From Tubulanus polymorphus (lineage: Eukaryota; Animalia; Nemertea): a stretch of DNA of 64,000 nucleotides. This document shows, one piece after another, positions 1 to 64,000 of the stretch. The notes beneath the pieces are model-generated. The model ran no database searches. It saw only the letters and a program-made list of their open reading frames with translations, and was not told the origin of the DNA. Positions within the stretch are counted from its first letter, which is position 1, and each line of letters starts with the position of its first letter. The stretch is from the NCBI RefSeq assembly GCF_964204645.1, contig NC_134030.1:22466210-22530209 (forward strand), given 5' to 3'. The position numbers and the translations under genes are program-made.

Positions 1-244
1 GATAACAGTAATGAACGACATTCATTGAGAATTTATGATATAAACACTGTTCCTGCTCATAGGCAATAAGGAGGGCCTGTCCAGGGGCAGACTTTGACAG
101 GAGCAAAAAATGAAAAGGGCATATTATATACTGAATAGGGCAAGCTAAGTATCCACGCAGCCCAAAAAAGGGTCTAGAAAATCCGAAATTTCAGCACAAT
201 TTCATGCAATTTTTAGGCACTTGAGGGACATAAGAGAAACCTCA

Positions 245-568
245 AGGCACATTTGTTTGAAATCTGTTTTCACAAACCATTTCAGTTAGTAGGAAAATCG
301 TCTTTGTTTATACCAGTTTACAAACCGGTTTTGCATAAACCGACGTCTTTATTCAGCCGTAAACGGTTTGCGCAAACCGACTAAAACGTTCACGGAGCAA
401 CATCAAACCGACTTTTCCAAGATGGCGGAATAAGGAAATTTTCGATGTCAGCTGACTTAAATTGACTTTTCGTTCAGTCCCAATTGTTCACAGTACGGCA
501 AACCGATTTATGACGCAATAAACCGATTTAAACCGGTTTATACAAACCGATTTCAAACAAATGCGCCT
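245..568. mobile_element. MITE, PIF/Harbinger-like (family A)
   Basis: TIRs aggcacatttgtttgaaatc / gatttcaaacaaatgcgcct with internal aaaccg subrepeats; near-identical copy at 10912-11236. Confidence 0.8.
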
Positions 569-1463
569 CCGACTCTACTTGTTTAACGGTGTGTTGTGCG
601 CAAGACGCTTTGTTTTCTACCCGGTTGCGAAGATCCTCAGTACTAAACGTCACCGTGCTTCTGCGTTACATATTTTAAACGTATAATACTAAAATAGTTT
701 CCATTACACTCATCGCTATAAGACAACCGTTAATTGTCGTTATACAGAATTGTTTTATTTTTCATACCGAACAAAATGAGAAAATATTTTTCAAGATAAT
801 GTTAGATTTAAACGTTAGAAATACGCAAATTTTGAGAAAACTCAACAGCGCTTTCAATCCGAACCATGTCTTTATTGTCAGATGTACACATGGAGTAGCT
901 GGCTACAAGGGTAGGACTGTCTAATTTCAGTATGACTTTCCCTACGCCTCTCTTGGACCAGGTCTGCACTTCCCTGTCGAGTACCGACACATAGTTTCAG
1001 TCTGGTGCAGTGATGAGTTTGGTAGAAAAAAACTCCGTGTATTTTCAAGGTTCAAATCAAACTGAATTTGGATTAAAAACGCAGATGAAATTAGTTCAAT
1101 CCTCGTTCGGGTACCGGCACACACTTGATGGCGTAAAAATACACCGGGTCATCCGTACTGGAAATTGGTTCATTTTCAATGAGATTCTAACTGGATCTTT
1201 AGACGTCCAAATCCGAAAAAAGATGCACTTTCACACTCAGTGATTATAGATTTCACTGAAAATCTATTTACTATTTGGAAAAGTTGAATTCGAATTTAAG
1301 TGAAATGTAGAAGTGAGACTGAAGCTTGATAACCCAGTAACTATTAGGGATACCTGGTAGATCCTCGCATAATACTCACAATGCCACACAATAGTGGTGC
1401 CGGTAACCTAATTGAGTAAAGAGTTGATGAAAAGAATTAGGTGACGTTTATGTCGTCTCGCGT

Positions 1464-3024
<1,561 letters not shown>

Positions 3025-5830
3025 ATTCAAGTCAATATTTTCCTTTATCTATAACTGATAACAAACACGAATAGATAGAACAGTTTTAGCTTTTGAATAA
3101 ATTTCGCTGTTTTAATTGCTAAAAAATCTAACAGAATGTTCGTCGTCGAAAAGGAACTGCTTCCAGTGGTTACTGGGAATTATAGGGCTACCGCGAGTAG
3201 CGCATGCGCGTGAAATGTTCAGCGAGTTCTGAATCATTCAAGGATCTAAGGAAAGCGTGAAAAAAAGATACGCGTGAATTATCAAAGTATTTTGTACATT
3301 TCTGTCAGGTTGCTACAAACAATCCTCGAAAATGAATATTTACCTGTCTCCAGCGTCCTTAGGGAACTCGATGAAAACTGAACTGTCATCGATATTTCAT
3401 CGAATTTAGAATTAATGTAGATTTTATTTGTTAAATAGACTTTTGCAATTGGCGTATAATCGAAAGGCCATATTGTTTCAAAGTCGATTGAAAATTGAGT
3501 GAAGAATCAGAGGTATATTTACTTTACATTTGTAAAAATAATTCAAGATAGAAAACTGTGAGTAAAAGCTATTAACTTTCAAAACAGTTTGTTTAAAAAT
3601 CGTGTATGTTCCCGGTGTTATTTTACTTACGGTTTCTGGCAGCGAATTCCACGATTTGTTAAATGATTATTTTACCGGAATTATATATATGCGTGGTATC
3701 GATTTTGCTTGAAAACATGTGCACCAAAAGCAAACACGAAAAATGCTTTACTGTCGCTTAATTTTGAAAAATATCCCTGAGAGCGGCTAGGTGATCAATA
3801 GCTTTAAGCTATTTACTTCATCAGGCTCAATATATATTACTTAATTTTCTATTTAAATGCGTATCTTTTTGAATGGTCTTTTATGATTTAATCGTTGATA
3901 AAGAACAATAACAGAGGTTTTAAATAGACTATAATTTTATTTGGAGGAATCATTCAATTATTAAACGTGTCAATCTGCTTTCTGGGGCGAGATGTTCCAT
4001 TCTTCCCATTTTTCCAACCTCGATACTCCATATACTTCACGTGCGTTCGGGACTACATCTTTAGACATTTTCAATTGGCCCTTCCGAGCTCCCATCAGGG
4101 CCGTAGCTAGCGTTTGAATTTTATGGGGGCAGAGAAACCCGAAAAAGGACTGTTATATAGGATATTGTTTTATAACAATAGTATTTGCAAAAATGGCACT
4201 TTTCCAAAATGTGTAGGGGGACACCACTGCCCCCTGTTTAATACGACCCTAATATATGTAAGGAGTTGTACTATTGCCCTTCTCGGGTCCCATAAACGTG
4301 GTCTTGAGAAATTATCGTATGTTCAGTTCTTATTCCTCACAGGTTTTCTGTTTGAAACATTATAAGAATAAACACCAGACTTCAAGTGTTTCACCCGAGA
4401 CATTCTTAACTGAAAAGAGCGTACACGCGTACACAAACACCAGACAATATCATTTCAGCGATTAAACGTCCACAAATTCATAACGGAAGTTTAAGAGTCT
4501 ACGGATTGTTAGGTTACACTATGTTACAGATGGTTACACTCGGTGGTTAAAGACTGCATTTAATAAAATTATATTTCAAATGGAAAATTATTGAATAATA
4601 TCATATGATATGTCTGGTATCGATTATGCGTGAAAATACATGTCCTGGAAGCAAACATGGGTGAAGCTTTGTAAGGTACTTGATCTGAGCAAATACTAAT
4701 GGGCAGCGGTTGTCTCCAGTTTTAATCGATAATAACGAGAGAAATCCCACTTTAAATTCAGCCAAAACATTTAAAAGTTCTATGGTAAAATGGTATATTA
4801 CGAGCAACGTTTCGGCTTAATACTATAAGCCATCATTGTGCGTACTGTGGAAGGTACGTGCGTTATAAGTATAAAAGAAAGTGATGAAGAAGTATTTCTA
4901 TCGGTAAATTATGTCTCCTTAGTAGTATATAGGCTGTGATAAGTTTAAGACATAATGATCAGGGGTTTATAGATCACCCGCGTATAGTACTGGACTCTAC
5001 ACACATTAAGACATGGGAGATGCATCAAGTGTGTGACAGCAGCGCTGTAGCTATCCGCCCCTGGGATAACAATAATGAACACCACACACGATTTCAAACA
5101 AATGAACCTCTGAACTCTACTTGTGTAACGGTGTGTTGTGCGCAAGACGCTTAGTTTTCTACCTGGCTGCGAAGATCCTCAGTACTAAACGTCACCGTGC
5201 TTCTACCTTACATATTTTAAGCGTAAACATTAAAATAGTTTCCATTAAACTCATCGCTATACGACGACAGTAAATTGTCGTTATACAGAATAGTTTTACT
5301 TTTCATACCGAACAAAATGAGAAAATATTGTAGTGGAGATAATATTAGAATTTAACGATACACAAATTTTGAGAAAACTCAACAGCGCTTTCAATCCAAA
5401 CCATGTCTTTATTGTCAGATGTACACATGGAGTAGCTGGCGACAAGGGTAGGACTGTCTAATCTCAGTATGACTTCCCCCACGCCTCTTTGGATCAGGTC
5501 TGCACTTCCCTGTCGAGTACCGACACATGGTTTGAGTCTGGTGCGGTGGTAAGTTTTGTAACAAAAACACCTTGTATTTTCAAGTTTCAAATCTAACTGA
5601 ATTTGGATTAAAAACGCTGAAGATTTATATATATAAGATAGACTGGTTGCTGCTGAGTCTATATGTTTGCCCAAGAAATCGTGGGCGATGTAATAGACCA
5701 ATGAATGGTTTGCAGCAAGGGTTTGTGTTGGCGCGAGCTTCAGTGGGCGGCAATCAAACCCCGGCAAGTGAGGATGAATAGGTGAAGAGTTGATGAAAAG
5801 AATATTAGTGGCGTTTATGTCATCCGGCGT

Positions 5831-7403
5831 TTATTTCTGTCGACAGGGCTTCGAACAAATAGCTGTCAAAAAAAGCGCGCATGAAACATCGTTCCACAGA
5901 CCACTACTTCGATACAATTCAACGCAAGGTTCATAAGAAGTGCCCATCAGATAACCATTTCCATTCGGTTCTCCATTGTTCCATCGCATAAAACCCTGCA
6001 GCAATATGAATGAAAAAAATATAAATAACGTTTTCGCTGCGTATGGTGAGCTCAGCCCGCCATAAATATTTGATGTGCGCAAAACGAGCTCAGCTCGTCG
6101 ATATAGTATTGTACGTATATACATTGTACAACGTTATAACTCATGTACGCGCATACCAGACGACTACTGCTAGTCCTGATTTTTCTGAAAGATGAAAAAG
6201 TGTCAGCTGCCGATGCACAAAACCTTATATCCATTGTTTATACATGTGAAGGACCCGCTTGGATAACCACAGAACTATAATCTTATAATTCTATAGTGTA
6301 ACCACCGGTCAAACGAATTTGAATTGAATTGGTAAATAGGACTAGTTCTATTGGTCTACTGGTTAGCACGCATGCTGTGTACGGGACCCGGGTTCGATCC
6401 CCGGTGAGTGCGCGTAATTTCACTATCAATCGTTACATCTATTCACGGGAATATTCCTACATACCGAAGGGAAGGTGAATGGTCTTCTAAAACCAAGCCA
6501 AACACTTTTGACGTTAGAAGGTATCAGACCTGAAATGATGACAGTATTGTGTTAGTTAAACTTCTATCACCCTCCCCTCTTCTGTAAAACACAGCATCAT
6601 TCAAACATAACGTATAATTACTTTGAGCTATACGATTCTCCTCCATGCTTTCGATTCTGGCTATTTGTGTAGAACGACAATGGTGGTATGCGTGCTTCCA
6701 TCCCGGAGAAAACTTGAAGCACTTGTTGTTTCCAGCTTTTGTCCAACCAGCATCACAACACGGTATTGTAACACACGCCGAATAAACTACATCACAATGC
6801 CAACAAAGATTAGCAACCTGACTTGTTAACCTGAGGGGCCGGTTCCGGTCATGGCTTAGACTTAAGACTAGTCTAGGACTATTTTAGTTATATAGCTAAT
6901 CTAACAGCTTAAGACCAGTCGTAAGATTTAAGACCACTTTTGGACTTATGTCTCGACTATGGAACCGGCCCCTGGGGTCACTTGCCTACTGTGCTTAGTT
7001 TGGTCAGAGCCTAACCCTTGGTTGACCATTATTTGCCCTTTGATCCATTCAATCCTTTATATCATTTTTCGTCATCCCTTTTGATATATAACACATATAC
7101 AACACAATAAGGCCTACCCCTAGTTTACTTTTCGTCTTTTGATTGGTTTAGTTGCGTAAAGTTTTTATTTTGTAAACTGCCCCTAATTCGTACCACATCT
7201 TATATCTTCATTAGTCTGTTTATTCAAAATTATTCAGAATAATTTTGTGACGACGATAGTACGCCAGCAGGTGTATTCGGTGCACGATAATATCCCCAAA
7301 AGGCTGCCTGATAGCTATATTTATGAATGTGGACATTGATATTGATATATTTACCTGTCGCTGTAGAACAGACCAGTAACAGAGTCGATAACATCAGTTT
7401 CAT
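5831..7403 (-). CDS. Secreted single-domain C-type lectin, copy 2 (147 aa, EPN/WND)
   Basis: Exons 7355-7403, 6622-6786 (shifted acceptor), 6465-6529, 5831-5995. Product MKLMLSTLLLVCSTATVYSACVTIPCCDAGWTKAGNNKCFKFSPGWKHAYHHCRSTQIARIESMEENRIAQSLIPSNVKSVWLGFRRPFTFPSGFMRWNNGEPNGNGYLMGTSYEPCVELYRSSGLWNDVSCALFLTAICSKPCRQK. Confidence 0.88.
6345..6410 (+). pseudogene. tRNA-derived remnant in lectin 2 intron 3
   Basis: Paralogous copy of 1932-1998 with the same A and B boxes. Confidence 0.6.
6834..6971. mobile_element. MITE (family B, gggccggttcc TIR) in lectin 2 intron 1
   Basis: TIRs gggccggttcc / ggaaccggccc with CTG on both sides; the empty site acctggg is seen in copies 1 and 3. Relatives at ~19132-19264, ~21370-21490, ~35560-35657 and ~55738-55890. 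Confidence 0.85.
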
Positions 7404-9695
7404 ATTCAAGTCAATATTTTCCTTTATCTATAACTGATAACACACACGAATAGACAAAACAGTTTTAGCTTTTGTATAAATTTCGCTGTTTTAATTGCTA
7501 AAAAAATCTAACAGAATGTTCGTCGTCGTAAAGGAACTGCTTCCAGTGGTTACTGGGAATTATAGGGCTAACGCGAGTAGCGCATGCGCGTGAAATGTTC
7601 AGCGAGTTGTGAATCATTCAGGGATCTAAAGAAAGAGCCAATGGGGCATAATCTAACTATGGACTTCTTTGACTGTATCCAACACTAGATATAATCACCA
7701 GAATAACAAACGAGTTTTCTGCAAAATAATAGAAGATAATAATAGAAAATGCAGAAAATAATAGAAAACCTTAATGATATCGATTATTATGCAAATCAAA
7801 GGGGTTTTCTAATCACATTCACCTAAGGATCCTAGAATCTGTAATTGGAATGTATTCATTCATAGTTGGTAACGGTATATCAAAAACAAAACTTAATTGA
7901 AAAACATTCTTTGCCTTAAAGATAACACATTGCTTACTATTATCGACAGTAAATGAATTATATAATATTAAGGATCAAAGTTGTTTTGCATTCGAATATC
8001 GATAATTGAATTTAATTGAGTCACCGACAAAAAAATGATACGCGTGAATTATCAAAGCATGTTGTATATTTCTGTCAGGTTGCTAAAGAAAAATCCTCGT
8101 AAATGAATATTCATCACCTGTCTCCAGCGTCCTTGGGGAACTCGATGAAAACTGAACTGTCATCGATATTTCATCGAATTTAGAATCGTAGATTTTCTTT
8201 GTAAAATACACTTTCCCAATTGGCGAATACTTTGAATAATCGAAACTACTCAAGGAATTCAAACGCCATAAATTTAGATATAAAAACTGTGATGTGCCTT
8301 GTAGGCCAAATCTTGACCGGTCGGTTTAAGGTTTTGTTTTCTATGTGTATGTGGCTTGTAATTATATGTAAATGAACCGAGTTTCGCAATAAAATTAATG
8401 ATAATAATAACAAAATATTTTCTTTTCACTTGTTAAAATAATAATATGATATCGATAGAAAACTGTTGATTAAAGCTATTAACTTTCAAAACATTTTGTT
8501 TAAAAATCGTGTATGTTCCCGGTGTTATTTTACTTACGGTTTCTGGCAGCGAATTTCACGATATGTTAAATGATTATTTTACCGGAATTATATATAGGCG
8601 TGGTATCGATTTTGCTTTAAAACATGTGCATCAAAAGCAAACACGAACAATGCTTTACTGTCGCTTGATTATGAAAAGTATAATATCTCAAACAAAGGGG
8701 GCTAGATGACCAAAACTTTAAGCGATTTACTTCATTAGGCTCAATTGATATTATCATATATATTTTCTAATTGAATGCGTATCTTTTTGTATGATCTTTC
8801 ATAATTTAATTGAATTATAAGGGGGTAGAGAAACCCGAAAAGGCGAGTTATATAGGATGGATTTTCAAAAAGGGCACCACTAAAATTTGTATGGGGACAA
8901 CATGCCCTCTTGCCCCCCTATGTAAGGAGTTGTATCATTGCCCTTTCCGGCTCCCATATCCGCGGCCTTGAGGAATAACCGTAGGTTAGTTTCTATTCCT
9001 CACAGATTTTCTGTTTGAAACATTATAGGAATAAACGCCAGACTTCAAGTGTTTTACCCGAGACATTCTTAAGTGAAAATGAGCGTAAACGTGAATATAC
9101 AATCATTACCGGACAATATCATCGGTCAGCATTCCGTCAGAGATTAATCGTCCAACAAATTCATAACGGAAGTTTGAGAGTCTACGGATTGTTAGGTTAC
9201 ACTATGTTACAGATGGTAGTTATAGCCTATATTGTCTATATAATCATAATTCAAATGGAAGATTATTGAAGATTATCATATGATATGTCTGGTATCGATT
9301 ATGCATGAACACATGCGTCCTGAGAGCAAACATGGGTGAATAAGCTTTGTAAGGTACTTACTTTGTTCGAGCAAATACTATGTATGAGTTTGCCGTTGTA
9401 TCAAGTTTTAATCAATGTTAACGAGAGATATTCCACTATGTATTCAGTCAAATAGTTCTATGGTAAAATCATATGTTTCGAGCAACGTTTCGGCTAAATA
9501 TTATTGGCCATCATTAGGCGTACCGTGGGAGGCCCGTGTGTTATAAGTGATAAGCAAGCATTGCTATTGGTAAATTCTGGTCACCCTGATTGCAGAGGAG
9601 CTGTGATTAGTGATAAGATAAAAACCCACTATCTAAAAATTAAAAAGAAATCTAAAATCGAGAATATGTTTATTGAAACAATCTAAAACATAAGA

Positions 9696-9737
9696 ACACG
9701 ACGTTTCGATCTCACACTAGAGATCATCGTCAGGTGT
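9696..9737 (-). ncRNA. Minimal type I hammerhead ribozyme motif
   Basis: Minus strand ACAC-CUGACGA-U-GAUCUC-UAGUGU-GAGAUC-GAAA-CGUC-GUGU: intact core, 6-bp stem II, 4-bp stem I, palindromic ACGU helix III. It sits in a ~160-bp insertion found only in unit 2 (~9612-9770). Confidence 0.68.
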
Positions 9738-10911
9738 GAGATATTGACTAAAAACAGGGGTATATACAGAGGAGATTAGTGATTAGTATCTGGTATAATG
9801 ATCAGGGGTTTATAGATCACCCGCGTATAGTACTGGACTTTACAGACATTTAGACATGGGAGATGCATCAAGTGTGTGACAGCAACACTGTAGCTATCCG
9901 TCACTGGGATAACAGTAATGAACAGAACACATTGAGAGTTTATGATATAAACACTATACCCGCTCTTAGGCAATAATACTAGCCAGTTTTTAGGATTGAA
10001 ATATTGAGACATTGTAACCGGTAAAAGCCAAAGGGACTTGTCCCATTGATTGTGAATGAATAAAAACAGTATTAATGACCAATCCCAGTATCCCTGTATA
10101 ATAAAATACAAGGGTGGCAACTAATCGTCTATCTGAAAATGACCTTTCCACTTCAATCGACTGTAATTCCAAAAATCTCAACCGATTCACATGAAATAAG
10201 CTTTAATACAAACAAGGAGACTTTCTGCTTCCAACGAGCCTATAACCATTACTCTACGAAAAATATCTCACAACGAAATCGGCGTTTATTTATGGGAGAT
10301 AGCTCAAAATGGAGGCGTACTGCCATCAGGTAGTGGCGACGCCTGGACGAACATGTTTTGGGAAAATGGTGAATGTCTGTTGAATGTCTGAGGGATATTT
10401 ACAGACAACAGGTTAATTGCTGCTTTAGTAACAGTGGAAGTCTCCTGACCGCTCGGAACAATTGCACTGACGGTGATGACTGCAGTGTCTTCTAGGTTAT
10501 TATTGTCTTGATGAAGGCCGTTGATAACAGTCCAAGCTTCCTGATTACATGGAAGAATTGTCCCGATGGTGACGACTCTTGTGTCTTCTAGTGTCTTGAA
10601 GAAAGCCGTTTTAATATCATAGAACGAGCTAGAATTGATGGTCGTAGCAAAAAGGTGCCTGCAATTTCTACATGGAAATTCGTCCAGTTCGTGTATCTAT
10701 TGGCGCATACGCATCTGGCGCAATGTGCCTTGCCGATAAGTAGACCGATTTCTAAGTCACGCTCAGATAATTCTATATCCGATAGATGAACCCAATCTTG
10801 TGTATTCTTACCGTGAGATGAATAACTTTGTTACCGGGAGACTACCTTTACTAAAGACAAGATTCAACTATATACGTTTTACCGTTTCGCTCAAACCGGA
10901 AGAGAGAACTG

Positions 10912-11236
10912 AGGCACATTTGTTTGAAATCGGTTTGCACAAACCCGTTTCGGTTTGTAGGAAAATCGTCTTTGTTTATACCGGTTTACAAACCGTTTTT
11001 GCATAAACCGACGTCATTATTCAGGCGTAAACGGTTTGCGCAAACCGACTAAACCGTTCACGAAGCAACATCAAACCGACTTTTCCAAGATGGCGGAATA
11101 AGGAAATTTTCGATGTCAGCTGACCTAAATTGACTTTTCGTTCAGTCCCAATTGTTCACAGTACGGCAAACCGATTTATGACGCAATAAACCGATTTAAA
11201 CCGGTTTATACAAACCGATTTCAAACAAATGCACCT
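10912..11236. mobile_element. MITE, PIF/Harbinger-like (family A), CTG target duplication
   Basis: ctg|aggcacatttgtttgaaatcggttt...aaaccgatttcaaacaaatgcacct|ctg. Only a right-TIR remnant survives at ~5090-5109 in the unit 1/2 junction. Confidence 0.82.
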
Positions 11237-11643
11237 CTGAACTCTACTTGTGTAACGGTGTGTTGTGCGCAAGACGCTTTGTTTTCTACCTGGTTGCGAA
11301 GATCCTCAGTACTAAACGTCACCGTGCTTCTGCGTTACATATTTTAAGCGTAAAACCGCAAATTGTCATTTTACAGAATAGTTTTATTTTTCATACCGAA
11401 CAAAATGAGAAAATATTCTTCAAGATAATGTTAGATTTAAACGTTAGAAATACGCAAATTTTGAGTTTTAATATCTAGCCAATCAGATGCCTTTATACCA
11501 GTATGACGTTTGCTCTATAAATACCACGCATCTGATTGACTAGATATAAAGACTGGTTGCTGCTGAGCGGGAATCTGTCCGCCCGAGAAATCGAGTGAAG
11601 AGTTGGTGAAAAGAATATTAGCGACGTTCATGTCGTCCGGCGT

Positions 11644-13149
11644 CTATTTCTGTCCACAGGGCTTCGAACAAATAGCGTACCTCGCAGTCGAGCATGAAAT
11701 ATCGTTCCACAGACCATTACTTCGATACATTTCAACGCAATCTTCATAAGGAGCGCCGCGAATACCATTTCCATTCGGTTCTCCATTGTTCCATCGCGTA
11801 AAACCCTGCAGCAATATGAATGAAAAAGAAATATAACTACGTTTTCGCTGGGTTTGGCGACATCAGCCTGTCATTAATATTTGATGTGCTCAGCTCGTAC
11901 GTATATACATTGTACAACGTTATAACTTATGTACACGTATAGCAGACAACTGCTGCTAGTCCTGATGTTTCTGAACGATAGAGAACTATGAACTTATTAT
12001 TCTATGGTATAACCACTGGTCAATGAATTTGAATTGGTCAATAGGACTAGTTCTATTGGTCTACTGGTTAGCACGCATGCTGTGTACGAGACCCGGGTTC
12101 GATCCCCGGTGATTGCGCGTAATTTCACTATCAATCGTTACATCTATTCACGGGAATACTCCTACATACCGTAGCGAAGTCAAATGGTCTTCTAAAACCA
12201 AGCGAAGCAGTGTGCACGTAAAAAGGTATCAGTCCTGAAATGATGACAGTATTGTGTTAGTTAAACTTCTATCACCTTCCACTCCTCTATAAAACACAGC
12301 ATCATTCAAACATGATATACCGTTCATAGGATAAAAACCCACTATGTTCAAATTAAAAGAATTTTTTAAATCAAGAATTCATTCATTCAAAAAATGTCAA
12401 ATATAAAATCGATTTTAAAAATTCTTTTAATTTGTACATAGTGGGTTTTTATCTTATTATCCGTTCTTCACGTTTGAGTGTGGTTATCGTTCTATGATAT
12501 ATAGTTACTTTGAGCTACATTATTCTCCTCCATGCTTTCGATGCTGGCCACTACTGAACCCCTACAATTATCTTGAGGGGTCGTAAACGAATACATAAAG
12601 ATTAAACATTTGTTGTTTCCAGCTTTTGTCCAACCAACATCACAACACGTATCAGCTGAATAAACGACATCAATGCGAACAAAGATTAGCAACTTGACTT
12701 TTTAACCTGGGGTCACTTGCCTACTGTACTTAGTTGGGTCATAGCCTAACCCTTGGTTGACCATTATTTGCCCTTTGATCCATTAAATCCTTTATTTTGT
12801 TAAATCTTCATCATCTCCTTTCTCATTTGATATATAACTCATATATTACACAATAAGGCCTACGCCTAGTTTACTTTTCGTCTTTTGATTTGTTTAGTTG
12901 CGTAAAGTTTTTATTTTGTAAACTGCCCCTAATTCGTACCATATCTTATATCTTAGTTAGTCTGTTTATTCAAAATTATTCAGAATAATTTTGTGACGAC
13001 GATAGTACGCCAGCAGGTGTATTCGGTGCACGATAATATCCCCAAAAGGCTGCCTGATAGCTATATTTATGAATGTCGACATTTTTATTGATATATTTAC
13101 CTGTCGCTGTAGAACAGACCAGTAACAGTGTCGATAATATTAGTTTCAT
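11644..13149 (-). CDS. Secreted single-domain C-type lectin, copy 3 (140 aa, EPN/WND; WLG changed to SLG)
   Basis: Exons 13101-13149, 12509-12655, 12170-12234, 11644-11805; open frame, canonical splice sites. Product MKLILSTLLLVCSTATADTCCDVGWTKAGNNKCLIFMYSFTTPQDNCRGSVVASIESMEENNVAQRLIPFYVHTASLGFRRPFDFATGFTRWNNGEPNGNGIRGAPYEDCVEMYRSNGLWNDISCSTARYAICSKPCGQK. Confidence 0.88.
12050..12115 (+). pseudogene. tRNA-derived remnant in lectin 3 intron 3
   Basis: Paralogous copy of 1932-1998 with the same A and B boxes. Confidence 0.6.
12330..12453. mobile_element. Inverted-repeat insertion in lectin 3 intron 2
   Basis: ~43-bp arms gataaaaacccactatg... / ...catagtgggtttttatc; absent in copies 1 and 2; the arm matches the start of the hammerhead-bearing insertion at ~9617. 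Confidence 0.65.
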
Positions 13150-15851
13150 ATTCAAGTCAATATTTTCCTTTATCTATAACTGATAACAAACACGAATAGA
13201 CAAAACAGTTTTAGCTTTTGTATAAATTTCGCTGTTTTAATTGCTAAAAAAATCTAACAGAATGTTCGTTGTCGTAAAGGAGTATGTTGTATATTTCTGT
13301 CAGGTTGCTAAAAACAATCCTCGAAAATGAATATTAACCACCTGTCTCCAGCGTCCTTAGGGAACTCGATGAAAACTGAACTGTCATCGATATTTCATCA
13401 AATTTAGAATCGTAGATTTTCTTTGTAAAATACACTTTCCCAATTGGCGAATACTTTGAATAATCGAAAGACCATATTACTATAAAGTCGATTAAAAATT
13501 GAGTACAGAATCAGGGATACATTTATATATCATCCAAGCAAACTACTCAAGCAATTCAAACGCCATTTAACAGTAAATTTGGATATAAAAACTGTGATGT
13601 GCCTTGTAGGCCAAATCTTGACCGGTCGGTTTAAGTTTTTTTCCTATGTGTGTGGCTTGTAATGCTATGTAAATGAAACGAGTTGGAAAACTGTTGATAA
13701 AAGCTATTAACTATTCAAAACATTGTGTTTACAAATCGTGTATGTTCCCGGTGTTATTTTACTTACGGTTTTTGGCAGCGAATTTCACGATATGTTAAAT
13801 GATTATTTTACCGGAATTATATATATGCGTGGTATCGATTTTGCTTGAAAACATGTGCATCAAAAGCAAACACGAAAAATGCTTTACTGTCGCTTAATTA
13901 TGAAAATTGATATCCCAAATAAAGTGTGACTGGGTGACCAAAACTTTAAGCTATTTACTTCATTAGGCTCAATTTATAATACTACATTTTCTATTTAAAT
14001 GCGTATCTTTTTGAATGATCTTTTATGATTTAATTGTTGATAAAGAAAAAGACACACTAGTTTTTTTTGGAGGAATTATTCAATTATCAAACGTGTCAAT
14101 CTGCTTCTGGGGCGAGACGTTCCATTCTTCCCATTTTCCAACCTCGATACTCCATATACTTCACGTGTGTTCGGGACTACATCTTTCGACATTTTCAATT
14201 GGCCCTTACGGGCTCCCATCAGGGCCGTTTCTAGCGTTTGAATTGTATGGGGGCAGAGAAACCCGAAAAGGGCAGTTATATAGGATGTATTTGCAAAAAG
14301 AGCACTTTTCCAAAATTTCTAGGGGGACAATATGCCCCCTTGCCCCCAATATAAGGAGTTGTATCATTGCCCGTCCCGGCTCCCAAATCCGCGACCTTGA
14401 GAAATGATCGTATGTTAGTTTCTATTCCTCACAGATTTTCTGTTTGAAACATTGGCTTTCCACTAGTAATAAAAATAAAATGAAATAAAAGAAATGATGA
14501 TAATAATAATCGTTATATTAATGGTAATAACAAACATAATTATCATAATCAGTAGTAGTACATAGTGACCAACAATGAATCTTTTTCGAGAAAGACAGTG
14601 ATGAGGGAATTGCTGATATTTCTATCGAAGTTTCTATATATAATTAAATGTAGTTTATCTAAGGTTCGTTTCCTGAATAGATACGAAAGAGATTTGATGC
14701 GGGACGACAGTCGGCAGTGTTACGCCAGGTGCGTGGCATCTGAGCAAGAAATGATTTGCTATAAAATTTGTATTTGTGAAAAGCAGCTCTGGGATAATTT
14801 AGTTGTCTGGTGTTATGATGATGGAAGTAAGAGTTCTGCTGAAACATATTTACTAGGTGAATACACAATTAACGCCGTACAATATCAGTCAGCATACTTT
14901 CAGAGATTAAAAGTCGACAGATTCAAATCGGTAGTTTGAGTGTCTACGGATTGTTAGGTTACAGTTGGTAGTTAAAGTCTGCATTTCATATATAATTACA
15001 ATTCAAATGGAAGATTATTGAAGAATATCATATGATATGTCTGGTATCGATTATGCGTGAAAACATGCGTCGTGAGAGCATACATGGGTGAATAAACTTT
15101 GTAAGGTATTTACTTAATTCGAGCAAATACTATGTATGAGACAGCCGTTGTCTCAAGTTTTAATCAATAATACCAAATAATAATGAGAGATATTCCACTA
15201 TATATTCAGCCAAAATGTTCTACTGTAAAATTATATATTTCGAGCAACGTTTCGGCTTAATATATACTATTAGCCATCATAGGCGTACCGTGGGAGGTCC
15301 GTGTGTTATAAGTGATAAACAAGCATTGCTATTGGTAAATTCTGGTCACCCTGATTGCGGAGGAGCTGTGATTAGTATCAGATATAATGATTAGGGGTTT
15401 ATAAGATCATCCGCGTATAGTACTGGACTCTACAGACAGTTAGACATGGGAGATGCATCAAGTGTGTGACAGCAACACTGTAGCTATCCGTCACTGGGAT
15501 AACAGTAATGAACAGAACACATTGAGAGTTTATAGTATAAACACTTTTCCCGCTCTTAGGCACCAGCTGGTTTTTAGGATTGAAGTATTGAGACATTGTA
15601 ACCGCTAAGAGTTGGTATCGAGTAGAACAGATCGCAACTCAGCAATCATTATTCTATATATCATAATTTTAAAATGATACAGTTTTACAGCAAACGCCAA
15701 GTTTCATTAATAACGAGACAGGAAGACTTGGTGTCACGTGACATATTTTAACTTTCATAAAATAGTAATTAACAAAAATCCATGTTACGAGAAAAATACC
15801 ACAATAAATTCAGCCAAAACGAGAAACTTGAGTAGGAGAGTATATGTATTT

Positions 15852-15891
15852 GCGCAACGTTTCGGCTAAAGACTATTAGCCATCGTCAGGC
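15852..15891 (-). ncRNA. Minimal hammerhead ribozyme motif
   Basis: Minus strand GC-CUGACGA-U-GGCUAA-UAGUCU-UUAGCC-GAAA-CGUU-GC; followed on the plus strand by a truncated inverted copy (15891-15942) of the same family as 31936-32159. Confidence 0.62.
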
Positions 15892-17515
15892 CTGATGATG
15901 GGATTTCTCTCGTTTTCATCATATATTGTGTATCTTCTCGTCTAATCCATAAGGTTGGTTTTAATGATTGGTTTTTTCAACTCGCTTGTTCAATATTTGG
16001 ATTATACCCGGCCTGTAAAATTCGTGGGTAGTCAATATCGATATGAAACGCATGTATCTTATCGTCATGACGATGTAGCGAATGCCTATTATATGTTAAA
16101 AAACTACTCCGATTTGAAATGTTGTCTTAAAAAAAACTAGGGGTCCAGTGCCACTTGGATCAGAAGAAGTGCTTGACGATTCCACCATTCAACAACCCGA
16201 TGAACGAATACCAGAAACAAATGACCTTTAAAACTCATCACAATAATCTGGGCCTAGATCTGAATGTGATAAACCGACTGAGTGACCGGTGCTTGTGGGC
16301 GGGTTAGTGTGGACTGCTGTGTGGACTGCTGTGTTTCAGGGCATTGCTGCTGTCTGTGCCCACCCTCCTCGGCAAAGTCTGGCCGAACACATTTTTCACA
16401 AATGGTATGCCGTCTAGGTTCCGACATGACTACCTAATTCATTTTTGGCATTTTCGGAGGAAATGTCTGGGGTACTGCCATCAGGGGGTGGCATATGTCC
16501 GGAATAGCACGGGAGCTACGCTATTGGGAAATTTTGTACTTAGTACAATAGCAACGCTATTCTCAAATTCATCTCGGAAATCTCCGTCAGTCCAGAGTGA
16601 CGTCATCCTTAACGATCGACGAATGTACCACTCTGATGATTCGTTATATTGTATAATTCTAACACAAAATAAATTTTATTTCAATCATTCAAAATAAATG
16701 TATAAATGGAATCAGGTTTATCTTATAAATATCTAGAAATATATATTTGCTGCTACAGTCAAACTCGCTGCTGAAGAAATCGCCGACTTATTTCACTTAA
16801 TAAATTTAATTTGAAATGAAATTAGGACTCAAAAATAGATATGACTTTCAGTAATGTGACGACCTATAAAATCAATGACTTGAATTGCGAATAGAAATTG
16901 GGACTGAAAAATCATAGACGACTCCACAGTAATGTGGACAACTTATTCTTAGTGATTTCAATAGCAATCTTGTCCAGGACAAAAAATATTGACCACTTAT
17001 CCGATGACGACTTAAAACCGGGTTTGACTGTATTTTTGGACGGTTCGAAAAATGTAGCTGTATAAAAATTATGCTTTCTTCAGCTGTAACTAAACTCACA
17101 AGGCCTACAGTAGGCCTACTATCTGTGTGTAAAGACACTGTAGGACGTGGACGGCGGAATGATAATAAGAGACTGACAATATTCAAATTCTACCACTTTC
17201 CCTCACAACAACACATTTTACAGTCGAGGATATATGAATATTTTTCAATAGTAAATGTTGTTCTTTCGATCCCCCCTTTATAATCTTAAGTTTTAAGCGT
17301 CATAGGAGAAACTGATTTTAACCCCCTCTCCTCGGTTTGCATTTTTTAAGAAAATAATCTCCTTTAACTTTGAAACTTTGAATCATTGATGTAAATTGAT
17401 AAAAAAAATAAATACAGATTTAATTCGACATTGAAAATAAATAAATGAATTTCACTTTGATGGTTTTGTAATATTTTGACACTTTTCTCTAAATTTTTTG
17501 TATCACTTTGTTGGT

Positions 17516-18103
17516 TTAAACCTTGGGATCCTCCTGTTGTTCTTCATGCTGGCCATCACCAGTCACCTTGACATCCAGTTTGAAGTCAACTCCTATATTC
17601 TGTTGGTAACTCAGGGAATGAGTTGAACTTTGAGGCGCATTTGAGGTTTCATGCAGATCACGCTCTGTAGATGGGCTTAGCCCAGACTGATCAGGCCCAG
17701 CCAAGAGATCAGGCTCCGCAGATGGTTCAGGCTCTGTAGATGGGATTGGCCCAGATGGTTCAGGCCCTGCTGAAGGATCAGGCTCAGGAGACACTTCAGT
17801 CTCAGCAGATTGTTCTGGCCCAGCCAATGGTTCAAGCTCAGCAGATTGTTCTGGCCCAGCCAAAGGTTCAGGCTCAGCAGATGCTCCAGGCTCAGCAGAT
17901 GCTTTAGGCTCAGCATATAGTTCAGGCTCAGCAGATTGTTCAGGCCCAGCCAATGGTTCAAGCTCGGCAGACTGATCAGACCTGGCAGACGGTTCAGGCT
18001 CAGATGTGTCAGGTCCAGCAGATGCATCAGATGCGATATTTTTGCTATCAGTTTGAGATCTGGGAGTTGTATCTGATTTTGTAGCATCTGTCTGAACTTT
18101 ATC

Positions 18104-18145
<42 letters not shown>

Positions 18146-21100
18146 TGCATCTGACATCTCCGAGGATTTACTGCGATCCGTCTCCGGGACGACCGAATGG
18201 CGGCTGCTTCTCTCTGATTTCACCGATCCGACCTCCGAACTCTTTCCAATCGATTGTCGCGATCCACGATTAAGACTCGGGTTGCTATGGTGGCTGACAT
18301 TACTGCGGCGACTCGCTTTACTATGTTGACTCGCGTTACTATGACGACTGACGTTACTACGACGACTAGCAGCCGACACACGAGCACTATTGTTGGAATC
18401 GATCTCGGCGGCGACCGGTTTGTCGCTCGTCGATTTGTCCGTCTGCTCAGAACGAGTCGTGCTGCCTCCTGCTCCTTCCGGCTCCTCATGATCCTCGTAA
18501 CTCATCTGCTCCTCATGATTCTGCGTCTGGTCCTCATCAGTCGTCTGCAGCTGATTCTCAGAACTCGAAATCGTTTCTTTCGATTGCCGATTATTTCCGA
18601 ACTGAGCTTCGACGTCTACTGAAACTTCATCGAGGCCGAAATGCTGCTCGCGTCCAAGTTGTAATCCAGGGGGCAGCGGTGTTCCCTTCGGCGTGTAGAC
18701 TATATTCGACAGTTGCGATTGTTGCGACGAGTATTGTTTCGAAACGGTCAGGTTCGATTTCGATTGGTCGTTACCGCCGCTGACGTTCGTCTCTCGTTCG
18801 TCGTCGAGAATTTCCGACTCGTAATCGGGAATTTCTGGTGAAAGCGCCCCCTGGTGTTTCCAGTATCGTATCATTTTCGTTCTTTTTGGCGTGTTTTCAG
18901 GAATTCCTTAATTAAACAAATTAAAAATGATTTTTTATTAGTTCATTATAGAAAAGAATAGATTGAATGCCAGTTCTATAAACCTTGGGCTGGTTCCATA
19001 GTTATGAATTATAGTTAACTCTGTGTTAAATCTTAAAGTGGAACTGGGTCCTGGGGTCAATTGGTCTTAAGTCTCATGAGTAGTCTTAAATTGCTAGATT
19101 GGCCTTAGAACTAAGACAAGTCTAAGACTTTGGGGCCAGTTGACATGCCATGACTTAAGTGGTCTTCAATCTTAAGACTGGTCTTAAGCTGCTAGATTGG
19201 CTATAGAACTAAGTTGGTCTTAAAGACTCTTCTTAAGTCTAAGCCATGAGTATGCAACCGGTCCTTGAGCGTAAGTTTCTAAGCCATGACTTTGGAATTG
19301 ATCTCACGATTCGCTGCCAAAGTTCTTGGTTGAAATATGGCTTGCGGGTTAAAACACTGCAAATAAAACTAGTTTCGACTTTTTAAAGTCTAACTAAACC
19401 TAGAACGGATGGAACCTGGTGGGTCCTGAGTGTGTTTAGTGAATTATACCTGGATCAATGAGTAATGCAGTTCCTGCTTGAATCCATTCATCAGTAGAAC
19501 TGTCTTCGACATTCAGTGGTAACGTAAATGCACAAACTTGTCGAGCCTACAACAAAATTTATACATGTGTGAAAATCATTGTTCATTCAATATGCAATTC
19601 ACATCATTTTGGCAGAGGCCATATCAATAAGGGTTGAATTGGAGATTGTGCATTTCATTATGATTTGAAGAATAGTTAAAATTCTACCTTGTTCATGAAA
19701 ACTGGACAGTAATATTTGTGAGCAGTCTCAGATTCGGTAGTTGTTGATATTTCACTTTCGTGAACAGCTTTCACGTACAGCATCGGTATAGGATTGATAT
19801 CACTTCTACAATAACACACAGAGAAACAAACATGCAATCATTCAGTTTACTGTTGAAAGATATGTCGTTATTAGCCGAGTTATTTTGCTAAATTAAGCAG
19901 AGGCAATAGTTGAGTCTACTGTAGATCAGAGACAATCCCACAGTCTACTGTAGATCAGAGACAAGCCCACAGTCTACTGTAGATCAGAAACAAGCACTCG
20001 GTCTACTGTACATCAGAAACAAGCACTCAGTCTACTGTAGATCAGAAACAAGCGCTCAGTCTACTGTAGATCAGAGACAAGCGTAGAGTCTACTGTAGAT
20101 CAGAGACAAGCGTAGAGTCTACTGTAGATCAGAGACAAGCGTAGAGTCTACTGGACCCAGTTCCACAGTTCTGAGTTAAGATTTAACTCAGAGTTAACTT
20201 GAAAATGAACTAATTTTAACTCAGAGTTAATTCTAACTCACAACTGTGGAACCGGGTCCTGTAGATCAGAGACAAGCCCACAGTCTACTGTAGATCAGAG
20301 ACAAGCACTCAGTCTACTGTAGATCAGAGGCAACGCGCAGTCTGAGTCTACTGTAGGTCAGAGAAGCAAGCGCACTAGCCACTTCAGTAACGATAAATCT
20401 TACCAAGTCATCATCATGGAGACAGTCGTCATTTATAGATTATCATAATTTTACTGACTCATAATCATAATTCTACTGACTCATACAGACGAGAGGAATG
20501 TTTTTAACTTACTCAATGGAATGTGATAGACGTAATGTATTATTATCCCAGTCAGCTCCTTGTAAGTATAACTCAGTAACAAACACTCCGGCTTCATCTT
20601 CCATTTCATCGGTTAAATTCTCCTCTCTTTCAACCACATCACACGTTAGAACAATCTACAAGCATATATCATCAACGAAATATTAATGTCACATTTCAAC
20701 AGAGGAGGGGGCGGTCATATCGACCCTTCCACAAAATATGGCTCACTGGTAGACAAATTTATGATATCATTGGGTGACTGGGCAACCATATTCTACAGAA
20801 ATGCATCCAATCACTAGTAGGCAAGTTGATGATGTCATAGGGAGATCTATGTAGGCAGACATCTTTTCTGGAAGTGTCTATAGATCAATTCGCTAGTAGG
20901 GAGTTTGATGATGTCATGGGGTGACTTATAGAAGCAACCATATTCTCACCGGTAATGTATCAAATGATAAGGGTGATTTATGGGATGCGGCCATGTTTTC
21001 CTACCTGATCTGCGGTGCAGCCTACGATGACAGCTTTCTCTTGTCTAAGGGCGGTGAATAACGATTGTGGATTGACGAATCCTCCTAACCAGACGGACTG

Positions 21101-24100
21101 TACGCGACCGTGAGGAGGTGCTTTATTCAGATCACTAACCGATGAAACCATTCCATATTTCACCCAGTAACGCATCTGATCGTAACGTTTCTTCACATCT
21201 ACAACAAAATAACCAAAATATCATTAATTTGTATCAAATGTCGATCTGGGCCCAATCTATATACCGGGTAACCATGGTTTGAATTTGATATTAGGCAATC
21301 ACAACTTAATGGTCTTTAATCTACGCGATTTATTATGCACAATCTGGTTTTAAATTTAGCTCAAGAACCAGGGGCCGGTTGCATAGTCATGGCTTAGACT
21401 TAAGACCAGTCAAAGACCAACTTAGTTCTATAGCCAATCTAACAATTTAAAACCACTTTTAGACTTAAGTCACGACTGTGCAACTGGCCCAAAGATACTA
21501 AGATATAATATCTATGTGATAAGAGTCGATAAACTTTTTAGTTACAATTCAATTTCAGCTATCACTGTATGACATTCATCCAGCAGTTTAACTTGAACTA
21601 TTGAGCAACTGTGCCCAGGTTTGACTTGATAAACCCTTCAATCCCACCCCTTGTTTATATAGCAACTTTGACCGGACAGTATTTTGTTATTTAGGTAGAT
21701 GTATATGATTTTCTGGTATCTACCTGTAAGCCACGTGAGTAACGTATGGGTGCACGGTTGACTGTTCGGATGAACCCACGACACCGGGATATTCTCACAC
21801 TGTAAACTACGCGCGGTTTCTACGAGCGTCTGCTGAATCGAATCTGGTCCCGTCAACAAACACTGCTGTAACTCATAGATACACTGTCTAACGTGACACA
21901 ACAACGAATTCATCCATAAACATTCCTGAAATAACGAACAAAATTACATCGTTTTGAAATAGAAAGAGCGAAATAAGTTAATAGCAAATGCAAAGAAATA
22001 GAAAGAATAAGAAATAACAAAAAAAGTCTATGACAGCTTGACACGTTCGCTGGGCCCAGTTTCACGAAATAGTTTAAGCCTAAAACTGTTAAGTTTGAAT
22101 TGTTGTCCTCATTGAAAACATGAAGTAACCATTGGCAATTGCAACAAAAATTTGAGTTTAACGAAACCGAGCCCTGCTGGCTTAGAATCTTGTAGCTGAT
22201 TCTTCCTATTTACAGTAAGATATTTGCACACGGGAATTCACAGTTCCGGATTGGCTGGCAATTTCAACAATCTCAGCTTCATTCTCACCGCTCATTGGTC
22301 AATTTCGAGTAAAGCCTGACTATATTACAGCTCCAGTGAGGATAATCGCAGAAACTGACATACAAATTATCTATTGATTATCTAGGACTATCCAGGTTAT
22401 CATCATGATCATCTAGGGCTTTCCAGGTTATCATCATGATTATCACCGGCACTGAACGATGCAAGATTCGACTAAAATCTTTTTTCCAAAGAACTAAAGA
22501 CGTACCTGAAGTAGGACGTATCCTAGTGATTCGGGCATGATGGTACTGGCGACGGTCGCGTAGCTGAGAACACTCGGTACGTGGTACGGGAAATCGTAAC
22601 GTTTCGTTTCGCCCGGTAATTTCGAACGTTCTCCCAACTCTAACAGCGGCGGTAACCGATCCAGACACAAGTCCAATGACGTTCTCAATCGATACATGTT
22701 TATCTCGTTAAAAGCGACGGTGGCGACTTCTCCGTCGTCCAGTTTAAACGTGTCGTATAGTCTGTTCAACTGTTCTATGAATTCATGAGCGCTGCAAATA
22801 GAATTAACATTTATATCAGTTTGCAATATATAGACTTCATTTAACATGTGCATGTGGGTCAACAGTAAACATGTGCATGTTTATTAGCGCTCAAGGTTCC
22901 TGCTCTTCATAATCGACGACCAAATTCCAAGACCTTTCTTCCCAATTTACAATTTTATTTCCTGACACTTCACTCTGAAACTTTCCGCATATTGAGGGAT
23001 CTCGTCGGAGATGATGATTATTAGGGCCAAAAAAAAATTACTCAATAAAGACTAGAAAACATGATAATATTGTTATTCCCTACATCCCATGACTTTTACT
23101 GACTCCAGTGCTATCTAAAGACTTCGAAATTTTCTGACTTTCAAAAACCTGGAAAACTATTTTCAAATTCTCTGATTTTGGGAAATTTTTGCTGACCGCA
23201 GGAAGCATGGATGGTAAACAGTGTATTGATATTGATAGAGCAGTAATTTACCAGCCGTCATTGAAGTGTTTTTCAGCGCTGTGATGCATCGCTAACCCGT
23301 CGACGCTGGCCGTATCACACGTAGACATCTTCTCATCCAACCAATCAGCAAATCCACTCGGCACTGTAACAATATTACAACACTAAATAGATACAGTCAT
23401 TTACTATAACTCGCAACCAACTACAGAACCATTAGATAAGATATCTAACTTGATTCAGGAGTGCATAAGTGCGCCCAATGACCCAGTTTTTAAGTTCTGG
23501 GCAACTGTACAACTTGAGCTTTGGGCAGAAGATCGTCATTAGTTCCAAAGCCAAGCTGATAATGTAAAACTAGTCTTAACTTTTAAGAACACTTTTAGTC
23601 GCGACATGCAACTGATCCTTGGGCTATAAGGTTAAGGAGGCGTGGTTTCTGAGATTTCGAAACAGATGAACTTACCGATATCCTTCGGCGGTTTCGGTAT
23701 TTCCATGTTTCCCAATCGGATGCTGTTTGAACCGTTTCCGATGTTGCGTAACACGTAACCAACAACGGAATCGATGTAATCTCGATCCCAGTCGGAACAC
23801 ACTATATTTCCGTAAATCACCTGCGGAAAAAGTTTTATTTGAGAATTAGAAAGTGGGTCAGTTTTGATGGATAACTTAGGTAAGTGGTTGGATTTTTGAT
23901 TCTTGCCAATGCCCCATTTTTACTTTAGCCATCGTACACGGGCTGCAGTTGCTCAAAAGTTGGTTAAAGATAACCGGTGGATGAATACTATAGCAACAAT
24001 GAACTTTGAATTGTCGCTATGTCAACTATCCACTGGTTAACTCGTAACCAACCTTTGAGTAACTTAATGACTACACCTGGGTCAAATTTTCTTTTTTTCG

Positions 24101-27100
24101 TATCATTTGCCCTGGAAACCAAGACCCCAAAACTCCGGACCCAGACTCACTGAGTCAATGTTGAAGTTGGTTTAGACAAAAACTTAATATCGAATGAAAT
24201 GAAAAGTAAACTATAACTTGAAATGATGAATTCAGAAAATGCTGGAGTCAGTTGCACAAATGTTTCCTAAAATATCTAACTAGCAGGACCTTGTTTCCAA
24301 AGTTGTGAGTTAGATTTAAGTCTTCATCACTTTCAAATATTCAACTGACTGAGCTAATTCTATGAATGAAGATATGAACAGCTCGGTCATGATGAATGTT
24401 GTATGGAACTATGCTGTTTTAAATTGTCATGTATCCACTATGTACAACTTTTGAACAACTGACCCTGAAAACAATATTTCAACATCGAATTGCCACCTTT
24501 GTATTGTGTTGTATTGACGTTTCATCTTTCAATAGTTTGTTGTGGCTGGAAACTTGATATCTCAGTTTTATGATCGATGAGTGATACCTCTACCGGAACA
24601 GAACAAAATGTTAGAACCAACAGGTTTTATATCTGAGTGTGAAGCATTTCTGAATAAGAGGGGGCTTTTTCTTGACAATAATGGAGACAGCATTCCGAGG
24701 ACTGTTCCATTGACAAATAATAGGGTGGCCAGTTTTCCCTGATTTTTCCATGTGATAATTCAAAATTCCCCCTGAGTCACAATGGGAGGAATTTCTAGGT
24801 TTAAAATGTTACAATTAATTCATTTTTCATTGAATCACGTATCGATAAAGAAACACATTACATCATCCAAACTCCTATTCCAAGTTTTTAGTAAAATTTG
24901 TTAAATTCCTTGATTCTTCCAGATTTTCCAGGTTAAGACAATCATTCACAATGAAGAAGGGATTTCATTGACAATCAGATGATGGGTTTACGATAACGCA
25001 AATAAACTTACTTTCGATATTTTATCCCAGAGGGCGTTGACGTCTGCCTCTTGTTGAAGTTTCGCCGCGTCGAGTACGACGAGCGCCGCCTGGTGGATGT
25101 GTTCCGCACTAAACGGATACCACTGACTCAAACCGCGACAACCGAACATCTGCCTCGCTTTCAACATGCCGTGAATGATGGCGAGTCCGTAGAGTAACCG
25201 GTGTGAGTCGGCGGACTGACCGTCGAATTCCTGAACGAACTCAACCGGTAGAGTTCGTAAACTACTCGATATAGCTACAATTACAACATCAATGATGTCA
25301 TAGGGGGATTTATGGAGGCAGACATGGAATCTAGTTGGAATTTAATGGTGTCATAGGAGTAGTTTTGAAGGCAGACATCTTTTCTGGAAGTGTCTATAGA
25401 TCAAATCACTAGAAGGCAATTTGATGATGTCATAGGGGGATTTACGGAGGCAGACATCTTTTCTATTCTAGAAGTGTCTATACATCAAATCACTAGTAGA
25501 CAATTTGATGATTTCAGAGGTAGAGTCCTGGAGGTCAATCTTTAATTGAATTATCTATGATAAGATATAATCTTATGATGTCGCCCACAGAGGGATTTAT
25601 GGAGGCAGACATCTTTTCTGGGAAGTCCAGTTTAATGCTGAAATGTATTTCCTGAAATTGCAGCTACAACAAACAATATTTACCGATGGTGAGTATATTT
25701 TTCAGACTCGGATAATTCAGATTGAGAGTTGCCTCCTCCTCTTGCTGCTGCTCTTGCTGCTGCTCATCCTTCATCAGATCCAGCGTGATGCTATCCCACG
25801 CCAGTACGTGTAGATGCTGCAGCAGGTTGTCAGGGATGCTGTCGCTAGGTTCACTGACGATCCAAACACAGAATTTGCTGCTGCTGCGTTTTCCGTCGTC
25901 CAAACCTTCTACAAATACAAAAATTCCCACAATCCTCAAAAACTACTTCCACGTTCAGCGGCAAGAATTCCTGCCAATATGATTGTAATGTTTCTGAATT
26001 CCTCTAGATGGCGAATTGGTGCAAAAATACATTGTCGCTTCACTTCAAGATTAACAGTTTTCAACAGGGGTTCCATACATACCTCTAACTCTATTAACGC
26101 GATAAAGATGATAATACAGTTCTCTATAGAACTCAACCGGTGCCAGATGCAAGTCCTCAATAATCACCCAGCTATCTTCCTTCTCGGCGGTATCTATAGC
26201 GACGTCGACTCGCAACGTTAAACCTTCCGTTATTTTCACTGTTTCCACATTTATCGAACATTCCTACAAAATAAAATAATTTGCTGAGTTTTTTTTAGTT
26301 TTTTCCCGATTCCTTGATTTGTCTAGATTTTTCTGATTCCCAGACTTTCCAGGTCAGTGGCGCCACTCTGATTGTACTTACTTTAGCGAGCTGTTCCAAG
26401 ATGGCCACCGGAGACTGCGTCAGTTTCAAACTGGAGACGGTATGATGACTGTTCTGTACAGGAGGTAACAGCACTAGGATCCCGTATTGACGAGACGCGG
26501 CCATCGTTTCCATGATACTGTGCAGGCGCGGGCTCGACCCCGTCGATTTGATCGCCAGGTGGCGCTTCAGATATTTCAACATGGCCGTCGGTAATCGATC
26601 GGGACGCAGCATACGAATTATTATCAACTGATGCACGTCCGATAAACTATTTTCAGCGTCCAAATTATCATTTTTACCTGAAATCAAGAGAACAATATCA
26701 TTCAATGAGGATTCTGCAGTCAACTGTGGCAAGTGAGGATCCACCAGGTGTCGTTACTGTGAAGTAGGACACTGAAGTCAGATATCTACTTAGATTCAAT
26801 AGAAATCTATCCGTAATTCCTGAATTCAATCATTGTCAAAAAAAATCGATATTGGAACCCTAAACATCAATCTCAGTTTATCTATACTAGAGATGGGATT
26901 TGTCTGGATTTTTCAAATGATGGGCTGAAAATCTAGGAAATACAAAAGTTAACCAGAATTTTGGCGATTTTTAAACTGCGAATTAAATCTCATTCTTACC
27001 GCGATCTTTGCCAGCCCCGGTCGCGGACGATGTTGGATTATTTTCAGAGATGGGGATCGGTTCGTTTTCGGGTTCTTCACTCTTGTACCAGGTTCGCCAG

Positions 27101-30100
27101 ACGTCGGGTTGTTCCGCGATCTGCACGCACAAGTTCGACAGCGCCCCCGGTAGACACGAGATCGCGAGGATCTCCTCCCATTGGTCGCTCGGGATCCAAG
27201 TGGGCGTCGCCTCCTGACAGTCGAAATCCGCTAAACTCAACTGTATATTCAAACCAGGATTCCCTGAAATTCAACAAAGATAATTTTAAAGGGTGACCGC
27301 CACTTTTATTTCCTAACATACACGTTTTGCCTGATTCATTCAGAATTCAATGAATTAACACAGTCAAATGTGTAAGACATAGACGGAAGCTGTTTGATTT
27401 TAGCTGTGTGATCTAGCAATCTCAACAAATTACTCTGGAATGTTCCCTGATTTCTTTGAAATAGATGTACGATTTGATGATGTCATAGATCTTATGATTT
27501 CAACTATCTTTTCTGCAACTATTTTTTTTTAATTCCGTCAACCCACTGAGCACCAAGCAGGTCATTATTTGCGGGTTTTCTTTTCTGCAATGGTCTATAG
27601 TTCCAACTACCATTTAATTTGATGATGTCATAGGGAGTTTTATGGGGGCAGACATATTTCCTAAAGTGGCCAATAGATTTAACTTGATGGGAGATATTAT
27701 GAGGGGGTAATTTGAGGAAGATTATGTACCTTGCGTAAGGAGTGAAATTTCACTTTCGTTGAAACAATCGTCGGTTTCTGATTGGATATTCAAACACAGC
27801 ATCGTAGCGAATAGCAGACGATCTTCTTCATATAAACTCCTATAAATAGATCGAATCAATCAACACCAGTTTCAACCTCAACCCGCATCCACAGTTAAAA
27901 CCAGTCTGAGGCCATGTTAATTCTGTAGTCAATCTTACAACTTTAAGACCAGTCTAAGCTCATCTTGGGTCTTAAGTCAAGATCCGACAATTCAAGACTT
28001 GCTTAAGATTTGACACCACTTTTAGACTTGATTAAAATATTCTCAATCAAATTGGTCCAAAAAAACTGGTCTATTTAGTGATGATGTTCAATGTTATGTC
28101 AATTTCGACCCATTATTTTCGGACTGGTTGCCACACTTACTGATTAACGTATTCGTAAACCGATGACGTTAAATTCTCGATGATCTCGTCGACTTGCTCC
28201 GCGTTCAAACTGACGTATTCAACTCCGTCCGACGGCAACGTCGTGATCTGCTCGATTTGATTGGTCGGCGAGAAATCGCGCGATTGGACGATCGCTTCCT
28301 CGTGTAACTCGAGAACGAGGCTATCGTCGACCTCTAATTGGGTCGTTTTTTCTCCGAGACGTCGACTGCGAATCTGTTCTAGAACGTGAGACCGACTTTC
28401 GGAATCGCGAGCTTCGATCACTGCTCGAATAAACGATTCTTCACCTAGGAATCAAATCAAGGAAACTACAGAGGTTGTGCACATCATAGTTTGTTTGCCC
28501 ACCAAAGAGACTGAGTGCTGGAGACTGACCTTACAACAAAACATAATTAGGGCATTTACAAGCTCGGGTCCAGGGGGACTTGTATAAGTCCAACAAAATA
28601 TTTTTTCATCTTTTCAACAAAGATAATTGGCACTCAACTGGGAGGATGCCTATTGCCCTTGTGGCATCAAAGTGCCCTTTTCGGATGTGACAAGTTCTTC
28701 AAAATTAGCTTCTGGGTCCCGCCCCTGAAACTTTTGAGAATCTGTCATCTAAATCATTAATTGGTTTGGTGTAGTTACATTATCTCTTACAGAAATCAAT
28801 GGCTGTATGACCTCTACAATAATCACAATCTCACCGTTCAAAACGACATTCGGATAGAGCTCAACTGGAGCTCAACCTGTCGTTTATACTTACTGTCAAT
28901 GTTAGGTTCGGTATCACGAGCTTCTTCGATATCCGTTTGAGTCGGTTCTTTACTGAGTAATTCAGCTGCTGATTTCTCTTGAGTCACGTGAACTGTACTC
29001 ATACTGTCCAAACGTTCCTTCACATTCACATCTTTCAACTGTAATAACACCCAGACCAGAAAACAACGTTATACAACTCAAACTCAGAGCAAAAAGACTA
29101 ACTTTAAATACAATGACACATTCATGAGTAAAGACAATGGATTAGATAACAGTCACTCAGGAATTTCGCATTTTATTCTATCACCTAAAAGGCGAAGGCC
29201 ATATGATTTGACTGTCATCTGCTGGAACCTGAAGGTTATTTGACTGGTCATCTGCAGCAAGGTGAAGGCCATTTTACTGGTGATTCACTTCATGTTGAAG
29301 GTAATTTGACTCATTTGCAGCAAGATGAAGGCCATTTGACTGATCACCTGCTGCAAGATGAAGGCCATTTGACTGATCACCTGCTGCAAGATCAAGGCCA
29401 TTTGACTGATCACCTGCTGCAAGATCAAGGCCATTTGACTGATCACCTGCTGCAAGATCAAGGCCATTTGACTGATCACCTGCAGCAAGGCGAAGGCCAT
29501 TTGACTGGTCACCTGCTGCAAGGTGAAAGTTGTTTGATACAGGTCAAGCAAGAGGAGAGGTATTATTTACCTTATATTGTTTTTGTACGAAGAATTTGGC
29601 CGGAGGTTCGGTGCCGACAGCTTGATCGAACAGAGTGAGGAAATACGATAGATTGAACCGGTATTCCCGTCGGATACTGACTAAACTACGTATAACGTTA
29701 TATAACGTGGCTCCGCGACGAGATATCGCGAATAATTCATCTTTTAATTCGTCCAAATCGTTGAGAACTTTCTGCGTGTTCGAATACAACTCAGACACCT
29801 AGAATAACATAGCAATAATTACTTGATAATTACCTTTCCATGGAAAACTTATTCCAGTTTATGAAAACAATTTCAAACAAAGTGAAAGCTAATTCAGAAA
29901 TAGGCAGTTCTTCCAAGGAAAAGGCTTTACACGAGGGGCAGGATCCAGTTACACAATTTTCGGTTACAAGAACTCCAGAACCCAGTTCCACAATTCTAGA
30001 TCCAGTTCCACAGTTCTGGATCCAGTTCCACAGTTCTGGATCCAGTTCCACAGTACAGGATACAGTTCCACAGTTCTGGACCCTGTTCTACAGTCCCATA

Positions 30101-33100
30101 CTCAGTTTCATGGTACAAGATCCAGTGATCCAGTTCCATAGTTCTGGACCCTGTTCTACAGTCCCATACTCAGTTTCATGGTACAAGATCCAGTGATCCA
30201 GTTCCATAGTTCTGGACCATATTCACATTTCTCAGCTAAAACCACAGTCGATTAAAATCTAACCTGCGTTAAAAACATCGGAAATGAACTGGAACTACAA
30301 AACCAGGTTCAAGCATCAGTTGCAAAGTCAAAAAAAAGAATGAATTCATTTCTGCATTATTTATCCTAGACTCAAATGTTGACCAAAACTGTGAAACCGG
30401 ATCCAGAGATTTCAGAAATTATTTCCCATCAGAATTCAGAGGGAATGAAGATCTAAAATACCGAAGACAAACCTGATCTTTAACGTTGAACGCGTCGCCG
30501 ATAACAGCCACGTCTTCATCCAACCACAACGCTTTCGAATCGGCGTTTTTATAAATCTGCAACTTGACGTACGCGACCAACTTCACCATCAATCGTTTCA
30601 GATCCTGCAGCGTGTTCAGCGCGAGTTTGTGTTCGGCGAACAGTTGCGGGTGCAGACGCGCGAACGCTCGAGTCAACAGATCCTCCATCAGAGTCTCGGC
30701 AGACGTGCCGTAGTTGATCAACGAAACGGACGACGCGACGTACGGAGTCAACTCCGGTTTGGGGAGCGACGTCGATAAGTACAACTGGAAGTTTGGATTG
30801 CATAACAATCGGCGCCCGCAGAATTTAACCATCCTTAATTCTATAAATACAAACATTAATGAATGAATGAATGAATATATGATATATAAACATGTATGAA
30901 TAAATGAATGAATTCTCAATAGATATTAGATTGTGTAAGTAATTAGAATAATATAGAACATTGACATAATCTAATTTATTGAGTGGACACCGCAAAGTTT
31001 AAAGACTGTACCAAACGATGAGGGGGGCCGCAAAAGATAAATTAGTTTTCATGAAATATGAATTCAGTAAAATTATGATGATTATCATCATTGAAATGAC
31101 TGTAGAGACAAACCTTCATTTTGATCGTTCTCGTGAACGACGTTCCGGTGTGAAATCAGAGGTAACAGCGAACTATCGATTTCCTCGGTGCAATTCTTTA
31201 TCAGTAACGGTCGGCCTTTAATGATACACTTCTCGATACTGACTCCAAACTGAGGGTCACTCCTAGACGAAAACACAAATTAACCATATATGATCCATTT
31301 ATTGTTGTTTGTTTGATTTGAATATATCAATTCATTTCCGATGTTTTAACCGTAGTCTCTATATATCTCAAACCGACGTCTGCAGAACTGTCGGTCCGGG
31401 GGTCAAGGTTTAACTATTCCGGCAATGAATAATCCACAACCCTTTAAACTAAACACAATCATTGAAAATTACAACAAATTTTTAAACCTATTCTGGTATT
31501 TTTTTATTTCTAAAGTTGAAGGTTATATTTTACTCTGGAGATTTAGAATCAAGTTCATTTTCTATGTTTCTCCATATAGTAACCTGTTGAAGCTGAAGCC
31601 TGTTTTACTTGGGTCAAATTTAACTGTAAATTCTCATTTTCTATTATTAGTTATTCTAAAAATCTAAATAAAATGCCGGGCCTAGTCGCACAGTAATGGC
31701 CATCTTTGCTGTATAGCCAATCTAACCAGTTTTAGGATTTTGTACTCAAGCCACAACTGTGCAACAGGTTCAGGGCGTTTAGAATAGCAGACCTAATTCA
31801 AAGTTATCGCTTGGATTTGACTTCAACTACAAGCACAAAACTGAGAACTGAGATTCTCAAACTGGTTCATTAAAGCATGCACGATAACATAAACAACTAC
31901 AATATTACTGAAGGCTACAAATTATACTTTAAGCTGAGACGAGAAGATACACAATATCCGTGTATGATGATGACGAGAGAAATCCCACAATAACGAAGCC
32001 AAGATTGAAAAATTCTATATCAGAATGATTGTATTTGAAGAGCGACGTTTCGGCTAAACACTATTAGCCATCATCAGGCGTACTGATGATGGCTATTTAG
32101 CCGAAACGTCGCTCATAGAATTTTTCAATCTTGGCTTCATTATTGTCGGAGTTCTCTCAATACTTTAAGCTACCGCAGTATTAAAAGATGAATATTTTCT
32201 GTGAAGATTTCCATTGAAAAGTGGAGAAATTTAGAAAGGGGATTCGGGAATTTGAAAGAGCTATTGAGAAGTTAGAAGCTATAGACTGCTGATACATTTA
32301 TATCTATAGTATAAATTATACCTCCATTTGTCGTGTTCCATCGGGGAACCTACCGGTAGCATACTGTACCGACGAGAAAAACATACATCAAATAACTGAC
32401 ACTTTGTTGTTCGATTACATCATAAACTTTTTCCGCAGAGCAGGTGAGTCAGCTGGGAGTTGCAGTTAGCTAGTTGACCAGTTCATAACTATTGCGGTCA
32501 CCATTAAAACCGTATTGCAACCACTAATCTACTTTAACCAACTATCAAGCAACTGGCCTGAACTTCAAGACAAGGATCTGGACAGGGTGGCCACTTTTAT
32601 CTGACTAGTTAATTCCCTGACGTATACAGGGTCTGATCTAAGCCACTAATGAAAGCCACTTGCCCGGGGGTGGAGCATATCTGAAATTTCGCTTGCTCCC
32701 TCCAAAAGCTACTTGCCCTCCACTGGCAGTCTGATTTGTGGCACTATCATCTGTTGTATCGACTGGGAAAAAAGCTTTGAGACATAAAATTGCACTAGCC
32801 CGGGGGACAAGTGATAATGATAACCTATATGCCCTGATGATAATATACTTGTCCCGGGCAATCGGACAAGTGCTTAGATTGGACCCTTTATACATGGTTT
32901 TTTCTGATTTAATCTGCTAAGAATCCAATCAATTAACAGTCAAATACTTAAGACATAGACAGAAACTGTTTAACTTTACACGCGATCTAACAATCTCAAC
33001 TAATTTCCCCTGATTTTAGGTTTTTTTTTTTTTACAAAATTCCCCGAGTAATCCCTGATTTCCTGTGGCACCACCCTGTCTGGAGCTATAGTTTTTATAG

Positions 33101-36100
33101 TTCGACTCAAATGACTGATTTTAATTGAACAGTAAAACTATAAACCCAGATCTATGGAACCGTTGGTTGCTGGTTTTACACAAAACACTTAAACTCAAAT
33201 ATTTAGTCGGTGGGTCGAATTTTAAGTTCAGTTACGCCCGTACCTGGTATCAATGTCAAGGTCAATCAGTTGTTTCTCGTGCACGGTCGAATTTAACCAG
33301 TTCAACCAATCGATACCGTCGCCGACCGGATCAATCAACAATGGCGGCCGTTGCCACGACGACACCAATAACGCCGAATTCTCCATTTGCCGCGGTCCCA
33401 AATCTTAAATTCAGAACAAAAATTTGATTACATATCGTTATTAAGTGATTAGGTATAGAATCTATGAATATGGACCCAGTTCCACAGTTGTGAGTTAGAG
33501 TTAATTCCGAGTTGAAATCAGTTATCTCTTGAGCCAAATCTTAACTCACAACTGTGGAACTGTGGAGCTGGTGGATACAAGATGTATGTTCTGAGTTGGC
33601 TTCATAAGACCCAGGGAGTCAAACTAGAGCTCTTACGAGGGCAAGACGTATTCAAGAGATAGACGCATTTTTGTGCAGAGATTGTAAAATAAAAAGACAT
33701 CGAAATATATATTTTTGTTATATGATCTAAAGGCAACTCAACTACATTTATGACAATGGACATCAAAATTACATCATTGTGCATCAAAATTTCATCATAA
33801 GGATCCCTGTTTAGCAAAAAACCCAAGCCAAATACAACAATACGCTAAAAACTCGAAATAATAATTTATCACATAATTCTAAGATCAAATATTATCTTAC
33901 CGTTTTTAAGCCATTCTTGTAATTTAGTTTCTCCGACGATCAGTTTGATTAAACTGCGTATATAGTGGTTGTATTCCTCAATAGTTAACGCCGGTAAAGA
34001 ATTTTCACTTTCCGCGTATTCGAAATCATCATTCTCAACACGGCTGCCATCTTGAAATATACAATCGAAATTATTCTGAGCTGAGTTTAATTGATACGGG
34101 TTCACAATAATCATAGCTAGGAACATTTTGAATCATGTCAGTTATTACTAAGGTGTCTCATTGTTACTATTGTGGTAGTCACCCAATTTACCTCCAAAGG
34201 GAACTTTGGAAAACAGTCTTTGAAACCAGGCCCAGTTTCACAAGAAGGTTTTAACTCTTATTAAATCAGTTTAATTTCTTTGTTAATTCAGTTAACTTTA
34301 AATCGATTTTCAACAATTAACTCGGGTCTACAGTTATTTCATTCAAAGAGTCAAAATTAGTTCATTCTCCATTAAGTCAACTTGAACTTATTAACAGACC
34401 TATTCAACAAGGTGTTGGTTTAACTTACCGGTGGTCGGGGTTTTAATTGGAGGTTGGATCTGTTTTTCCGATTCTTCAGTTTGATCTTTCTCCACCTGTT
34501 CCTGCTCCTGCTCCTGCTCCGAGTGTTTCGAGCCGTGCTCCGATTCTGGAGTTTGTTTTCCGTCGACTTTATCATCCGTCTGCCCGTCCACATCCGTCTG
34601 CTTTGCTTGTTCTAATTGCTGATCACCCTGAAGAATTCCGAAAGACTTATTTCAATTTCAACCAGTAAACTCTATGAAATCACCACAGCACATTATTGAG
34701 GGAAACCCATAATATCAATTTAAACAAATATCATTGTTTATTTCTTAACATTTCGGGTGGAATCCTTCCACCAGTCTTCAGAGTTCATTCGAAAATGTTT
34801 ATTTCAATTATACTCTGAAGACTGGTGGAAGGATTCCACCCAAAACGATAAAATCATTAGAAATGATATTGTGGGTTTCTATCGATGATATTCATCAAGA
34901 CTTGAAAAAGTTTCAACTATTTATTACCTCAGGGCCCAGTTTCACGAAAAGGATAAAGGCCTAAATCGATTTAAGATAAACTGAATTAATGAAGAAATTA
35001 AATCGATTTAAAAGTTAAACATTTTTGTGAAACTGGGCCCAGAACTGTGGAGCTGGATTCAGGATCTAGTTCCACAGTTCTGACGTAAGTCTGACTATCA
35101 AAGTAATAAATAATCTCATATCCAATAGTTGTAAATTTTAGAGTAATATTTTCTCCCTGAAACTAGACTAGTTTAATCAGCCGTACCTGCACACTTCCTG
35201 TCTCCGATCCAACCTCCTTTTCAGCGTCCTCCTTTTCGCTGCGATCCGTTTTTTCGACTTCATCGTTTTCCTCGACGTCGTCCTCTAGTTCTCCGTCGGA
35301 ACTTCCGCCCGCCGAGAACAATTGTTCGCTGTCGATTCCTCGTGAACTGACGGCAGACGCCTCGTCGAAACTCCAGTCTAAAACTCGACCTGTCATCAAA
35401 AACAAATAATGATAATGCGAGAAAAATTATATGTCATGTTGTTAGCAATAGAACTGAGTAAGAAGATTATGGTGTGAGGGCAGAAAGAGGCAGAAAGGAA
35501 AAAGACAGTAGTAAGATTTTGTTTGGGTGCAGTTTTCCATAGACTAAAGACCAAGGCTAAGGCCATCAAAGTTCTATAGCTAATCTAACAGCATAAGACC
35601 AGTCTTAGGGTTAAAGACCACTTTTGGACTAAAGTCATGATTATGGAACCGGCCCCAGGAGGGGGCTGCATTCAGTAAGTGTATGGCATTGTGGCTGCTG
35701 TAGTAGCAAGGTTTTCTATCCCGCCCCCTCCCCTAAAAAAAATAAAGACAATTTAAGCTTAATTTTGAAGTAATCATCCATTTGTCGCATCAGTCTATTT
35801 ATTGATATATCTAAAACCAATTATGAGCATTGATAGAATATTGACATCCACCTCTGGTTTGGGCAGCAGATATTCTATAAGGGTTGGCTGATATTCAGAG
35901 GGGTTGATGTAAAAATGAAAGGGTAGCTGCAGGGTTTGGGGAGAAACTGGTGTAATTATTACAAAGAACAATTACGATTTAAATTACAGTTACCTTTATT
36001 CGGATCGATGCTATCGATGATCAGAGGAATGCCGCGTTCTTGTAAACATCTCGGCCATTGTAGCGTTAACATCTGTCGTCTGAAACTATAGTGATACGGC

Positions 36101-39100
36101 CCGAGATACGCGGTGAATCCGGCGGCCATCGCGACGCCCCCGGCGATCGCTTCTTCGCGTTTACTCAACGAATCGTAGATCTGTCGGTATTTTCGGTGCT
36201 CGGAACGAAGTATCTAAAAACGAAAAAAAATTTTTTCCAAATTTCTGAACTAACGACAAAACAACAAAATTTGTACGAAAAAGGGCACTGAAAAGATTTT
36301 GGCAGAGTTTAGGTGAACTCCTCAAACCTCCCTTGGTTTTCATCTCTCACATGGCTTTATCCAGAGATACTGATAATAAATGCTCCCTAAGTTTGTCGTT
36401 TATGCGACAAGTTTTGATTACAAACTTGTCCCTACTCTGAACTGTTGCATCTCAAGCTTTTTTCGTAAAAGTTAGACGCATTCTTTACAACGCAACGCAA
36501 CACAGCAATTACTTAAGTATATTTTGTTTTGTCAACATTTGGAAAATCCTGCGATTAAAATTCCAGGCCTGGGTTTCATAGATATAGAAGAAAAATAATC
36601 CCTGGGAATATTTTGAAATTTGTCAGTTATTACCATGGTTTCTCATTGTTACTACGATGGTTGTCACCCAGATTGAGGATTAACCCCTAGGGATAACTTT
36701 GATACTCAGTCTATGAAACCTGCCCAGAGATTTTTGCTTTTGTAACAAAATTTCAGGAAATTCTCGTTACCTTCTTCATGCGAGCAGACGTCTTCAACAT
36801 GTGTTCCATTTTAATTGTTTTCTCTTGTTGATTGTTCTTATCGATCGTCGCCTCCTCGAATCCTCGCGCCAACTCGGCCAAACGAATTTCCAACGACTGA
36901 AAGAAAAAGTTCAAAATTCAAAATTCAATCAAGAAATAACGACTAGTGACACCTGGTGGATCATTGCTTGTCGCGAGTGGAATTATCTTTTGCTGCAGTA
37001 GTTGATGTCCTATTGCACACTAGCGACACCTGGTGCATACTCCTGAATCCTTATTTGTTGCAATAACATTGAAGGTACTCCATTCCTATGGACCAAACTT
37101 GGTGAACAAAATCAGCCTAGTATTACGATCGTTGGGGCAACAAAACCTCAATTTTTCTGATATTACCTTTCGTTTGTTTTCTAATGAAGTCATTTTGTGT
37201 TCGGCTTCATCCACGGCTGCCAGAGTCTGCTCCACTTTAGCGTGTAGCGGTTTCACTTTCGAAATCATCATGCGATGATACCTATACGTATAATAAGAGA
37301 ATATATCTAGAAATTCATATATCGAGAAAATTTTTCCCAAAAAAAAAAGAACACAGAAACCATAAAATTTCAATAGTTGAAACGTAGCTTACTTGACGAC
37401 GCCTCTGACCCAGTTACACAATGATCCACACGCGTCGTTTCCTGTTTTACGGAGTAGCGTTTCCGGTTCAAACGACGGTTTCTTCAAATACGACTCAACG
37501 AGAGTTAGAGTCGACTCTGGCATGTGATTGTCGTCGAACGTTAATAATTCTTCTGTTAGTCTGAAATTTAGAGATGTATATATCATTTTTTTTTTAATTC
37601 GTAAAATTGAAAATAAGAAGCCTCCAGTTCAGCAGTACTGGATCAGTTCCATAGTTGCTGCACCACACTTTCACAGTTTTTTAATTCTAGAACCAAATCT
37701 TGAACTGTGGAACTGGATCCAGAACTGTGGAACTGGATCCAGAACTGTGGAACTGGATACAGAACTGTGGAACTGGATCCAGAACTGTGGAACTGGATCC
37801 AGAACTGTGGAACTGGATTGTACACTGGCGTTTAGGAATGAATTTTCTTACCTTTCCAAGTTTGCCATTTGACGTTTTGCTCCCTTCTGCCAGGTCAAAT
37901 CAGAAGTTGGTGACTTTACTAAAATAATTAAAAAATTCACTTTCACCGGAGCTTTATTTAGGACCAAACTGAACAGTTTGAGGATTCATAAAGAACTTAC
38001 GAATCATGATGATGGCAGCCATTAAATCTTCGATATCGATAACCGGTTTCTGCATCGCGCGTAATTCCTGTAGACTTTCTACGTTCATACTCTGTATGAC
38101 TTTCTTCGTATCGGCGACGATCGCGATAGCTTTATAAACGGCTCGCTCGTGGGCGACTTGATACTCGGGCAGCAGCTGGTGGAAAATAACATGTTACATG
38201 TTAAACTTACAGATACATGTTATAGATACATGTTATAAACACATCCTATAGATACATCTTATAGATGTTGTTCTTCCTTACATACACAAAGTAAATTGAG
38301 TTACATGTTATTCTTCTACGTAACATGATATTCCTACATGTTACATGTGATTCTTCCATGTTACATGTGATTCTTCCATGTTACATGTGATGATTTTCTA
38401 TATTACATTCGATTCTACCATGTAACATGTGATGCAATTTCTTTTCTACATTTCTAAAGAACATTGTTATACGTACATGCAATGTGTGACATGTACATGT
38501 TACATGTTACAATAGCATTGACATGTTCAAGTAAAGTAAAACAATCTGTAACTATTTTCAATTACCTTTTTCAGTTTCTTGATTTTCTCCATTTGTGATC
38601 GAACGATTCTGACTTGTTGTTCAGTAATAGCCGTGTCCTGTCCGATCTGAGACATGATTCTAATCGTTCCCTGGAAACAAACACTGACAATAAACATCCA
38701 AAATACTAAACAAATATTTGTAGTTTCTTCAATTTATCTTAACATTGATTTACAAGTTAATCATTCTTGCGTGTAACTGGGCCCTGTTTGATCTTAATCT
38801 CAACTAATATTTGAAAATCAGATTTCAAACATCCCTATTGTAAAACTGGTTATCATCATAGAAACAAACATCTAAACTTTGCAACATTTCTGAACCCAGT
38901 TCAGACCAGTTCAGCTGGTTTAGAAACTAAAGATGTTTGACTCTTAAATCTATAAAAGATAATTGATTTTAGGAGCTTAACAGTTTCATGATGAAACTGG
39001 ACCCAATTTAGAACGACCTCAACTCTTTCATACTATCAGCATTCAACCCCCCAACTGACCCCGTTGATGTTAGGCTTGCAATTGAGTATCTCATTTCAGT

Positions 39101-42100
39101 GTCCAATATTAAAAGAAAGATGAAGAAAGTTCAGCTGGTTTAGAAACTGAAAATGATTGACTCTTAAATCTATTAAAGATAAACTGAATTGATTTCAAGA
39201 GTCAAACAGTTTCATGATGAAACTGGACTCAATCTAAAACGACTTCTTCTCTTTCATACTATCAGTATTCAACCCCCTAATTGACCCCGTTGATGTTAGG
39301 CTTGCAATTGAGTATCTCATTCCAATGATTAAAGAAAGATGAAGAAATCTCAGCATGAAAGGATTTTAGTGAATTGAGTTTAAAAGACAGTCGACTCACA
39401 GCGTTTCGTTCTTGTAAAACCATTTTCTCGTGTTGTAACTGTTTATGCAGACGAGATGCCATTCGATTCTCCTGCTGAATTTGAGCCAATGAACTTTTCG
39501 CTATTTTATGATTGTGATGAATTTCGTCGTATCTCGCGTTCGCCAAAGAGATAAATCTGTAAATCAATCAACATTTGATGATGTCATAGGGGGATTTATG
39601 AGGTAGACACATTCTCTGGAAGTGTCTATAGGTGACATAAGTGAATAGTCCGATGATGTCATAGGGGATCTATGGAGGAAGTCATCTTTTCTAGAAGTGG
39701 ATCCATAGATCAAATTACTAGTAGACAATTTGATGATGTCATAGGGGGATTTATGAAGGCAGACATCTTTTCTACAAGTGTCTATAGATCAAATCATTAG
39801 TAGGTAATTTGATGATGTCATAGCGGGATTTATGGAGGAAGTCATCTTTTCTAGAAATGTCGATAGATCAAATTACTAGTAGACAATTTGATGATGTCAT
39901 ATGGGGATTTATGGAGGCAGACATCTTTTTGGGAAATGTCTACAAACCAAACCACGAAATTAGATGATTTCATAAGGGATTGCCAAAAACAGACATCTTT
40001 TCTATTACAAAAAATCTGTGATCAAATGATATCGTAGGGGACAGTAGTGTCTATAGATCACAAATGATTTGATGATTTCATATGGGGAAGGAACCATTTC
40101 TTCTTATTCTAAAAGGATTTAGAAACACTATGATGTCACAAGAGGGACGTACAGAGGCAGTAGAGGTGTAATTGATACCTTTGAATGAATTTCTCGTATG
40201 TAGTATTCGTAAGATGATTGTATTCTCCGGCAGACGTTTCCAGTCCGTCTTGTTGTCTGATTGATAGATGCATCGATGCCAACATGTGAGCGATGTTTTC
40301 CTTCTGCGTTTGCGTCAACCAATCAACATCTACATCAAACAAACGAACAACCAATCAAACAACTCGATTCATAGACATTCAAATTTCAAAAAAGATTCAA
40401 TTTTCGTTTAATGAACAAAGTTTCGATATCCTTGGTTCATCTTCATGTAAAAGGCTGTCTATTGAGAATAGGGGATTTATAGAGGCAGACATCTTTGTAG
40501 GGAGAGTTCATTGATTAAATAACTAGAAATTGATGATTTAAGGGTGGGTTTAGACAAGATTAGACGAAGTATGCCTGATGATGGCTAACAGTTGTTAGCC
40601 AAAACGTCGCTCCTCAAATATAATCATTCTGATATAGAATTTTTCAATCTTGGCTTCGTTATTGTGGGATTTCTCTCGTAATGGTGGGTTTATTGCAGGC
40701 ATCATCAATCGTTTCTGGTGTCACTGTGAAAATGAGTTATTTTCAAACCTTTAAGATGGTAGGCGGCGTTTTGAATGAGAACGGATTTCGACCAGTGATG
40801 CAACCAAATGAAGTTCGTATTCTGCGTCAGAGCCGGCATATCTCGACAGCGTTTCTGGAACAGAGCGCCACCACCTGTCGATTCGATGAAACACACTCGG
40901 AAATTACTGCGCACCATCCTGAAAAATAAAATCACAATATTTTTGGGGTCCATAATTCCTGCTGCTGGGTAGAGACAAGAGGGGTGCAGGGTACAGATAG
41001 CAGATCATGTGAGGATAAAACTTTAACTTCGACAGTTCCACAGTTCTAGGCTCAGTTCCACAGTTCTAGATCCAGTTCCAGAGTTCTGGACCCAGTTCCA
41101 GAGTTCTGGATCCAGTTCCACAGTTCTGCACCCAAATCTACAGTTCTGCAACTAGATCCACAGTTCTGGATCCAGTTCCACAGTTCTACCACAGTTCTGG
41201 ATCCAACGCAGTTCTGGATCCAGTTCCACAGTTCTAGGCTCAGTTCCACAGTTCTAGATCGAGTTCCACAGTTCTGGACCCAGTTCCACAGTTCTACCAC
41301 AGTTCTGGATCCAACACAGTTCTGAATCCAGTTCCACAGTTCTGCACCCAGATCTACAGTTCTGCAACTAGTACCACAGTTCTGGATCCAGTTCCACAGT
41401 TCTGGAATCAGTTCCACTGTTGAGGATCCAGTCTCAGTTAAAGTACTGTAATTGACAATGATATTAATTCAACTATTAACTATATCAAACGAACAACTTA
41501 CTTTAAGAAGAATTCCCAGGCGACGTCGCGTGTATAGGTTAACCCGGCCTGCGTTACTTCCGTACGAATCGAGTTGATAATAGTCGTCTGCTCCTCGTAC
41601 GTGAACAGTTGACTGATCGACGAACCGGCGATTATAAACTCCTCGATAAACACCAGGAAATCAGCATCGACCAATTCTTCAGAGTGAATCACGAACAACA
41701 GCTTCTCTCCCTGTGAGCGAAATAGAGTTTAAAACTATCAGTTCTTAAAGAAACCTTGGTGCAGGACAAATTCAGACATTCACTTTTCGTCCGGTTGATC
41801 AGGAAAAATAGGGCAATTTTCTAAAGTATATAGATTTACAGAAAATAGGAAATATAGGAAATGTTGGAGAGGCATGATATAGATGTGAATTAGAATTCAC
41901 ATGAAGTTAAAATCTTCATTTCTAATTAATTTTAGCCCAGAATTTAAGAATGGGGTCATGATACAGAATGGTGGAATGTTACAGAATGGTGGAATGTAGG
42001 ATATGATACAGAATGGGGTCATGATACAAAATGGGGTCATGATACAGAATGGGGTCATGATACAGAATGGTGGAATGATACAGAATGGGGTCATGATACA

Positions 42101-45100
42101 GAATGGGGTCATGTATGATGATATGCGGATGAACTGTACTTACTTTAACACCTGCACGCTGATAAGCTGAAACTAGGTCACGTTTAAAGTGTTCTAGTTT
42201 ATAATCGTACGTATTCGCGACCGGGCTCGGTATTATATTAAACACCGAGAAACCGCTTAGATTCGCCGATAACTTCACGAGAACAGACGTCGTCCCCGGC
42301 GAGCCCTCCGATACGATGATGTTATGAGCGCCCTCGTGTGGTGACGAGATCGTCCTCGCCAGACGACAAATAACTTTTATAACAACCTGCAACAATAATG
42401 ACAATATTAATCAAACACCCTAGTCACATCGAAACTATCATTGTCCCTTTTGATAGGACCTTTAACCATACACCCCCATGTTTTATGGCGACAATTACAT
42501 CTCTTGTAAGAGTCCCTCAAATCATGTACTCCCATCTACATCTATGGTGACATGAGTTTCATGATTCAGAGATTTTCACAATTCTAAAGCATCCCATACT
42601 TTTATTTTTTACATTTTCACTCTGACCCCGGCTACATCGTGAGGCAGCACTAATCATTTCAAATACATTCAAATTTTGTCAGTTGAACTGACATCATTGT
42701 GTTGATGCGTCGGTAAACTCACGTCGTAAAGCGGTAACTGAATTCTCGGATGAGCTTTATTATATTCTTCGATCGCCTCATAAAGTAACGCTCGCTGCTC
42801 ATTCACGTTCATCAACGCCACGTATTTATCGGTGGTCGTGTCCTCATCGGCGTCGAGACTACGCTGATAGTTGCCGGCGGTGACAATACCACTGTCCTGT
42901 AGTTTCACGCTGCTGAATACTGGCTCGTCGACGCTCGTCAACATCTTTATCTATACAAATATTCAATACCCTTAAAATCATTCTGCATCATCTTAGAAAA
43001 TGTTCATTTGCAAGAAATATACACTAGATAGAACTTAACATATAGAATTCTCATTTGCATAATATATGCACTAGAAATTTACATATAGAATTCTCATTTG
43101 CATAATATATGCACTAGACATTTACATATAGAATTCTCATTTGCATAATATATGCACTAGACATTTACATATAGAATTCTCATTTGCAAGAAATATACAC
43201 TAGATAGAACTTAACATATAGAATTCTCATTTGCATAATATATGCACTAGAAATTTACATATAGAATTCTCATTTGCATAATATATGCACTAGACATTTA
43301 CAATATATGCACTAGACATTTACATATAGAATTCTCATTTCCATAACATATGCAGTAGAAATTTAATAGAATTCTCATTTGCATGATATATGCACCAATT
43401 AATTTGCGTAATATATATGCACTAGATATTTAATTATAAGTGATTCATAATTGTCCCATCATCCAAACATCTTAGAATTTACGCATTAAAACCATGTTAC
43501 ATTGTCCAGGTAATCGAAATCTAATATCAAATTTACATCTATTTTGCATGATTTACAGAGTGGGAATACCAATAATCAGGACTCGATCTATTTTCGTAAT
43601 TCATATACTACAAATCTAAATAAATAAATCTCATTTACATAATCTATGCACTAGAAATCGAACTTGCATTAATGGTACATAAACTACATACAGATATACA
43701 TGCACATGTTTGACAACATGAGCATGTTTACACACACAGATGTTTGACAACATGTACATGTATGACAACATGTACATGTTTACAAATACAGATGTTTGAC
43801 AACATGTACATGTATGACAACATGAACATGTATGATAACATGTAAATGGCCGGTGTTACACATACCTGTTCATCGTCGGTGAATACTTTATGAACCGATC
43901 TATTGAACGTCTGCTCGTAACGTTCAACATCGACCGAATTAATCATCCGACATCCGTACGTCCAGTAACACTCGTGTCGCCATAACAACAATAAATGTTC
44001 CAGATTCGGATTCGGTTGCAGCGACAGGCACAAATTCCTACAAATAATGAATGAATTTACCGTACCACGCAAATGAGCTTTCAGAACGCCTGAACCCACT
44101 TCCATAGTTTTAAGTTAAGATTTGACTGAATTTAAGAGTTTCTGAGTTAACTCCAACTTGATGACTGTGGAACAGTGTCCTGGGGCGCCATCTGGTGGTT
44201 TACATGGGGCTGCAGTTGCTCACAAGTTGGTCGGAGTAAACCAGAGGATAGTTGACAATAATCAGAAGTTCACGGTATCCATCCACTGGACCCAGTTCCA
44301 CAGTTGTGAGTTAGAGTTAACTCTGAACTCTGGACCCAGTTCCACAGTTGTGAGTTAGAGTTAACTCTGAACTCTGGATCCAGTTCCACAGTTGTGAGTT
44401 AGAGCTAACTCTGATTTTAAGTTAGTTCATTTTCGATGAGTTAACTCTGAAGTCAAATCTTAACTCAGAACAGTGGAACTGGCTGCGGGTTATCTTCAAC
44501 CAGCTAAATATTAAGTTTATACATACTGTATGAATTGCTGCCAGAAAATGAACAGATGATCATTATTTACCTGAATATAAGTCCGAGGTGTCTCATATTG
44601 AATATATAATGTACGCGTTGCGCTATCGGTAAATACATCGTACGCAGTCTATGTTGTAATTCTATTGTAGTTTGAATCAGCAGCGATAATGTCGTTTTCA
44701 GGTTCTCCGTCGCCAGTTGACTCAAACGCGTCTGAAATAACGTAGAATCAGTAAACAATCAGACGAAACATTTCAGCTACTCCTACTGTGGCAATCAAGG
44801 ATCCTAAACGGCGCTGTGCGAAGCGTAATGGAGGACTTAAAAGGGATCACTAGGTGGCGCAATTGCCAGATTTGAGATTTTAGACATATTGCAAGCATGG
44901 GAAGAGTCTGGAAATTGTTACAATTCATCAGATATCAGATTTCATTATCTAAGATATGAGATATGAGATTTAAGATATCTGCGAGTACCTTCTCGTCAGG
45001 AACGTGTAACCCGGTCGAGGTGCCGGTAGAACCAGCCGTTACAACATCCTGCGCAACGAAGTGTAGATTCAACAAAGTTCCGAAAATCGTCTGCAGATCG

Positions 45101-48100
45101 TCGTTCCTGAAAACAACAACGAAATCAAACCATCGAAATATTCTAAAGAGAAACCTCTTCATTCAATCAGTTTTTAGTGATTGATGACTAAAATTTGTTA
45201 AATGTTCCTCGAACAGGGCCTAGTTTAATTCAAAATTTGAATTAACTGCCGAGAACAACCGTTTGAATGGGAAACAAATTCCATGGAAAAATATTCATTT
45301 TAAGCGCAAACATGAAATTACGTCCGGTTCCGTTACCTTGGATATGGACAGCCAAGAATTGCAAAGTGTCGTAGCAGACGGGCGCTGAGCTTCGAACGAC
45401 CTTGGGCCAAGGTCGGATTGATGGTGGTAACATAGCAGACGTTTTTGATGTAACGCCAGACGTTTGTTTGAGGGTCGTAGAAACCACCATCGTCGATATG
45501 TTGTCGAACCATTTCAACAGCCGTCTGATCGCCATAACGATCCGTCTGCAATATCAATACGTGTGCATGAGTATAAACATGTACATGTGACCAAACATGT
45601 ACATGTATATAAACATGTACATGTGTATAAACGTGTATATGTGCATAAACATGTAAATGTATATATCTTTAGTTCTAATTTGAATAATTTATGCACAACG
45701 AATTTACATCTACATTTCTCATTTGCATAACTTATGCACTAGAAATTTTACAAGTATTCTACAAGTTCTCTTTGATTTATCTTAGAAATTAGAACTTATT
45801 TGCTTGATTTGTGCACTTAGAATCTACATCTCATTTTCTTATTTGCATGTGCTTTCCTCATCTAAGCGAGGGATTCATTTTGATTGTATCTACTCAATCT
45901 ATATTTCCAGATGAGCAATTTGATGAATTCGTCTGCTGTTGTTACCTTAGCGAGGTTAAGGTCATCTATGACGCACATGAGTCGTTTGTTGCCTTTAGGG
46001 ATGAACGTTCGGCCGTGTTTCCACTCTAAACGTTCATCCAGTCGATCGTACAATAATCTACACGTCAAAAACCTTCAAATACAAAAACATTCATCAAATT
46101 CAATTATAGAATTTTTATCCTGTTTGCATTTGGACTTTTTATTGTTTGCGCAGACATTTTTTGTCCCATTCGCATGAACAACTTTTGTCCTGCATTGACA
46201 TTTTTTATCATTTTTGTGTGGATGTTTTTGTCCAGTTTGCTTGGACATTTTTTGTATTTTTGTCCTGTTTGCTTGGACATTTTCTGTCCTGTAAGACAAC
46301 TTGCGGTTGGATGGTATACTTATCTCCCCCTCGCCCCCTATCAATTCAGCACCACGGTTGCGATAAATACCTGTTAGTGTTGACGGTTAAAGCTAACACC
46401 TCTGCCACCTCGCCGGAGCAGACGGTTCGTATTCGTTCGTTGACGATCGATGACTTGCCGCAGCCTCTTTCTCCGATCAACATCACCGGTTTACCGTAGT
46501 CGGATAACAATCCCAACAGATAACCCAACATCTAAAACACAACATAAAACATACATCATTTTCCGATCTGCGACTAATACCAAACAATTGATGATATTTC
46601 AAAGTTTATTCATTCAGGCAGTTTATTTGTGAGATTCCATGAGAGGCTGGACCCAGTTCTACAGTTATGGACGCAGTGCCACAGTTCTAGATCCAGTTCC
46701 ACTGTTCTGGACCCAGTTCCACAGTTCTGTATCCTGTTCCACAGTTCAGGATCCAGTTCCACAGTTCAGGATCCAGTTCCACAGTTCAGGATCCAGTTCC
46801 ACAGTTCAGGATCCAGTTCCACAGTTCAGGATCCAGTTCCACAGTTCAGGATCCAGTTCCACAGTTCTGAATCCAGTTCCACAGTTCTGGACGCAGTTCC
46901 ACAGATCTGTATCCAGTTCCACAGTTCTGGACCCAGTTCTATGGTTGTAAGTTTAAATTTGACTGTAAGGTTAAAACATTGGAACTTAAACTAATTTCAA
47001 ACCTAACCTAACAACCGCGGAACTGGATCTTGTTCCCAGGGATTGGACAATGTAAGGGTGAAGGTCGGGTTATCAGTAGTTACCTCAAATTCAGGAATAT
47101 GCACATACGCGTCGGGTGGAATTCCTGCGTGAGCTGTAGCTGAATACGTTGGCAAACAATCCGACCACGGAACCAAATCATGAGTATCCGAATCAACCAT
47201 ATAGTCAAACAACTAAAAATTAATTGAAAAATATATTTTCATAAAAAATATATGTAATTTCATCAGGAAAACAATGAAATAATTCTTCGCAAGTTTCCAA
47301 GCAAGTAGAAGAGAAATGAAACTTTGTTATTTGAACGTTAAAAAGATTTGGTGAAAAATTTTTAATCTGAAACTGAAATATACATCAGAAAACGGTTAAA
47401 TTTAGAAATTTGAAAAATTCAATAAAAAAAACTGTTTAATTTGAAAATCGAAAAATTCACCAAAGAACTTCGAAAACCAAAAATTCATTGAAAAACTGTC
47501 AGATTTGAAAATTCAAAAATTCCTCGAAAAACTGTTAAATTTGATATTCGAAAAAATATTCAAGCAAGTACTTACAGTGCCCTCTTGTGGATAATCGTGA
47601 TGTTCACCGAATTCGATTTTCCACCAGTTGCTGAAGATTTCTCGTGATTTTTGGTCGAGAGTCGAGCCAAACGTCCAGACAGCGGCCATGATGAAATATC
47701 CTTCAAAATCGCGATCAGACAATTCCGTGTACGGGCCGACTAATGTCTGCAAAATCAATGAATTCCAAGTCAGGGATATATTATTCAAATTCAAATTTTG
47801 CGACGTTCAGGAAGTAAATATCCATCGAAATCAACAATGAAATCGGTTAAAACTTCATCGATGTGAAATTGAAAAATATAATATCCGATCTAGTGGGATC
47901 TCAACCTTATTACTCAAATTATTACTAGAAACAATTGAAATGTTTAATAATTTACACTACCTCAAGGAAACATTTCTGACACTTTCAATTTTTAGTGTGC
48001 ATGGATTTTATATCATCTTTACGCCACAAACTCAGAATGTTTCATCAATGGTTTTGACGTAAATAAAAAATCTACGAACCTCAAATAAAGTCGTAAAAGT

Positions 48101-51100
48101 GCCGATCAGATTCTCGTCGCTTTGCTCGATCGTACGCGTGAACTGCACCATATCGGACGGAGCGCCACCTAGCAGCGGCGGACGAGTCGATAAACGCAGG
48201 TATTCAAGCGCGCGTTCCACGTAGATGTCGCAGAGACGACGTAGTAATTCCTGCTGTAGCGCGGCGCGCGTCTCCAACCACTGAGCCAGAATCAAACGCC
48301 ATCCGACATCTTCTTTATCCATCATCAACACGCCTACATTCGCCAGTAAAGATGGACTCATATCGGCCAGTGTGTCCAACTAGAATTAGAATACAACAAT
48401 GGTACTTGCAGCACACACCAGATAGCACAACAATGCTCTCAGTTGATTTCAATGAACTTTGAACTGCATTCTCAAGCTCCCGAACCCACAGTTACACAGA
48501 TTCAAAATTTTCCAGGCATTTCCAAGTATAAGCAAATTTCAATTTTTCCAACTCAAAATACAAAACTGATACCTTCATACTACATGTTAATGGTGACTGG
48601 TTGATAAAGGTAATTGCTATAGAAAGAGTAGCTAGTGTAAAATAAAATTCGAGAGATTTGTGTGAATTTCTAACAGATCGAGTCCATTCATACCTCCCAA
48701 AGAAATCGTAAAGTATCGCTACAATTCAGACGTTCGCTGTTGGGAAAGACGATCGCCCCGGTCGATGTAAGAACTGATTCCAATAATTCCATCTGATACG
48801 GGTCGGCCTGTAAATATAATCACATATAATTCATTACAAACACAAACTCATGTACACATAGCCAGCAAGAGTAAGAGACCACTAACATGAACTAAGGGCT
48901 AACATGTTTTAACAACTCACATGTAAATGTTTCATCAACTCACATGTACATGTTTAATTAAGGCACATGTAAATATTCCATTAACTCACATGTACATGTT
49001 TTAACATCTCCCATGTACATGTTTTAACATCTCCCATGTACATGTTTTATTATAACTCACATGTACATGTTTTATAAACTCACCTGTCCGTCGAGTTCGA
49101 TTATTTTCATCACTTGTTTAGTTTGGTATTCATATTTGTGACTAGCGATGGATGGACAGCACGCTTTTCTCAACAACGACGGCAAAACACCGTCCTTCCA
49201 GTCCCTGCGAAAAGACAACACACACTTCAAATCAGCAAATCTCTGTGAGTTAGCATTTAAAAAGCAGAATTAGAAATGATATCATAAGATACCAAAAGTT
49301 TCATGAATTTTACAACCAAAAATCCATACGTTAGTAACATTATTTTTGAAAAATAAATTTCTCTAAAAAAAATTCCTGGGCCGGTTTGATAGTTTGATAG
49401 ACCGGTATTAACTTTAACCCGGGGGGTGGCTAACTGAATTCATTATCAATTTATTTAGCCCCTGGGCTAATGTTGATTCAAGTCTATAAAACTGGGCCCT
49501 GATTTATTATCAAACGAAATCAAAGCGTGTGAAAACAATGAACAAGTGTGGCATATGTTTGGGTACACAACCCAAGTGTTCCTCCATAGCAGGAATCAGT
49601 AAAAGGATTGTGAAATTCTAATAATTTCATATTGTGAGATGAGAGGCAGGTAGCGTAGACTTACTTGGTATCCGGATCCATGTATCCAAACAGATCTTCC
49701 GATTCGACCGCTTTCGTGAAAACGCTTTGAACGCTGACGTTTTTACCGCATTCTTTCTCGGCGAGCGCGAACGTTTTAATCACTTCACTCTTACCGCAGC
49801 CGGGCGGTCCTACCACCAATATCTGATCAACAAACAAACCATTCATTGTACAATTCCAGAAAAAATAATATCCACAGGGATATAAACTGCGAAAGCTGGG
49901 CCACAGTTTTCTTGCAATAATAGTTTGCTCAAGTTTTGGAGCAATAATTAGTTTGCTCCAGGTCAAAGTTAGGGCAAGGCCATAAATTTGGAGCAATGAT
50001 GGTTTTCTCGCATCTGAGCATGCCCCATGAGAGTCAAGAGGCAATTTCCTAAGCAATGATTTACATAACATCCAAATTTGGATTACAGTAAAGCAAACTT
50101 GCACTAAGGATTGGAAAATTCAATAAGACCAGAGGAAATTGGAAATAATTTCGTTATTTCGCGTGATTCAGGTTATAAGAGTTTGACTTGAATGTGAGTT
50201 AACTGTTAACAAACCGTTTGATGAGCTGTATTGAGTTGTGCGAGTTGAGCGACGCGACCTTGAAACGCGACGCCCGGCATCAGATTCAACTCGTTGACAG
50301 CGACAGCGATCGCGTCTTCGATCGAGTTTAATTCCTGTTTCTGGGCGTCGGTATACGCGCTGTACTGCGGTACGTCTGGGGTCACCGATATCACCGGGGT
50401 CGTTAGGTTCAATGATTCTAAAAATAGAAATCAAACTATCGTCCTGTTGGGTTCTGTTGCGAGGGTACAGACAGTTAAGGGTCTTACATGAATAGAAATC
50501 AGTCTGTTTGCTGCGTGGGCTCAGGGTTTCTTAAGATTCTTAAGATGAAAAAATGAACTTGTTTTTAACTCCAGATGCAAAACTGTAGAACTGGATCCAG
50601 AACTGTAGAACTGGATCCAGAACTGTAGAACTGAGTCCAAAAGTGTAGAAATGGATCCAGAACTGTGGAACTGTAGCCCAGAACTGTAGAACTGGATCCA
50701 GAACTGTAGAACTGAGTCCAAAAGTGTAGAACTGGATCCAGAACTGTAGAACTGGATCCAGAACTGTAGAACTGAGTCCAAAAGTGTAGAACTGGATCCA
50801 GAACTGTAGAACTGGATCCAGCCAGAACTGTGCAAGTCTTAGCTTCTTTTTCTTATTGTGTATTTTGTCCTGCTGCCTTATAAGAGTCCTCAATCCAGCC
50901 CCATATATGTATATCATACCTCTGAACGACTGATCGCGACTTTTAAGTTTTGATCTCCGATCCGCCTGCTGCGTACTCGGACGAGATTTCAATCCGGTAT
51001 CCATGACGGCGACAACCTCATCGCTGGTCGTCTGCTCATCGTCGTCTGCTCCGGGGACGGTCATCGGGATGTCGACATCAGGCCAGAAATCTTTCAGTAA

Positions 51101-54100
51101 CGTGGCGAATACGCTGCACTCTCGCACCGCGAGCAGACGCGGGAAAAACGCGTTACGCAACGCTGTCACTAGAGCCTCGCTTTCATTCATTACCGATTCA
51201 GCGATTTCCTCGTCTTAAAAATAGAAACAGTATCGGAGTAGTCCACGTGAAAACACCCTTTAAACTGTGTGATTTGGATATTTGAGGAGCCATCCACTAG
51301 AAAAAGGTATCCCTTCATATATTCATGGAGCCTCCCACTAACGAAAAGGTATCAATCACTTCAGATAATCATGGAACCACCCACCCACTAAAGAAAGGTA
51401 TCCCATCGGACATTCATGGAGCCACCCACTTAACAGAAAGGTACCCGCAGAAGGAGATTTTCAAACACTCCTAGTTTAAGACTTGAAATGTGGCTATGCC
51501 TCTGACAATCAGGAATCGGTTGCTCAAAAGTTGGTCGAAGTTAACTGGTTGACATAGCGACAATTTAAAGTCCATCGATACCATGGCATTCCTCCAACTG
51601 TTATCTTTAACCTATTGTTTAGTAACTTCAACCCCAGTCCAAATTGCCTTGTTTTTTGTGTCGAAAATTGTCGATGAATTTTCTTACCTTTTTCTTGCGT
51701 TTCTTGTTCATGTTTTTCTTCATCAATCTCAGCATTACCTTCGGTTTCCTCGGGGATTGTTTCCTCGAGATCGCACTGTTCGGTGGTTACTACGCAAAGC
51801 GGGAATAATCGTTTAATTTGAAATTCGAATAACCATTGAAATTCAAATTCGAATTACCGTTTAATTTGAAATTTGAAAAAAATGTTGAACTCAGAATTTT
51901 TTTGAATGAAAAATTTATCACAAGTTCAGATTTAGAATAACTGAAATTGACAGCTGTAGAACTTGGGTCCTGAGTTCTCTCGATAATCTTGTTACTCTGG
52001 GTCCTTGTGAATGTTCTCGACGATGGAATTCAACTTACCCGGGCTAGAGTTCGATTTATTGGCGAGCTGATCGAGGATGGCTCCAGCCTCGGCGCAGACG
52101 TACTTAAGTGTTCGCGGACTCCAACCGTGAGACCCGTCGTTAGCATCACATCCTGCAAATTTAGAATTCAGGAAAAATCAAATCGCGAGGAAAATAGATT
52201 TGAAATAGTCACAAACTCAGGTACTGTGAAATTGGATCCAGTTTCACAGTTTTGAGTTAGAATTCAACAATTAACCGAAAGAACTGGTAATTGTAAGTTT
52301 GAAATGAAGGTGATTGTTGTTTTGGAATTTACCTAGTCTGATGTTCTTCGAGATCGGTATATTTGTACCGAGAAGCTGTCGACACAAATCGTAAAGTGTG
52401 ACGAGTTTTTGAGCTAGTTCAAATGCTTGCAGGAAACCTGAAATTGAGACATATTTCATTGAAGTTTCTGGTAGTTAAATATTAACAGGTGGACATGGGT
52501 AGATCGAGGGCACTGCTGGGCTGATATTAATTAACATAATGTACTACAATAGAAAATAGTTAATAAATATGTAAATAATTTAGACTTTAAAACTTGTCCA
52601 GCGAGAGTTAAATTAAAGGTATTTTGAAAATAACGGCCAAAAATATGAAAGCCTGGGGGTGAGGTCTGGTGAGGTCAGCCTACATCAAGTGAGGTCAGGC
52701 GAGGTGGTTGCTGATTTCATACAAACCTTGACTAAGCAGTAAAACCTCTACTAGAAGTCTTAAATCCGGTTTAACGACGGCTACAGTTCGGAACTGACCG
52801 AGTAAAGTCTGCGGCAGCGCGGAGATCACCGAATTAAACGACAGCAGACGATCGGGATCGATCACACGCGCCTCCACGCCGTTATCGATCACCGCGAATA
52901 CCGCGCCACCCGCGACGACGGACGTCTCCTCCGAGAGCAACGTCGCCGTCGATTTCGCCGCGCGTAACGCTCCTAAAACCGACGACATCAACTGAGCGAA
53001 CGCGCTCACGACCGGAGCGGCCATCTTGTCGACGCCGTTGAAACAGACCCAACATCCGGTGGCGGCGAGGCCGCGGAATACGTCTTGTAACGAGAATGTA
53101 TCGACGTTACGGTGACTGTTGAACGTGTAGATCGGTTTACCAAGAGATCGGGCTAGTTCACTGACCAGACACTGTTTATCACATCCCTGAAACACAGAGA
53201 GAAAAAACATATACAACTCATATTACAACATGAATACAGATGATAACTAGAAATGTTGCCTTCATGGGCAAAGACATCGTGAAAAAATTCCCCAAACGCC
53301 CGCATCGGTACTTCGACGCGTGATCGTAAAACTGTATAAGGAGTACGTCCCTTTATAATTACTCTAAAACACACATCGGTTTTATTCATAACTTCAGACA
53401 TTCATCCAACAGGCTTCTCGCGCTATGCTACCACAAGATGGCGTTGGGAGTAACGGTCGGTTTTACTGAAATCAGTTACTACGGCTCCTGGATCCAGTTT
53501 TACAGTAAGTAGTTAAAGTTAACTCTGAACTCAGGATCCAGTTCCACAGTTGTGAGTTAGAGTTTACTGTGAACTCAGGATCTGGTTCCACAGTTGTGAG
53601 CTAGAGTTTAACTCTGAACTCAGGATCCAGTTCCACAGTCTTGTGAGTTTGAGTTAACTTTGAACTCAGGATTCAGTTCCACAGTTGTGAGTTAAGAGTT
53701 AACTGTGAACTCAGGACCCAGTTCCACAGTTGTGAGCTAGAGTTTAACTCTGAACTCAGCATCTAGTTAAACAGTTGTGAGTTAAAGTTTAACTCTGAAC
53801 TCAGGAACCAGTTCCACAGTTGGGAGCTAGAGTTTAACTCTGAACTCAGCATCTAGTTAAACAGTTGTGAGTTAGAGTTTTACTCTGAACTCAGCATCCA
53901 GTTCCACAGTTGTGAGATAGAGTTAACTCTGAGTTAAAAATTAGTTCATTTTCAAAAAGGTAAAGAGTCAAATCTTAACTCACAACTGCGGAACTGGGTC
54001 CTGGTAGATCCTTACTCGCCAGGAGTGGAATTCTTGATTGCTGCTGGAGCACTCCAAGAAGCCCATTGACAATCAACAAGGAAACTCATCTAAATTTTAG

Positions 54101-57100
54101 ACAATACCCGAATAGTTATTGAAAAAGACTTTGAACTTACCGCTGGTCCGGTAACAAGGCCACCGTAATGGGAAGAAGAGGCCTGTATAAGACTGAGGAA
54201 CGTCTGTTCGGTGAGATGAGTGACGACTTCACGTGAACTACTGCCCAAATATTCAAAACCGTAATCATATTCCACATCCATACACTGAAAATAATTTGGA
54301 AAAAAAATGATGAAAATGAAAGATTTTATTTCAGATATTTTTTCGTTATTTTGCTTTGTTAAAACTTTGAAACTGTCGGAGTGAATTGTTAAATCATCAA
54401 CAGTTGGTTTCGCTTATTAACTCTTCAGCGCTGAGATCAACATTAATTAGTGCCGCAGTCGTACTAACCTGTATTTTGACGTCGCGATCGTCCGATTTAA
54501 ACGAGTATCTCAGCTGTGATTTCCATTCGAACGTATCGCGTAGAGTTCCGCCTGCGTCTAACACGGCGAGCAGACGTTCGACCAGGTCGCGTTTATGAGC
54601 TAAAATCGCTACGACGCTCGAAATCTTCTGAATTTGACTCGGGAATAAAACAAGTTTATAATCGACCGGGTCGTCTGTTTCCGCTTCAACGACTTCGTCC
54701 TCTTTTTTAAACAGCGGCACGTCCAGGTTCATCGTATCGACAGGTGGCGCTTCAGACGTCGATGGCTCTCGGAGACCTTTAAAAAACAACAACAAATATA
54801 GCTGCAAAGCAGCGATAATGGGTTTTCTGTCTAGCCGCATCCTGAATGATGATATTAATAATAATAACAATCAATATAGCTGCAAAGCAGCGATAATGGG
54901 TTTTTTGTCTAGCAAAAGAGCTATAATGGGTTTTCTGCTTTTATCAGCAGCTCATGGGTTTTCTGTCTAGCAAAAGAGCTATAATGGGTTTTCTGCTTTT
55001 ATCAGCAGCTCCTGGCCCCAAGCGACAATTAAGAGTTCATTGTTACTATAGTATTTATCCACCGGTTATCTTTAATCAATCTTCTAGCAATTGCAGCTGG
55101 GTGTAAAAAGATATTGCATCTTGATGGGAAAATAACCGGAGTGAAATCCTTAATATTCAAAATGACTCCAATTTCACTTTAGTTTCACTTTTATTTCGAG
55201 AAAGAAAATTTTGTAAAAGGTTTTCTTACTTTCCTGTTCGGGATTGTTCACTTGTGACCTGGCGGTTTCTTGGTCTAAAATAGTATAAAATATTAGATCA
55301 AAGCCTTTGAATCAAGTTCTTAATCTAAAGTATGAATTTCGAGACAGGGTGCGTCACTGTTATTTGATTTGCTTTTCCCCTGACTATTCCCTGACATGCA
55401 CGTTGTTCCCCTGATTTGATCTGCTAAGAATCCAATCAATTAACACAGTCAAATACTTAAGACATACCGTAGATGGAAACTGTTTGATTTTATGCGCAAT
55501 CTAATACTCTCAATAAATCCCCCTTATTTTGTACAGAATTCCATGAATATTCCCTGACATTAGAGAAGGAATTTCCTGTTTTCTCCCTGAATTGGGTAAG
55601 TGACACCACCCTGCAACAGAATTTTTGGCATAACGAACTAGATTAGCAGGCCACAGTCGGTTATTCCTGATAATGACCAGGATCCAGTTCTACAGTTTTT
55701 AAAGTTTAGGTCAGCTAACTTCTGATGTTTTAACCGTGGATCCAGTTGCACAGCCGTGACTAAAGACCAAAAGTGGTCTTAGACCTTCAGTCATCTTAAA
55801 TCTTAAGAATAGTCTTAAGTTGTCGGACTGGCTATAGAAGTGTGTTGGTCTTAGACTGGTCTTAAATGTAAGCCCTGACCGTGCACTTAGCCAATGAACT
55901 GTGTAACTGGGTCTTTGTCATATGCGCGTCCCCAAAATATGGATTTAACATTAAGTGCATCTCCCTTTTCCACACAAGTGCAAACAGTTTAAATCCACTC
56001 TAGACTTCAACGGCCGCATTCCGTATTTTCAAGTTAGAATATGTCTTTAGTTTGAATTAGTTCATTTTCAATAACAGTAAAATCATGAGTTCGATTCTAA
56101 CTTGATAATACGAAACAGGGTTCAAAATGAAACGATGTTATCATAACCCACACACAAACACACACAGAAAAAAAAAAACAATCTGCTTCTACAAGAATGG
56201 AATTTGAAGACCGACCACCAAAACATTGAAATTCTTACCCATCCTAAATGTAACCATAGCGTTAGGGCTCGGTTTCAGAGATATTGAAAGCTCTGCATTA
56301 GAAAAATACATATTTCATATTGCTTTAATTGAATTGTATAATAATTGTTCATAGTTAGTATATTGGTTGATAGATTTGTTAATATTTGAGCGGAGTCTAC
56401 TGTATCATCCAACTCAGATATCACTCTCAATTCAAAATATCCGACTTGAGCGGAGTCTACTGTATCATCCAACTCAGATATCACTCTCAAGTCAAAATAT
56501 CCGACTTGAGCGGAGTCTACTGTATCATCCAACTCAGATATCACTCTCAAGTCAAAAGATCCGACTTGAGCGGAGTCTACTGTACCATCCAACTCAGATA
56601 TCACTCTCAATTCAAAATATCCGACTTGAGCGGAGTCTACTGTATCATCCAACTCAGATATCACTCTCAATTCAAAATATCCGACTTGAGCGGAGTCTAC
56701 TGTATCATCCAACTCAGATATCACTCTCAATTCAAAATATCCGACTTGAGTGGAGTCTACTGTATCATCCAACTCAGATATCACTCTCAAGTTAGCAGAT
56801 CCGACTTGAGCGGAGTCTACTGTATCATCCAACTCAGATATCACTCTCAAGTCAAAAGATCAGACTTGAGCGGAGTCTACTGTACCATCCAACTCAGATA
56901 TCACTCTCAAGTTAGCAGATCCGACTTGAGCGGAGTCTACTGTATCATCCAACTCAGATATCACTCTCAAGTCAATAGATCTGACTTGAGTGGAGTCTAC
57001 TGTATCATCCAACTCAGATATCACTCTCAAGTTAGCAGATCCGACTTGAGCGGAGTCTACTGTATCATCCAACTCAGATATCACTCTCAAGTCAAAAGAT

Positions 57101-60100
57101 CAGACTTGAGCGGAGTCTACTGTACCATCCAACTCAGATATCACTCTCAAGTCAAAAGATCTGACTTGAGCGGAATCTACTGTACCATCCAACTCAGATA
57201 TCACTCTCAAGTCAAAGGATCTGACTTGAGCGGAGTCTACTGTACCATCCAACTCAGATATCACTCTCAAGTCAAAGGATCTGACTTGAGCGGAGTCTAC
57301 TGTACCATCCAACTCAGATATCCCTCTCAAGTCAAAAGATCAGACTCTTGAGCGGAGTCTACTGTACCATCCAACTCAGATATCACTCTCACGTCAAAAG
57401 ATCTGACTTGAGCACGGTTTACACCTATTTTTTACATGTTTTTTGCCCAAAAAGTTTGCTGAAAGTTTTATGGTTTTGATGGCAAAAATCCTCCACTATG
57501 GAATTTATTGAAAATATGTTTTTCCTGAATAAATTTCTGATCAATCAATTATGAATGAAATCAAAGCCCATGAAAATAGTGAACAATTGTGGCATATGTT
57601 TTTGATGTACGGTTGGTTTAGTTTTTTGCACGCATCTCTTTTGTTCTATCACAACAGGACTCAGTAAAACTGCTGCGGTAACAGTTTGGATGTATCTATT
57701 ATTGAATTCATGGTTCGGTTGATTTTTTGCACGCATTCTCCGTTTCCCGCGTGGATTTTTTTCAATTCCTGATTCCACAAAAAAAGGATCGATTGTAAAT
57801 TTCTGCTTTGATAATTTCACCCAGTGTGAGATGAGAGGCAGGTGGTGCGGACATAGTCAATATAAACCAATCAGTTTCATCAACATTTCATCAACTTGGA
57901 ATCGTTTGTATTCGAAGGTAAGTTCATCAATCGTAGAGTCATCAACATTGATCTCATATTGTGTAGTTATTGCAACGGACGAATTGTACAAGAAGTAATT
58001 TGACGATTTTCTATTTGTTAAAACTTGATTTTAATTTTAGAAATTTGATGTTTTTGAATTTGTTAACTTTATCTGAAACAGATGTTTGTTTAATGAAATT
58101 TACAAGAAATAATTCTAACATTTTCAAATTGTCAAAAAATTGAAGATATTTTCTGAATTCAATTCTGTTAAGTTTAACTAGCATCAGATGTAGGTTCTAT
58201 GATTAATTATAGATGAATTAAATATTTTTATGACTGCTGAAATTCAGTCCAAATATCACCGATGTATTCGTTCCTATTTCAGCTTCGTAAATTGCTCGTA
58301 TAAATCTGTGATTTGTCGCCGAAACAACTGTTAAAATGATCGGTAAGTTATAATTCTAATTTCACTGTAAACTTGTAAAAACTAATTCAACAAATAGAAT
58401 GAAGATTTTTCTTTCACGAAGGTTAAACAATAATAAAACAGATTGTATTAATTTGTAGCGTCAATGCTGATGAAAATGTTGAGAAGTTTACTTCCGATCA
58501 TGTTGTTAGTGATCAGTTTGTGGTCGATGGTGAACGCTGAAACTGCTGCTGCAGCTGATGATTCAGCTGAAGAACTCGCTCTTAGCCGTCGAAAGAAGAC
58601 GGCTTACGACGAATGGTGGCGTAAAGCCAATGAACAGGCCGGGAATATCTGATTCCACTGTGGTTAAATTATTGATTCCATAGCGGATAAACTGATTCCA
58701 CATCGTGTAATTTGTGTGAATTAATAAACAAAATTCATTGAATGATAAAACATTATTCTGTAGTTTATTTCATGACTGTTTTTATGGCGACTGATTGGCG
58801 ACCTGTGGAATGGAGCCAAAATAGATTCCATTTTCCATCCTAAAACACCTGATATATAAATTTGTTTTAAACAAACATAGCTGCCAGGCGCCATGTTAGG
58901 TTTCTATCAAGGATATTCTTTATTCTATGGAACTCTACGCGATACATTTGACTGGAAATCACTCAGAAAGTTACTCATTTTATCTTCCAACATTTGAAGC
59001 AGCAAGAAATGAGAAACTTTGTAATTTGCATGTAAAAAATTTTTGGAAAAATGTTAAATTCGAAATTGAAAAAAAATCATCAGAAAACCATATTTGCCAC
59101 AAGTTCCTCCACAGAGGGACTCAGTAAAGTTTGCACAGGATATCTTGATAATCCAGCTGTAATCAAATTTCAAGGAATGGATTAAGAAGGATTAGTACTA
59201 ACCTAATTCATCGGGTTTAGGTTCATCCTCATCTAATATAGAACCGGGCATCGACGGTTCACCTCGACCGGTTCTACTCCGCTCCGAGACCGTATCCGTC
59301 TTTTCTTTCAAACTTCCCTTCTGCGAGGCGACTGCGGAAAAAAGTTTTCAGAAAAAAAGTTTTCGTAATTTTCTCAACGCTAGAAAAAAAAATACCCTAA
59401 AGAACAATCATCGAACTCAATCTTGATTGAATATATCCCGGTAAATATTGATGAAGATATAAAAAGTGTCAAGACATTTATTGAATTTGAATGTTTTCAA
59501 ATATGAGTGTTATTCAGATAAATGGTGACATTAGGAGAATTGGTAAAATAACAACAAAATAAGAGTGGATCATTGGAACTGTTTAGGAGATCCAAACGAG
59601 TGTACGTTTTGGAGACACTAACGAATTAGGCAGCCAAGAAAATTCATCCCAATCAGTTGCTTGCCGGTTCAGACTGAATGGAAGATTGTTTGGATGAACC
59701 GGAACCGAATTTCCAATTATGTACTTCGATTTAGAAAAAAAAAAATTCTGTTAACTCGACCGCCGATCAAACAACTATATTTGTACTTCGATTTCCGATT
59801 TTTTGTAAACTCGACCGCCGATCACACATCTCCCGTACTTCCATTTCCGATTTCAAAATCAAACCCCCTGTTTCGCTCCGGACAGGTGTGGTGGGTCTGT
59901 AAGGGACACTCAATCAAAAAATCAAACAAAATTTACCAGCCAAATAAATAACAGGGACAATCCCTATTTTAAGATCAATAAACTGCAACGGATAAAAACT
60001 AACAAGAAATTTAGAGAAAACAGCAATAGATATATGACAAAGGACCACGGTCATGTTTAAGTATATTTTTTACGTTTGGATTATTTCGAAGCAACCTTTA

Positions 60101-61057
60101 TAAAGAACTTTAAATGGCAACCTCCGTCCGGCTGAAAAGCTCAACCTATAAAAAGGGCATTCTGAAATTTGAAAAATCTGCTTTTTGCAGCAATTTCCAA
60201 GCAATTCAAGTCCCGACGCAAAGTGCTTTCTAGCAAATTAATTGCATTGAGAAGTTTCCAGGCAATAAAGACAAAATCTTGCATTTTTTTGTTAAAAAAT
60301 CATCTACCTCGGCTTGTAAAAATGTGCCCTTTTCTACTTTGGGTATGACAAAAAAATATATGAAAAAATGGCGCGAGATTTTCGCGACGCTAGCACGTGC
60401 CCGGCTCGAGCTTGATATATTATACATTATAGTATCTTACCATCGCTGGCCGATCTTCGCTGCTGTTTATCGATGATTGCTTTTTTTCTTTCCCTGGAAC
60501 TATCGAGTCCTTTCAACATGAGCACCGTCGCGTTAATAGTCTCGTTCATTTTACTCATCATCGTCTGAAATGACGCACGATTAATTAGCTAATTACGTAA
60601 TCAATTAACCGAATAGACAAATGAACTATCGATAATTAGATGATTGATTAACTAATTAAGGTATATTTATTACTCTAAGCCTTAAGATTTAACCCACATT
60701 TACTGCGAAAATGAAATAGCCAATGAAACTATAGTGAAACTATCCACACTTAATTAGATAATTGATTTAAGTAATTAAACGCTATTCAAATCAGCTCAAG
60801 TTAATTAAATATTCAATTAACTAATTAATGGAATCAGTCAATTTAACGTACTTGTATCGAATCCTTATTGCCGTCCTCGACAGCCTGTAAAGCGCCCTCT
60901 ACGTGTTCGGTGAGATGTATTTGAGTGACTAGATAAACGATTTCGGTGACGTGGTCTAAAGTCCACGACTGTCCGGTCACTTTACTATCGATTTTGATGT
61001 CCGGCATTTTCGGCATCGATTTCTCCTTCTTCGAGTTGGTCGTTGAAGATTTTTCCG
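17516..61057 (-). CDS. Axonemal dynein heavy chain-like protein (divergent, outer-arm beta-type features), 5'-partial; linker through C-terminus, about 61 exons
   Basis: GT-AG exons read by hand, phases checked at many junctions (high to low): 60852-61057, 60441-60564, 59203-59331, 55230-55274, 54469-54776, 54141-54284, 52727-53186, 52333-52437, 52039-52152, 51688-51789, 50920-51213, 50215-50417, 49665-49822, 49084-49204, 48694-48807, 48080-48379, 47576-47746, 47084-47212, 46371-46531, 45946-46057, 45337-45545, 44989-45106, 44571-44731, 43866-44037, 42723-42950, 42144-42386, 41502-41710, 40749-40918, 40179-40329, 39400-39556, 38566-38670, 38001-38175, 37852-37918, 37393-37560, 37167-37281, 36771-36896, 35994-36213, 35187-35389, 34429-34627, 33901-34050, 33244-33403, 31114-31262, 30473-30840, 29571-29798, 28894-29038, 28141-28444, 27730-27839, 27000-27263, 26382-26677, 26083-26263, 25684-25908, 25012-25274, 23676-23820, 23252-23363, 22506-22791, 21724-21925, 21005-21198, 20513-20655, 19688-19805, 19450-19546, 17516-18906. 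Dynein hallmarks: FEWKSQLRY, YGFEYLG, FRTVAVVKPD, GPPGCGKS (AAA2), WKDG, GERGCGKS and IDDLNL..DRYG..RQHID..NPT..RLLRHF (AAA3), LCNWV (MTBD), YLGPY, WLGGFVNPQSLFTA, WIQAGTALL. The N-terminal tail lies beyond 64000. Confidence 0.93.
19912..20360. repeat. 30-bp minisatellite (agtctactgtagatcagagacaagc...)
   Basis: About 11 units, interrupted by a MITE at 20154-20258. Confidence 0.92.
20154..20258. mobile_element. MITE (family C, GACCCAGTTCCACAGTT TIR), 105 bp
   Basis: TIRs gacccagttccacagtt / aactgtggaaccgggtc with a CTG duplication; inserted into one unit of a 30-bp tandem repeat whose neighbours show the empty site. Relatives at ~33472-33562, ~44288-44484 and ~53488-54001. Confidence 0.88.
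29195..29527. repeat. 33-bp intronic minisatellite (ggccatttgactgatcacctgctgcaagatcaa)
   Basis: About 10 units, degenerate toward the left; lies in the intron between dynein exons 29571-29798 and 28894-29038. Confidence 0.9.
31936..32159. mobile_element. Penelope-like inverted-repeat element with two hammerhead ribozyme motifs
   Basis: 12-bp direct repeat atactttaagct at 31924-31935 and 32160-32171. Internal inverted repeat. CTGATGAT-GGCTAA..TTAGCC-GAAACGTC on the minus strand (32042-32079) and a similar core on the plus strand (32083-32113). Confidence 0.75.
34703..34880. mobile_element. Second Penelope-like inverted element with paired hammerhead motifs
   Basis: Inverted ends aaacccataatatca / tgatattgtgggttt. 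CTGAAGAC-TGGTGGAA-GGA-TTCCACCC-GAAA on the minus strand (34747-34783); the plus copy (34813-34849) has GAAA changed to AAAA. Confidence 0.62.
34932..35040. mobile_element. MITE (gggcccagtttcac TIR)
   Basis: TIRs gggcccagtttcac / gtgaaactgggccc with CAG at both flanks; relatives at ~22052-22174 and ~34228. Confidence 0.75.
38908..39322. repeat. ~220-bp local direct duplication
   Basis: 38908-39097 matches 39128-39321 (agttcagctggtttagaaact...gcaattgagtatctcatt). Confidence 0.85.
39575..39930. repeat. ~76-bp tandem and dispersed repeat (atttgatgatgtcatagggggatttatggaggcagacatc...)
   Basis: About 5 tandem units here; further units at ~20760-20940, ~25292-25620 and ~27620-27690. Confidence 0.85.
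40573..40678 (+). mobile_element. Penelope-like fragment with a near-intact hammerhead
   Basis: CTGATGAT-GGCTAAC-AGTT-GTTAGCC-AAAACGTC (one core mutation), then the reverse complement of ~31974-32040. Confidence 0.6.
41947..42115. repeat. 18-bp minisatellite (gaatggggtcatgataca)
   Basis: About 9 units; explains the TPFCIM and HDPILY ORF tails. Confidence 0.9.
43000..43430. repeat. 41-43-bp minisatellite containing ATTTGCAT
   Basis: About 10 units of tatagaattctcatttgcataatatatgcactagacatttaca. Confidence 0.9.
46648..46941. repeat. 20-bp satellite GGATCCAGTTCCACAGTTC(T/A)
   Basis: About 14 units. The same unit forms arrays at ~29981-30220 and ~41033-41433, and in reverse orientation at ~37702-37818 and ~50581-50832. 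Confidence 0.93.
53488..54001. repeat. Family C MITE with an internal ~41-bp tandem expansion
   Basis: About 10-11 units of gaactcaggatccagttccacagttgtgagttagagtt(t)aactct, ending in a normal right arm (aactcacaactgcggaactgggtc). Confidence 0.82.
56387..57413. repeat. 60-bp satellite, about 17 units
   Basis: Unit tgagcggagtctactgtatcatccaactcagatatcactctcaagtcaaaagatccgact; variation is concentrated in one ~12-bp segment. Confidence 0.96.
57861..57876 (+). promoter_or_regulatory. Candidate core promoter of the nested peptide gene
   Basis: TATAAA at 57861-57866 and Inr-like TCAGTT at 57871-57876, just upstream of the first donor at 57918. Their spacing is shorter than canonical, so only one is likely used. 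Confidence 0.35.
58336..58652 (+). CDS. Nested small secreted peptide precursor (66 aa; signal, acidic pro-region, RRKK, 17-aa mature peptide)
   Basis: Coding exons 58336-58342 (AAAATG ATC G|GTAAGT) and 58459-58652 (tttgtag|CG TCA ATG...) join in frame as MIASMLMKMLRSLLPIMLLVISLWSMVNAETAAAADDSAEELALSRRKKTAYDEWWRKANEQAGNI. An upstream noncoding exon ends at 57917 (AAG|GTAAGT), the acceptor ttcctatttcag precedes 58283, and AATAAA is at 58723-58728. Confidence 0.75.
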
Positions 61058-61364
61058 CTGTTAGAAATAAGACAGAATTGAAGGGTAGATCAATGATTTT
61101 GATTTTAACGCGTGAAATTCTTTGGTCAGAGGAATGTGATTGCAATTAAAATCATTTATCTTATTATGACGCCCTTTGTCCTGGTCTCAATTTCAAGAAA
61201 ATGTTTTTTTTTTCATAAGTAGCTTTATTAACCAAAGAACAATTTTACGGTAATAAAATATGCTTAAGTTTTTTTAAAAGACATTATTAGCGATAGTATA
61301 CAGCATTTCAAGCTTCATTCATTGTATTGTATCAAGCTTAGACTAGTCTAACAATGAGCTAAGA

Positions 61365-61772
61365 CCGGTGTAAAAAATGAGGTAAGACTGGGCTGGTACA
61401 AATGGGCTTAGACTGGTCTCGAAAATGAGTTACCGTAAGACTGGTCTAAAAAATGAGCTTAGACTGGGTCTAAAAATGAGGTAAGACTTGTCTAAAAATA
61501 AACTAAGACTGGTAAAAAAAATGAGCTTAGACTGGGTCTAAAAATGAGGTAAGACTGGTCTAAAAAATGAGCTTAGACTGAGTGTAAAAATGAGGTAAGA
61601 CTGGGTCTAAAAAAATGAGCTTAGACTGGGTCTTAAAATGAGGTAAGACTGGGTCTAAAAAAATGAGCTTAGACTGGGTCTAAAAATGAGGTATGACTGG
61701 GTCTAAAGAATGAGCTTAGACTGGGTCTTAAAATGAGGTAAGACTGGGTCTAAAAATGAGGTAAGACTGGTC
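61365..61772. repeat. 21-23-bp minisatellite (taagactgggtctaaaaatgag)
   Basis: About 18 units, mostly alternating gaggtaagact and gagcttagact variants. Confidence 0.9.
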
Positions 61773-63153
61773 TTACAAATGGCCTGCGACTGGTCTTGAA
61801 AATGAGTTAAAACAGGTCGCGCAATTTAGCTTCTAAATCTTAGCCTCGACTGTGAAATCGGTTTTGCGTATTGTGCAATATGAATCGTGTGACGAATCGA
61901 TCAGGAATCGTAGTGAATCGCGGTGTAGCAGGTGTTCGTTAGATAGAGATGGTTTCAGTGATTATTGATTGATTGATGGACAGTAAATGGATTGTAATGA
62001 TTGAGCGAGCGTTGAGTGTACGTGCAGTCTGACTAAACCACAGCACACAGCACCGCGACACAGATCAAACCAGGTAAGACAATACGCTAGACACCTTCAA
62101 ATACCACCAGGCAGATTCTTCAAATATCGGGTAAACGCAGATTTTAATATATTCATTTATATCTTCAGATATCAAGGGAAAAATTTATGAATAATTCATT
62201 TCAACGCATTAATGAAATATGTTGAATATCTTTAGATATGGACAAAGTATATTACATATCTTACATTATCTCATATAGACCGAAAGGGGAACAATTCAAA
62301 GTATATTTAGATATCACGGGAAAAACCTTTCTCATTATTTGGATGATTGACTGAATGATTTTCAAATAAATGAGCTGAACAGATTCAACCTCGTCTTTTA
62401 ACTATTTCACATTTCTTTTCTAGATCCAGTTGCACAAAAGTCGATTAAGTTTTTACTCTACATTGTTAAATCTGTTTGTTTCAAACTACATCCCGATAAC
62501 AACGCAATCTGCGCTATTTAGAAATTACAGAAATTATCACTTCACTAAATTGATACAGGGCGAACTGGATCGATAGACCACACCATCATCTGGTAGTTAC
62601 ATTAATTAGGCTAATTAGTCTCGTCAATACAAACGTAATGAGTCTAATTAACCCGACGAGCCTGTAATCACAACACAGCTGAATTAGCCCTTCATTTCCA
62701 CCGACTAGATCAGATAAAATCACAAAATAACTTATAACATTTCTTATCATTATTTCAAGATCAAAATGATAAATATTCTAAATGGACATTCGTGGTCTGC
62801 TACTAGCAAATAACTAAATCAAATAATTATTATTACCAACATCTATTGTCATGATCAATATAATGATTATCACTATCATAATCTATTGTTTTCAATAATG
62901 ATAAATTACGATAAATCAAAGTGACTTATTAATTATCATAATTAATTACTATTCATCATTTATGATCATTTATTTTTTTTTTTGTCACCTGAATTCAATC
63001 GGTGATAAAATAGATACGATCTTCTAAAATCAAAGAATAAATTCACTTATCGAGAATCCAAATGAAGAAGCGATGAATTTTATATGAAATTTTCTCTCGT
63101 GTTGCTAGGCAATGGGTTCTATCGTTACGGACGCATTGTTGTGAAGGGGGACG

Positions 63154-64000
63154 ATGATTTTCATCGGTCCCGGAGCGTTCCGTTTGCCGGTTACCGCTCA
63201 GTCGAATAGGAATAAACAAATACCGCTCGAGAATGAATCAGGTAAACGTTTCAATTAAACCAATTAAATAAACCTTACTTAAGAGTAGCGAAGTTAATTG
63301 AACTAATTTGCACATTCGAAAAAAATTGAACTTTTGAACATCATCTGGGAATAACTACTTGAACTGAGGCTAGATAAAATATTCACTTGTAATTAATTCA
63401 CCTTCAATTGAAATGATGGCATCTAATTTGGGTTATTTGATCAAACGGTAATTAATCTTTGTGAACTAATCAAATTGTAACCCATCTTAGACTAATTAAT
63501 CTAATTTTCCTAACCGAACCAATCTCTGATTAAAAAAAAAAGAATTTTCGTTTTCCAGACATGGATTTGAACCAGGTCGAGGAGGAAGGCACGGACAAAC
63601 TGAATACGGAGGATGCTTGTATACTCCGCAATCTGAGCGAACTACCCGACCGGGAACAGCGGGCGTCTTCGCAGAGCTCGTTAGAAATGGCCGACATTCT
63701 AATCGAAATCGACGAACGCCGACGAAAACCACCGCCGGGAATTTATGTAAAAAAGAAATCGCCGAACGACGCAAAGTTTAAGTCGAGTCGAAAGAAGTTG
63801 TTGATCGCGAGTTCGATTCAGCTGATCGCCGGGATTATCTCGTTGTTACTCGCGTGTTTCTGGCTCGCCGCCAACCCGTCGAGCGTCCACGCCGAGAAGG
63901 GTCTCTTATTCGCCGGTTTCGCCGTTTTAACAACGGCCGCCGTATCCGGTATCCGAGGCAACCGCATCGCGCTGATCCGCTGCGCCATTTTCGCCGTTTT
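63154..64000 (+). CDS. Nested multi-pass membrane protein, CD20/MS4A-like, 3'-partial
   Basis: Exon 63109-63241 (ATG at 63154, donor CAG|GTAAAC) splices in frame (G+AC) to an exon starting at 63559 (ttttcgttttccag|; second ATG at 63561) that stays open to the window end: MDLNQVEEEG...KSSRKKLLIASSIQLIAGIISLLLACFWLAANPSSVHAEKGLLFAGFAVLTTAAVSGIRGNRIALIRCAIFAV. Two hydrophobic helices and the start of a third; Q-x-x-x-G in TM1 resembles CD20-family proteins. A putative noncoding first exon spans ~62025-62073 (CAG|GTAAGA). It is absent from the ORF track because there is no stop in the window. Confidence 0.72.

What the first reader, a model, noticed from the sequence alone, without database searches (positions are those of the whole stretch)
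48338..54152. Dynein heavy chain with a catalytically dead AAA1 site: a candidate pseudo-motor
Seen: across the 54141/53186 junction the AAA1 Walker A reads GPAGCDKQ (canonical GPAGTGKT). Walker B reads WVCFNGVDK (canonical WGCFDEFNR), so both acids including the catalytic Glu are gone. The sensor-I region (TMNPGYAGR) is replaced by AVIDNGVEAR. The AAA2 motif that donates the arginine finger to AAA1 (SPATVSRxG) reads SPSLLANVG (Arg to Asn at 48338-48340). Established: AAA1 is the ATPase site that drives dynein's powerstroke, and loss of the Walker B Glu or the Arg finger blocks hydrolysis. The ~61 exons show no stop or frameshift that I could find, and the stalk, MTBD, AAA2 and AAA3 P-loops are retained. 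Inference: a protein kept under selection as a non-motile microtubule binder, such as an axonemal brake, tether or scaffold. Divergent heavy chains such as DNHD1 are known, so class assignment determines how novel this is.
Basis: partly seen in the sequence, partly recalled or inferred. Interest (0 to 1): 0.85.

Follow-up and report, generated by a model that had tools for sequence, protein, structure and literature searches.

The report
Class-13 dynein with dead motor site
This is an intact dynein heavy-chain gene of a little-studied animal family (Kollmar's "class 13") whose main ATP-burning site has been dead since before corals and bilaterians split, so it probably serves as a non-motile structural or regulatory arm in cilia or sperm tails rather than as a motor.

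Summary
These are GPA|GCDKQ across the 54141/53186 junction, WVCFNGVDK, AVIDNGVEAR, and SPSLLANVG with Asn at 48338-48340.

The gene lies on the minus strand. It spans about 82 kb, from about 35 kb beyond the window's end down to 17519. It is single-copy, with no stop inside any conserved block and no alternative AAA1 exon.

It is neither DNHD1 nor DNAHX. It belongs to Kollmar's (2016) metazoan class-13 dyneins. These have an outer-arm-beta-type tail, an enlarged AAA5 and a low-complexity C-terminal extension. Orthologs run from corals to frogs; the closest is from a nemertean (about 53% identity).

The AAA1 lesions are family-wide. None of 32 orthologs keeps the Walker B Glu. The AAA4 P-loop is also lost. 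The AAA2 and AAA3 P-loops and a gap-free stalk/MTBD are kept. The tail is the best-conserved part and AAA1 among the worst, the reverse of canonical DNAH5.

Best reading: a non-hydrolysing, microtubule-binding heavy chain that assembles into an outer-arm-like dimer. Its partner may be DNAHX (class 12), which this genome also encodes.

The family was already catalogued. Its dead AAA1 appears in none of the papers my searches found. No RNA data were available.

The parts
17519..64000 (-). The part of the class-13 dynein heavy-chain gene inside the window: end of the tail, linker, AAA1-AAA6, stalk/MTBD, C-terminal domain and extension. The gene continues upstream, beyond the window's end, to about extended coordinate 99246.
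   Evidence: 50 collinear tblastn blocks to the Lineus ortholog P0220 (residues 1915-5832) lie in the window. A further 33 blocks (residues 1-1896) lie in the next 35 kb.
54141..54290 (-). Exon ending with the first half of the AAA1 Walker A (…GGLVTGPA). The donor follows 54141. The upstream boundary is approximate.
   Evidence: Sequence. Pfam AAA_6 positions 1-47.
52727..53186 (-). AAA1 large-subdomain exon. It carries GCDKQ (53186-53172), Walker B WVCFNGVDK (53051-53025), the sensor-I region AVIDNGVEAR (52895-52866) and the family-specific insert (52880-52827). Acceptor before 53186; donor GT at 52726-52725.
   Evidence: Pfam AAA_6, E=1e-23. Family alignment A1. AlphaFold2 model with pLDDT 80; the insert (residues 104-121) scores below 50.
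52055..52153 (-). AAA1 small-subdomain exon holding the sensor-II position (WSPRTLKY at 52123-52100). Arg is present here; most orthologs have Gln.
49676..49822 (-). AAA2 exon with an intact Walker A, GPPGCGKS (49810-49787).
48077..48376 (-). AAA2 exon with the degenerate Arg-finger motif SPSLLANVG (48358-48332). Asn at 48340-48338 replaces Arg.
46361..46504 (-). AAA3 exon with an intact Walker A, GERGCGKS (46474-46451). The Walker B CVIDDLNL lies in the next exon (45975-45952).
42144..42395 (-). AAA4 exon with a degenerate P-loop (SEGSPGTTS, 42311-42285). The loss is shared by the whole family.
   Evidence: Pfam AAA_8. Alignment. Coordinates.
37392..38178 (-). Three exons of the distal stalk and microtubule-binding domain: 38178-37957, 37931-37851 and 37562-37392. 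They are collinear with canonical MTBDs and have no insertions.
   Evidence: Pfam MT. 57-85% identity to the Lineus ortholog. L-INS-i alignment.
34403..35426 (-). Acidic low-complexity insertion at the start of AAA5 (…GRVLDWSFDE… at 35381-35361, followed by E/D-rich open stretches). This is the 'longer AAA5' of class 13. Exon boundaries were not determined.
17519..18907 (-). Open frame of 463 codons holding the last coding exon, ending at the stop. It encodes a Ser/Glu/Ala/Pro-rich low-complexity C-terminal extension with no Pfam match.

Best explanation
The gene is the intact, single-copy ortholog of the metazoan class-13 dynein heavy chains (Kollmar 2016). This lineage branches nearest the outer-arm beta chain (class 4; DNAH9/11/17) and has the same kind of tail.

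Shown:
- The AAA1 site lacks the catalytic Walker B Glu in every ortholog examined.
- In this species AAA1 also has Gly-to-Asp and Thr-to-Gln changes in Walker A, no sensor-I Asn, and no AAA2 Arg finger.
- The AAA4 P-loop is lost family-wide.
- The AAA2 and AAA3 P-loops, the stalk and the MTBD are kept.
- The beta-type tail is the best-conserved region.

Inferred:
- The head cannot run the AAA1 ATPase cycle, so it produces no powerstroke.
- AAA3 carries D-D, as in the canonical axonemal chains aligned, rather than the D-E of the cytoplasmic dynein-1 row. The protein may therefore have no hydrolytic site at all and may bind nucleotide only structurally at AAA2 and AAA3.
- Through its conserved tail it should assemble with intermediate and light chains and a class-3-type partner chain into a two-headed, outer-arm-like complex.
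- Its conserved MTBD should contact microtubules largely independently of ATP turnover.
- It would then act as a static cross-bridge, anchor or regulator in cilia or sperm flagella.
For: Class assignment:
- Summed tblastn score is 4193 bits to the Lineus family member, about 380 bits to canonical beta chains, at most 140 bits to DNAHX-type proteins and about 40 bits to DNHD1.
- In a maximum-likelihood tree of AAA1-AAA4, the family plus the window's AAA1 exon form one clade (100*). The exon is sister to Lineus (95*). The family's internal branching broadly follows animal phylogeny.
- The tail of the Lineus ortholog matches outer-arm beta chains along its whole length (722-550 bits). It matches DNAH5 at 209 bits, with its best stretch in the linker.
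- The window gene's tail exons are 40-87% identical to that ortholog.
- AAA5 is 515-643 residues against 417-451 in canonical chains. The 12 bilaterian orthologs aligned have C-terminal extensions of 121-694 residues. The window's own extension lies in the 463-codon open frame 17519-18907.

Dead site:
- Family alignments.
- AAA3 and AAA4 states.

Selection:
- No stop inside any conserved block.
- Single copy.
- In taxon-matched sets, class 13 shows tail 49-51% and AAA1 35% identity. DNAH5 shows tail 53-56% and AAA1 86.5%.
- The first 450 tail residues have 67% mean column identity across 20 species.

MTBD: gap-free against canonical stalks.

Not a replacement for the normal arm: canonical beta and DNAH5-type genes exist elsewhere in this genome.

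Literature:
- Class 13 definition and the proposed 12/13 heterodimer: PMC5100056.
- Non-motile DNAHX and DNHD1: 10.1101/2025.01.18.633724.
Against: - There is no transcript evidence for this locus. No RNA run holds it. The one possible RNA run gave nothing.
- Exon boundaries come from tblastn blocks, and I built no spliced model.
- Loss of ATPase activity, microtubule binding, complex formation and axonemal location are all inferred from sequence.
- The Walker A Lys and a sensor-II Arg are present in this species, so some nucleotide binding at AAA1 cannot be excluded.
- In the motor-domain tree the family does not attach directly to class 4. It joins DNHD1 with 29% support, which is probably long-branch noise. 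Descent from the beta chain therefore rests mainly on the tail.
Confidence: 0.72

Rival explanations
1. The gene is a decaying 'ghost' or pseudogene copy of an outer-arm beta chain, and the motif losses are neutral decay.
For: AAA1 is poorly conserved within the family (35% identity). The Walker A sequence differs between lineages. No RNA evidence exists for this locus.
Against: - 83 collinear blocks have no stop inside conserved sequence.
- Orthologs exist from corals to frogs, and their tree follows the species tree.
- The tail is conserved almost as well as that of canonical DNAH5.
- The sensor-I insert is itself a conserved motif, NP(E/D)KLL.F.S.
Confidence: 0.03
2. It is still a motor. 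ATP is hydrolysed at AAA1 by non-canonical residues, or another site (AAA3) drives a working cycle.
For: The Walker A Lys and the sensor-II Arg are present here. The AAA3 P-loop, Walker B D-D and sensor-I Asn look the same as in canonical axonemal chains. The stalk, MTBD and linker are retained.
Against: - No family member has the Walker B Glu.
- In this species the Walker A Gly and Thr, the sensor-I Asn and the Arg finger are also gone.
- From established AAA+ and dynein knowledge, mutating the AAA1 Walker B Glu abolishes motility, and no dynein is known to be driven from AAA3 alone.
- AAA1 shows relaxed constraint.
Confidence: 0.07
3. It is an ortholog of DNHD1 (class 11) or of DNAHX (class 12), the two non-motile heavy chains already described.
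For: Like DNHD1 it lacks the Walker B acids. Like DNAHX it is over 5000 residues long and occurs in many of the same animals (22 genera in both my hit lists), with no mammal, bird, non-avian reptile, insect or nematode among either family's members in my capped searches.
Against: - DNHD1 proteins score about 40 bits against the window and form a separate clade.
- DNAHX itself (P0266 = XP_041462850.1) belongs to a different clade that is sister to DNAH5/8 (100*).
- The DNAHX clade keeps Walker B (seven of the eight members aligned keep an acidic pair), has Thr-to-Val in Walker A in three of eight members including DNAHX itself, has a longer AAA4 and lacks a Pfam MT domain.
- This genome has its own DNAHX-type gene on another contig.
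Confidence: 0.01
4. Canonical AAA1 motifs are supplied by an alternative, mutually exclusive exon hidden in the large repeat-filled introns.
For: The Walker A is split by a 954-bp intron full of repeats. Other introns are also large.
Against: A permissive tblastn with a canonical AAA1 module and with family AAA1 modules finds only the one exon set. Six-frame motif scans find no second G..G.GK[TS] or DE-type Walker B in context. No second copy exists elsewhere in the genome. The protein models of the 32 orthologs aligned carry the same lesions.
Confidence: 0.01

Closest known systems
Class-13 dynein heavy chains (DHC13) of Kollmar 2016, Mol Biol Evol 33:3249 (PMC5100056)
   Same: - All family hits in my searches are from animals.
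- The N-terminal tail is homologous to the outer-arm beta chain (class 4).
- AAA5 is longer than in canonical chains.
- There is a non-conserved, low-complexity C-terminal extension.
- The family is catalogued as a set of bona fide, uninterrupted genes.
All of these are met here.
   Different: That paper states that the ATP hydrolysis sites were not analysed. It assumed the heads 'cause different axonemal bending characteristics'. Here AAA1 is shown to lack the catalytic Glu family-wide and AAA4 to lack its P-loop. That argues for a non-motile head.
DNAHX (sea urchin XP_041462850; apparently Kollmar's class 12), Chai et al. 2025, bioRxiv 10.1101/2025.01.18.633724
   Same: It is an oversized (over 5000 residues) outer-arm-derived heavy chain. 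Its AAA1 motifs are degenerate and vary between lineages. It is reported from sponges to frogs and absent from reptiles and mammals. In my capped searches both families have members from cnidarians to frogs, 22 genera appear in both lists, and this genome encodes both genes.
   Different: - DNAHX descends from the DNAH5/8 lineage.
- It keeps Walker B and binds ATP.
- Its stalk/MTBD is disrupted, and it has a pre-sensor-II insert in AAA4.
- The window gene has a beta-type tail, lacks Walker B, and has a gap-free stalk/MTBD and an AAA4 of normal length.
DNHD1 (class 11, 'orphan' heavy chain; needed for sperm flagella in humans and mice)
   Same: It is a divergent heavy chain lacking the Walker B catalytic residues in AAA1.
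   Different: There is no specific sequence relationship (about 40 bits). It forms a separate clade. In the rows aligned, the tail is shorter (676-1084 residues against about 1600, some from partial or low-quality models) and the C-terminal extension is at most 17 residues. It occurs in amniotes (alligator, crocodile and turtle hits; the human protein is discussed), where my searches found no class-13 member.
Canonical outer-arm beta heavy chain (class 4; DNAH9/11/17; Chlamydomonas beta)
   Same: The closest solved structures for both the motor and the tail belong to this class. The domain order is identical.
   Different: Canonical chains have GPAGTGKT, CFDEFNR, TMNPGY and SPATVSR, are about 4450-4600 residues long, and have AAA1 as their best-conserved module. 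This genome has a separate canonical beta gene at C4:2.04-2.05 Mb.

Membership tests
Class-13 dynein heavy chain (Kollmar 2016) | Forms one clade with the family; distribution restricted to Metazoa | tested here: met
   The family plus the window's AAA1 exon form a clade (100*), with the exon sister to Lineus (95*). Every named hit scoring as a family member, well above the canonical chains, is from an animal, cnidarians to amphibians.
Class-13 dynein heavy chain (Kollmar 2016) | N-terminal tail homologous to the outer-arm beta (class 4) tail | tested here: met
   The tail of the Lineus ortholog (residues 1-1900) hits beta chains at 722-550 bits over residues 7-1555. It hits DNAH5 at 209 bits, with its best stretch in the linker. 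The window gene's tail exons are 40-87% identical to that ortholog. One tail exon searched alone hits only beta-type chains, weakly.
Class-13 dynein heavy chain (Kollmar 2016) | AAA5 longer than in canonical chains | tested here: met
   The family has 515-643 residues against 417-451 in canonical chains. The insert is an acidic stretch just after CC2. The window has the matching …LDWSFDE… plus E/D-rich stretch at 35426-34403.
Class-13 dynein heavy chain (Kollmar 2016) | Unique low-complexity C-terminal extension | tested here: met
   The 463-codon open frame holding the last exon (17519-18907) is Ser/Glu/Ala/Pro-rich and has no Pfam match. The 12 bilaterian orthologs aligned have extensions of 121-694 residues; canonical chains have 0-1.
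DNAHX / class 12 | Clade with XP_041462850, sister to DNAH5/8 | tested here: not met
   P0266 is XP_041462850.1. Its clade (100*) is sister to class 3 and excludes the window's family. DNAHX-type proteins score at most 140 bits against the window.
DNAHX / class 12 | Walker B retained, Walker A Thr-to-Val, AAA4 pre-sensor-II insert, disrupted stalk/MTBD | tested here: not met
   The window has F-N-G where Walker B has D-E, and GCDKQ in Walker A. AAA4 is about 295 residues in the family, against about 340 in DNAHX-type proteins. The stalk/MTBD is gap-free and Pfam MT is detected.
DNHD1 / class 11 | Specific sequence similarity and clade membership | tested here: not met
   About 40 bits against the window, compared with 4193 bits for the window's own family. 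DNHD1 forms a separate 100* clade. Its join to the family has only 29% support.
Canonical outer-arm beta chain (class 4, DNAH9/11/17) | Canonical AAA1 motifs (GPAGTGKT, CFDEFNR, TMNPGY, and SPATVSR in AAA2) and a length of about 4.5 k residues | tested here: not met
   All four motifs are degenerate. Near-complete ortholog models are 5.1-6.6 k residues long, with shorter partial models also present. A separate canonical beta gene lies at C4:2.04-2.05 Mb.
Hydrolysis-competent AAA+ site (applied to AAA1) | Walker A GK[T/S], Walker B hhhhDE, sensor-I Asn, trans Arg finger, sensor-II Arg | tested here: not met
   Walker A reads GCDKQ: Lys is kept, but Gly-to-Asp and Thr-to-Gln are changed. Walker B has N-G in place of D-E. 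The sensor-I Asn is lost and an insert follows. The Arg finger is Asn. Only the sensor-II Arg is present. Actual ATP binding and hydrolysis cannot be tested with these tools.

The most novel reading that the evidence does not exclude
Class 13 is the unidentified second heavy chain of 'dynein-X'. DNAHX (class 12, DNAH5/8-type tail) and DHC13 (beta-type tail) would together form a paralogous outer-arm-like heterodimer. Both heads would be catalytically dead. One (DNAHX) cannot bind microtubules, and the other (DHC13) keeps a conserved MTBD and acts as the anchor.

This would confirm Kollmar's 2016 tail-based prediction. It would also define a whole non-motile dynein complex present from cnidarians to amphibians, with no amniote, insect or nematode member among my hits.

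Supporting hints:
- Members of the two families appear in 22 shared genera and in this genome.
- The second dynein-X head has a normal extended stalk and no AAA4 insert, as class 13 does.
- Lytechinus variegatus encodes class 13 as two split models, XP_041470146.1 and XP_041471110.1. These could have been missed, or counted as the minor 'DNAH9', in that study's mass spectrometry. That last point is speculation.
Probability: 0.3. Interest if true: 0.75.

Novelty: new member of a known kind. Interest (0 to 1): 0.5.

Why it matters
Non-motile 'pseudo-motor' dyneins have only just been recognised (DNAHX in 2025; DNHD1 in human infertility). A third catalogued but unstudied class has carried a dead AAA1 since before the cnidarian-bilaterian split. 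That makes catalytic death a repeated, stable outcome of dynein duplication rather than a curiosity.

It also gives a concrete, testable candidate for the unidentified partner chain of dynein-X. The pattern is a conserved beta-type tail and MTBD, relaxed AAA1 and lost AAA4. It predicts a passive, microtubule-binding arm in the cilia or sperm of the animals that carry it; the DNAHX authors link that distribution to external fertilisation.

For annotation, these genes are currently labelled 'dynein beta chain', 'DNAH9-like' or 'uncharacterized'. They should not be counted as motor-competent outer-arm chains.

Tried and rejected
- **Complex prediction.** I ran the first 513 residues of Lineus class 12 with the first 450 residues of Lineus class 13. 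The verdict was 'no answer' (score 0.00, the partner's own fold uncertain, my alignments not used). It counts neither for nor against binding.
- **RNA evidence.** No RNA run holds the locus. The single run guessed to be RNA laid nothing. Only DNA contigs were obtained, so transcription and the 54141/53186 junction remain unconfirmed by reads.
- **Solved DNAHX structure.** None was found by sequence in the PDB copy, so no direct structural comparison was possible.
- **Neighbouring gene as DNAHX.** I first suspected that the neighbouring dynein gene on the same contig might be DNAHX, in a head-to-head pair. Its AAA2 exon is canonical DNAH5, so I dropped the idea.
- **dN/dS.** Not attempted. The nearest available ortholog is about 53% identical in protein, so synonymous sites are saturated. 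I used taxon-matched per-domain identity instead.
- **Spliced model.** All searches, alignments and the fold used single exons by reference, or database orthologs.
- **Earlier scan notes.** They contained nothing on the class or motifs of this gene.

Full report
**Observation**

The finding lies in a minus-strand gene. The exon upstream of the junction ends ...GGA CCA GCG|gtaagt at 54141. The next exon starts after ...ttcag| at 53186 with GGA TGT GAT AAA CAG. The AAA1 Walker A therefore reads GPA|GCDKQ.

The other motifs are at these coordinates:
- Walker B reads WVCFNGVDK (53051-53025).
- The sensor-I region reads AVIDNGVEAR (52895-52866).
- The AAA2 Arg-finger motif reads SPSLLANVG (48358-48332), with Asn at 48340-48338.
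- The AAA2 P-loop (GPPGCGKS, 49810-49787) and the AAA3 P-loop (GERGCGKS, 46474-46451) are intact.

Pfam places AAA_6, AAA_5, the AAA lid, AAA_7, AAA_8, MT, AAA_9, AAA_lid_11 and Dynein_C on successive exons. Contigs from three DNA runs of one study cover the AAA1 exon without a single differing letter, so the lesions are not assembly errors.

I add two points. The AAA4 P-loop is also gone (SEGSPGTTS, 42311-42285). The sensor-II position carries Arg in this species (52123-52100).

**Extent and integrity of the gene**

tblastn with the closest ortholog (Lineus longissimus XP_064650622.1, P0220, 6044 aa) gives 50 collinear blocks in the window, covering residues 1915-5832. A further 33 blocks lie in the 35 kb beyond the window's end and reach residue 1. 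The gene therefore spans about 82 kb.

The blocks cover 5195 of the 6044 ortholog residues. The gaps correspond to poorly conserved insertions. Every '*' lies at a block edge or within an intron-bridging gap.

The AAA1 exon is exactly 53186-52727, with a GT donor at 52726-52725 and the next acceptor before 52437. A permissive search of the window with canonical and family AAA1 modules, plus six-frame motif scans, finds no second AAA1-like exon. The genome holds no second copy.

Everything was done exon by exon by reference, or on database orthologs.

**Which dynein it is**

The AAA1 exon finds only divergent relatives among 1.8 billion representative proteins. These come from Capitella, Saccoglossus, a newt and a lungfish. 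Searches seeded from those relatives reveal a family of 5.1-6.6 k-residue proteins, along with shorter partial models. They are labelled 'dynein beta chain, flagellar outer arm-like', 'DNAH9-like' or 'uncharacterized'. The family occurs in:
- frogs, salamanders, lungfish, sturgeon and gar
- amphioxus and hemichordates
- echinoderms
- molluscs, annelids, a brachiopod and a nemertean
- corals

Summed tblastn scores against the window separate the candidate families clearly:

| Query | Summed bits |
|---|---|
| Own family (Lineus) | 4193 |
| Canonical beta chains | about 380 |
| Second long family ('DNAH5/8-like') | at most 140 |
| DNHD1 | about 40 |

That second long family contains P0266, which is XP_041462850.1. 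This is exactly the sea urchin DNAHX of Chai et al. 2025.

A maximum-likelihood tree of AAA1-AAA4 gives the following:
- The window's family plus its AAA1 exon form one clade (100*).
- The exon is sister to Lineus (95*).
- Branching inside the family broadly follows animal phylogeny.
- The DNAHX clade (100*) is sister to DNAH5/8 (100*).
- DNHD1 forms its own clade.
- The join of the window's family to DNHD1 has only 29% support and is probably long-branch noise.

The window's family matches Kollmar's (2016) class 13 on every stated criterion:

| Criterion | Result |
|---|---|
| Metazoan-only distribution | All family hits are from animals |
| Tail homologous to outer-arm beta | 722-550 bits to beta chains along the whole tail; 209 bits to DNAH5, with its best stretch in the linker. 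Window tail exons are 40-87% identical to the ortholog |
| Longer AAA5 | 515-643 residues against 417-451, through an acidic insert just after CC2, present in the window at 35426-34403 |
| Low-complexity C-terminal extension | 463-codon Ser/Glu/Ala/Pro-rich open frame holding the last exon, 17519-18907 |

Kollmar's text is quoted. It says explicitly that the ATP hydrolysis sites were not analysed.

**The lesions are ancient and family-wide**

In an alignment of the exon with 32 orthologs, none has the Walker B Glu. The position reads FNN, FNK, FNG, LNN, FDN, ISG and so on.

The other AAA1 motifs behave as follows:
- Walker A varies by lineage. Two of the three corals aligned keep GKT. Most lophotrochozoans have GK followed by L, F or Y. 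Ambulacrarians have Arg in place of Lys. Vertebrates have GKK or GKR. This species has DKQ.
- The sensor-I Asn is replaced, and an insertion of up to about 21 residues follows. The insertion is itself conserved (NP[E/D]KLL.F.S).
- The Arg finger is lost in the lophotrochozoans, in corals and in some deuterostomes.

The AAA4 P-loop is lost in all members. The AAA2 and AAA3 P-loops are kept in all members. AAA3 Walker B is D-D, as in canonical axonemal chains.

An AlphaFold2 model of the exon has a normal AAA+ alpha/beta core (pLDDT 80). The insert (residues 104-121) has low confidence.

**Where selection acts**

I compared taxon-matched sets: nemertean, mollusc, crinoid, cnidarian and vertebrate.

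| Region | Class 13 identity | Canonical DNAH5 identity |
|---|---|---|
| Tail | 49-51% | 53-56% |
| AAA1 | 35% | 86.5% |
| AAA3, AAA4 and stalk/MTBD | 47-48% | 72-78% |

In canonical DNAH5, AAA1 is the best-conserved module and the tail the worst. In class 13 the order is inverted.

The first 450 tail residues show 67% mean column identity over 20 species. The stalk, MTBD and CC2 align to canonical chains without gaps. They are 57-85% identical between this gene and Lineus. Constraint therefore sits on assembly (the tail) and on the microtubule-binding apparatus, not on catalysis.

**Mechanism (inference)**

Without the catalytic Glu, AAA1 cannot hydrolyse ATP. In this species it also lacks the Walker A Gly and Thr, the sensor-I Asn and the Arg finger. 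This follows from established AAA+ and dynein knowledge. No powerstroke cycle is therefore expected.

AAA2 does not hydrolyse ATP in canonical dyneins (established knowledge; its Walker B region has no Glu in any row). AAA3 has D-D. AAA4 has no P-loop. The chain may have no ATPase activity at all.

The beta-type tail predicts binding of intermediate and light chains and pairing with a class-3-type chain. The conserved MTBD predicts microtubule contact. I therefore favour a static or regulatory outer-arm-like arm (a cross-bridge, anchor or assembly template).

This genome also has a canonical beta gene (C4:2.04-2.05 Mb). It has a canonical DNAH5-type gene about 49 kb upstream, head-to-head. It also has its own DNAHX-type gene (C1:28.327-28.332 Mb). 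Class 13 is thus an addition to the normal outer arm, not a replacement.

**Most novel reading**

Kollmar proposed from the tails that classes 12 and 13 form a heterodimer. Chai et al. found that DNAHX pairs with an unidentified second chain that has a normal extended stalk and no AAA4 insert. Class 13 fits that description.

In my capped hit lists the two families share 22 genera, and this genome has both. L. variegatus encodes class 13 as two split gene models. A complex prediction for the Lineus N-termini gave no answer. I put this pairing at about 0.3.

**Known or new**

The family is catalogued, and many orthologs sit in the databases. This locus is therefore a new member of a known kind. 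Non-motile dyneins are already a recognised concept.

My full-text searches returned only Kollmar 2016 for 'class-13' together with dynein. No returned title points to a study of this family's AAA1, and I did not open the papers from the Walker B search. The family-wide dead AAA1, the lost AAA4 and the inverted conservation profile therefore appear to be unreported. Within the limits of that library, they are a modest but real addition.

**Limits**

There is no RNA, protein or localisation evidence. Apart from the AAA1 exon, exon boundaries are approximate.

Noticed in passing
beyond the window: G000:C6 about 22,614,300-22,671,330 (+ strand; extended window coordinates 148099-205122; loci L009-L015): A second dynein heavy-chain gene lies head-to-head with this one. 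Its start is about 49 kb from this gene's first exon. Its AAA2 exon is about 140 bits to human DNAH5, so it is the canonical outer-arm class-3 chain, not DNAHX. I did not test whether this adjacency of a class-13 and a class-3 gene is conserved in other species.
   Followed up: partly
G000:C1:28327242-28332444 (- strand), outside the window: This is the genome's own DNAHX-type (class-12) gene. Several of its exons are 62-84% identical to the oyster family member. Both non-motile outer-arm paralogs are therefore present in this genome, on different contigs.
   Followed up: partly
G000:C10:12846195-12848699 (- strand), outside the window: A further dynein locus has only weak AAA_6 matches (56 and 32 bits). 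It may be another divergent heavy chain, for example a DNHD1/class-11 relative. I did not classify it.
   Followed up: no
window 53422-54012 and 50467-50860; similar stretches at about 46613-46990, 41055-41468, 37646-37899 and 29833-30169: The introns of this gene carry arrays of one short repeat family. In one frame it reads like ...GTGSRTVELDPELWNWIQNC.... Word depths in the DNA runs reach the thousands to tens of thousands, so it is a very abundant dispersed or tandem repeat. One array fills the intron that splits the AAA1 Walker A.
   Followed up: no
window 1464-13149: A cluster of C-type-lectin-like open frames (…WNDVPC…AICSKPC…) is repeated three times downstream of the dynein gene. The scan has already noted it (s1-529215).
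   Followed up: no
public databases: In Lytechinus variegatus, the species used for the DNAHX study, the class-13 gene is split into two RefSeq models on one contig: XP_041470146.1 (2115 aa) and XP_041471110.1 (4257 aa). In S. purpuratus it is named 'dynein heavy chain 9, axonemal' (XP_030834564.1, 5936 aa). Such labels could hide the protein in proteomics tables.
   Followed up: no
extended coordinates about 75,100-78,600 (11 kb beyond the window's end, inside this gene): The only sizeable tail stretch of the Lineus ortholog not matched here (residues 1564-1624) falls between blocks at 78988 and 74595. I did not examine it.
   Followed up: no
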